DNA from: Bordetella parapertussis
GTDB taxonomy: Bacteria; Pseudomonadota; Gammaproteobacteria; Burkholderiales; SG8-41
Assembly: GCA_945893125.1 (NCBI GenBank)
Contig: CAMDDY010000001.1
Span: 1 to 45,307 of the forward strand
Length of the DNA: 45,307 nucleotides
Direction: 5' to 3'
Part shown: positions 1-45,307 of the stretch, piece by piece
How the letters are laid out: every line of letters begins with the position of its first letter
Numbering within the stretch: the stretch's first letter is position 1
Notes under the pieces: generated by a model
Seen by the model: only the letters and a program-made list of their open reading frames with translations
Database searches by the model: none
Told to the model about the DNA's origin: nothing
Made by a program: the position numbers and the translations under genes

Positions 1-739
1 CGTTTTGCACGGTGTATTTCAGAATCTGGTTCCAGTCCGCGCGCTTCACCAGGCTGGCGAACAGTGTGCCGATTTCGCACTGACCCGGCGCTGCCACTTC
101 ATGGTGATGCACTTCCACCGGCACGCCTTGCTCTTCAAGCGCGAGGCACATTGCCGAGCGAATATCCTGCAACGAATCCACCGGCGGCACGGGGAAATAA
201 CCGCCTTTGATCGGCGGACGATGGCCCATGTTGCCGCCTTCGTATTCCTTGCCTGACGACCACGGCGCTTCGCTGGATTCGATTTTTACGTGCGAGCCGG
301 ACATGTCCACGCCCCACGTCACCGAATCAAACACAAAAAATTCCGGTTCCGGACCGAAGTAGGCGGTATCGCCCAGACCGCTGGATTTCAAATAAGCTTC
401 ACCGCGCTTGGCGAGTGAACGCGGATCGCGGTCATAACCTTTGCCATCCGACGGCTCCACCACGTCGCACGTCAGAATCAACGTCGGCTCATCGGTGAAC
501 GGATCCATGCGCTGCGAATCCGGGTCCGGCATCAGCAACATGTCCGAGGCTTGTATGCCTTTCCAGCCGGCAATCGACGAACCATCGAACGCGTGGCCAT
601 CGGTGAACTTGTCCGCGCCGAACATTTTATGCGGCACGGAAACATGCTGCTCCTTGCCGCGGGTATCGGTAAAACGCAGGTCGACAAACTTGACCTCGTT
701 GTCTTTGATTAACTTCAATACATCAGCGGCGTTAGCCAT
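1..739 (-). CDS. glnA: glutamine synthetase type I, N-terminal ~246 aa (3' end runs off the window)
   Basis: Absent from the ORF track because its stop lies outside the window. My reverse-strand translation from ATG at 739 gives [36 protein letters not shown]...[12 protein letters not shown]...[11 protein letters not shown], a canonical GlnA N-terminus. Confidence 0.9.
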
Positions 740-792
740 ATTTCGTCTCTCCTGACGGGTAAGAATGATTACAACAGTGCGTGTCCTGTATC

Positions 793-808
793 AGCATGAA
801 GCATGCCA
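793..808 (-). promoter_or_regulatory. sigma54 (-24/-12) type promoter candidate for glnA
   Basis: Minus strand 808->793 reads TGGCATGCTTCATGCT. This has GG-N10-GC spacing and matches TGGCAC-N5-TTGCW with 2 mismatches. It lies ~55 nt upstream of the glnA ATG. Confidence 0.55.
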
Positions 809-869
809 AGCCGATGCGCGGGAACGGCATTGTGCCACAAGGGAAATTCTAGCCAAACAACCGCGAGAA

Positions 870-886
870 TGCACCAATTAGGTGCT
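870..886. promoter_or_regulatory. NtrC-type enhancer site candidate
   Basis: Sequence TGCACCAATTAGGTGCT. The core GCACC-N5-GGTGC is a perfect palindrome and matches TGCACC-N5-GGTGCA at 11/12 positions. It lies ~60 nt upstream of the sigma54 element. Confidence 0.5.
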
Positions 887-1105
887 AAATCAGTAAATTG
901 GCCCTAAAGTGGGGCGGCACCGCAGCCTGCCGCTAAATTTAATGCCGATGCCGCGCCCGAGAAAAATATTATTCTTTAAAAACATTGTCTTACATATTTC
1001 ATGCGTTTCCCCGTCGCGAAACGCCTTCACGTCGAGGCGTTGGCGTCGGGTAAACTTGGGCCTCCATTTCTTGAACCACTTGAACCCTTACCACACGAAG
1101 CCCAC

Positions 1106-1555
1106 ATGAATACCGACGACATTCTCAACACCGCCAAGCTGCGCGGCCAACAACTCGGCCTGCCCTATGCAGGCGCGCTCACGCCGAAAGAAGCGCACGA
1201 ACTCATGCAGCACAACGCCAACGCAAAACTCGTGGACGTGCGCACGCGCGCCGAGTGGGATTGGGTTGGGCGCGTGCCGAACGCTATTGAAGTCGAGATC
1301 ATGAGTTATCCCGGCAATCGCCCGAACGACGCGTTCATCGACGACCTGACGAAAAAAGTAGCGAAGGACGTGATAGTGATGTTCTTGTGCCGCAGCGGCG
1401 GCCGCTCGCACAACGCCGCGGGTTACGCCACGCAAGCCGGCTTTGCAAACTGCTACAACGTGCTCGAAGGCTTTGAAGGCGACCGCGACGACAGCGGCCA
1501 GCGCAACAAAGTCGGCGGCTGGCGCGCGGCGGGTTTGCCGTGGGTGCAGGGTTAA
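1106..1555 (+). CDS. single-domain rhodanese-like sulfurtransferase
   Basis: ORF 1001..1555 trimmed to the ATG at 1106 (MNTDDIL...). Rhodanese active-site loop CRSGGRS is present. Confidence 0.8.
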   Translation: MNTDDILNTAKLRGQQLGLPYAGALTPKEAHELMQHNANAKLVDVRTRAEWDWVGRVPNAIEVEIMSYPGNRPNDAFIDDLTKKVAKDVIVMFLCRSGGRSHNAAGYATQAGFANCYNVLEGFEGDRDDSGQRNKVGGWRAAGLPWVQG

Positions 1556-1576
1556 ATTCACCAGGACGCACGCGCA

Positions 1577-2143
1577 ATGAAAACCGCGTTTGTGGTGTTC
1601 GACCAAATGACCACGCTGGATTTTATCGGCTTCTACGACGTGATGACGCGCCTGAAGACGATGAAATTCATGGACGATTTCGCGTGGAAAATCTGTGCGC
1701 GAACAGAACAAGTGAGTGATGATCGCGGCTTGAAAATCGCCGCCGATAGCGTTGGCGAATCACTCGCCAGCTACGATTTGTTGTTCATCCCCGGTGGCTT
1801 CGGCACGCGTCCGCTGCAACACGATCGCGCGTTCGTCGAGTGGATCGCCACTGCGCAAGACGCAAAACTAAAAACCTCGGTCTGCACCGGCGCGCTGCTC
1901 CTCGGCGCGGCGGGTTTTCTCAAAGGTAAACGCGCCACCACGCATCCCGGCGCCTACAAAGAGCTTGAGCCGTACTGCGCCACCGTCGTGCAACAACGCA
2001 TTGTCGATGAAGGCAACGTGGTCACCGGCGGCGGGGTCAGCGCCTCTATCGACCTCGGCCTGCATATGGTCGCGCGCCTCGCCGGCGCGGAGGCGCGTGC
2101 GCGCATTGCAAAGCAAATGGATTACCCGTATCAGCCGACGTAG
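1577..2143 (+). CDS. DJ-1/PfpI (ThiJ) family protein
   Basis: 188 aa. FIPGGFG and nucleophile-elbow SVCTGALLLGAAGFL motifs are typical of DJ-1/PfpI class I glutamine-amidotransferase-like proteins. Confidence 0.8.
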   Translation: MKTAFVVFDQMTTLDFIGFYDVMTRLKTMKFMDDFAWKICARTEQVSDDRGLKIAADSVGESLASYDLLFIPGGFGTRPLQHDRAFVEWIATAQDAKLKTSVCTGALLLGAAGFLKGKRATTHPGAYKELEPYCATVVQQRIVDEGNVVTGGGVSASIDLGLHMVARLAGAEARARIAKQMDYPYQPT

Positions 2144-3342
2144 TGCGTGTCCGTGGTATCGAGTTTGTCCGAGTGCGGAATCACCATCGCGATCAGCATG
2201 GCCGTGCCCGTGGCGCCGGCAGCGGTCACCAGTATCCACGCCGGCGCTAACGTTTCCGCCAGCACGCCGCCGAGCGCGAGACCGCCGCTGATGCCGCCCA
2301 GCAGGCAGGTGCCGCCCCAGGTAAAACTTTCCGCCAGCTTGCCTTGCGGCGCGAGTCTCGACAGCAACAACGATTGCGTGGCGATGACGCTGGCCATCGG
2401 CACGCCGGCGATGGCGTTGACCAGCATGTAAAGATAAATATTGTTCACTGGCGCCACCAACAACGACCCAGTCGCCATCAAGCTGAGCGCAATCAGAAAT
2501 TGTTTGCGCAGCGGCGTCTGCCAGTGCCGCATGCCATAGGCGAACGCGCCCAGCGCGCTGCCCAAACTCGCCAGCGCCAATGCAATGCCGGCGATCGCGG
2601 GCATGCCGCGCTGCGTGGCATAGGCCGTGACGCCGATTTCGTAGAGACCGAACGCCACGGAATAACAGATCGTTGCCGCGAACAGCACCAGCAATCCCGG
2701 CTCGGCAAACACACCCCAGCGGTTGCCGGCGCTGCGCGGGCGAATTTCCCATTGGCGTATCGCCGGCGTGCGCGCGAACCACACCGTGCCCACGCCCGCA
2801 GTCAGCGCCGCCAACAACACCGCGCCTTCGGGAATGCCATAGGCGAGAAACATCGCCACCAGCGCGGGACCAATGACGAACACCGATTCGACGATGACGG
2901 AATCCACGGAATACGCGGTTTGCAGTAATGCAGGATCAGTGAGCGCGCGCGGATACAAGGTGCGCATGCAAATGGTGATCGGCGGCAACGCAGCACCCGC
3001 GACATACGCGCACAGCGCGATGGCGAGCGCGTGCGCCTGCATCGTGACCAACGCCACCAGCGCGGCGAGCATCACGGGATAAACGAAAGCGCACAAACGC
3101 AGCACCGGCAGCGGTCCGGCGCGGTCTATCATGCGCCCGATCAGCGGCGCGACGCTTGCCAGCCCCAGCACATACAGCGCGCTGACGATACCCGCCGTGA
3201 CGAATGAAGCCGATTTGTTTTGCACCAGCAGCAGAATCGCGAAGCCCGCGATGCCGATGGGCAGGCGTCCGGGGATGGACGCGAGCATGGTGGCGTGTAT
3301 CGCGGGCACGCGAAACAGCGCGCGATACCGATCCAGTAACAT
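2131..3342 (-). CDS. MFS transporter
   Basis: 403 aa, hydrophobic throughout with a ~12 TM pattern. MFS motif-A-like loop GRMIDRAGP follows TM2. Confidence 0.8.
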   Translation of the reverse strand: MLLDRYRALFRVPAIHATMLASIPGRLPIGIAGFAILLLVQNKSASFVTAGIVSALYVLGLASVAPLIGRMIDRAGPLPVLRLCAFVYPVMLAALVALVTMQAHALAIALCAYVAGAALPPITICMRTLYPRALTDPALLQTAYSVDSVIVESVFVIGPALVAMFLAYGIPEGAVLLAALTAGVGTVWFARTPAIRQWEIRPRSAGNRWGVFAEPGLLVLFAATICYSVAFGLYEIGVTAYATQRGMPAIAGIALALASLGSALGAFAYGMRHWQTPLRKQFLIALSLMATGSLLVAPVNNIYLYMLVNAIAGVPMASVIATQSLLLSRLAPQGKLAESFTWGGTCLLGGISGGLALGGVLAETLAPAWILVTAAGATGTAMLIAMVIPHSDKLDTTDTHYVG

Positions 3343-3360
3343 GATGTTTTTAAATGCTGT

Positions 3361-4188
3361 TTACGACGGCCATTGCAGCACACCGGTATACGCGGTGGCC
3401 AGAATCACCAGTCCGAAAACAATGCGATACCACGCGAACACGGTGAAATCATGCGTGGTGATGTAGCGCAGCAACCAGCGCACGCAAATAAACGCGGACA
3501 CAAACGCGGTGAACGAACCCACGGCGAAAAATCCGATGTCGTCCACGCTCAACAGCGCGCGATGTTTGATCAGACTGTAGGCGCCCGCCGCCACCAGCGT
3601 GGGCACCGCGAGAAAAAACGAAAACTCGGTGGCCACTTTGCGCGACAGGCCGAACAGCATGCCGCCGATAATCGTCGCGCCGGAGCGCGAGGTGCCGGGA
3701 ATCAGCGCGAAGGTTTGCGCGACGCCGACTTTAAGCGCGTCCCGCCAGGTCATGTCGTCCACGTTGATCACGCGATCAACACGTGTTTTTTGGCCGCCCC
3801 GTTCGACCCACAAAATAATCACGCCGCCAATAATGAACGCCAGCGCCACCGGCACGGCGAAAAACAGATGGCTCTTGATAAAGCCGCCGAATGTCAATCC
3901 GAGTATAGCGGCGGGGATAAACGCAACGATCAGATTGACAATGAAGCGCTGCGCCACGGGATCGCTGAACGCGCCCATCGCCACGCCGAGAAAACGGCGC
4001 CGGTATTCCCACACGATGGCGAGCATGGCGCCGGTCTGGATGACGATTTCAAAGACCTTGGCTTTTTCGCTGTGATAGCCGAGTAAATCACCAGCAAGGA
4101 TCAAATGCCCGGTGCTGGAGATCGGCAGAAATTCGGTCAGGCCTTCGACGATGCCGAGGATAATCGCGACAAGATAGGAATCAGTCAT
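3361..4188 (-). CDS. uppP: undecaprenyl-diphosphate phosphatase
   Basis: 275 aa. [18 protein letters not shown] and [10 protein letters not shown] motifs are characteristic of BacA/UppP. Confidence 0.9.
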
Positions 4189-4273
4189 GCGGACTCAAAA
4201 AAGTTGCCGCATGCTATCACACGAAGGCGCCGGCCCGGCTGAGCCGGGAAGACCCGATGGACTTACCTCGCCG

Positions 4274-4690
4274 TCAGTCTATCGCGTTGGCAGATGGGTT
4301 GGGCGCCGGGGGCGCACGGCGCGGCGCGGATTGCCGCGTCGAAAACTCGCCTAACCCTTCGCGCACCATTTGCTTCGCGGCTGACTCGAAAGCCGAGAGC
4401 AGTACACCCATCAACACGCCGCCGCGCGCGGCAACCTCACGCTGAATCTGCTCCGTCCGCCGGGTCATGGCATCGGACGGCGCTGCCTCCTCGCCGCGCG
4501 CGGAAGCCGCCATCGATTCGCGGATATGCTGGAATAACAGCGACACGTCGTCTTCACGGATGAGGCCCTTGAACAGCATCTCGGGATTGATGGCTTCGAG
4601 CTTTTCGAAAGGATCCCGACTTTGTGCAGCCACCGGCTGGCTCAACACCCATCCTGCAACGGCCACGCTCAACAGATATCGAAGGTTCAT
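4274..4690 (-). CDS. hypothetical exported protein
   Basis: ORF 4274..4723 trimmed to MNLRYLLSVAVAGWVLSQPVAAQS, a signal-peptide-like N-terminus with an AxA site. No family recognised. Confidence 0.5.
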   Translation of the reverse strand: MNLRYLLSVAVAGWVLSQPVAAQSRDPFEKLEAINPEMLFKGLIREDDVSLLFQHIRESMAASARGEEAAPSDAMTRRTEQIQREVAARGGVLMGVLLSAFESAAKQMVREGLGEFSTRQSAPRRAPPAPNPSANAID

Positions 4691-4812
4691 TTGCGCACCC
4701 ACCCAAGTAGAAAGGATACTCATCTAACGCGGTGGATTGCGCCGCGTGTACATCGCGCCGATAAAAACGTAAGTATTTGTTTTTATGAGCTATTTTTACC
4801 GTCGCCGATGCA

Positions 4813-6693
<1,881 letters not shown>

Positions 6694-6744
6694 TCAACAA
6701 AAAAAGTGAAGGGAGCGAGGACGGTAAGAATTACGTTTACCGCA

Positions 6745-6832
6745 CCACGCTTCCCTACGGCGGCATTACCCGCATCAGGTTCCGAGGGTCTTTCTCACCC
6801 CAGCGATACTGACTGGGGACCCCTAACGTGTG
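6745..6832 (-). promoter_or_regulatory. TPP (THI-box) riboswitch in the thiC leader
   Basis: Minus strand reads ...TAGGGGTCCCCAGTCAGTATCGCTGGGGTGAGAAAGACCCTCGGAACCTGATGCGGGTAATGCCGCCGTAGGGAAG... It contains the conserved CUGGGGUGAGA, ACCC..GAACCUGAU and GGUAAUGCC..GUAGGGAA elements. It lies 60-150 nt upstream of the thiC ATG. Confidence 0.85.
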
Positions 6833-6940
6833 CGCTTACGCTAAAGGAATTGTGGGATAATTGCAAGGAAAATCACGCAGCCCTTCCTGCCGCATCCTCA
6901 GTAAAATTGTTTTATTTTCAACCGGTTACGCAATCCGATT

Positions 6941-7600
6941 ATGAGCATGGATATCGAACGCGCCCGCTTCAATATGGTGGAGCAGCAAATCCGCCCGTGG
7001 GAAGTGCTCGACCCCAAGGTGCTTGACTTGCTGTTGAAGGTAAAGCGGGAAGATTACGTGCCTGACAGCCACAAAGCGCTCGCGTTCGGCGATCTTGAGA
7101 TTCCCATCGGGCACGGCGAAGCCATGCTCTCGCCAAAACTCGAAGCGCGCATATTGCAGGCGCTCGGTGTCAATGCCGATGACCGCATACTCGAAATCGG
7201 CACCGGCAGCGGCTACATGACCGCATTGCTCGCAAGTCAGGGCGCGCATGTTTACAGCGTGGATATCGTTGATGATTTTACCGTCAGCGCCGGCGCGCGG
7301 CTGGCGCGGCACGGCATACACAATGTCACGCTCGAAACCGGCGACGCGGCGCGCGGCTGGGATAAACATGGCCCCTATGATGTGATCGTATTGACGGGAT
7401 CAACGCCGGTGTTGGCCGAGGCGTTTCAACAAAACCTCAAAGCCGGCGGCCGATTGTTTGCCGTGGTGGGCATGGCACCGGCGATGGAAGCGCAAATCAT
7501 TACCTGCACGCAGACCGGTATGTACGGCACGACCAGCCTGTTTGAAACCGTGATTCCTGCGCTGCGTAATGCGCCGCAGCGCACGCGGTTTGTGTTCTGA
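6941..7600 (+). CDS. protein-L-isoaspartate O-methyltransferase family protein
   Basis: 219 aa with SAM motif ILEIGTGSGYMTALLA and PCMT-like architecture. It sits immediately upstream of tolC. Confidence 0.8.
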   Translation: MSMDIERARFNMVEQQIRPWEVLDPKVLDLLLKVKREDYVPDSHKALAFGDLEIPIGHGEAMLSPKLEARILQALGVNADDRILEIGTGSGYMTALLASQGAHVYSVDIVDDFTVSAGARLARHGIHNVTLETGDAARGWDKHGPYDVIVLTGSTPVLAEAFQQNLKAGGRLFAVVGMAPAMEAQIITCTQTGMYGTTSLFETVIPALRNAPQRTRFVF

Positions 7601-7601
7601 A

Positions 7602-8960
7602 ATGAAACCCGTCCGCACGCGCGTTTCGACGCACATCTCGACGTTATTGGCTGTGGCCGTTGGCGCCGGCGTGAGTTTGCCTGCTTACGGCGCTGATCTG
7701 CTGGAAGTTTTTCGCTTGGCGAAAAGCTCGGACGCGGTGTACGGCAGCGCGCGGGCAGCTTGGGCCGCGGCACAGGAAAAACTGCCGCAGGGACGCAGCG
7801 GATTGCTGCCGTCCGCTTCGCTTTCCGCATCGACCCAATATAACGACCGCAGTATCAATTTCCGCGATCCGGCGACCGTCGACAACAATACGCGTTTCAA
7901 CTCCAATGTGTTGTCGCTGTCGATCACGCAGCCGATCTACCGGCGGCAGAACACCGTCGTGTATGAGCAGTCAAAAACACAACTGGAACAGTCCGACGCC
8001 GTACTCGCGCTGGCGGCGCAGGATCTGATCACGCGGGTAGCGCAGGCTTATCTGGACGTGCTGCTGGCGCAGGATAATGTCGCGCTCGCCGGCGCGCAGA
8101 AAACCGCGATTGCCGAACAGCTCGCGCAGGCCAAAATCAGCTTTGAGGTCGGCACGGCGACCATCACTGATACGCACGAAGCGCAGGCGCGGTACGATCT
8201 TTCGGTATCGCAGGAAATCGCCGCGCGCAGCGACCTCGAAATCAAGACCCGCGCGCTGGAGCAATTAATTGGCCGCGCCGCGCCCGCGCTCTCGCCGTTA
8301 AGCCCTGCGCTGAAACTGCTGTCGCCGGAACCCGCCGCCATGGACAAATGGGTCGAGGAAGCGCGCGGCAGCAACCATCAGGTGCGCGCCGCGCAATCCG
8401 GCGCCACGCTGGCCAATCAGGAAGTGGAACGTAATCGTGCCGCGCACTATCCGACGCTCGATGCCTTCGCCACTTGGAGCGAAAACCGCACCGGCGCTGG
8501 TACCTTTGGCGGCGCGGGTAACGACGTCAACAACAAGATTATCGGCCTGCAACTGGCGGTGCCGATCTATCAGGGCGGGCTGGTCAATTCGCGCGTGCGC
8601 GAGGCTATCGCCAATGAAGACAAAGCGCGCCACGATCTTGAAAACGCGCGCCGCACCGCCGAACTCAATGCACGGCAGAATTATTTGGGCGTCACCAGCG
8701 GCATCGCGCAGGTCAAGGCGCTCGAAGCGGCACTCACCTCGTCGCAAAGCGCGCTCGATTCCTCGCGCCTCGGACGCGAAGTGGGCGTGCGCACGCAGGT
8801 GGATGTGCTCAACGCGCAACAACAGCTTTTCTCGGCGCGGCGCGATCTTGCGCAGGCCAAATACAATTACATTCTTTCCACGTTGCGGCTGAAGGCGTCC
8901 GTGGGACGGCTCGCCGAAGAAGACCTCTCGGCGGTCAGCGCCTGGCTGGAACGCAAGTAG
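7602..8960 (+). CDS. tolC: TolC-family outer membrane efflux channel
   Basis: ORF 7569..8960 trimmed to ATG 7602 (MKPVRTRVS...). Signal peptide ends ...LPAYG/ADLLEV, followed by two OEP repeats. Confidence 0.85.
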   Translation: MKPVRTRVSTHISTLLAVAVGAGVSLPAYGADLLEVFRLAKSSDAVYGSARAAWAAAQEKLPQGRSGLLPSASLSASTQYNDRSINFRDPATVDNNTRFNSNVLSLSITQPIYRRQNTVVYEQSKTQLEQSDAVLALAAQDLITRVAQAYLDVLLAQDNVALAGAQKTAIAEQLAQAKISFEVGTATITDTHEAQARYDLSVSQEIAARSDLEIKTRALEQLIGRAAPALSPLSPALKLLSPEPAAMDKWVEEARGSNHQVRAAQSGATLANQEVERNRAAHYPTLDAFATWSENRTGAGTFGGAGNDVNNKIIGLQLAVPIYQGGLVNSRVREAIANEDKARHDLENARRTAELNARQNYLGVTSGIAQVKALEAALTSSQSALDSSRLGREVGVRTQVDVLNAQQQLFSARRDLAQAKYNYILSTLRLKASVGRLAEEDLSAVSAWLERK

Positions 8961-8972
8961 TTCGTATCCGGC

Positions 8973-9572
8973 ATGACCGACGCGCCGGATCGGCTGTCAC
9001 TGTCGGCGGCAAAAAAAAATCTTCGTGGTGACATCATTCGCCGGCGCGATGCGCAGGAGTCATCGGCTCGCGCCGCAGCCGGCACCCGCATCACCAGCCA
9101 AATTCTGGCGCTGGAATGCTTTGCGCGCGCGCGCAGCGTGCTGGCTTATGCCGGCATGGGTAGCGAGATTGATACCGGGGCGCTGCTGTCGCATGTGATG
9201 GCGCACAAAAAACTTGCGCTGCCCAGAGTGGATCGGGCCTCGCACAGCCTGCAACTATATTGGGTCAATAATCTGGAGACCGATTTGCAGCCCGGCGTTT
9301 GGGGTATACGAGAGCCTCGTCCTGACCGCTGCGAGCCTGCGCCGCCGGGTGAAATCGATCTGGTGCTGGCGCCGGGCGTGGCGTTTACCCAGCGCGGCGA
9401 ACGGCTGGGTTACGGCGGCGGTTATTACGACCAACTGCTGGCGCGCTTTTCCATCCGTCCCGCGGTTATTGCCGGCGCATTCGAATGCCAGATGGTCGCC
9501 GACGTGCCGTTGTGCGAAAGCGATCTGCCGGTGGATGTGGTCGTCACCGAAAACGCCGTCTACACGCGCTAA
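8973..9572 (+). CDS. 5-formyltetrahydrofolate cyclo-ligase
   Basis: 199 aa. GYGGGYYD motif and LALPRV segment are typical of the 5-FCL family. Confidence 0.8.
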   Translation: MTDAPDRLSLSAAKKNLRGDIIRRRDAQESSARAAAGTRITSQILALECFARARSVLAYAGMGSEIDTGALLSHVMAHKKLALPRVDRASHSLQLYWVNNLETDLQPGVWGIREPRPDRCEPAPPGEIDLVLAPGVAFTQRGERLGYGGGYYDQLLARFSIRPAVIAGAFECQMVADVPLCESDLPVDVVVTENAVYTR

Positions 9573-10837
9573 AAGCGCAGCGTCTCCACCAGTTTTTTCG
9601 CCGCGCCGCGATGCGTTTGACTGAATTGCAGCGCGGCGTCGCCCATGCGTTTTATCAGCGCCGGATGCGTCAGCAACGCGGATGCTTTACGCGCAAGATC
9701 CGCCGCATCCATCACGCGCAGCGCGGCGCCTGCCGTGATTGCGTTCTCGGCGGCATCCGCAAAATTGTAGGTATGCGGCCCGACGAGCGCGGGCTTGCCC
9801 ACCGCGCTCGCTTCGATCAAATTCTGCCCGCCAAACGACAATAAGCTGCCGCCGATAAACGCCACGTCACACGCCGCGTAGTACGCAAACATCTCGCCCA
9901 TGCTGTCGCCCAGCAGCACTTGCGTGTCGGCGCGAATGGCCGCGCGAGTTTTTGTGTTTTCGCTGCGCCGCTGATAACGCACGCCCTGTTTGCCAAGCAA
10001 AGCGGCGACTTCATCAAAGCGTTGCGGATGGCGCGGCACCAGCACCAGCAGCAGGTTCGGCACGTCATGTAGCGCATGACATTGATGCTCGATCAACAAT
10101 TGTTCTTCGCCGTCGCGCGTGCTGGCTGCCAGCAGCACCAAACGTGCGCCCAGGCTCGCACGCAGCCGCGCGCCCTCCGAGAGCAGCGCCGGCGGCGGAT
10201 CGACATCGAATTTGAGATTGCCGAAAACCGAAATATTTTGTGCGCCCAGCGCGGTAAAGCGTTGTGCGTCTGCCGCAGTTTGCGCGGCAATCGCGGTGAG
10301 TTTGCCCAGCGTCGCGGAAATCAGCGTGCGCATGCGCAGATAATTGGCGAAGGATTTTTCGGACAATCGCGCATTCACCAAATGCAGGGGCACGCCGCGC
10401 GCCTTGCAGGCGTGAACCAGATTCGGCCAGATTTCCGTTTCCATCAACAGGCCGATGCGCGGACGAAAATGGTCGAGAAAGCGCCGCACTGCGCCGGGGT
10501 AATCGTAGGGTAAATAATGGCGCATGACATCATCGCCGAACAGGTCCTCACCCGCTTCGCGCCCGGTGGGCGTCATGTGCGTGATCAGGATGCGATGGCC
10601 GGGATATTGGTCGCGCAATGCGCGCACCAGCGGCTCGGTCGCGCGCGTTTCACCAACAGACACCGCGTGCAACCAGATCAGCGGCTGCGCGGACGTTTCG
10701 CCACGATACAAACCAAAGCGCTCGCCGATATGTTGTGCGTATTGCGGCTGACGGCGTGAACGCCACCACAACCGCAGCAACACATAGGGCAACGCCAGAT
10801 AGAGCAGTACGCTGTAAGCGAAACGCGGCATGTTCAT
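9569..10837 (-). CDS. waaA: 3-deoxy-D-manno-octulosonic acid (Kdo) transferase
   Basis: WLHAVSVGE motif and GT30 architecture. Start set at ATG 10837, which forms an ATGA overlap with the waaC stop; the track start at 10855 is a TTG. Confidence 0.9.
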   Translation of the reverse strand: MNMPRFAYSVLLYLALPYVLLRLWWRSRRQPQYAQHIGERFGLYRGETSAQPLIWLHAVSVGETRATEPLVRALRDQYPGHRILITHMTPTGREAGEDLFGDDVMRHYLPYDYPGAVRRFLDHFRPRIGLLMETEIWPNLVHACKARGVPLHLVNARLSEKSFANYLRMRTLISATLGKLTAIAAQTAADAQRFTALGAQNISVFGNLKFDVDPPPALLSEGARLRASLGARLVLLAASTRDGEEQLLIEHQCHALHDVPNLLLVLVPRHPQRFDEVAALLGKQGVRYQRRSENTKTRAAIRADTQVLLGDSMGEMFAYYAACDVAFIGGSLLSFGGQNLIEASAVGKPALVGPHTYNFADAAENAITAGAALRVMDAADLARKASALLTHPALIKRMGDAALQFSQTHRGAAKKLVETLRF

Positions 10838-11796
10838 GCGGTCACTGTTTTCCAAGCGTCGATCACATGCGCGACGGCGGGCGGCGCGCCTATGCCGCCA
10901 AGATTCATCGCATGCGGCGCGCGGTAAATACCCGTCGCGGTAGGATCTGTCGCGACGTAAATGCCGAGCGCCGGCGCACCCAGCGCTGCTGCGAGATGCG
11001 TGAGTCCGGTGTCCACGCCCACCACGCCTTGCGCGCCGGCAAGTAGCGCGGCAAGCTCGTCCAGTGTGAGCGCAGGTGGCGCCACGACGCCGCCTTTCGC
11101 ACCAGCCGCAAGCCTTTCGCTGCGCTCACGCTCGATTGCGCTTCCCCATGGCAGGATACAAAAAATATCATTTAAAAACAAATAATTACATAATTCAATC
11201 CAATGACTTTCCGGCCATAACTTGCGCTCAGCGCTGGTCGCGTGCAACAACACGGCGTAGCGCTTGCCAGGCAACCAGGAAAAATCGCGCGGCTGTGCCG
11301 AAATGCCGTAACCGGGTTCAGGCGACATGCCATAGCCCAGCGCCTGCGCCGCCAAACTGCGATTGCGCCTCACGGCATGTTGGCCCCACGGCACGCGGAA
11401 GGTACGGTCATACAGAAACCGCAACGGCTCGCGCGAACTACGCCAATCCAGCCCAAAACAATGGCCGCGTGCGGCTCGTGCCACCATCGCACTTTTCAGC
11501 AGGCCTTGGGTATCGATGATCGCGTCGTATTCGCGTTCGCGCAGCTTGCCAAGGGAAGCACAAATCTCTGCTCGCGTTTTCGCGCTCGACAAATCACGCC
11601 GCCAGCGGCGCAGCGCCACCGGTATCACGCCACGCACCGCCGGATGCATGCGCGGTATCGCGGCAAACGATTCTTCGACTACCCAATCGATCTCGGCGTT
11701 CGGTGCGTGCTGGCGGATATCGCCAACCACGGGAAGGTTGTGAACCACATCGCCCAGTGACGATGTTTTGACCAGAAGAATTCGCGGCATGTGCAT
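10834..11796 (-). CDS. waaC: LPS heptosyltransferase I
   Basis: 320 aa. N-terminal ILLVKTSSLGDVVH and C-terminal VGVDTGLTHLAAALG are typical of GT9 WaaC. Start could also be the ATG at 11790. Confidence 0.85.
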   Translation of the reverse strand: MHMPRILLVKTSSLGDVVHNLPVVGDIRQHAPNAEIDWVVEESFAAIPRMHPAVRGVIPVALRRWRRDLSSAKTRAEICASLGKLREREYDAIIDTQGLLKSAMVARAARGHCFGLDWRSSREPLRFLYDRTFRVPWGQHAVRRNRSLAAQALGYGMSPEPGYGISAQPRDFSWLPGKRYAVLLHATSAERKLWPESHWIELCNYLFLNDIFCILPWGSAIERERSERLAAGAKGGVVAPPALTLDELAALLAGAQGVVGVDTGLTHLAAALGAPALGIYVATDPTATGIYRAPHAMNLGGIGAPPAVAHVIDAWKTVTA

Positions 11797-11827
11797 GGCG
11801 ATTGTAGGATTACTGGCCGTATGTATT

Positions 11828-11836
11828 TGTTATAAT
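11828..11836 (+). promoter_or_regulatory. extended -10 promoter candidate for the rml operon
   Basis: TGTTATAAT (TGnTATAAT with a perfect TATAAT hexamer) lies in the AT-rich waaC/rmlB divergent intergenic region, ~140 nt upstream of the rmlB start. No convincing -35 element. Confidence 0.4.
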
Positions 11837-11977
11837 TGATAAATCTTATTGTCTTTGTGATCCGGCCCACCTGCTGCACAGGTTAGCATCTGCGGATGGA
11901 AATGCCTACTTCTTGATTAACGATACGATGCACGACATGAACCATCTGCCACTGAGCACCCGCACCGGAGCGAAGCG

Positions 11978-13042
11978 TTGATACTCGTCACCGGCGGCGC
12001 AGGATTTATCGGCGCAAATTTTATACTCGACTGGCTTTCGACTGTCGGTACGCCCGTGCTCAATCTGGACAAGCTCACTTACGCGGGCAACCCCGGCAAT
12101 CTGGCAAGCCTTCGCGGTGACCCGCGCCACGTCTTCGTTAAAGGCGATATTAACGATCACGCGCTGGTTGCCGGTTTGTTGAAGCAACATCAACCCGGCG
12201 CCATCGTGCATTTTGCGGCCGAGAGCCATGTCGATCGCTCCATATACGGACCGGCGGAATTCGTGCAAACCAATATCACGGGCACCTTTAATCTGCTGGA
12301 GGAAGCCCGCACGTATTGGACCGCGCTTGCAGAACCCGCGAGACGCAATTTTCGATTTCTGCATGTCTCTACTGATGAGGTTTACGGCTCATTGGGCCCT
12401 GCCGATCCCGCCTTCAGCGAACACACTGCTTATGCACCCAACAGCCCTTACGCAGCTTCGAAAGCCGCCGCGGATCATTTGGTACGGGCTTATCACCATA
12501 CCTATGGCTTGCCGACGATAACAACCAATTGCTCTAACAATTATGGCCCTTTGCAGTTTCCTGAAAAACTGATTCCGCTGATGATACGTAACGCGTGCGA
12601 ACAAAAGCCGCTACCGGTTTATGGCGACGGCCGGCAAGTGCGCGACTGGCTCCATGTGACCGACCATTGCGCGGGCATTCGCGTCGCGTTGCATGAGGGG
12701 CGCACCGGCGAGACTTACAATATCGGCGGCAACAGTGAAAAGGCGAATATCGAGGTGGTGAACATCTTGTGTGCGATCCTGGATGAATTGCGGCCGGGCG
12801 GCGCGCCGCATGCAAAACTGATTGCCTATGTGAAAGACCGTCCGGGGCACGACCGGCGCTACGCCATCAACGCCTCCAAGATAAAGGATGAACTCGGGTG
12901 GGAGCCTGCCGAAAAATTCGAGGAGGGATTACGCAAAACCGTGATGTGGTATCTGGCCAACGAGGACTGGGTGCGCAACGTAAGCAGCGGCGCGTATCGC
13001 AACTGGGTCGAAACCAATTACACCCACCGAGGTACCGCATGA
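11978..13042 (+). CDS. rmlB: dTDP-glucose 4,6-dehydratase
   Basis: 354 aa starting [11 protein letters not shown], with [11 protein letters not shown] (YxxxK). TTG start has GGAG 7 nt upstream. Confidence 0.95.
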
Positions 13043-13917
13043 AAGGCATAGTTCTGGCGGGAGGCTCCGGTACGCGCCTCTATCCGGCCACGCAAGTGGT
13101 GTCCAAACAACTGCTGCCGGTGTACGACAAACCGATGGTGTATTACCCGCTGTCAACGCTGATGCTGGCGGGCATACGCGACATTCTCCTGATTTCCACG
13201 CCGCAAGACACGCCACGCTTTCAACAATTGCTCGGCGACGGCCACCAGTGGGGACTTGACATCACCTATGCGGTGCAACCGAGTCCTGATGGCTTGCCGC
13301 AGGCGTTTATCATCGGCGCCGATTTCATCGGCAACGGGCCCTGCACACTGATACTCGGCGACAATATTTTCTACGGCCATGATCTGACGCGCGACCTGAA
13401 GGCCGCGACCGCAAGAACAACGGGCGCCACCATTTTTGCCTATCAGGTGCAGGATCCCGAGCGCTCGGGCGTGGTTGAGTTCGACAAGCACGGCAAGGCC
13501 ATCTCGATCGAGGAAAAACCCAAACAACCGAAATCCCGCTATGCGGTTACCGGATTTTTTGTCTACGACAACAAGGTCGTCGACATCGCGCGCAGCTTGA
13601 AACCGTCCGCACGCGGCGAACTCGAAATCACCGACGTCAACAATGAATACCTGCGGCGCGGCGAGCTTTCCGTCACGCGGTTGGGCCGCGGCGTTGCCTG
13701 GCTTGATACCGGCACACATGAATCTCTGCTGGAAGCTTCGATGTTCATCGAAACCATTGAAAAACGACAAGGATTGAAAATCGCCTGCCCCGAAGAAATC
13801 GCCTATCGCATGGGCTACATAACGGCCAGCCGGCTTGAGGCCAATGCCGCCGCGATGGGCAACAGTCCCTACGGCAAATACCTGAGGGACGTGCTGAAGG
13901 AGCAACACCAGCAATGA
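13039..13917 (+). CDS. rmlA: glucose-1-phosphate thymidylyltransferase
   Basis: Trimmed to [16 protein letters not shown] at 13039. ATGA overlap with the rmlB stop. Confidence 0.95.
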
Positions 13918-14459
13918 ACGTCCTGCCGTCCAGCCTGCCTGATGTTTTGATCATCGAGCCCAAGGTGTATGGGGACGCGCGCGGCTTTTTTTTCGAAAGC
14001 TACAACGCACGCGACTTTGCCGAAAAAACCGGCATAACCGCTCAGTTCGTGCAGGATAACCACACGCGAAGCGCCAAAAACGTACTGCGCGGGTTGCATT
14101 ACCAGATCAATCAGCCGCAGGGTAAGCTGGTTCGCGTCACCGAAGGCGAAGTCTTTGATGTCGTGGTGGATGTGCGCAAAAACTCAGCGACTTTTGGACA
14201 GTGGGTATCAGTGACGCTATCTGCAGCCAACCGGCGGATGTTGTGGATCCCTCCGGGTTTCGCACATGGTTTTCTTGTCGTCAGCGACCACGCTGAATTT
14301 CTTTATAAAACAACAGATTACTGGGCGCCGGCGCATGAACGCTGTATTGCTTGGGATGACCCAACCTTGAATATCTCATGGCCGCTGCAAGGCATGCCGG
14401 TGCTGTCACCAAAAGATCAGGGCGGCACGCCCTTTCTCGCCGCCGAGGTTTTTCCGTGA
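13914..14459 (+). CDS. rmlC: dTDP-4-dehydrorhamnose 3,5-epimerase
   Basis: 181 aa. DARGFFFE and GLHYQ motifs. ATGA overlap with rmlA. Confidence 0.95.
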
Positions 14460-15370
14460 AGACCATTTTGTTGATCGGCAAGAACGGCCAAGTCGGCTGG
14501 GAATTAGAACGCGCGTTGCCTGCCGTCGGGAGCGTCATTGCACTTGATCGCGGGCAACTGGATCTGACACAGCCGGACGCCATTCGCAAGGTGATACGCG
14601 ACCTGTCGCCCGACATCATCGTCAATGCGGCGGGCTATACGGCGGTGGATAAGGCCGAAGTGGAAGCCGAACTTGCCATGCAGATAAACGCAACGGCGCC
14701 CGGCATCATGGCGGAGGAAGCCAAGCGTATCAACGCGCTACTCGTTCATTACTCGACCGACTATGTATTCGATGGCACGAGCGCGGCGCCGTATGTCGAA
14801 GACGACACGCCGAATCCGGTCAACGTGTACGGAAAATCGAAGCTCGAGGGAGAGCGCGCCATAGCTGCCGTGGGCTGCGCACATTTGATATTGCGTACTA
14901 GCTGGATTTACAGCCCCCGCAGCACTAATTTCGTCTTAACCATGCTCCGGCTCGCTAGGGAACGGAAGGAAATCGCTGTTGTTGACGATCAGATAGGTTC
15001 GCCCACCTCGGCACGAGAACTCGCGAAGACGACTACCGAATTGCTTGAAAAATTCAGGGGCGCTAACGAACATATCGGGGTATTTCACTTGTCGGCAAGC
15101 GGGTACACGTCGCGCTTTGACCTCGCGAAAGAAATCGTTAAAATCGCCGCAGGTTTCCCTGGCGAGTGGGCCGTGCATGCCACGGTTCGCGCGGCCACAA
15201 CCGAAAACTATCCGTTACCTGCGGCGCGGCCGCTTAATGCATCCACAAGCAAAGAAAAGATCAAACGAATTTTTGGCATTGAAATGCTGGCGTGGGAATA
15301 TCAGATTCAAACCAGCCTGAAGGAGCTGTTAGCAGTAAGCACATCGTTGCCAACTACACTCGCAAAATAG
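14456..15370 (+). CDS. rmlD: dTDP-4-dehydrorhamnose reductase
   Basis: Trimmed to the GTG at 14456 ([17 protein letters not shown]), giving a GTGA overlap with the rmlC stop. STDYVFDG and YGKSKLEGE motifs. Confidence 0.9.
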   Translation: MKTILLIGKNGQVGWELERALPAVGSVIALDRGQLDLTQPDAIRKVIRDLSPDIIVNAAGYTAVDKAEVEAELAMQINATAPGIMAEEAKRINALLVHYSTDYVFDGTSAAPYVEDDTPNPVNVYGKSKLEGERAIAAVGCAHLILRTSWIYSPRSTNFVLTMLRLARERKEIAVVDDQIGSPTSARELAKTTTELLEKFRGANEHIGVFHLSASGYTSRFDLAKEIVKIAAGFPGEWAVHATVRAATTENYPLPAARPLNASTSKEKIKRIFGIEMLAWEYQIQTSLKELLAVSTSLPTTLAK

Positions 15371-15609
15371 GGCATCCGTCACCAACTGCTGCAATCCGCC
15401 CGGCACATGGCTACGACAATAATGGCACGGTGCGCCGTTATTGTATATTGTGCCGGGGCGCAATTTCGTGTGGCACTGAGATGCCGGGGCACGATAAAAT
15501 CGTTTCCATTGCAACTTGTCTACTGTGAAGGCCAAAGGTCTACTTCAAATATGAATATTTGAGGCACATCGCTTCAAATTAAATGTTGGCTAATCGATCC
15601 GAGTAATAG

Positions 15610-17589
15610 ATGATGCTAAATCTTTGGCAAGCACAAGAAGCCGCCACACACGAGAGTAATCTTTCCCTTCGGGTATACTCCTCGCAGTTGCTGGGTCGCG
15701 ACCATACGCTTGTGCTACACGGGGGTGGCAACACTTCCGTCAAGGTCGTAGAAACAAATGCCGTTGGAGAATCCGAGAAGATTCTCTACGTAAAGGGGAG
15801 CGGGTGGGACTTGGAGACAATCCAGGAGCCAGGCTTCTCGCCGGTACGAATGGATCATTTGCTTAAGCTCGCGCTACTGGATTCCCTATCCGACCCTGAG
15901 ATGATGAATGAGCTTTCTACGCAGATGATCCGGGCCGGTGCACCGGCACCCTCAGTGGAAACCATTCTACACGCTATACTTCCTTACGCCTTCGTCGATC
16001 ATACACACGCGGATGCTTTACTTGCGATAGCCAACACAGCGGACGGGGAACAGCGGATTCATGAAATCTTCGGCAACGACGTAGTCGTGATCCCATATGT
16101 GATGCCTGGATTCGATCTTGCGCGGTTGAGCGCGCGACTGTTCCCGGCACAAGCGCACTCGGGAACGATCGGTATGGTATTGATGAACCATGGAATTTTT
16201 TCGTTTGGAAACACTGCGCGGGAGTCTTATGACCGCATGATCGCGTTGGTATCGCGCGCCGAAGATTACCTCGCGCGACACAGTGCCTGGAGGCTTCCAG
16301 TGCCCGTTGAGCAGCCTGTATCACATGCGTTGCGGCTGGAGATTGCAGAGTTGCGTCGCGAAGTCTCGTCATGCGCTGGTTTTCCAGTCGTTCTTGCCAC
16401 GCATGCCCAACCCGGATTTCTGGAATTCGCGCGGCGTGACGACGTAAGGCGTCTTTCACAGCAGGGGCCAGCAACGCCAGATCATTCCATCCGCACCAAA
16501 AGACTGCCAATGGTGGGGCGTGACGTACTGGCATACGCCGAAACCTATCGTACCTATTTCGAATGCAATGCGCCTGCCGCAAAGACGCCCAAAACCATGC
16601 TAGATCCGGCGCCACGAGTAATTCTCGATAAAGCGTTCGGATTGGGGTGCGTCGGACGCTCGGCGAAGGACGCAAAAATAGTACACGACATCTATGCCCA
16701 CACCATCGACATCATCCTGCGCGCGACTGCGCTCGGCGGCTGGCAGGCATTGCCCGAGAAGGATATCTTCGACGTCGAGTACTGGGATCTTGAACAGGCA
16801 AAGCTGAAGAAAGCCGGCACACCTCCGGTTTTTGCCGGCGAGGTGGCACTCATCACCGGCGCCGCGTCGGGCATCGGCAAAGCGTGCGCGGAATCCTTTC
16901 TCAAGCGGGGCGCGGCGGTAGTCGGGCTCGATATCAGCGCGGAAATCGACAATGTCTTTGCCGGCCGACCGGATTTCCTGGGACTCAAGTGCGACGTAAC
17001 GTCGGACGATGCTCTGGTTGCTGCGCTGGAGTCAGGCGTACGCGCATTCGGCGGCCTCGACATGCTGGTGCTCAATGCCGGAATCTTTCCGGGAGGCACA
17101 CGTATCGAGTCGTTGGCAAGCAATGAGTGGCGGCAGGTGATGCGAGTCAACCTCGATGCCAACCTCGCGCTGATGCGCGAATGCCTGCCGCTGCTCAAGC
17201 AGGCGCCGAACGGCGGGCGCGTCGTCATTGTCGGATCCAAGAATGTGCCCGCGCCGGGGCCAGGTGCGGCGGCGTACTCGGCATCGAAGGCTGCGCTGAC
17301 GCAGCTTGCCCGCGTTGCTGCGCTGGAATGGGGTGCCGAAAACATCCGCGTGAACACGATCCATCCCAATGCCGTGTTCGATACCGCCATCTGGTCGGAT
17401 GACGTACTCGCCGCGCGCGCCAAGCACTATGGCCTGTCGGTTGCGGAGTACAAAACCAATAATGTTCTCAGAACCGAAGTCAGAAGCCGCGACGTGGCTG
17501 AACTCGCTGCTGAGATGTGCGGCCCCCTGTTCGCCAAGACGACCGGCGCCCAAGTCCCAGTGGATGGAGGCAACGACCGCGTTATTTGA
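15610..17589 (+). CDS. bifunctional class II aldolase / short-chain dehydrogenase fusion (RhaEW/YuxG-type)
   Basis: 659 aa. N-terminal class II aldolase/adducin-like region has VLHGGGNTSVK and FVDHTHAD. C-terminal classical SDR has TGAASGIGKA and YSASKAAL. Confidence 0.85.
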   Translation: MMLNLWQAQEAATHESNLSLRVYSSQLLGRDHTLVLHGGGNTSVKVVETNAVGESEKILYVKGSGWDLETIQEPGFSPVRMDHLLKLALLDSLSDPEMMNELSTQMIRAGAPAPSVETILHAILPYAFVDHTHADALLAIANTADGEQRIHEIFGNDVVVIPYVMPGFDLARLSARLFPAQAHSGTIGMVLMNHGIFSFGNTARESYDRMIALVSRAEDYLARHSAWRLPVPVEQPVSHALRLEIAELRREVSSCAGFPVVLATHAQPGFLEFARRDDVRRLSQQGPATPDHSIRTKRLPMVGRDVLAYAETYRTYFECNAPAAKTPKTMLDPAPRVILDKAFGLGCVGRSAKDAKIVHDIYAHTIDIILRATALGGWQALPEKDIFDVEYWDLEQAKLKKAGTPPVFAGEVALITGAASGIGKACAESFLKRGAAVVGLDISAEIDNVFAGRPDFLGLKCDVTSDDALVAALESGVRAFGGLDMLVLNAGIFPGGTRIESLASNEWRQVMRVNLDANLALMRECLPLLKQAPNGGRVVIVGSKNVPAPGPGAAAYSASKAALTQLARVAALEWGAENIRVNTIHPNAVFDTAIWSDDVLAARAKHYGLSVAEYKTNNVLRTEVRSRDVAELAAEMCGPLFAKTTGAQVPVDGGNDRVI

Positions 17590-17712
17590 AACGGCGATGT
17601 TTTAATGAGTACTATGTAGCATGCGGTATGATTCGTTAACTATTTTATTTTAAATGACTAAATATCATATCTGAATCTCGGAGCAAGGCCGGAAAACAGG
17701 GAGAAATAGGGC

Positions 17713-18573
17713 ATGCTGGCGGTTATCGGCGGGAGCGGTGTTTATAACATCGAGGGGCTCGCCAACACGCGGTGGGTGAAAGTGAATTCGCCGTTCGGCA
17801 CACCGTCCGACGAACTGTTGCTCGGTGAACTGAATGGCCAGCCGATGGCTTTCCTGCCGCGGCACGGGCGCGGACATCGTATACCGCCGTCGGAAATCAA
17901 CTTTCGCGCCAACATCGACGCGCTGAAACGCGCGGGCGCCACGCAAATCGTTTCTGTGAGCGCCGTAGGTTCGCTGAAGGAGCATCTTGCGCCGGGCATG
18001 TTCGTGATCGTGGATCAGTTCATTGATCGGACATTTGCCCGCGCCAAATCCTTTTTCGGCAGCGGTTTGGTCGCCCATGTCTCAATGGCGCATCCGGTCT
18101 GCGCGCGCCTCGGCGATGCGGTCGGGCAAGCTGCGGTGGAAGCCGGCATCCCTCATACACGCGGCGGAACCTATCTGGTGATGGAAGGACCGCAGTTCTC
18201 CAGCCTCGCGGAGTCTACGCTCTACCGATCATGGAACTGCGACGTGATCGGCATGACCAATATGCCCGAGGCGAAGCTCGCTCGCGAAGCGGAGATGTGT
18301 TACGCAACCGTCGCCATGGTGACAGATTACGACTGCTGGCATCCTGATCACGATCACGTGACAGTGGAAATGATCATCGGCACCCTCCTCGCCAATGCCG
18401 AGAAAGCGCGCACGCTCGTCAAGCTGGCGGCCCCCATAGCGCGGCTGGCGGGCCTTTGTCCGCACGGCTGTCAAACATCCCTAGAGCACGCGCTGATCAC
18501 GGCCCCTGAAGCGAGAGATTCCGAAATGGTAAAGCGCCTAGACGCGGTGGCTGGACGCGTGCTGAAACGTTAA
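17713..18573 (+). CDS. mtnP: S-methyl-5'-thioadenosine phosphorylase
   Basis: 286 aa. AVIGGSG, FLPRHGRGH and MTNMPEAKLAREAE motifs are typical of MTAP. Confidence 0.9.
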   Translation: MLAVIGGSGVYNIEGLANTRWVKVNSPFGTPSDELLLGELNGQPMAFLPRHGRGHRIPPSEINFRANIDALKRAGATQIVSVSAVGSLKEHLAPGMFVIVDQFIDRTFARAKSFFGSGLVAHVSMAHPVCARLGDAVGQAAVEAGIPHTRGGTYLVMEGPQFSSLAESTLYRSWNCDVIGMTNMPEAKLAREAEMCYATVAMVTDYDCWHPDHDHVTVEMIIGTLLANAEKARTLVKLAAPIARLAGLCPHGCQTSLEHALITAPEARDSEMVKRLDAVAGRVLKR

Positions 18574-18597
18574 TCCGTAAACACGAGAGATATCGCC

Positions 18598-19125
18598 ATG
18601 ACGATCAAGTCACACATTCGCACGATTCCCCACTATCCCAAACACGGAATCATGTTCCGCGACATCACCACGCTACTTAAGGATCCAGTAGGTTTTCAAC
18701 TGACGATCAACGACCTCGTAAAGCGCTACAGTAGCGTCAAAATCGACAAGGTTGCCGGCATCGAGTCGCGCGGGTTCATCATCGGGGCAGCCTTGGCATA
18801 TGAATTGGGCAAGGGTTTTATTCCCATCCGCAAGAAGGGAAAACTGCCCGCAGAGACCATCGGTCACGATTATGAGCTCGAATACGGCTCGGACCGGGTC
18901 GAGATTCACATCGATGCCGTCAGCAAGGGAGAGAAAGTGCTGTTGGTGGACGACCTCATCGCTACCGGTGGAACGGCGGAAGCGGGCGCCGCGTTGATCG
19001 AGTCGGCGGGCGGCAGCGTCGTGGAATGCTGTTTTGTCATCGATCTTCCGGACATCGGCGGGCGCAAGCGATTGGAAGCGAAGGGCTACAAGGTTTTCGC
19101 CCTTTGCGAATTCGAGGGCGAATGA
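18598..19125 (+). CDS. apt: adenine phosphoribosyltransferase
   Basis: 175 aa. FRDITTLL and PRPP loop VLLVDDLIATGGTA. Confidence 0.95.
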   Translation: MTIKSHIRTIPHYPKHGIMFRDITTLLKDPVGFQLTINDLVKRYSSVKIDKVAGIESRGFIIGAALAYELGKGFIPIRKKGKLPAETIGHDYELEYGSDRVEIHIDAVSKGEKVLLVDDLIATGGTAEAGAALIESAGGSVVECCFVIDLPDIGGRKRLEAKGYKVFALCEFEGE

Positions 19126-20186
19126 CCGTGGCACATTATGTGCCGTCTTCGGGCGTCGAGACGCTGCGCTGGCGGGACAACCGCATCGAAATGATTGATC
19201 AGCGGGTACTGCCGGCGCGTTTCGATTATCTCGCCTATGATTCCGCACAAGGCGTGGCCGATGCCATACGCAGCATGGTCCTGCGCGGCGCCCCGGCCAT
19301 CGGTTGCGCGGCGGCCTATGGCGTCGCGTTGGAATCACGGCGTATCCGGGGTTTCCCGCCATCCGACTTCTTCGCGCAAATGAATCAGGCGTTTGACTTA
19401 CTGGGGAAAAGCTGCCCCACAGCCGTCAACCTGTTTTGGGCGCTGCGCCGGATGCGAGAGCTCCTGCAACAGATGATATCGCTTCCCGCAGAGCGCATTG
19501 CCGACCGTCTGATCGAGGAAGCGCATAACATTCTCGCCGAGGACGTGAAAATCAATCGAGAAATGGGACGGCATGGTTCGGCACTGCTCGCGGACGGAGC
19601 ACGGGTGCTTACGCATTGCAATGCGGGGGCGCTTGCCACTGCGGGTCACGGCACGGCGCTGGGCGTTATACGTTCCGCTATCGAGGCCGGCAAACACATC
19701 TCGGTCTTCGCCGACGAGACACGGCCTTTTTTGCAGGGCGCGCGTCTCACCGTGTGGGAACTCATGCAGGAACGCATTCCGGTGACACTGATCACAGACA
19801 ATATGGCGGGACATCTGATGAGCCATGGTGATGTGGACGCCGTCATTGTGAGTGCGGATCGCGTCGCAGCCAACGGTGATGTTGCGAACAAGATAGGAAC
19901 CTATATGGTGGCAGTACTCGCCAATCGGCACAGCATACCGTTTTATGTTGCCGCACCGCTTTCCACCATCGATTTGCAATTGCCCAGTGGGGTACACATA
20001 CCGATTGAAGAACGCACTTCAGACGAAGTACGCGGATTTGCAGACACTCAGTGGGCGCCATCGGAAGTATTGGTGCGCAATCCGGCTTTCGACATAACAC
20101 CTGCCGAACTCATTACAGCGCTAATCACGGAAAACGGCATCGTGACAACACCCAATCGCGAAAAAATTACCGCCCTGTTTGGATAA
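19122..20186 (+). CDS. mtnA: S-methyl-5-thioribose-1-phosphate isomerase
   Basis: Trimmed to ATG 19122 (MTVAHYVPSS...), giving an ATGA overlap with the apt stop. eIF-2B-like MtnA sequence: RGAPAIG, HCNAGALAT, GADRVAANGDVANKIGTY. Confidence 0.9.
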   Translation: MTVAHYVPSSGVETLRWRDNRIEMIDQRVLPARFDYLAYDSAQGVADAIRSMVLRGAPAIGCAAAYGVALESRRIRGFPPSDFFAQMNQAFDLLGKSCPTAVNLFWALRRMRELLQQMISLPAERIADRLIEEAHNILAEDVKINREMGRHGSALLADGARVLTHCNAGALATAGHGTALGVIRSAIEAGKHISVFADETRPFLQGARLTVWELMQERIPVTLITDNMAGHLMSHGDVDAVIVSADRVAANGDVANKIGTYMVAVLANRHSIPFYVAAPLSTIDLQLPSGVHIPIEERTSDEVRGFADTQWAPSEVLVRNPAFDITPAELITALITENGIVTTPNREKITALFG

Positions 20187-20286
20187 GCCTGCGAAGGGGA
20201 GTTCCATTTATACTTGCTATTTGGTTTCGGGATCATTGCCTTTTCGAAGATAGGCGTTCACCCCGCTTAATTTAATCATCGGGAAA

Positions 20287-21573
20287 TTGCTTTTGCCAAC
20301 AGTCGCTGTAATAGGCTTGGGTTACGTAGGGCTGCCGCTTGCAGTTGAATTCGGCAAACACTTTCACACCATTGGCTTCGATATTTCCGTTCAGCGTGTC
20401 GCTGATTGCACTAGCCGCATTGATCCCAATGGCGAAGTGACACGTGCTGATTTTGATGTCGCCGCCAAGCTGCGTGTGACGAACGATGCGCATGCGCTCG
20501 CACAGGCTGATTACATCATCATTGCCGTACCCACACCGGTAGATGCCGCACACCAGCCCGACTTCTCTGCTCTCTTGGCAGCCAGCCGCATTGCGGGCGA
20601 GCATATGAAAAAGGGTGCAGTCATCGTTTATGAATCGACCGTCTATCCCGGTGCTACCGAGGAAATTTGTATACCAGCCCTCGAGCAGCATTCGGGCATG
20701 AAATGGCAAACCGGCTTTCATGTCGGCTATTCACCGGAGCGCGTCAATCCGGGCGACAAAAATCACACGCTAACAAATATCATGAAGGTAGTCGCGGGAG
20801 ACAGTCCGGAGACTTTGCAGAAAGTCGCGCAGCTATACGGCACAGTGGTCAAAGCCGGGATTCATCGTGCAAGCAGCATCATAGTCGCGGAAGCGGCGAA
20901 GGTCATTGAGAACACACAGCGTGATCTCAATATCGCGTTGATGAATGAGCTGGCCATAATATTTAACAGGCTGGGCATCGATACGCTGGAGGTTCTGGAA
21001 GCAGCCGGCACGAAATGGAATTTTCTTCCGTTTCGGCCGGGGCTGGTCGGCGGGCACTGCATCGGAGTTGATCCATATTACCTGACCCACAAGGCAGAAA
21101 AGCTCGGCTATCACCCGGAAGTCATTCTCGCCGGGCGCCGGATCAACGACGCGATGGGACAGTTTGTCGCAGAGCAAACCGTGAAGCACATGGTCCGTGC
21201 CGGCCTGCAAGTCACGGGATCCAAAGTCAGCGTCCTGGGCGTGACGTTCAAGGAAAACTGCCCGGACCTGCGTAACACTAAAGTTATCGATATCGTGCGT
21301 GAGCTAGAGCGTTTCGGCATCCGTGTTCAGGTGCATGATCCGGTCGCATCACCCTCAGACGCGAATCGCGAATACGGAATTGACTTATTGCCGTGGGATG
21401 CGCTACCCAAGGCTCAGGCCCTGATCGTCGCTGTTGCTCACGACCAATTCCTGGCCAGACCCGTGCCTGATTACATTGAAAAACTGGAGGCGGGCGGATG
21501 TTTCGTCGACGTGAAATCGAAGTTCGATTGCAACGAGCTTAAGCGGCGCGGTCTTGCGGTCTGGCGTCTGTAG
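20287..21573 (+). CDS. wbpO: UDP-N-acetyl-D-galactosamine (hexosamine) 6-dehydrogenase, WbpO/TviB type
   Basis: 428 aa. Rossmann motif VIGLGYVGLPLA and catalytic-Cys motif GGHCIGVDP. TTG start, so the N-terminus is uncertain by 2 codons. Confidence 0.8.
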   Translation: MLLPTVAVIGLGYVGLPLAVEFGKHFHTIGFDISVQRVADCTSRIDPNGEVTRADFDVAAKLRVTNDAHALAQADYIIIAVPTPVDAAHQPDFSALLAASRIAGEHMKKGAVIVYESTVYPGATEEICIPALEQHSGMKWQTGFHVGYSPERVNPGDKNHTLTNIMKVVAGDSPETLQKVAQLYGTVVKAGIHRASSIIVAEAAKVIENTQRDLNIALMNELAIIFNRLGIDTLEVLEAAGTKWNFLPFRPGLVGGHCIGVDPYYLTHKAEKLGYHPEVILAGRRINDAMGQFVAEQTVKHMVRAGLQVTGSKVSVLGVTFKENCPDLRNTKVIDIVRELERFGIRVQVHDPVASPSDANREYGIDLLPWDALPKAQALIVAVAHDQFLARPVPDYIEKLEAGGCFVDVKSKFDCNELKRRGLAVWRL

Positions 21574-21586
21574 CTCGTATTGACCT

Positions 21587-22627
21587 ATGCCTGCTGCCAT
21601 CCGTGCGCTCAAGACCCGGCTGCTGAACGAGCGGTACGTCTGGCTGGTGACCGGCGTGGCGGGCTTCATCGGCTCCAATCTGCTCGAAGCGCTGCTCAAA
21701 CTGGATCAGGATGTCATTGGTCTGGATAATTTCGCCACGGGTTATCCGCACAATCTTGAAGAAGTGCGTGAGCAGGTGTCCTCGCAACAATGGCAGCGCT
21801 TCCGCTTCGTGGATGGAGATATTCGCAAGCTTGACGACTGCAGGCACGCAGTTGAGGGCGCGACCTATGTGCTCCATCAGGCTGCGGTCGGCAGCGTACC
21901 CAGGTCGGTCGTGGATCCAATCCTCAGTCACGAAGTCAACAGCGGCGGCTTTCTCAATATCCTCCTAGCGGCGCGCGATGCGAAAATAAAACGCATGGTG
22001 TATGCATCATCGAGCTCGGTCTATGGCGACGAGCCTGCGCTGCCCAAGGTTGAGGATAGAATCGGCGTGCCGCTTTCGCCATACGCCTTGAACAAGCGGA
22101 CGAATGAGGAATACGCCACGATATTTTCCAGGTGCTACGGCTTTCATGCGACGGGGCTGCGCTATTTCAACGTATTCGGGCCGCGCCAAGATCCCGATGG
22201 CGCGTACGCGGCGGTCATTCCAAAATGGATCTCCAGCATGCTCAAGGGCGAGCCGGTCTATATCAACGGCGATGGCGAAACCAGCCGCGATTTCTGCTTC
22301 GTGGCAAACGCGGTGCAGGCCAATTTGCTGGCGGCTACCGTGGAAGATCCCGCAGCCGTGGGCCAAGCCTACAATGTTGCCGTGCAGGAGCGCACGACCC
22401 TTAACCAGCTTTTTGCCCTGGTTCGATCCGAGCTCGCGCCACATTTCCCACGCGTTGCTCAGTTGCAGCCGCTACACCGTGAACTCAGGCAGGGCGATAT
22501 CCGGCATTCGCTGGCCGACATCAGCAAGGCGAAAAAGCTGCTCGGCTACGCCCCCACCGACGGTGTTGTCGAAGGCCTCAAAAAAGCGATGGACTGGTAT
22601 ATTGTCAACGCCGCAAAGCGCGCGTGA
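21587..22627 (+). CDS. wbpP: UDP-GlcNAc/UDP-GalNAc C4-epimerase, WbpP/TviC type
   Basis: 346 aa. From memory it is almost colinear with P. aeruginosa WbpP: [56 protein letters not shown]. Confidence 0.8.
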
Positions 22628-22648
22628 GCAACGACGCTGAAATACCTG

Positions 22649-23119
22649 TCAGCTAAACCGGATTTGGTTCATGTGCAGCCAGATTGCGAATGAGTCATAG
22701 GGTGTGACGAGCGGCTGCGTAAGAATCTCGGCACCGGTGAACGCTTTGAATTCCGCACCCTCGTGCAGCACAAACCGTGAAAATTCCTGATCCGACACTG
22801 GCACCACAAAATAGATGCGGTAAACCTTTTCCTGTTTCTTCCCCAGCCAGCTGAAATCGAAATCGAAGCGCGTAAATTCCCGTGCCTCGGTAACTTCGAA
22901 TTCAAGTTCTTCATGTAACTCCCGATACAGCGCCTGCAACGGCGCTTCGCCAGCGTTGACTGCGCCGCCGAAGCAGCCCCAATGATCCGGATAAAAAATA
23001 TGCGGAATATCGTCGCGCAGCTGCATAACGTAGTGGCCGTCTGGCATGACCAACAACGCGGCTACCGCGTCGTCGCCACGCAACTTGCCGGGGGCAGCGA
23101 TAAAAGTCGGCAGTGTCAT
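22649..23119 (-). CDS. Nudix hydrolase
   Basis: 156 aa. Nudix box G-AVNAG-E-APLQALY-RE-L-H-EE-LEF. Last gene of the minus-strand block. Confidence 0.8.
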   Translation of the reverse strand: MTLPTFIAAPGKLRGDDAVAALLVMPDGHYVMQLRDDIPHIFYPDHWGCFGGAVNAGEAPLQALYRELHEELEFEVTEAREFTRFDFDFSWLGKKQEKVYRIYFVVPVSDQEFSRFVLHEGAEFKAFTGAEILTQPLVTPYDSFAIWLHMNQIRFS

Positions 23120-23185
23120 GAAAGCGCGTGCGCGAAATGGAAGATTTGCGGTACCCGCGCGTGGCTATGCCAACCAGCGCGGGGA

Positions 23186-24106
23186 TCAGGCCAAGCCGAG
23201 CTTGGCTGAAATGGTCTTGAGATCAAGGCCGTGCGCCGCTTGCAATTCGGTATGGCTGCCATAGTTGTGAATAAACTCGTCCTGCAGAGCAAAGCTGTCG
23301 AGCTGGCATTTGGCACGGGTGTCCCACGCGATTTCTTTGATGCGCGGACCGAGGCCGCCATACGGGGCCATTTCCTCGATCACAATCACGCGTTTATGGC
23401 TGTGTAGCGCCTTGCTCACGCCCTCCACGTCCAACGGCTTTACCGTGTGCGCCGATACCAATGAAACGCTTTCCCCGCGTGCCTCGAATTTGGCGGCCAG
23501 ATCCGATCCGAGTTTGAGGATGGGGCCATAACCGATGATGCAGACATCGGCGCCGCGCTTGATATAACGCAACTTGCCGAATTCAAACGCGTCGATCGCC
23601 TTGGATGTGAGGTCTGGCTCGCCGGCTTTGCCCAAACGCAGATAAACCGGACCGCGTTCCTGTTTGATGCACCATAGCGTCGCCAAGCGCGCTTCGTGCG
23701 GATCGCACGGCGCGATCACTGCCATATTGGGGATCGCGCAGGCAACCGCCACATCCTCCTGCGCGTGATGCGTGCTGCCCAGCGTGGAATAGGTGATGCC
23801 GCCACCGATGCCGACAACTGTTACCGGCAGATTGTGGTAACAGAGATCGTCTCGCACAAACTCGAACGGGCGGAACAGCGTGAACGTCGCGATCGTGTAT
23901 GCAAACGGGCGCAGCCCGCGCAGCGCCATTCCAGCGCACAAACCGATCATAATCTGTTCGGCAACGCCGGTATTGATGAATCGGTCCGGAAACGTCTGCC
24001 GGAATTTGTCCATGGCGCCGGCGGGAGAAATGTCGGCAACCACCACGCACAGGCGCGGATCCTGCTGCCCTGCCTCGAAGAACGTATTGGCAAACATGTT
24101 TCTCAT
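23186..24106 (-). CDS. transketolase-family, C-terminal (pyrimidine-binding) subunit
   Basis: 306 aa. FINTGVAEQ, GSTHHAQEDVA and PVYLRLGK motifs are typical of split transketolase subunit B. Confidence 0.9.
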   Translation of the reverse strand: MRNMFANTFFEAGQQDPRLCVVVADISPAGAMDKFRQTFPDRFINTGVAEQIMIGLCAGMALRGLRPFAYTIATFTLFRPFEFVRDDLCYHNLPVTVVGIGGGITYSTLGSTHHAQEDVAVACAIPNMAVIAPCDPHEARLATLWCIKQERGPVYLRLGKAGEPDLTSKAIDAFEFGKLRYIKRGADVCIIGYGPILKLGSDLAAKFEARGESVSLVSAHTVKPLDVEGVSKALHSHKRVIVIEEMAPYGGLGPRIKEIAWDTRAKCQLDSFALQDEFIHNYGSHTELQAAHGLDLKTISAKLGLA

Positions 24107-24948
24107 GACGCCACCTCGGCCAACTCAGCCAACGCCTTCTGATACTCGTCTTTGTTCGGAGAACGATAGTGCCAGATCGGCACATGCTCCATGTACGACA
24201 CGCCCTTGCCTTTCACCGTTTTACCGACCACCATGAACGGTCGCTCGCCACTGCGTGTCGCCACCGCGCTGAATACTTCCGCTGCGTCGTGACCATTGAC
24301 CTCGACGGCTTCCCACCCGAAAGCCCGTGCCTTGTCCAACACGGGGTAAAAGTGCGGATGGGTTTCCGACGTGCGCCCCAGCCCCTGAAAATCATTCAGG
24401 TCGAGAAAAGCGACGAGATTATTCAGGCCGAGATTGGCGACCATCATCATTGCTTCCCACGTCGATCCTTCCTGCAGTTCGCCATCCGACAGCACTACAA
24501 AAACCTGCCGGTCGGTTTTTTTTATTTTTTCTGCATAGGCCATGCCCGCCGAGATCCCCATGCCATGGCCGAGCGAACCGGTGGATGCCTCGATCCCGGG
24601 CACCCCATAATCCGGGTGCGCACCAAGCTTGCCGAGCGGCGTGCAATACCGGTCAAGATCGTTCTTGGTGAGAATGCCAAAGTCCTCAAGAATCACGTAC
24701 TGCGAAAGGCAGCCGTGCCCCTTGGACATCACAAAACTGTCCTGCGTGCCGTTGCCCGAATGATCGCGGCGCATCAGCCCGTTGTAAATAACGTCGACCA
24801 TCTCCAGACAGGAAAACGCAGGCGCCACATGCAGCGCCGTCACCTGCTGCGAGATATCAAGGATGCGCCGCCGGTAGCGCAAGCAACGCTGGCGAGCGGC
24901 GACCGCATCAAAGTTCTCGCTACGCTGAACTCCCATGGTCCGCTGCAT
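24103..24948 (-). CDS. transketolase-family, N-terminal (ThDP-binding) subunit
   Basis: STGSLGHGMG and LSDGELQEGSTWEA (ThDP/Mg motif). Start set at ATG 24948, sharing 1 nt with the stop of the upstream SDR. ATGA overlap with subunit B. Alternative starts at 24978 and 24936. Confidence 0.85.
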   Translation of the reverse strand: MQRTMGVQRSENFDAVAARQRCLRYRRRILDISQQVTALHVAPAFSCLEMVDVIYNGLMRRDHSGNGTQDSFVMSKGHGCLSQYVILEDFGILTKNDLDRYCTPLGKLGAHPDYGVPGIEASTGSLGHGMGISAGMAYAEKIKKTDRQVFVVLSDGELQEGSTWEAMMMVANLGLNNLVAFLDLNDFQGLGRTSETHPHFYPVLDKARAFGWEAVEVNGHDAAEVFSAVATRSGERPFMVVGKTVKGKGVSYMEHVPIWHYRSPNKDEYQKALAELAEVAS

Positions 24949-25937
24949 TACGCGCGCAGCACGTAGTCCATCGGCCAATCACGTAACTGGTCGAGGTACT
25001 TGCGCGCCCAGGATGCCATTTCCTCCAAGCCATCTTCCCAGCCAATTTGCGGTTCCCAGCCAACGTCGCGCTTGATCGCACTCGAATCCAGCCAGTAACG
25101 CGAATCCTGACCGAGCCGGTCACCCGTCATCTCGCACAATTGATCGAATGGCATTTTCAGCGCCGCTGCGCACAGTTCCACCACGCGCTTAATCGAAGTC
25201 GGATCTTTGGGCCCCGCGTTGTAGACTGTCCCGAGCGGTGCTTTTTCATCAACCAGATGAATCGCACGTGCAAGATCCCGCGCGTGGATGTACGATTTTT
25301 CGGCACGGCCGCCGCCGTGCAAAGGCAGCCGCTTGCCAAGGAGTCCGCATACCAAGGTTTTCGGAATCACGCGGTGCAGCAACTGGCCCGGGCAGTAGGC
25401 GTTCGACGGTCGAATAATATTCATCGGGAATTTCAGGACCTTTGAAATCGACAACAAATGCATGTCGAATGCCGCTTTGGACGCCGCATATGGACTGGTG
25501 GGCTGCATCGGCGTATCTTCCTTCGCCGCAAAATCAACCGAGCCGTAAAGTTCGGAGGTCCCGATTTGAATAAAGCGCTCCATGTAGTCGCGCGACATCA
25601 ACTCTTCTGAAAACTTGGCAAGCGCCATTGAGTTTGTTTCGAAAAACCGCCAGGATTTTTTCCACGATACCGCACCTTCACCTTGCGCGGCATAATTGAT
25701 AATGACCTGCGGTTTCTCCTTGTCGAGCAACTCCATTACCGAGTCAAGTTCATGCGTAAGATGGAACGCATGGTACTGGTAATTTTTCCGCTTTTCGACA
25801 TTAAGCGAGAAAGGCTCTGGCCGCAACGGATTGCGGCCGACGCCAATGACCTTCTTGGGATCGGCATTGTCAAGCAGATACAGCGCGGTGTGGATCCCAA
25901 ACGATCCGCCAGCCCCGAAAATGGCGTAAGTTTTCAT
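24948..25937 (-). CDS. extended SDR, NDP-sugar 4,6-dehydratase-like
   Basis: 329 aa. Rossmann motif IFGAGGSFG, GTSELYG, and YAASKAAFD (YxxxK). Confidence 0.8.
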   Translation of the reverse strand: MKTYAIFGAGGSFGIHTALYLLDNADPKKVIGVGRNPLRPEPFSLNVEKRKNYQYHAFHLTHELDSVMELLDKEKPQVIINYAAQGEGAVSWKKSWRFFETNSMALAKFSEELMSRDYMERFIQIGTSELYGSVDFAAKEDTPMQPTSPYAASKAAFDMHLLSISKVLKFPMNIIRPSNAYCPGQLLHRVIPKTLVCGLLGKRLPLHGGGRAEKSYIHARDLARAIHLVDEKAPLGTVYNAGPKDPTSIKRVVELCAAALKMPFDQLCEMTGDRLGQDSRYWLDSSAIKRDVGWEPQIGWEDGLEEMASWARKYLDQLRDWPMDYVLRA

Positions 25938-25984
25938 TGAATTTTCGCTGCCTCTCCCTGAATTAAGGGCGCAAGTTTAATTAC

Positions 25985-26641
25985 TTATTCTAGTATCGTC
26001 CAGTACCAGTCGCCCGTGTAACCGGCTTCTTTAAATAGTTTGTTCCAACCATCCGGATAGTCGTGAAACTTGGCAGTCAACACCCACGACAAAAACAGCT
26101 CCCGCTGGGCTGGCGTTCGATACGAATCGACCTGAATGAAGCCACGGCCCGGCGCGAGACGCTCTACCTCTCGCACCGCACGTATTGCATCGTGACGCTC
26201 GAAGTTATGTATGGTATTGAGGGAGATCACTGCACTGAAGCTGTTGTCCGGAAATGGAAGTTTATCGCCACTGCCCAGATGCAGTCGCCCGACCACCTCC
26301 GGCTCGCAATGCATAAGCGCATATTCCGAGATATCCAGGCCGAATACTTCGAGTCCGGGACAGACTTTCAACAAATCCTTCACCAGGAACCCCTTGGCGC
26401 ATCCGACATCGAGCACGCGATCGCCGGGCTTGAGGCTGAAGTGCTTGATGATATCTTCGGCGATAGGTATCCAGCGTCCGTCGTAGCGATAACCGCCATA
26501 GCCGACCTCGCGCGGACCGTCGAAATACTGCTCTCCATATTGACGCGAAATTGCGATGTTCTCGGGTGTCTGCGCTTCCTTGCGCTTTTCAATATTGCGC
26601 TTGGACTTCGGCAACCGCGCCAGCAAATTGATTTCTGCCAT
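25985..26641 (-). CDS. class I SAM-dependent methyltransferase
   Basis: Trimmed to MAEINLL... at 26641, which shares 1 nt with the upstream stop. Motif I is RVLDVGCAKG. Confidence 0.8.
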   Translation of the reverse strand: MAEINLLARLPKSKRNIEKRKEAQTPENIAISRQYGEQYFDGPREVGYGGYRYDGRWIPIAEDIIKHFSLKPGDRVLDVGCAKGFLVKDLLKVCPGLEVFGLDISEYALMHCEPEVVGRLHLGSGDKLPFPDNSFSAVISLNTIHNFERHDAIRAVREVERLAPGRGFIQVDSYRTPAQRELFLSWVLTAKFHDYPDGWNKLFKEAGYTGDWYWTILE

Positions 26642-27528
26642 CAGATCTTCTCCTCGGATAACTTCATTGCCAGCGCCAGTCCCTCTTCCAGCGGCGTAAA
26701 CCGGAACGCGGGAAAAGCCTGGCGACATGCAGTGATATCGAAAAAGCGATGCACTAGGTGCGGGCGCGGTACGGTGCGCGGGTTCTCCTGGACCTTGACC
26801 TTGTTCCCGAACTGCGCCGCAATGATGTGAGCGATTCGGTTAAAAGATGTCGCCACCCCGGTTGCGGCATTGAGCGCGCCGCGGCTGCGGTGAAACAGCA
26901 TCAAACGCGCAATCTCTGCCAAATCATCCACGCTGATGTGATCGCGCTGCTCTTCACCCTCGCCGAACAGCGAAATCGCCTCGCCGCGCTGCGTCTGCCG
27001 CCGAAAACGATTCGGTCCGTAACCGTTATGCGGATCACCTGCACCGTAGATCAGTGTCGGGCGCAGCATGGCAGTCGGTGCCGTTACGGTGGTTTTGAGC
27101 ATCAACTCGCGTGCCGCGTGCATCATGCCGTGCAGCGTCGAGGGCGCACAGCAGGATTCTTCGGTGACGGGATTCGCATCATCGGCGTAGACAGCATCCG
27201 AGCTGATATAGAGCAAATGATGGATTGGCACCGCGGCGAGCGCCTCGCATACGGCCTCTGCCATCCGCAGGTTCTGCATCAGCATCGCAACGTTCTTGGC
27301 CGGTGCGATGGCCGACACCATGACAACGCTGTCATCCGGCCTTAACATGGATTTCAATTTCACTGCGGCGTCCACCGCCATCAGGTCGATTTGCCTGCGC
27401 GTCAACGCAAGTGTTTTGACATCGCATGCCAAGAGACACCGGTTGATAGCACCGCCCACAAAGCCGCCAGCTCCGATTACGATTACGCGTGATGGCTTGA
27501 CTGGCGCTGCGTTGAAATGTTCGAGCAT
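26641..27528 (-). CDS. atypical extended SDR (NAD-dependent epimerase/dehydratase fold, HxxxH instead of YxxxK)
   Basis: 295 aa. Rossmann motif VIGAGGFVGG and ISSDAVY. The expected P-x-x-x-Y-G-x-x-K segment reads PSTLHGMMHAARE. Confidence 0.75.
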   Translation of the reverse strand: MLEHFNAAPVKPSRVIVIGAGGFVGGAINRCLLACDVKTLALTRRQIDLMAVDAAVKLKSMLRPDDSVVMVSAIAPAKNVAMLMQNLRMAEAVCEALAAVPIHHLLYISSDAVYADDANPVTEESCCAPSTLHGMMHAARELMLKTTVTAPTAMLRPTLIYGAGDPHNGYGPNRFRRQTQRGEAISLFGEGEEQRDHISVDDLAEIARLMLFHRSRGALNAATGVATSFNRIAHIIAAQFGNKVKVQENPRTVPRPHLVHRFFDITACRQAFPAFRFTPLEEGLALAMKLSEEKI

Positions 27529-27543
27529 GGTTATCGTTACCCA

Positions 27544-28827
27544 TTATGCGCCGTGCAGGCACGGCTTGCCTAACGTAAAGTATTCGAGCCCCGCTTCTTT
27601 GACACTTGCCTCGTCGAGCACGCGGTAAGGATCAATAATCGCTTTTCCCGCCAATCGGCTCCTAAGATCGGTCGGCTTCAGCTCGCGGAATGCCGGCCAC
27701 GGCGTCATGATCGCAATCACGTCGGCACCGTTCGCCGCATCCAGCGCCGACTCGAAACCGGCACAATTCGGGTGATCGACCACGTTCGCCAGCACCAACG
27801 GATCGAACACTCGCAACCGCCATGGCTTAAGGTGCGCGATCAACGCCAGCGACGGCGAATTCTTGGTCGAGTGGGTGTTTTCCTTGTACGCAAGGCCCAG
27901 CACGGCAATGACGGCATCCGGCTTGCGTGCGATGACTGCAGCATGCAACGTGCGCAATACCCAATGACGGCGGTGCCGGCTATTGCGCACGAAGGCCTGC
28001 ACCAGGCCCGCTTCTGTGCCGGTTTCCTGGCTCAACTGCAATACGGTCGCGAGGTCGCGCTCGAGGTTGCCGCCCGCCAAGCCGAGGCCGGGCGCGAGGT
28101 ATGCAAATTGACCGATACGGCGATCGAGCTTCAAGGCCGGCGCGATCTCGCTCCAGTCGGCGCCTATCCGTTCGCTGAGTTCCGCCAGCGTGTTTGCCAC
28201 GGTGACCGAAGCCACCAAGCAGCAGTTGATTGAAATTTTTGCAAGTTCGGCGCTTTCATACCGCATCGGCAGGAGGGGGCACGCGAACGCGGACAGAAAA
28301 GCGTTGTAATGCCTGGGCAGGGGCTGCATCGGATCGGCGCAACCCACGATAATGCGTTCTGGATGCATCGCGCGATCAAACGCACGGCCGAAAATCAGCG
28401 TCTCGACCTGATAATAAAGCCGTGCGCAATCGAACGTGAGGCTGCGCGTGAACCCGGGTGGGGCCTGGCACAGAATGACAAGCGTTGCCGCAGGCGCCAG
28501 TGCTGCCGCAACCGCGCCGATCAATGCCCTGATGCCGGCGAGATTGCTCTGCCCGCAGTCATCGGTCGGCACGTCGGCTGCGATGTATACCACGTCGCAG
28601 CGTGCAAGGTCGCGCTGATCGGCGGAATATCGGATGCGCCCAGCGTGCTGCCAAAGCATTTCCGGCAGATCCGGCTCGACCACGGGCAGGTCGCCCGCCG
28701 TGAGACGCGCAATGAGCGCTGAATCCGTATCGAAGCACACCGTATCAAAACCGCGTGCTGCACAAGCCGCTGCGGAATTGATGCCAAGATGCGTCATTCC
28801 TGCAAAGCCGACTACACTGCCGCTCAT
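27544..28827 (-). CDS. UDP-glucose/GDP-mannose dehydrogenase family protein lacking the catalytic cysteine
   Basis: Trimmed to MSGSVVGFAGMTHLG at 28827, giving an ATGA overlap with the upstream gene. Three-domain UGDH-like layout (VLGLAYKENT). The active-site motif reads GLGLAGGNLERD where the family has GxGxGGxC(L/F)PKD. Confidence 0.8.
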   Translation of the reverse strand: MSGSVVGFAGMTHLGINSAAACAARGFDTVCFDTDSALIARLTAGDLPVVEPDLPEMLWQHAGRIRYSADQRDLARCDVVYIAADVPTDDCGQSNLAGIRALIGAVAAALAPAATLVILCQAPPGFTRSLTFDCARLYYQVETLIFGRAFDRAMHPERIIVGCADPMQPLPRHYNAFLSAFACPLLPMRYESAELAKISINCCLVASVTVANTLAELSERIGADWSEIAPALKLDRRIGQFAYLAPGLGLAGGNLERDLATVLQLSQETGTEAGLVQAFVRNSRHRRHWVLRTLHAAVIARKPDAVIAVLGLAYKENTHSTKNSPSLALIAHLKPWRLRVFDPLVLANVVDHPNCAGFESALDAANGADVIAIMTPWPAFRELKPTDLRSRLAGKAIIDPYRVLDEASVKEAGLEYFTLGKPCLHGA

Positions 28828-29756
28828 GACTGCACCTGTTGCAATGCTGCTGCACCGAGCTCGCGTAACTGCCGGTTGAGCCACAAGTCATCGGCAAGAT
28901 CGGTGGCAACGCCGCGCTTGCACAGCGCCTTGAAGTACGCATATTCGATTTCCCACGTGGGATCGTCCTGCGCAAGCGTCACCGATTCTTCGGGCGGTCG
29001 CCCGCTCGGCAACAGGCGCGTGCGCAGCGTGAAAGTGCTGGGCCCCCACTTGCACAACGAACGGATATGCGCGCTGCCACGCTCGGCGAACACATCGCAA
29101 GTGAAGTGATTGCGCCATGAGAGCAGCGTCATTTCCAGTTCTAGTTTCGGCGCCGACGTGTTCGACCCAATCACCACATGGTCCGGTGCGCGGTTTTCGA
29201 AGCAATTGACCGAAACAATTTCTAATTTCCCGCCCACATCGCCGAACCAGAACTTCGCGGTATCCAGCAGGTGCGAGCCGAGATCAGGCAGCACGCCCGC
29301 ACCCTGATCTCGCCACTGCGAGTCACGCACCAAGCGCGCCGTACCGTTGCCGTAAAACATCCGGCAACGATATATCTTCCCAAGCCGGCCCGACGCCACG
29401 AGTTCGCGCATGCGCACGAAATGCGGCTCGAAGCGGTGGTTGTATGCGGTGTAGCAGACGGCCTTGTTGGCGCGGGCGATCCGCTGCAGGCGCTCGATAT
29501 CTTCATCCTGCGCGGCCCACAGCGGCTTTTCCACCAGCACGTGCTTGCCGTGACCCAGCAGATAGGACAGAACTTCTATTTTCGGTTCGTCGGGTATGCA
29601 GGCAAGCGCTGCATCATAGCTATCCAGCGGCACATCCTCGATTTTTCGGTATTCAGCCTGGGTGTTGAGCGGATCCACCGCTGCGACAAAATCCGCGCCC
29701 GCGAATTTCCGGCGCTTGTGTCCCTGTACTCCGAGGCCCACGACGATGACGCGCAT
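28824..29756 (-). CDS. Gfo/Idh/MocA family oxidoreductase
   Basis: Trimmed to MRVIVVGLGVQG at 29756. VLVEKP motif present. Confidence 0.8.
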   Translation of the reverse strand: MRVIVVGLGVQGHKRRKFAGADFVAAVDPLNTQAEYRKIEDVPLDSYDAALACIPDEPKIEVLSYLLGHGKHVLVEKPLWAAQDEDIERLQRIARANKAVCYTAYNHRFEPHFVRMRELVASGRLGKIYRCRMFYGNGTARLVRDSQWRDQGAGVLPDLGSHLLDTAKFWFGDVGGKLEIVSVNCFENRAPDHVVIGSNTSAPKLELEMTLLSWRNHFTCDVFAERGSAHIRSLCKWGPSTFTLRTRLLPSGRPPEESVTLAQDDPTWEIEYAYFKALCKRGVATDLADDLWLNRQLRELGAAALQQVQS

Positions 29757-29772
29757 AATGCGACCGTTGATG

Positions 29773-31329
29773 CTAACTGTAATTTGCCTGGCGCTCGACC
29801 GTGTCGATTTTTCGACGGACATCCTCCGGCGTTACCGGAATATTACCGTCGTATTCGCACGCACAGGCCGCAGCAATCGAGCCGAGTATGGTTGCGACCG
29901 TGTCCGACCCGGTCGCTAGCTTGGACAACGTCGCGTAAGCGAGCAAAGCATCGCCCGCACCAACCGCATCGACAACGTGCTCGACAAAACTGTCCAACAC
30001 GCCGAAGGAATCCAGGGAACTGTGATCGCTGCTGCGGCACGTCAGCACGCCACGTTCGCCAAGCTTGAGAATGAGGGTCTTGCATTTAGCGGCATCATAG
30101 AGCGCCGAAGCGAGCGGTCGTATACCCGAGTCCTGATCGCCGAGCGCAAATCTCGCTTCACGCTCATTGGGTGTGATCAGATCGAAACCCTTGAAGTCGG
30201 TGATGTTGCCCCAGCGGCTCGCTACCTGGCTGTCAGCCACTTTGTAGATACCAGCAGGGATGGCTGATATCAGGTGCGGGATCGTACGGCGGTTGTAAAT
30301 GCCATGCCGAAAATCGCTGAACACCACCGCGTCAGTCGCGGTTTCCCGCACGCCTTGGCATAACGTCGCCAACACATCATCGGAAATCGAGCGGTTGTCG
30401 AGTGTGTCGATTTTCAGCAATCGATACCCTCCCGCAACGATAGCGTTCTTGTGGGTCGTCGGCCGCGTCGAATCGATTATCGGACGACACACCACGCCCG
30501 ACTTCGCAAGGCCACTCAGCACGAAATCCTTAAATTTGTCGTCGCCAAGAACGGTCGAAAAAACAACCTCCGCGCCGGCGGCGCGCAGATGCTCGGCAAC
30601 GATTGCCGCGCCACCGATGTAGTCGTCACGCCCCTCGTAGAGCACACTCATGGTCGGCGTCTTGGTCTGCCCACCTATCATCGCGGTCCGCGTATAGCTG
30701 TCGACTATGGTGTCGCCGACCACATGCACACGCTTGCCTTTGAGCTTGTCGAGCGCTTCGCGGAGCGAGGTGAACGTGAGTTTTTCCGAATCCATGAAGG
30801 TGAGGAGTTTCTCGAGCTTGATCGCCGGCGGTGCAAGTTCGATCAGCTTGCTCGATGAGTAAACGATATCCCCCGGCGTAAATAGCAGTTCCCCGCCATA
30901 AGAATGCAGAATCTGCGACTCTTCCTGCGTTTTGGCAGCTACGCCGTTGGACGTGTATTCGTAGCCTTTCGCGAAATAGTCAGGCTGGATGCGGGATATG
31001 TTTTTGAGCGGAGTCGCATCCGTGTCGATGAGAACATAATCGACCAGTTCGAACGCCGCAAGGTTGAGTGCGCGTAGATCCTGCGGCACATGAGGGCGAT
31101 GCTGGCCCTTGGTGATATGAGCGTCGGCGGTGATGCTGGTAACAAGGATATCGGCTTTGCTCTTGGCGTAGATCAGGTGGCGCAGGTGGCCAGGATGCAC
31201 CACATCGAACACGCCGTGGCACATAATCACTTTTTTCTCGCGCGGTCGCGTCCCGACCGCCTTGATCAATTCATCGACCGTCTTGATCTTGTGCCGGTAC
31301 TTTTCGGTCAGCGAAGCGAGTGTGCTCAT
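29773..31329 (-). CDS. bifunctional nucleotidyltransferase (N-terminal, cytidylyltransferase-like) / PfkB sugar kinase (C-terminal); domain-permuted HldE-like
   Basis: 518 aa. The N-terminal domain has HGVFDVVHPGHLRHL (HxGH). The C-terminal domain has VVGDTIVDSY...VDAVGAGDALLA (PfkB signatures). Confidence 0.85.
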   Translation of the reverse strand: MSTLASLTEKYRHKIKTVDELIKAVGTRPREKKVIMCHGVFDVVHPGHLRHLIYAKSKADILVTSITADAHITKGQHRPHVPQDLRALNLAAFELVDYVLIDTDATPLKNISRIQPDYFAKGYEYTSNGVAAKTQEESQILHSYGGELLFTPGDIVYSSSKLIELAPPAIKLEKLLTFMDSEKLTFTSLREALDKLKGKRVHVVGDTIVDSYTRTAMIGGQTKTPTMSVLYEGRDDYIGGAAIVAEHLRAAGAEVVFSTVLGDDKFKDFVLSGLAKSGVVCRPIIDSTRPTTHKNAIVAGGYRLLKIDTLDNRSISDDVLATLCQGVRETATDAVVFSDFRHGIYNRRTIPHLISAIPAGIYKVADSQVASRWGNITDFKGFDLITPNEREARFALGDQDSGIRPLASALYDAAKCKTLILKLGERGVLTCRSSDHSSLDSFGVLDSFVEHVVDAVGAGDALLAYATLSKLATGSDTVATILGSIAAACACEYDGNIPVTPEDVRRKIDTVERQANYS

Positions 31330-32327
31330 GGTCGATTTCCGAGGTATTCAAACCAAGTCTTAGTTGCGACCGAGATCGACTTGGGATCCCATAGCGGGGC
31401 ATCGCGCCAAACATCAATCTCCTGCATCATCATGGCGACGCCCTTTTCGAACGGCACTTGCGGCCGCCATCCCAAGTCCTTCTGGATCTTTTTGACGTCG
31501 GCCCAAGTGCAGTCCGGCTCGCCCGGGCGCTTGGGAATATATTCCTTCTCGCCACCAAGAAGGTCCACCAGCCGGTTCACCGACTGCGGGTTTCCCGCCC
31601 CCAAATTCCAGATCTCGCCCGTCTTGGCGGATTCCGCCGCAAGACGGAATGCCTCCGCAACATCAGTCACATACAGGAAATCCCGCGTCTGCGAGCCGTC
31701 GCCGACTACCGTGAACGACCGGCCGGCGAGCTTCTGCCGGAAAAACACGCCGAATACCGCGCCGTATGCGCCGGTCGTTCGCACGCGCGTCCCGTAAGCG
31801 TTGAATATCCGGACCGAATTCACCGGCAACCGGTAGACCTTGTGCCAGTGGAAGCAGGCAACCTCGCCCATCCATTTCGACAAGGCATACGGATAGTGCG
31901 GCTCGATCGGATGATCTTCGCGCGTGGGTGTCGCAGCCAGTCCGTAACAGGAGGAGGATGCCGCATAGACCAGTTTTCGCACTTTAGCGTCGCGCGCGCA
32001 TTCGAGCACCTTGACCGTACCCTGCACGTTCGCCGACATGTATTCGGCGGGATGCTCGATCGACGGCACGATATCGCCTATCCCGGCAAAATGAAAAACA
32101 TGACGCACGTCCCGAAACAGCGCGTCACCCGGCTCGAGATCGCGCACATCGCGCTTTTCAAGAGAGAAATCCGGATTGGCCGCTTGGTGCGCGACATTGC
32201 TCTCGCGGCCGCTGACGAAATTATCAACAGCCCTGACCCTGTATCCCTGGCCGAGCAGGTTGTCGACCATGTGACTGCCGATAAACCCCGCACCGCCGGT
32301 GACTACGGCGATGGGCTTGACTGTCAT
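31326..32327 (-). CDS. extended SDR, NDP-sugar epimerase/decarboxylase-like
   Basis: 333 aa. [11 protein letters not shown] and YPYALSKWMGE. ATGA overlaps on both sides. Confidence 0.85.
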   Translation of the reverse strand: MTVKPIAVVTGGAGFIGSHMVDNLLGQGYRVRAVDNFVSGRESNVAHQAANPDFSLEKRDVRDLEPGDALFRDVRHVFHFAGIGDIVPSIEHPAEYMSANVQGTVKVLECARDAKVRKLVYAASSSCYGLAATPTREDHPIEPHYPYALSKWMGEVACFHWHKVYRLPVNSVRIFNAYGTRVRTTGAYGAVFGVFFRQKLAGRSFTVVGDGSQTRDFLYVTDVAEAFRLAAESAKTGEIWNLGAGNPQSVNRLVDLLGGEKEYIPKRPGEPDCTWADVKKIQKDLGWRPQVPFEKGVAMMMQEIDVWRDAPLWDPKSISVATKTWFEYLGNRP

Positions 32328-33319
32328 TGAACGCCCAGCCTCTTCATGCGCTTGACGTTGTAATAAATATCGTCCGTCATGCTGTCCGGGAGCTTGCCGG
32401 CTTTGAATGCCTTACACAGATCGCGCACGGCATCCTCGATAGTATGCTTGGGCTTGAATCCGATCACACGGGCGATTTTGTCCGAATTGATGTGATAGGA
32501 GCGAATGTCGTCGCTGGGTGTGGTCACGAGTTCGATATCACCCTTCTCGGGATATTCTTCTTTTACTACTTTGCGAACCGCCTTCGCGATATCCATGATG
32601 CTCAGGTTCTGGTAACCGGCATTGAACGTCTGCCCTGCGATTTTCTCCGCCGGCAACTCGATCAGCAGTTGATACAGATCACACATGTCCTGGATATGCA
32701 GGTTGGGGCGTAACTGGCCACCGCCAAAAACCGTGATCTTATTGTTATTGACCGCGTGATTGGTGAGAATATTGACCGACAAATCCATGCGTGTGCGCGG
32801 GCTATAGCCGCACACTGTCGCTGGACGTATCGTAACGCACGTGAAGTCGGGTCCCTGATGCTTCCATAGCAGCGGCTCGCACATGCCCTTGTATTTGTTA
32901 TAGAGCGACACCGGCACCAGCGGATGATCCTCCGTCACGTCGGGTTTGTCGGAAACGCCATACACCGAGCTTGACGAGCAATAGACAAAGCGCTTGACTC
33001 CCGCTTTCTTGGCCGCAATAACCATCGGCTCGAATGCGTCCATATTGACACTGGTAGACAGCTTTTCGTCGAGCTCGAAACTCGCGTCGTTCGAAACGCA
33101 TGCAAGCGACAGCATGACATCAATGCCCTTGAACATGTCCGCATACTTGGCAATCTCGCGGATGTCCCCCGTGACGAGCTTCAGATTCTGGTGCTTCGGC
33201 AAGTGATTACCGTAAAGATAGGTGTCAAAAACGGTGACGTTGTAACCGGCGTTCAGCAGTTGCGGCGTGAGAACGCAACCCACATAGCCGGCACCGCCCG
33301 TGATGAGGACGTTTTTCAT
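32324..33319 (-). CDS. extended SDR, NDP-sugar epimerase/dehydratase family
   Basis: 331 aa. ITGGAGYVGC, SSSSVYG and LYNKYKGMCE (YxxxK). Confidence 0.85.
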   Translation of the reverse strand: MKNVLITGGAGYVGCVLTPQLLNAGYNVTVFDTYLYGNHLPKHQNLKLVTGDIREIAKYADMFKGIDVMLSLACVSNDASFELDEKLSTSVNMDAFEPMVIAAKKAGVKRFVYCSSSSVYGVSDKPDVTEDHPLVPVSLYNKYKGMCEPLLWKHQGPDFTCVTIRPATVCGYSPRTRMDLSVNILTNHAVNNNKITVFGGGQLRPNLHIQDMCDLYQLLIELPAEKIAGQTFNAGYQNLSIMDIAKAVRKVVKEEYPEKGDIELVTTPSDDIRSYHINSDKIARVIGFKPKHTIEDAVRDLCKAFKAGKLPDSMTDDIYYNVKRMKRLGVQ

Positions 33320-33349
33320 ATTAGCCTGTAGTTAAGTGAAAAGAATCAT

Positions 33350-34105
33350 TCAACCGGCGGCGCGGCGCGCTGCCGCAGGTGCTTCGCCGGCAATCGTGAA
33401 ACCGGCGGCGACCGCGTCGCGGCGAAACATCTCGACGGTTTCGAGCGAATAGTCGTCGAGGTTCTTGCCGACCAGATTAAGCTTGGCCAGCACGTCGTTG
33501 GTTACCGTGATGATGTGGCAGCCGATCGCATCCGCCTGAAAGATATTGAGCAGTTCACGCGGACTGGCCCAGATCAATTCAGCCTTGGGTTTCGACTTCA
33601 TAATCCTGACCGCTTGCGCCATCAACGGCACCGGGTCTACGCCGGTGTCGGCGACGCGGCCCGCGAAAACCGAAATGATCGCCGGAGTTCCCGGCACGAG
33701 GCAATCAGTCACCTGCTGAACCTGATCGAGCGTCATGATCGCGGTGACATTCACGGCAACACCGGCCTTGGACAACTCGCGAATCAACCGACCTGAAAAT
33801 TCACGCCGGGTATTAGTCACCGGAATTTTGACATTAACATTCTTACCCCAAGACGCAATCACCTTCGCCTGGCGCTCCATTTCGTCGAACTCGTCAGCAA
33901 ACACTTCCAGAGACACAGGCCGATCAGGCACTGCAGCCAACAGCTTGCGTGCGAACGCTTCGTATTCTGCGATCCCCACCTTACGCATCAACGTCGGATT
34001 CGTAGTGAATCCCTTGATCAACGGATTCGCGTACATTTTCATGATCCCGTCGAAATCGGCGCCGTCGGCGAAAATTTTGACGCGCAACTTATCGATGGAT
34101 GTCAT
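33350..34105 (-). CDS. transaldolase / fructose-6-phosphate aldolase family protein
   Basis: 251 aa. GFTTNPTL and the Schiff-base lysine context NVNVKIPVT. Confidence 0.85.
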   Translation of the reverse strand: MTSIDKLRVKIFADGADFDGIMKMYANPLIKGFTTNPTLMRKVGIAEYEAFARKLLAAVPDRPVSLEVFADEFDEMERQAKVIASWGKNVNVKIPVTNTRREFSGRLIRELSKAGVAVNVTAIMTLDQVQQVTDCLVPGTPAIISVFAGRVADTGVDPVPLMAQAVRIMKSKPKAELIWASPRELLNIFQADAIGCHIITVTNDVLAKLNLVGKNLDDYSLETVEMFRRDAVAAGFTIAGEAPAAARRAAG

Positions 34106-34125
34106 TGCGAATTTTTCCCCTGGAT

Positions 34126-34677
34126 TTAAACTAACGATAGAATCGAGCGTGTGGCGAAACCAAGCGTACGCGCATAATTATTAGGTATAGCCAACCGCAA
34201 CTCTCTATAGCCGCGATCGATGAAGAAAGTATAACATCCAACCGCTTGCCCAGCAACGATATCCCCCCACCGGTCACCCACCATGAAGCTCCGGGCAAGG
34301 TCGATATCCCACTCCTTGGCGGCCTCGACCAATAGCCCCGGTTTCGGCTTGCGGCACTCACATCCCTCGTTCTGCCGGTGAGGACACACCTTGATATCGT
34401 CTACCGGCAAACGATTCATGAGCTTGTCGTGCATAGCTTCAACGACGTTAACGTCGACGAGGCCGTTGCCAATATCCGGTTGATTGGTCACGACAATCAC
34501 CAGCAACCCTGCGTGTTTAAGGGACTGCACTGCGGGAATCACCCCGGGAAGCAGACGAAAATCCTCGACGCGGCGCGGCGCATAAGGTTTGCCATCGCGC
34601 ACTTCGCAGCGGTTGATTACGCCGTCGCGGTCGAGAAAAACCGCGCGGTGCTTACTGACAATTCGGGACTCCGGCAC
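34126..34677 (-). CDS. gmhB: HAD-IIIA sugar bisphosphate phosphatase (D,D-heptose 1,7-bisphosphate phosphatase-like)
   Basis: 183 aa. FLDRDGVIN nucleophile motif and GmhB-type Zn/Cys motif CPHRQNEGCECRKPKPG. Confidence 0.8.
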   Translation of the reverse strand: MPESRIVSKHRAVFLDRDGVINRCEVRDGKPYAPRRVEDFRLLPGVIPAVQSLKHAGLLVIVVTNQPDIGNGLVDVNVVEAMHDKLMNRLPVDDIKVCPHRQNEGCECRKPKPGLLVEAAKEWDIDLARSFMVGDRWGDIVAGQAVGCYTFFIDRGYRELRLAIPNNYARTLGFATRSILSLV

Positions 34678-34716
34678 GTTTGCGCAGGCGCGATGTAATA
34701 GATGACAAGCAACCGC

Positions 34717-35478
34717 CTAAGGCGGCGTAGTCTGGGTATTCATCCGGTGATACTCTTTTGCCACATCGGCTGTGCTGCCGGTGGCAATGATCCGGCCATG
34801 ATCCATCAGCACCGCCTTGTTGCACATCACATTGATCAAGGCATCGGAATGCGATGCGAGAACCAGTATGCTCGATCGCTCGATCAGCGCATCAATGCGT
34901 TTCTTTACGCGTTCCTGAAACCGTGCATCCCCGGCACCCAAGCCTTCGTCCAGCAACAGAATTTCCGGATTGATTGCGGTTGCAATCGCGAACCCAAGCC
35001 GCGTTAGCATTCCTGTGGAATAGGTACGCACGGGCAGCGAAAGATACTCGCCGAGTTCGGTAAACTCCTCGATTTCCGGAGTCTTGAGCCGGATCTCCTC
35101 GCGGGTCATGCCGAGATAGAGACCGCAAGTCAGGATGTTCTCGTAACCGGTATCGTCCATGCTAAGTCCAGGGGCCGTATTAAGCAATGGCGAAAGTCGG
35201 CCCTCGGTAATGACGCGGCCTGACAGAGGTTCGTACACGCCCGCCAGCACACGCAACAAAGTGGATTTGCCGGCGCCATTGTGGCCGATGAACCCGATGC
35301 GATCTCCGTGCGCGATCGTCAGAGAAATATCGTCCAGCGAGCGCACTGTCACCCGATCACTTTTCTTGCCTTCCCGCCTTATGAGACCACCCGCCCGTGA
35401 CAATAAAGCGGTGCGAAAGCTATGGTGCCCGTAGATCGGGAAATCGACCGTGACGTGCTCAAGAATAATGGATGCCAA
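34717..35478 (-). CDS. wzt: polysaccharide ABC exporter ATP-binding protein (NBD only, 253 aa)
   Basis: Walker A GHNGAGKST, signature YSTGM, Walker B ILLLDE. I place the start at TTG 35478, 7 nt downstream of GAGGAGGA. The 389-aa track ORF extends out of frame into wzm. Confidence 0.8.
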   Translation of the reverse strand: MASIILEHVTVDFPIYGHHSFRTALLSRAGGLIRREGKKSDRVTVRSLDDISLTIAHGDRIGFIGHNGAGKSTLLRVLAGVYEPLSGRVITEGRLSPLLNTAPGLSMDDTGYENILTCGLYLGMTREEIRLKTPEIEEFTELGEYLSLPVRTYSTGMLTRLGFAIATAINPEILLLDEGLGAGDARFQERVKKRIDALIERSSILVLASHSDALINVMCNKAVLMDHGRIIATGSTADVAKEYHRMNTQTTPP

Positions 35479-35498
35479 CTCGAAATCCTCCTCGTCCG

Positions 35499-36296
35499 TC
35501 AGAGCCAGTACGCCACTCGGCGACGGAAACGGCTGTAAATAAATAACGTCAGGCACCAGCCGATAATCGTGCCCAAAAACACCATCTTCCAGTTCAGGGC
35601 ACTCGCAGGCGTACCGAGTAAAGGTTTGCGCACGATTTCGATGTAATGGACCAGCGGGTTGAGGTCTACAAGAATGGTGGCTGCGCGTCCGCTGATCTGG
35701 CTGGGTGACCAGAAAACCGGTGTGACGAACATCAGTATCTGGAGAATGCTGATGACCAACTGCTGCATGTCGCGGTAGCGTGCGCCTATCATGCCGAGCA
35801 ACGTGACAACCCATACGCCGTTTAGGCAAATGAACAAAAGTCCGGGGATGACCTGCAAACTCGCCCAGGTAACAGGTATGCCACAAAACACCATAACCCC
35901 GATATACACGACGCTATTGTGTAAAAAAAGAATGAGATTTCTCCACACCACGGCGCAACTGAGCACCGTATACGGAAAGCGCATCGCCTTGATGAGCGCC
36001 TCGAATGAGATAAACGTCACGACGCCTTCAGCCATAATGGCGGAGATCAGGGTCCAGGTCAGCATTCCCGCAGCGACGAAAGGCAGATAATCGCTGACAT
36101 TCATTTTCCACAATTTCGCCCACACGATGCTGAATGAGACCATGAAGATGCCGAGGCTCAGCGTCGCCCAGAACGGGCCGAAAGAGGTGCGGCGATAGCG
36201 TGCCCGAACATCCGACCAGCCTTGACGCCCCCACATTCGCCACTGCGTCACACCTTCGCGGATATCAGTGAAAGCTAGATCATACTCGGGCTTCAT
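35499..36296 (-). CDS. wzm: polysaccharide ABC exporter permease (ABC-2 type)
   Basis: About 6 TM segments with N-terminal ...VRARYRRTSFGPFWATLS, typical of Wzm/KpsM-type permeases. ATG 36296 chosen; TTG 36323 is possible. Confidence 0.8.
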   Translation of the reverse strand: MKPEYDLAFTDIREGVTQWRMWGRQGWSDVRARYRRTSFGPFWATLSLGIFMVSFSIVWAKLWKMNVSDYLPFVAAGMLTWTLISAIMAEGVVTFISFEALIKAMRFPYTVLSCAVVWRNLILFLHNSVVYIGVMVFCGIPVTWASLQVIPGLLFICLNGVWVVTLLGMIGARYRDMQQLVISILQILMFVTPVFWSPSQISGRAATILVDLNPLVHYIEIVRKPLLGTPASALNWKMVFLGTIIGWCLTLFIYSRFRRRVAYWL

Positions 36297-36432
36297 CTTG
36301 ATCGTATCCAGAAAAGCCTGCAAAAATAATTGTGGTGGCTAGGGCCGCTTCCCGGCATTTCGGTGTTCGCTGTATTAAATTTTCCGTTCGTCCGCGCCCA
36401 CCACCGCAATATGCCCCCAGACAGCATACCTG

Positions 36433-37020
36433 CTACCACTTGGTAGCCTGCTGCTGCAGTATGGGATGGGAAACGAGGCAGTGCCAGACGACCGCCTGAA
36501 AAGCTTCCGTATGCGGAGTTACGTGCGCGGGATCAACGGTCGGAACAACTACGACGTGATCGCCAACCTTCTTGGTATAGCCACCATCGCGGCCGACGAC
36601 GCCGAAAATCTTCATACTACGTACTTTCGCGACTTCCAGCGCTCGCACAAGATTTGGACTGACGTGCTTTTCCAGATTACCGCCCCCCACGGAGAATATA
36701 AACACGCCATCCTTGTTGCACGCCTTGCTGGTTACCAGCCAGGCGGCAAAAACGGTTTCCCAACCTTCGTCATTGGTACGCGCAGTAAGTTCGGATACAT
36801 TATCCGTCGGGGCATAGGATTCAATACCACACAACTTGCGGAAGTCATTGACCGCGTGACTACAATTCCCCGCACTGCCACCAACGCCAAGAAAAAACAG
36901 CCTACCTCCTTCCGACCGAAGCTGAGCAAGGGCAGCGGCCATAGCCTCGATCGCAGAAACATCAAGCGTACGCGCAACTTCGGCAGCTTGATCCAGATAA
37001 GTTTTAACGTGGGAAGGCAT
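36433..37020 (-). CDS. gmhA: SIS-domain ketose-phosphate isomerase (sedoheptulose-7-phosphate isomerase-like, divergent)
   Basis: 195 aa. FFLGVGGSAGNCSHAVNDF, TNDEGWETVF and FSVGGGN align with GmhA motifs GNGGSHCDAMHF / GNDFGFNDIF / STSGNS. Confidence 0.75.
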   Translation of the reverse strand: MPSHVKTYLDQAAEVARTLDVSAIEAMAAALAQLRSEGGRLFFLGVGGSAGNCSHAVNDFRKLCGIESYAPTDNVSELTARTNDEGWETVFAAWLVTSKACNKDGVFIFSVGGGNLEKHVSPNLVRALEVAKVRSMKIFGVVGRDGGYTKKVGDHVVVVPTVDPAHVTPHTEAFQAVVWHCLVSHPILQQQATKW

Positions 37021-37148
37021 TAGTATCTCAGTTTGGATTGATCACAGATGAACTCGGGCACGGATTGTAGCGCCCGGAATTGTCACTGTAAACGATACTC
37101 ACCCTCTAAAACCGACAGCGTTCATCGGTCCGAAGGCTCCGCCGACAG

Positions 37149-37176
37149 AAAAAAACCTCCGCGCGCGAACGCCGAG
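37149..37176 (-). terminator. intrinsic terminator candidate inside the glycan block
   Basis: Directly after the stop at 37177 the minus strand reads CTCGGCG-TTCGCG-CGCGGAG-G-TTTTTTT. This is a 7-bp GC-rich stem with one mismatch, followed by a T7 run. Confidence 0.5.
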
Positions 37177-38376
37177 TCAGCGGCCTCTCCGGTTATGCAA
37201 AGGTCGCAGTTCTTGAATCATTCTGGCCGCACGCTGCGGGACGCGGTTCTTCAATTCTGATACAAGGTTGCGCCAAGGCACACGTCGCAAATGTACCTTG
37301 TCTGCCAGATCAAGCTGAAGTATCGGGTAGACCAAGGGTGCTGTTTTCTTTTCAACGGCAGACCAACTGCTGCCAAGTTCTCCTGAATGCAGTTTTATCG
37401 CTCTCGTAAAAAAGAGCCGGTGCAACGGATTGACGAGTGGCGAATAAGCCATCCCCTGTATATTTGCTATGTTTGGAGCGTTAGGCGTCAATGCAGCGAA
37501 TCTTTCGTCTCTACCTGTGAGAGAAAAAATCAACAGGTTATCCGAGTCCGTCTCAACGTGTATCTGTTCCCAGTCGGTTACGCTATACCCAAGAAAGTCC
37601 CCGTCGATGGTCGAAACCTCGAGGCTGGGGAAATCCTTTGCTCCGCGCATCGATACCAACATCGGGTGCAGATGGAACGCCCGTATCAACAGCCCCGTAT
37701 CTCCTGGCACGTTCCACGTGCACATATGGGGATGCACGGTAAATTGCGGGTGCTCCCAGTTATATCTCTGCACTTCCAAATGCAAGTGGCGCATACCAAA
37801 CTCGACCAGTTCGCGCCCGGAAAATGTGAGCGGGCCATCTCCGTCTAACTTGCCAGTTTGCTTAAGTTCTTCGTAAACGCTCTCCTGTATCAGCCTGAGC
37901 CCGGGTGTCATAACCGCCTGCTTGCCCGCTCTGGCCATCTGCTCCAAATGCCTGAAAGACCCATCCGATATCAGACAATCAGGACAAAGGTACACACAAT
38001 ATCCATCACCTTGGGCAGCAATCTCCGCTGCTGCGCGGTGCCCGCGGGCAGCCTTCAGATGGTAGGGAATGTTCTGTCCCATCCACGGCGAATCAACAAA
38101 TACCGGCTCGATGACCATGCACAGCTTTTTAAAAATCGGAGCGGCCTCGATACGCACGCGATCTGCTGGCGTGGTAAGGATCAGGAAGCGCGATTCCTTC
38201 AGGTTTGATAGCGCCGGTAGATTACCCGGGGACATGAACGTTGGTAGTGCGATGTCAAGGAACATATCGACATAGCTTTCGCCCCAGACCACCATTACAT
38301 AAAAGAACGGCAATGCCGTGTCGACTGAAGGCTGACCCATGTGCGCGCTATCGTTCATCTGTCCATTTCGTTGCAT
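37177..38376 (-). CDS. uncharacterised protein, paralog A (candidate novel glycosyltransferase)
   Basis: 399 aa. No family recognised. Clear homology to ORF 42185..43675 (segments listed in the findings). Start could be M7 or M13. Confidence 0.7.
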   Translation of the reverse strand: MQRNGQMNDSAHMGQPSVDTALPFFYVMVVWGESYVDMFLDIALPTFMSPGNLPALSNLKESRFLILTTPADRVRIEAAPIFKKLCMVIEPVFVDSPWMGQNIPYHLKAARGHRAAAEIAAQGDGYCVYLCPDCLISDGSFRHLEQMARAGKQAVMTPGLRLIQESVYEELKQTGKLDGDGPLTFSGRELVEFGMRHLHLEVQRYNWEHPQFTVHPHMCTWNVPGDTGLLIRAFHLHPMLVSMRGAKDFPSLEVSTIDGDFLGYSVTDWEQIHVETDSDNLLIFSLTGRDERFAALTPNAPNIANIQGMAYSPLVNPLHRLFFTRAIKLHSGELGSSWSAVEKKTAPLVYPILQLDLADKVHLRRVPWRNLVSELKNRVPQRAARMIQELRPLHNRRGR

Positions 38377-38535
38377 AACTGGCGGAGAAGAAAACTGTTT
38401 TAGTCCACTATTGATACAGACAGCAAGTCAAACCAACGCGGACAAATACCGGCAAGTCCAATATCCAAATCCGCCTTGTGACTATGCCACCGCCGTTCCG
38501 ATGAACGCCTTACCCGTGAGCACGCCAGAATACAA

Positions 38536-39543
38536 TCATATCTTACGTGCAATTAACGCCACGCCATTGCCCTGATCATTGAAATGTTCGAATTCCATTC
38601 CCGCCGCCACCACCATCTTGCGCAACTCATCAATCGAATGAAACAGAACGTGGGCCGGGAAATACGCATTCCAGTTATTCACCACATGCCGCGTGAACGG
38701 CAATTCCGGATTATAAAACAGCTTCATAAAGTGATAGTAGAAGAATCTCTGTAAATCGTAATTACCAGCCTTAATTCCCAGAAAAGGGATGTCCTCGGGA
38801 ACATCGATAGTCTGCTTCAATTCGCCCAAAGCTATCCCCAGTTTGGTCAGCGGCTTCATCGCTTCGAAGGCTTCGTCCGGCGCCATCTTTGAAATCACCG
38901 AACGTATGTAGTCGTCGGTGACCTGGCGAATCGGCTTCTGTTGCTGGTAGACCCATGAAATAATCCGGCCGCCCTTTTTTAGCACCCTGGCCAGATCCTT
39001 GAGCGCAGCCCCCATGTCCGGCGTGTAGTGCAGGACACCCGGACAGAAAACAAAGTCGGCCGACGCAGCTGGAAAGGGCAGGCTTTCAATCTTTGCTTGC
39101 ACAAGACCAACCACCATGTTTTCTTTGGCGAAATCCTGTTTGGCCTGTTCGATGGCCAAAGACATATCAATAGCGATATACCTCGTCTTGCGCAGGGAGT
39201 CTCCGAAATAAGCGCGCCCTGCAATGCCCGAGCCACAGCCGATATCGAAGACCACGTCATTTGCTTTGACTTCTTTCTGCACGCGCTTCTGATAATCCGG
39301 AAACATGACTTCGAACAATTCCTGCTGAAACTTGAAGCTCGGCGCATCGTCGTATGCCCCGGGCATGCGCCAATGAAGACCGTAGAACGCCGAAAGCGGA
39401 TCCTCTTTTTCCATCAAAGAGGCCTGCCTCAAGACCCCGTCGCGCACCACGAACGCGGTGTCGTTTACTTTGATCGCGCCGCCCTCTGCAGGCAACTTTT
39501 GACCAAGAGCGCTTTCAACTACGGAGAGAGACATCTGTGACAT
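38536..39543 (-). CDS. class I SAM-dependent methyltransferase
   Basis: 335 aa. Motif I is VVFDIGCGSGIAG, and LKKGGRI is the post-II motif. Confidence 0.8.
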   Translation of the reverse strand: MSQMSLSVVESALGQKLPAEGGAIKVNDTAFVVRDGVLRQASLMEKEDPLSAFYGLHWRMPGAYDDAPSFKFQQELFEVMFPDYQKRVQKEVKANDVVFDIGCGSGIAGRAYFGDSLRKTRYIAIDMSLAIEQAKQDFAKENMVVGLVQAKIESLPFPAASADFVFCPGVLHYTPDMGAALKDLARVLKKGGRIISWVYQQQKPIRQVTDDYIRSVISKMAPDEAFEAMKPLTKLGIALGELKQTIDVPEDIPFLGIKAGNYDLQRFFYYHFMKLFYNPELPFTRHVVNNWNAYFPAHVLFHSIDELRKMVVAAGMEFEHFNDQGNGVALIARKI

Positions 39544-39864
39544 GTTTTCTGGTGTCCTTTCGGGTTATCGAGATTTTACTGAGATTCGCGTTATTCAGTG
39601 CTAACAATCTGGCGTCATCGCGCGATGTGGCGCTCAGATTTTTCCATTGTATTTCCGCTTTCGTGGGAATGGCAAGGTTGCAGAAATTTTGTACACACCT
39701 GCGCGAGTGTCAACAGTCGTCGAAAAAATATCAGATACCAGAGGAATGGCATTATTGAATCAGGAGCAATGCATGGTGCAAAAAAAATTGACGTCACTAA
39801 CCTACCATTGGCAGTTTGACTTACGGCGCAGTCCGGCGAGAAAATCGCTTCCAAAAACCCTTGG

Positions 39865-40923
39865 TTACGCCATCGCGCCCTCAGTGATTTGAGGCGGTGC
39901 AGGGTGTCCGCCCAACAGCTTGCCCTGCCAGTTAGTCAGCCGGGCAATTTTGTTGTAATAGGTAAATTCTGGCGATTTGCGGATCAACAGGCCGTCACGC
40001 ATCTCTTCCTCGAAGGAGTGCTGTGCCCAACCATTGCACGGCTTGCAAAACGGCACTTTGTCCCACTGATCGGTTTCATGGTAATAGCGAAGTTTCGCAA
40101 ACTCTTCACCCTGCCATACCGCCTTGACACCATTTTCAAACACATTGCCCAGATTCGTGGCTTTGAAGCCGTCAAGGCAGCAGACCGTTACTTTCCCGTC
40201 ATTATGGATAGGCATCGTGTTGTAGATAGCGGGGCAAGGCAGGCGCTTTTCGGGAGTCGCCATGTCTGGATAGCTGCCATTCAGAAATATCAATCCGATG
40301 CGCACGACGTCCACGACACCGACCCAACGCGCAACGAACGCATCAGTCTCATGGCGATTGTCATCCTGCTTAGTAAAAGACACCCCGATACGCGGATGGA
40401 TCGCGTCGCCCCGCACCTTGAGCATTCTGAATACGGAACGTTCTATGCGTTCCAGCTTGTGAATGCCGCGAACTTTCTTCAGTGTCTCGCGCGTTACGGC
40501 ATCAACGCTGAACATCACGGAATCCACTTTCTGCTCAACGAAAAATTGCGCCAAGTCTTCATCGAGCGTAAGGCCGTTGGTGTTCATGGCCACCGACATC
40601 CCACCCGCTTTCATCTTTGTGATCTGCTCCCGCAGGTTGGGGGCGAGCAGCGGCTCGCCATACATATTCGGCTGAATCAGTGGCTTTGCCGCCATCAATT
40701 CATCAAGAATCTTGCGCGACCCCTCGAAGTCCATGACCCCGGCTACAGAGTCGGATTCGTTTTCTTCCGAACCCCAGACGGGGCACATCGGGCAGCGAAG
40801 ATTGCATTTGGTGGCAAGATCAAGCAGCACTCGCGGTGGCAACTCGGGTACGGGCAGCGGCGTCCATTTGTGCTTGGGGTCAACCCAGCTTGCTGTAGAC
40901 CAGTCACGCATGAAGAGCTCCAT
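39865..40923 (-). CDS. radical SAM enzyme with truncated SPASM/twitch-like C-terminal Cys motif
   Basis: 352 aa. CNLRCPMC (CxxxCxxC) at residues 40-47. C-terminal CPAIYNTMPIHNDGKVTVC (C-x12-G-x4-C) and CKPC. Confidence 0.85.
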   Translation of the reverse strand: MELFMRDWSTASWVDPKHKWTPLPVPELPPRVLLDLATKCNLRCPMCPVWGSEENESDSVAGVMDFEGSRKILDELMAAKPLIQPNMYGEPLLAPNLREQITKMKAGGMSVAMNTNGLTLDEDLAQFFVEQKVDSVMFSVDAVTRETLKKVRGIHKLERIERSVFRMLKVRGDAIHPRIGVSFTKQDDNRHETDAFVARWVGVVDVVRIGLIFLNGSYPDMATPEKRLPCPAIYNTMPIHNDGKVTVCCLDGFKATNLGNVFENGVKAVWQGEEFAKLRYYHETDQWDKVPFCKPCNGWAQHSFEEEMRDGLLIRKSPEFTYYNKIARLTNWQGKLLGGHPAPPQITEGAMA

Positions 40924-41022
40924 TTGTTACCATATGTCGCATTAGCAAGAATAGCCGTTCGGCCTCATTCATTCGAGTAAATAGCTGAGTTTTATATATT
41001 ATAAGTGGAATAGGCAGCGATT

Positions 41023-42180
41023 TTACGCCCGTGGAATGCCGTACGCCACCGTTTCAATCACGCCCCCATCATGCTGGCGCAGATACAGACGGTAATCCGG
41101 ATCGATTTTCCGGAACGCAAAAGGCACCTCCCATAGATCGGAAGGCCGATGATAGGCCGAGATCGCGAGCCTGGGATGCCAGCGGCGGATCGACTCCGCG
41201 CCTCCGCGCAAGGCGTCGAGTTCGGCCCCTTCGATGTTCATTTTGATGAAGCTTACGCGCTGTCCGGCAAGAATTTCGTCGAGACCCACGACGTTAATCC
41301 TGCATTCTCCATCGTCGGAGATAATTGCGCCCCGTGACCCATCGTTGTTAAATCGCAATTCTGCCTTGGCGCTGTGCAAACCGTAATTGAGCGGCTCTAC
41401 TCGCGGTAAAGCCGCGAGGTTTTTTTGCAGGCGCTTGAATGTCTGCGGATCGGGTTCGAATGCAAGGACGCGTTCGTACTTGCCATGAACGTGGTCGATA
41501 AACATGCGCACAGAATCGCCGTCGTATGCCCCGCCATCCACATACACTTCGTCATCCTGGAATTCAACCAATCCGGAAAACCCGTAAAGGTCCCAATCAA
41601 TAACTTCCGCCAGCAATGCGGCATCGAGCGTTAAACGATATCCCAGGACGCGATCAAGGACTCTCACCGACTCTTCATCATGGAGTTGTTCGGCCAGTTC
41701 CAGGTAGCGCGGCCGATTGTTGAAGATATCGTCAACAAAACCGTCATAAAACATGTGCGGCTGAAACATATCCGGAGCAAGTACCTGAAGCAAAGCAAAA
41801 GGCGCAACCGGAAATCCCATCGCCCGCAACATCAGCGTGCCGCCGAGCACTCTGTGGGATGCAATGATGACCGGCACCGACCGATCGAGCGACCCGATTG
41901 CGTCTGACGGAACGACCCGATGTTTCCCAATGGCAAGGCCGCGTTTACCAGCGTCATTATCGTACACACCTGCCACCTCTATGCCCTGTTTGGCACAAAT
42001 CTCTGCCAGACGCCTGCCCTCGGCACCAGCGCCAAGAATAGCAAGACGTTCGGGAAGCCCGCGACGCATAAATGGGTAGCGCTCACGCAACGAATCCTTC
42101 AGCGATTGCAGCGAAGGGATCCTCGATATTTCGTGCAGCCACCTTTGGCTTGACGCATGGTCAGTGTTTAACTTATTCAT
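41023..42180 (-). CDS. FkbM-family methyltransferase with N-terminal Rossmann-like domain
   Basis: Trimmed to MNKLNTDH... at 42180, 4 nt after the upstream stop. N-terminal LAILGAGAEGRRLA. C-terminal FkbM-like VYVDGGAYDGDS...IKMNIEGAELDAL. Confidence 0.8.
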   Translation of the reverse strand: MNKLNTDHASSQRWLHEISRIPSLQSLKDSLRERYPFMRRGLPERLAILGAGAEGRRLAEICAKQGIEVAGVYDNDAGKRGLAIGKHRVVPSDAIGSLDRSVPVIIASHRVLGGTLMLRAMGFPVAPFALLQVLAPDMFQPHMFYDGFVDDIFNNRPRYLELAEQLHDEESVRVLDRVLGYRLTLDAALLAEVIDWDLYGFSGLVEFQDDEVYVDGGAYDGDSVRMFIDHVHGKYERVLAFEPDPQTFKRLQKNLAALPRVEPLNYGLHSAKAELRFNNDGSRGAIISDDGECRINVVGLDEILAGQRVSFIKMNIEGAELDALRGGAESIRRWHPRLAISAYHRPSDLWEVPFAFRKIDPDYRLYLRQHDGGVIETVAYGIPRA

Positions 42181-42184
42181 AACG

Positions 42185-43675
42185 CTATTTTTCTCTGACG
42201 ACAATCGAGATTTTCCCCTCCCGCTCGTTGCTGCTTCCACCGACGTAACGATTATTCCCCTCGGCGCTTCCCGCACGAGCCTGGAACAAGCGTATGCGCT
42301 TCAATATCGGCCGAACATAACGTTTTGGTACAAATTTCAATATTAGAACAAGCCATTGACGCCCCAAGCTGCCAAGCACGGGCCCAACCCACCATCCAAA
42401 GACAGCTCGCAGGATTCGGCTCCTAGCCCTAAGCAGCGCGGCAATAATAATCCGAGGAAATCTCTGGATTTTCGACTTAATGACCATGAAAAAAAGCCCT
42501 GCGACGCTACTTGGATAGTTATTCCAATAGTCTTTATGTCGTTGAAAAATATCGAGATAAACACGCTGGCCAAACCGCTCGATATTTCCCATTGCTATGG
42601 CTCGTTCAACTATTGCGCTAGACGTTTTCGCCATTTCGATCGATTCTGGCGCCAATCCGTCGCCATGAATATGGCAAGGCAGCCGATAAGCCAACCGTCT
42701 AAATTCGTCGCACCCCTGACTGAATAGATAACGGTTTATTTCGTAAATTCGATTCTCTTTGCCACGGAAACTGCTGTTTATGGGCCGATCCTGGAAAGGC
42801 AAATAAGTAAGTTCGGATTCCGGCGTTAGTGATAAGTAAAATACTTCATCTGAATCGGTAGAATAATACAAATCTTCCTTAAGACTTCCCTGATAGAAGG
42901 TGTTGTAAATATATTTACCGTCTGTGGTGTCGTTGTCGAGAACATCATCATTGTAGTTTGGGACCTTGGCGAAATCTCCAAACAATAAGCCCCAGCTCAT
43001 GCTATGAATGACAATTGCTTTTCGTTCCGGTACTGGCCAGTAGCACCACAATGGATAGTCACCAAAATATGGCGCGTCAAACTCATAGCTACGAATTTCG
43101 GAATGTAATGAGCGCCGCGCCAATTCGGCCAGGAAGCGCGGCTTAAGATCCATTGGATCATCAGGCCGCAAGAAACCCTGCGCCTCAAGCGATTCCACAA
43201 CAGGCTCTGTCGCATAGCGAAACACTGGGGCCAGAACAGCTTTTTTTCCTTGCCTTGCTTTATCAATAATAAAGGCAATCGTCCCGTCCGAAACCAGTAA
43301 ATCGGGCGCGACGAAGCCGGCCCATGCCCGGTCTGCTAGCGCTTTTCGCGCTGCGAGACGATGTCCTGTCGACATATGCAACATCACTCGATGCCTGCCG
43401 GTTATCTCAGCCGATAGCGCCTTATTCTCATCAGGGTATCCAATATCAATGAGTACGGGCTCTACATATTGGCGCATTTGCTCAAACAATGGCCGACCTT
43501 CCAGCGCGTTCCAGTCGTCCCTCGTCGTAGAGATTAGGAATTTGGAACCGGGCACGCCACGCAATATAGGGAGATTGTTTGGCGAAAGCAAAGAACTTAG
43601 GCAAAAGGAATAAAAATGCTCTGTGAAGAGCTTCCCCCAGAAAGTAATCATCAGGTAATACGGACTCGAACTCAT
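42185..43675 (-). CDS. uncharacterised protein, paralog B, with basic/hydrophobic C-terminal extension (candidate novel glycosyltransferase)
   Basis: 496 aa. Homologous to ORF 37177..38376 over ~290 aa. Visibly AT-richer than its neighbours. Confidence 0.7.
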   Translation of the reverse strand: MSSSPYYLMITFWGKLFTEHFYSFCLSSLLSPNNLPILRGVPGSKFLISTTRDDWNALEGRPLFEQMRQYVEPVLIDIGYPDENKALSAEITGRHRVMLHMSTGHRLAARKALADRAWAGFVAPDLLVSDGTIAFIIDKARQGKKAVLAPVFRYATEPVVESLEAQGFLRPDDPMDLKPRFLAELARRSLHSEIRSYEFDAPYFGDYPLWCYWPVPERKAIVIHSMSWGLLFGDFAKVPNYNDDVLDNDTTDGKYIYNTFYQGSLKEDLYYSTDSDEVFYLSLTPESELTYLPFQDRPINSSFRGKENRIYEINRYLFSQGCDEFRRLAYRLPCHIHGDGLAPESIEMAKTSSAIVERAIAMGNIERFGQRVYLDIFQRHKDYWNNYPSSVAGLFFMVIKSKIQRFPRIIIAALLRARSRILRAVFGWWVGPVLGSLGRQWLVLILKFVPKRYVRPILKRIRLFQARAGSAEGNNRYVGGSSNEREGKISIVVREK

Positions 43676-43769
43676 CGCGCGTCAAAAACCCATTTCCAGC
43701 TCAACGTGCAGAAAGAAACATAGTTACGGGCTTCATTACGTAAAGCTTCATCTCATGCCCTCTTCGCAA

Positions 43770-45044
43770 TCACGCGGAGCGAATGGAAATTGTGAGCTTA
43801 CGTTTACCGGAAACGCCGAGTGCCCGGTCAACCTTGATCAAGGCGGCAACGGTATCTGCCGCTTCTTCTTCGGTATAGTTCTCGTTGACATAAAGGCAAA
43901 AGCTGCGGTCGCGGTTGCTGACCGCCTGCGGCGTGCCAAATGCGTCGGCGAGATGCGGACGCACCCAGGGCCACTCGGACACCACATATTGATAGTGCGG
44001 GTTGAGACCGATGCCTTCAGCAAGCACAGCCTTGGCAATCGAGATCTTGTCGCACGTCGCGCGCGCCGGGTCTACAAATACCGGCAATATGAATGGCGAA
44101 TCAGTCGGGCGCCATGGCAACAGCGAGAACATGGTATTGGTTTCTACCAGCATCGATGCCAACTCCGATACGAATGCCGCCCGCCGCACGATGGTATCGC
44201 GCAGACGGCGTAGGGAGGCGATCCCGATGGCGCATGACAATTCGTCGTTGTTCCAGTTAAGCGCAGGGAACAGGAACGTCTCGGGATTGCGATCGTCGAA
44301 GTCCGGCTGCCAACGCGGCTTACCGCGGTCGGCATGCGCCAGTGCGTTGCGAAAGATGTCCAAGTCCCGGGAATAGACAATGCCGCCGCAGCCGCCGCTC
44401 ATATGGCCTTTACGGTACATGGTCGAGAACGCGGCAATATCCCCGAACGTGCCAACCTGGCGTCCGAATATCTGCGCGCCGTGCGATTGGCTGCAATCTT
44501 CGATGACGCGTACTCCGCGCGCATGCGCCTCGGCAACGATGCGATCGACATCCGTGGCTTGCCCGGTGGCATGAACCACCAGCACCGCGGAAACCGCGGG
44601 TGTCATGCGCGCCAGCACCTGCTCGACACCCATGTTGTAGTCGTCGGGACGCGTATCCGCCAAACGCGGCCGTAATCCATTCAGAATAATCGCACTGATG
44701 CAACCGGGATCAGTAATCGGCGAGACGATAACTTCGCTGCCTTTGGGTAAATTCAGGGCGGCAATGGCAAGATAAACGGAAGCGGTTCCGGTGGAAACCG
44801 AATCCGCATAGCCGCCACCCATCATGGCAACAAACTCGTCTGTATAGCGCTTCTCGAACGGCCCCTGGTACCCCGGATCCACATCTTTGCCGCGATAGAA
44901 CTCAATCGCCTCTTCGAGCATCGCGACCTCGGCATCGCCGAACGCAAACCTTGGCGGCATGGGATGCGTCCGCACCGGCTGCCCGCCGTCCACCGCGAGC
45001 TTCTTGTCTGCAATGCGGTTTTCCAGATCTGTCGTTCCTATCAT
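43770..45044 (-). CDS. DegT/DnrJ/EryC1/StrS-family PLP-dependent sugar aminotransferase
   Basis: 424 aa. DSVSTGTASVYLA and the FSTMYRKGHMSGGCGG lysine region. First gene of the minus-strand block. Confidence 0.85.
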   Translation of the reverse strand: MIGTTDLENRIADKKLAVDGGQPVRTHPMPPRFAFGDAEVAMLEEAIEFYRGKDVDPGYQGPFEKRYTDEFVAMMGGGYADSVSTGTASVYLAIAALNLPKGSEVIVSPITDPGCISAIILNGLRPRLADTRPDDYNMGVEQVLARMTPAVSAVLVVHATGQATDVDRIVAEAHARGVRVIEDCSQSHGAQIFGRQVGTFGDIAAFSTMYRKGHMSGGCGGIVYSRDLDIFRNALAHADRGKPRWQPDFDDRNPETFLFPALNWNNDELSCAIGIASLRRLRDTIVRRAAFVSELASMLVETNTMFSLLPWRPTDSPFILPVFVDPARATCDKISIAKAVLAEGIGLNPHYQYVVSEWPWVRPHLADAFGTPQAVSNRDRSFCLYVNENYTEEEAADTVAALIKVDRALGVSGKRKLTISIRSA

Positions 45045-45063
45045 GCTTCCTCACTCCAACGAG

Positions 45064-45091
45064 CAGGTTCGATGCCGAACCTGGTTTTTTT
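45064..45091 (+). terminator. canonical intrinsic-terminator-shaped hairpin, + strand orientation
   Basis: CAGGTTCG-ATGC-CGAACCTG (perfect 8-bp stem, 4-nt loop), then G and T7. No + strand gene lies upstream of it. Confidence 0.45.
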
Positions 45092-45177
45092 GGACTCGAA
45101 TAACGATAATTATGGGCTTGTGCGGATTTTACAGTGGCGGAATCGTCCGCGCCAGTAAGAGCCTTGTCCAACGTGGT

Positions 45178-45222
45178 ATGAGCCTGAGCGGCAGGCGTAT
45201 TTCCAACGAGGAATGAGCCTGA
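45178..45222. repeat. exact 10-bp direct repeat ATGAGCCTGA x2, 35 nt apart (function unknown)
   Basis: Copies at 45178..45187 and 45213..45222, in the region upstream of the degT-led operon. Confidence 0.6.
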
Positions 45223-45307
45223 AGGGTTAATTTAGAGGGATTGGCGTTTGGGTTGATCATCACAGGATGATCATCAACATGGACGAATCCAAACTGCGCA
45301 CGATTGA

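Follow-up and report, generated by a model that had tools for sequence, protein, structure and literature searches.

Which enzymes would build the glycan chain in a locus that holds a Wzm/Wzt exporter, a pathway for an unusual sugar, and no recognisable glycosyltransferase? The question is raised by the window analysed here, a stretch of bacterial DNA of 45,307 nucleotides from a metagenome contig. A preliminary description of this sequence had singled out two paralogous proteins, ORF A and ORF B, as the only candidates, with a guess at a GT-A fold and no named family to which they could be assigned.

A Wzm/Wzt Block without a Recognisable Glycosyltransferase

ORF A and ORF B lie within a contiguous minus-strand block (22649-45044) of 22 genes, all of which were assigned, and neither Pfam nor NCBIfam recognised a glycosyltransferase among them. 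The earlier claim that no other transferase is encoded there is thus true of this block, which leaves ORF A and ORF B as its sole glycosyltransferase candidates. In the window as a whole, just two glycosyltransferases can be recognised, both of the LPS core: WaaA and a GT9 heptosyltransferase (Table 1), the genes of which, like rmlBADC, are about 11 kb away from the block. The wzm and wzt genes are on the same strand as ORF A and at a distance of 0.85 kb, an adjacency that fits a Wzm/Wzt system. The product of wzt has neither a C-terminal carbohydrate-binding domain nor any other extra domain.

The exporter genes are flanked by an NDP-heptose module, and the block includes, in addition, sugar-tailoring genes, which are conserved alongside the ORF A/ORF B family in other loci, as well as genes interleaved with ORF A and ORF B. 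The FkbM and class I methyltransferases encoded among the latter could be either chain terminators or sugar-tailoring enzymes. As to the identity of the sugar, bradyrhizose, caryose or caryophyllose would be speculation, and a literature search gave no gene-level information on them.

No initiating phosphoglycosyltransferase, chain terminator of the Wzt-carbohydrate-binding type or WaaL ligase was recognisable in the 45-kb window. As initiating and ligase genes are often encoded elsewhere, their absence from the window neither excludes nor proves a Wzm/Wzt system. Moreover, the locus could continue, since the window stops 263 bp past the DegT gene. Promoter and terminator scans near the genes gave nothing above chance, and the only result of the Rfam scan was the thiC TPP riboswitch.

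Table 1. Features of the window discussed in the text; positions are those of the whole stretch, and residue conservation is the percentage over 305 domain instances.
Feature	Position	Strand	Details	Basis
WaaA (LPS core)	9569-10855
GT9 heptosyltransferase (LPS core)	10834-11796
Sugar-tailoring genes	22649..29822	-	GFO/IDH/MocA, UDPG-dehydrogenase-like, SDR, methyltransferase, SDR dehydratase, NUDIX	Pfam
Split transketolase (within tailoring genes)	24103-24978 + 23186-24106	-		Pfam
NDP-heptose module flanking wzm/wzt	29773..37020	-		Pfam + NCBIfam
HldE-like, reversed domain order	29773-31329	-	adenylyltransferase residues 28-164, kinase 194-507
Two SDRs	32324-33319, 31326-32327	-		Pfam/NCBIfam
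Transaldolase	33350-34105	-		Pfam/NCBIfam
GmhB-like	34126-34677	-		Pfam/NCBIfam
wzt, ABC ATPase	34717..35478	-	253 aa, TTG 35478, GAGGAGG Shine-Dalgarno	PF00005
wzm, ABC-2 permease	35499..36323	-		PF01061, E 4e-13
GmhA-like SIS	36433-37020	-		Pfam/NCBIfam
ORF A	37177..38376	-	399 aa; A-type member of unannotated GT-A-like family (predicted fold)	ORF list
ORF A basic C-terminal tail	37180..37359	-	residues 340-399 (last 60 aa); K+R 14 vs D+E 5
ORF A Asp277-Ser278-Asp279 in 'ETDSD'	37540..37548	-	second acidic motif; 91%, 81%, 93%
ORF A Asp258 in 'TIDGD'	37603..37605	-	Asp in 98%
ORF A His199 in 'HLHxE'	37780..37782	-	His in 98%
ORF A Asp133 in 'CPD'	37978..37980	-	Asp in 97%; between model strands 126-130 and 134-136
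Genes interleaved with ORF A/ORF B	38536..45044	-		Pfam + NCBIfam
Class I methyltransferase	38536-39543	-
Radical SAM/SPASM	39865-40923	-
FkbM methyltransferase	41023-42204 or 42276	-	alternative starts
ORF B	42185..43675	-	496 aa; B-type paralogue, long basic helical C-terminal extension	NJ tree, BLASTP
ORF B basic helical C-terminal extension	42188..42592	-	residues 362-496 (last 135 aa); K+R 26 vs D+E 7
ORF B Asp274-Ser275-Asp276 in 'STDSD'	42848..42856	-		aligned column, codons checked
ORF B Asp252 in 'TTDGK' (= ORF A Asp258)	42920..42922	-		aligned column, codon checked
ORF B Asp125 in 'APD' (= ORF A Asp133)	43301..43303	-	between model strands 118-122 and 126-128	aligned column
DegT aminotransferase	43770-45044	-

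Two Paralogues of a Large Family without a Name

Both open reading frames were confirmed at the positions previously given for them, and both are encoded on the minus strand. Their proposed paralogy was borne out by BLASTP, which aligned them with 85/287 identities (30%) and 47% positives at an E value of 5e-42, far beyond chance, and every aligned segment quoted in the preliminary description is present in the two proteins. ORF A may start at Met7 (ATG at 38358, with a weak GGA upstream), as does homologue P0004, which would give a protein of 393 aa.

As had been stated earlier, no named family fits either protein. Scanning of Pfam-A at E ≤ 0.1, of NCBIfam and of PHROGs gave no match to ORF A or ORF B, and when the sequences of the PDB were searched with the two proteins, by phmmer and by profile, nothing meaningful came up. 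None of these four collections yielded a confident profile match to a non-transferase family either. The about 140 homologues collected by homology searches were likewise without names and, except for TPR repeats in P0211, without a precomputed Pfam domain; an exact cluster look-up for names of the relatives returned none. A profile search extended the family to 4,990 cluster representatives at E ≤ 1e-3, again none of them named.

Two or three copies of the domain are present in 54/258 family proteins examined. Fusion partners include GT2 with TPR, GT41 with TPR, methyltransferase, sulfotransferase and APH-type kinase domains, the usual partners in multi-module enzymes that assemble glycans for ABC transporters. 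According to the preliminary description, two divergent copies might serve a disaccharide repeat or an adaptor-plus-polymerase arrangement. Copies of the A-type and of the B-type do form separate clades in an NJ tree, and a pair of one A-type and one B-type copy recurs in loci of Burkholderiales and Legionellaceae. Fused two-domain relatives, however, are of the A+A (41) or B+B (6) kind and never A+B (0), and Rosetta-stone support for a complex of A with B was rejected for that reason.

Predicted Structures Point to a GT-A-Like Fold

The guess at a GT-A fold was checked by Foldseek searches with confident AlphaFold2 models of ORF A (pLDDT 91.7, pTM 0.87) and ORF B (pLDDT 89.5, pTM 0.79), and it found support, as the PDB matches of both models are headed by GT-A glycosyltransferases. 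The ORF A model matched 120 PDB chains at E ≤ 1e-3, and the top 35 were all glycosyltransferases: the best were TarP (4.7e-6), RmlT, AvpGT and SpsA (E of 5e-6 to 3e-5), and K4CP, LARGE1 and LH3 were also among its glycosyltransferase matches. The best matches of ORF B were TarP, Chs1, hyaluronan synthase (HAS) and RmlT. Foldseek probability was 1.00, at E values of about 5e-6 to 1e-4, for both models against TarP, RmlT, SpsA, AvpGT, K4CP, Chs1 and HAS. The best local superpositions of these predicted models cover about 148-160 columns at an RMSD of 3.5-4.4 Å (148 columns and 3.6 Å for RmlT on ORF A) and are confined to the N-terminal ~150 residues; the fold match is distant (TM 0.25-0.33), and longer alignments have an RMSD above 10 Å. 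What superposes on known GT-A enzymes is an N-terminal Rossmann-like alpha/beta domain, as would be expected in the predicted models of members of the GT-A superfamily. A search of BFVD found one true family member (TM 0.75/0.87), the other matches being mostly viral GT-A enzymes. Two recently described glycosyltransferase families were considered and rejected: GT137 (Klebsiella O4 ORF7), which is GT-B-like, and WrtF, which ranks only 46th in the ORF A Foldseek list.

The best structural neighbours of both models are GT2-type GT-A enzymes (TarP 6h21, RmlT 8bz7, SpsA 1h7l and AvpGT 9jn3). Like them, the models of ORF A and ORF B show an N-terminal strand-helix alternation, and at the DXD position of GT2 enzymes, behind strand 4, the two proteins carry a single conserved Asp; a further likeness may be that these four neighbours are cytoplasmic enzymes with polymer or lipid-linked acceptors. 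Unlike in GT2 enzymes, strand 1 is followed by W-G, strand 2 ends with Thr where Asp is usual, P-D replaces D-x-D, and there are further family motifs (H, TIDG and DSD), while the C-terminal half (~residues 165-355) superposes poorly. Neither protein belongs to CAZy GT2 by way of PF00535 (Glycos_transf_2), as no Pfam match was found at the threshold given above, and the comparison of the family alignment with a small GT2 alignment (six sequences) by hhalign revealed no significant link (probability 0.6%, E 0.095). In that non-significant alignment, P-D133 was placed on the GT2 'DD'.

ORF A and ORF B represent a new family inside a known fold, as the fold is read from predicted structures. The superposed N-terminal half, which would bind the nucleotide and to which the confident structural overlap is confined, is common to nucleotidyltransferases too, as if the GT-A-like fold could serve a biosynthetic step here: a sugar-1-phosphate nucleotidyltransferase or cytidylyltransferase re-activating the tailored sugar, or an NDP-sugar-modifying enzyme. 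RmlA and GMPPA/GMPPB are indeed among the Foldseek matches of ORF A at about 1e-4, the NUDIX hydrolase of the locus could release a sugar in need of re-activation, and the HldE domain is the only recognisable nucleotidyltransferase in the block. However, sugar nucleotidyltransferases enter the ORF A list at rank 36, below the 35 glycosyltransferases, and membership in the RmlA/GlmU type was rejected, as V-W-G-x-x-Y and not G-x-G-T-R follows strand 1 and no Pfam NTP_transferase or CTP_transf match was found. Moreover, the presence of two to six family paralogues per locus, together with tandem domains and fusions, typifies glycan-assembly modules and not a single activation step. We therefore consider a role in sugar activation unlikely.

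The identity of the best neighbours brings in another alternative, namely that ORF A and ORF B transfer sugar-phosphate or alditol-phosphate, and that a phosphodiester-linked polymer is built or decorated, as by Stealth, TagF or FKRP-type enzymes. In its favour, TarP and RmlT both modify poly-ribitol-phosphate, the cytidylyltransferase-like domain of the HldE-like protein weakly matches glycerol-3-phosphate cytidylyltransferase (E 9e-6), and in one relative the fusion partner is an APH/choline-kinase-like domain. What TarP and RmlT transfer, however, are sugars and not phosphates; there is no Pfam similarity to the Stealth, TagF and LicD families, and no gene of the locus specifically points to an alditol-phosphate donor. 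Phosphate transfer by the two proteins thus appears improbable.

Conserved Residues and Basic C-Terminal Tails

The acidic segment D-x-x-x-S-D-G, to which attention had been drawn earlier, turned out to be conserved in part: its first Asp (D133 in ORF A and D125 in ORF B) is near-invariant across the 305 domains, whereas the Asp of SDG is not. In the predicted topology, D133/D125 falls into the loop that joins strands 4 and 5, the DXD position of GT-A enzymes; the motif at this loop is P-D-x-x-x-S-D, with no strict D-x-D and with a second acid that is not invariant. Going by this modelled position, Asp133 is a candidate for the metal- and nucleotide-sugar-binding Asp. The first Asp of 'TIDGD' proved to be conserved as well, in contrast to the second, which is Lys in ORF B. 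Conserved in the family, and retained by both paralogues, are also R161, R188, H199, D258 and D277/D279 (the codons of the residues in Table 1 were checked). By their conservation, H199, D258 and D277/D279 are candidate catalytic residues of an acceptor subdomain, in which Asp258 might be a catalytic or acceptor-side acid.

A precedent of a GT-A-fold protein that is required, yet has no transferase activity, is STM0725, the non-catalytic partner of STM0726 in Salmonella T1 antigen synthesis (PMC11294581). As in the case of STM0725, we deal here with proteins of predicted GT-A fold in a surface-glycan locus whose role is not readable from the fold, and one or both paralogues might be a non-catalytic scaffold or chaperone for another transferase. 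The absence of a strict DXD motif and the presence of other unannotated conserved proteins in some related loci are consistent with that. Nevertheless, unlike the inactive STM0725 clade, in which the catalytic base is missing, the two paralogues retain every conserved acidic, His and Arg position, D133 included, and the block has no other candidate transferase that they could assist. A purely structural role is, in our view, very improbable.

The C-termini, noted as basic in the preliminary description, are indeed basic in both proteins (Table 1), and both tails are amphipathic, although no transmembrane segment was found in ORF A or ORF B. The ORF A tail, with a high hydrophobic moment at residues 372-390 and model helices at 360-390, is probably a peripheral membrane-binding helix. 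The ORF B extension, with a KD19 maximum of 1.28 and long model helices (391-435 and 451-473), may have a membrane role as well.

Gene Neighbourhoods of the Family

Co-occurrence was counted over 23 loci, each at least 15 kb long. The most frequent companions of the family are ThDP enzymes (18 loci) and the SDR pair (16 loci), followed by wzt (13 loci), wzm (12 loci) and reversed HldE (11 loci), so that the search for co-occurrence with wzm/wzt, suggested earlier, found these genes in 12-13/23 loci. The family is usually found without a Pfam-recognisable glycosyltransferase in its loci: six of them (L003, L004, L005, L012, L026 and L030), like the window block, combine wzm/wzt and a full sugar pathway with no recognisable glycosyltransferase, within ~10 kb. 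It is not always the sole candidate, because GT2 is also encoded in L013-15, L018/19, L022, L028 and L029, and further unannotated proteins are encoded in other related loci (e.g., L012 16122-17282). A Walker A/ABC-signature regex detected no ABC ATPase in L007, L010, L017 and L018; despite the empty regex of L018, tblastn revealed a wzt-like match in L018/L019. In one related locus, Wzx takes the place of Wzm/Wzt. As the predicted fold is glycosyltransferase-like and the family travels with the unusual-sugar pathway, ORF A and ORF B are probably the missing chain-building enzymes.

Multi-module polymerases of ABC-transporter-dependent systems include WbbM (GT111+GT8), K4CP and Klebsiella O7 ORF6 with two GT2 modules (PMC11231755). 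The systems with the ORF A/ORF B family resemble them in having at least two transferase modules each, separate or fused in one chain, in the fusions to TPR and to methyltransferase or kinase domains of the terminator type, and in the adjoining wzm/wzt genes. They differ in that the ORF A/ORF B module family is used by none of those systems, and in that no coiled-coil ruler was identified and the window Wzt is devoid of a carbohydrate-binding domain; polymerase activity would be ascribed to ORF A and ORF B by analogy.

A conserved pathway for an unusual heptose-derived or C-branched sugar, with GmhA, two SDRs and reversed-domain HldE as its core, is linked to the family. By published annotation, this core recurs in the phase I LPS region of Coxiella burnetii, a determinant of virulence and vaccine antigenicity. 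The O-antigen region of this bacterium, cbu0674-cbu0704, is annotated to encode phosphoheptose isomerase (CBU0674), SDRs (CBU0676 and CBU0677) and a reversed-domain HldE (CBU0678), without which full-length LPS is not made and for which a probable origin in Alphaproteobacteria was reported (PMC5843353, PMC13252051). Compared by published annotation only, the window shares the gene order SDR, SDR, reversed HldE, and it also has a GmhA gene. Loci in Legionellales MAGs have the heptose/SDR module together with the ORF A/ORF B family. A link of the family itself to the C. burnetii phase I region would be by analogy, as a lead from the literature.

Proposed Role of ORF A and ORF B

Our preferred reading, which we hold with moderate confidence, is that ORF A and ORF B, which diverged long ago, both belong to a large unannotated glycosyltransferase family with a GT-A-like fold, predicted to be active, and that they would most likely transfer the heptose-derived sugar of the locus. 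From the paralogy of the two proteins, their predicted fold class, the residues conserved in them and where these lie in the predicted topology, and the recurrent neighbourhood, we infer the following course of catalysis, including donor, acceptor, metal use, membrane association and division of labour. The neighbouring genes would make a nucleotide-activated heptose-derived sugar, starting with transaldolase, GmhA, reversed HldE and GmhB, and the sugar would be tailored by the SDRs, oxidoreductase, dehydrogenase, aminotransferase, methyltransferases, split transketolase and radical SAM enzyme. ORF A and ORF B would act on the cytoplasmic face of the inner membrane, anchored by their basic C-terminal helices, and would bind the nucleotide-sugar with the N-terminal Rossmann-like half, where D133/D125 probably works together with His199 and a divalent cation. 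The sugar would then be moved onto a growing glycan linked to undecaprenyl diphosphate, with D258 and D277/D279 on the acceptor side, and the finished chain would be exported by Wzm/Wzt. The two paralogues would most likely serve two different linkages or two different acceptors.

If the members are active transferases, they represent a glycosyltransferase family of ~5,000 clusters at 50% identity that is invisible to annotation based on Pfam, NCBIfam and PDB. Many wzm/wzt glycan loci seemingly without a glycosyltransferase would then become interpretable, and it could be tested directly which enzymes put such O-antigens together.

Family Members outside Wzm/Wzt Loci

Three phage-like contigs encode three copies of the family each, beside homologues of GmhA, transaldolase and HldE. 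These contigs have no wzm/wzt, and the copies are downstream of genes for RNR, a dCTP-deaminase-like protein and ParB_N, as if the family were composed of glycosyltransferases whose acceptor is not a lipid-linked O-polysaccharide but a protein, DNA or a small molecule. The Wzx-containing locus and a plasmid copy described below would fit such acceptors, and so would the fact that phage GT-A DNA glycosyltransferases, which decorate 5hmC and have the motifs R...DDD...EDY/F, have TarP as their best PDB match, at 1e-5 to 1e-6 (bioRxiv 10.1101/2023.12.21.572611). Like those 5hmC writers, the phage-borne family members are GT-A-like in prediction and sequential in a cluster with sugar-pathway genes, as the writers often are. 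However, the family was rejected as a member of the phage 5hmC glycan writers, as its motifs differ and the 9-10 kb around the phage copies showed no gene of the C5-methyltransferase, TET/5mYOX or thymidylate-synthase type. Furthermore, in the window the two genes and wzm/wzt belong to a single block, all on one strand, which is 11 kb away from waaA, GT9 and rmlBADC, and wzm/wzt accompany the family in about half of the loci counted above. For ORF A and ORF B, an acceptor other than a lipid-linked O-polysaccharide seems quite improbable. Heptose is among the sugars added in the phage 5hmC study, and the heptose-adding enzyme there is a GT-B protein (bioRxiv 10.1101/2023.12.21.572611).

Triplets of the family in phages, each set accompanied by heptose genes, suggest a possible new phage glycosylation system. 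A wider proposal, possible but rather doubtful, is that ORF A and ORF B belong to a new CAZy-level family for bulky heptose-derived or C-branched (ThDP-extended) sugars, which supplies the missing polymerising enzymes of a widespread O-antigen cassette, maybe including that of C. burnetii phase I, and which was captured by phages, as three sequential copies along with an NDP-heptose pathway of their own, for the glycosylation of some phage target, for instance DNA or proteins of the virion. INPHARED phage genomes gave no match with ORF A and the phage-type member P0249 as queries. Among PLSDB plasmids there was a single distant match, from Solidesulfovibrio, and the copy on this plasmid has pseB, pseC and a Maf-like gene as neighbours.

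ORF A and ORF B are paralogues of a large family without a name

Both ORF A and ORF B proved to be real open reading frames, and BLASTP aligned them over 287 residues (30% identity, 47% positives, E 5e-42), bearing out the paralogy over ~290 aa that the preliminary description had proposed; every aligned segment quoted there was present. That their family is unrecognised also held: neither protein had a match in Pfam-A (E<=0.1), NCBIfam or PHROGs, or among PDB sequences searched by phmmer or with the family profile. The start of ORF A contains three in-frame ATGs (Met1, Met7 and Met13). A homologous protein, P0004, begins at the Met7 equivalent, and the pLDDT of ORF A is below 50 for residues 1-11 and averages 64 for residues 11-20.

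For ORF A, a word-indexed search returned 65 relatives, for ORF B 16, and its profile version gave 74, all of them unnamed; the only Pfam domains in the word-indexed relatives were TPR repeats in one protein, P0211. When 1.84 billion cluster representatives were searched exhaustively with a profile, 4,990 scored E<=1e-3, and 2,657 of these reached E<=1e-30. In the literature searched we found no paper describing this family, which appears new to the libraries searched; neither the fold class nor the logic of the pathway is new. A-type and B-type members formed separate clades in a neighbour-joining tree, and the A+B pair was also found in one Burkholderiales MAG and four Legionellaceae/Legionellales MAGs.

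Coordinates of features in the window and in other loci carrying the family
Feature	Sequence	Positions	Strand	Details
ORF A	window	37177-38376	minus	399 aa
Three ATGs of ORF A	window	38340-38376	minus	
ORF B	window	42185-43675	minus	496 aa
Gene block	window	22649-45044	minus	
Split transketolase	window	23186-24978	minus	ThDP-dependent
HldE-like enzyme	window	29773-31329	minus	adenylyltransferase domain first, kinase second
Two SDRs	window	31326-33319	minus	
wzt ORF as mechanically called	window	34717-35886	minus	389 aa, overlaps wzm; likely start TTG 35478
GmhA-like	window	36433-37020	minus	
waaA, GT9 heptosyltransferase, rmlBADC	window	9569-15370		7-13 kb from block; WaaA and GT9 at 9.5-11.8 kb
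BacA/UppP	window	3361-4188	minus	
TPP riboswitch	window	6735-6834	minus	69.6 bits; upstream of thiC (4813-6684)
ThDP-dependent C-C bond-forming enzyme	L012	12350-14447		
ThDP-dependent C-C bond-forming enzyme	L025	13617-15336		
ThDP-dependent C-C bond-forming enzyme	L030	1-590		
Second conserved protein	L012	16122-17282		
Second conserved protein	L005	15234-16436		
Interleaved family paralogues	L026	5710-16859		metagenome
Three paralogues in a row	L024	9001-12550		
Three paralogues in a row	L025	9001-12404		
Three paralogues in a row	L027	9989-13108		
Two proteins with a C-terminal family domain	L023	106235-111892		plasmid pDCAR1, NZ_CP026539

Predicted fold, conserved residues and domain architecture

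The AlphaFold2 model of ORF A, built from an alignment that also included ORF B and 46 homologues, reached a pLDDT of 91.7 and a pTM of 0.87, that of ORF B 89.5 and 0.79, and the order of elements was identical in both. In a Foldseek search of the PDB, 120 chains matched the ORF A model at E<=1e-3. Ranks 1-35 were glycosyltransferases throughout, including TarP, RmlT, AvpGT, SpsA, K4CP, LARGE1 and LH3/ColGalT1, and the ORF B model matched TarP, chitin synthase Chs1, hyaluronan synthases and RmlT. Thus, GT-A glycosyltransferases led for both predicted models, in keeping with the GT-A fold suggested earlier. The fold match is distant (TM 0.25-0.33), its low-RMSD superposition of ~150 columns covering the N-terminal nucleotide-binding half, and no link to GT2 was detectable at the sequence-profile level (hhalign probability 0.6%). 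Sugar nucleotidyltransferases did occur among the matches of ORF A, as would suit a biosynthetic nucleotidyltransferase or a sugar-modifying enzyme, but the first of them came at rank 36 (~1e-4), which argues against that assignment.

In 305 domain instances aligned to the family HMM, with codons verified, the conserved positions were, in ORF A/ORF B numbering, W31-G32/W13-G14 (93%), N52/N34 (87%), T68/T50 (90%), D133/D125 (97%), G151/G143 (92%), R161/R153 (93%), R188/R180 (92%), H199/H191 (98%), D258/D252 (98%), D277/D274 (91%) and D279/D276 (93%). Since ORF A and ORF B retain all of these, neither looks degenerate. This conservation argues against their being non-catalytic partners, a role for which STM0725 provides a precedent (PMC11294581). 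In both models, D133/D125 lies in the short loop between strands 4 and 5 (126-130 and 134-136 in ORF A; 118-122 and 126-128 in ORF B). This loop is the DXD site of GT2/GT-A enzymes (PMC11231755), although the family has P-D where theirs is D-x-D. Of the acidic D-x-x-x-S-D-G segment pointed out previously, the first Asp is this conserved residue, whereas the Asp of SDG is not invariant. The C-termini, noted before as basic, are strongly basic, helical tails without a transmembrane segment in both proteins, and would fit peripheral membrane binding.

Two domain copies were present in 51 of 258 family sequences examined and three copies in 3. The Pfam fusion partners were GT2+TPR, GT41+TPR, class I methyltransferase (four cases), sulfotransferase, APH/choline-kinase-like and SPRY domains, as expected of glycan-assembly modules. 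Multi-domain fusions were A+A or B+B and never A+B, so the fused proteins by themselves give no argument for an A-B complex.

The gene block around the pair

The block is gene-dense, and all its genes were assignable. Their order is DegT aminotransferase, ORF B, FkbM methyltransferase, radical SAM/SPASM enzyme, class I methyltransferase, ORF A, GmhA-like isomerase, wzm, wzt, GmhB-like phosphatase, transaldolase, two SDRs, HldE-like enzyme, GFO/IDH/MocA oxidoreductase, UDPG-dehydrogenase-like enzyme, SDR, methyltransferase, SDR dehydratase, split transketolase and NUDIX hydrolase. From its likely start, preceded by GAGGAGG, Wzt has 253 aa and lacks a C-terminal carbohydrate-binding domain. The window is a metagenome contig ending 263 bp past DegT. 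The block holds no recognisable glycosyltransferase, so the statement that there is no transferase besides ORF A and ORF B is true of it; the two recognisable glycosyltransferases that the window does contain, WaaA and a GT9 heptosyltransferase, lie outside it, beside rmlBADC. With rmlBADC, dTDP-rhamnose can be made, and no rhamnosyltransferase was recognisable in the window. The undecaprenyl-diphosphate phosphatase gene BacA/UppP is relevant to lipid-carrier recycling, yet probably housekeeping. A TPP riboswitch is unrelated to ORF A and ORF B.

By published annotation, the block resembles a Coxiella burnetii region that phase II variants have lost or carry in mutated form, in which CBU0674 is a phosphoheptose isomerase (GmhA in the window), CBU0676 and CBU0677 are two SDRs and CBU0678 is an HldE with "an unconventional, reversed domain arrangement", the last three in the same order as in the window; phase I LPS requires CBU0678 (PMC5843353). 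A 2026 preprint inferred an alphaproteobacterial origin of CBU0678 and called its role unclear (PMC13252051). In Legionellales MAG loci, this module occurred together with both A-type and B-type members.

Genomic context in other loci

Other loci were collected by exact look-up and pattern scans and compared with the window proteins. In 23 loci, each 15 kb or longer and phylogenetically not independent, the family co-occurred with a ThDP-dependent enzyme (split transketolase, E1 alpha/beta or TPP_enzyme) in 18, an SDR pair in 16, wzt in 13, wzm in 12, reversed HldE (adenylyltransferase domain before kinase domain) in 11, a GFO oxidoreductase in 10, transaldolase in 9 and GT2 in 5, so the co-occurrence with wzm/wzt proposed as a check was indeed seen. 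L028 and L029 contain GT2, and L029 has a Wzx flippase instead of Wzm/Wzt. Among loci in which every neighbour had Pfam annotation, the majority (L003, L004, L005, L012, L024, L025, L026 and L030) had no Pfam glycosyltransferase within ~10 kb of the family. This recurrence of sugar pathway, exporter and family with no known transferase is the strongest contextual argument for a transferase function.

Family copies commonly number 2 to 3 per locus, and 5 to 6 in L026, where they are interleaved with the same sugar module as in the window, one copy being split and another interrupted by an ISAZ013 transposase. Transfer of sugar-phosphate, or action on a non-lipid acceptor, would be further roles for the pair; these, like the two rivals weighed with the fold, are made less likely by copy number, fusions, hit ranking and residue conservation. 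On the best-supported reading, which we consider moderately likely, the pair are glycosyltransferases of the Leloir type and belong to an unannotated GT-A-like family. The neighbouring genes would make a heptose-derived, probably C-branched, nucleotide sugar, from which ORF A and ORF B would build a lipid-linked glycan to be exported by Wzm/Wzt. The ThDP-dependent C-C bond-forming enzyme accompanying the family suggests donor sugars with a two-carbon branch or extension.

In Legionellaceae loci and L005 (also L008, L011 and L020), a second conserved protein of ~386-400 aa adjoins wzm. It has no Pfam or NCBIfam match, and the window lacks it; it may represent a further assembly component that has gone unrecognised. 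On the Solidesulfovibrio carbinolicus plasmid, two 660-aa "hypothetical proteins" with a C-terminal family domain lie on either side of a TIGR04372 glycosyltransferase; the same cluster contains pseB, pseC, radical SAM enzymes, methyltransferases, a transketolase C-terminal gene and a Maf-like (MptE-like) gene.

Phage copies

Shorter members (~300-330 aa; P0242, P0249) occur in phage-like contigs of ~95-100 kb, and likewise in one IMG/VR contig, with genes for Mu-type portal, Gp77, RNR, dCTP-deaminase-like protein, RNase H, ParB_N and Acb1. Each contig has a triplet of paralogues in a row, directly upstream of homologues of GmhA (55% identity to the window protein), transaldolase (45-47%), reversed HldE (54%) and SDR (51%), and thus the link between the family and a heptose-type pathway holds without Wzm/Wzt. 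These unexpected triplets, the family's size and its association with an unusual sugar pathway, which may connect it to the Coxiella O-antigen by published annotation, give the family its significance. Near the phage copies, we saw no gene of the TET/5mYOX or thymidylate-synthase type. Among predicted viral structures, A0A6J5PWU5 (uncultured phage) was the sole true family member (TM 0.75/0.87), and the other matches were mostly viral GT-A enzymes. Published phage GT-A DNA glycosyltransferases match TarP at 1e-5 to 1e-6, a match shared with the family, but their motifs are different (bioRxiv 10.1101/2023.12.21.572611).
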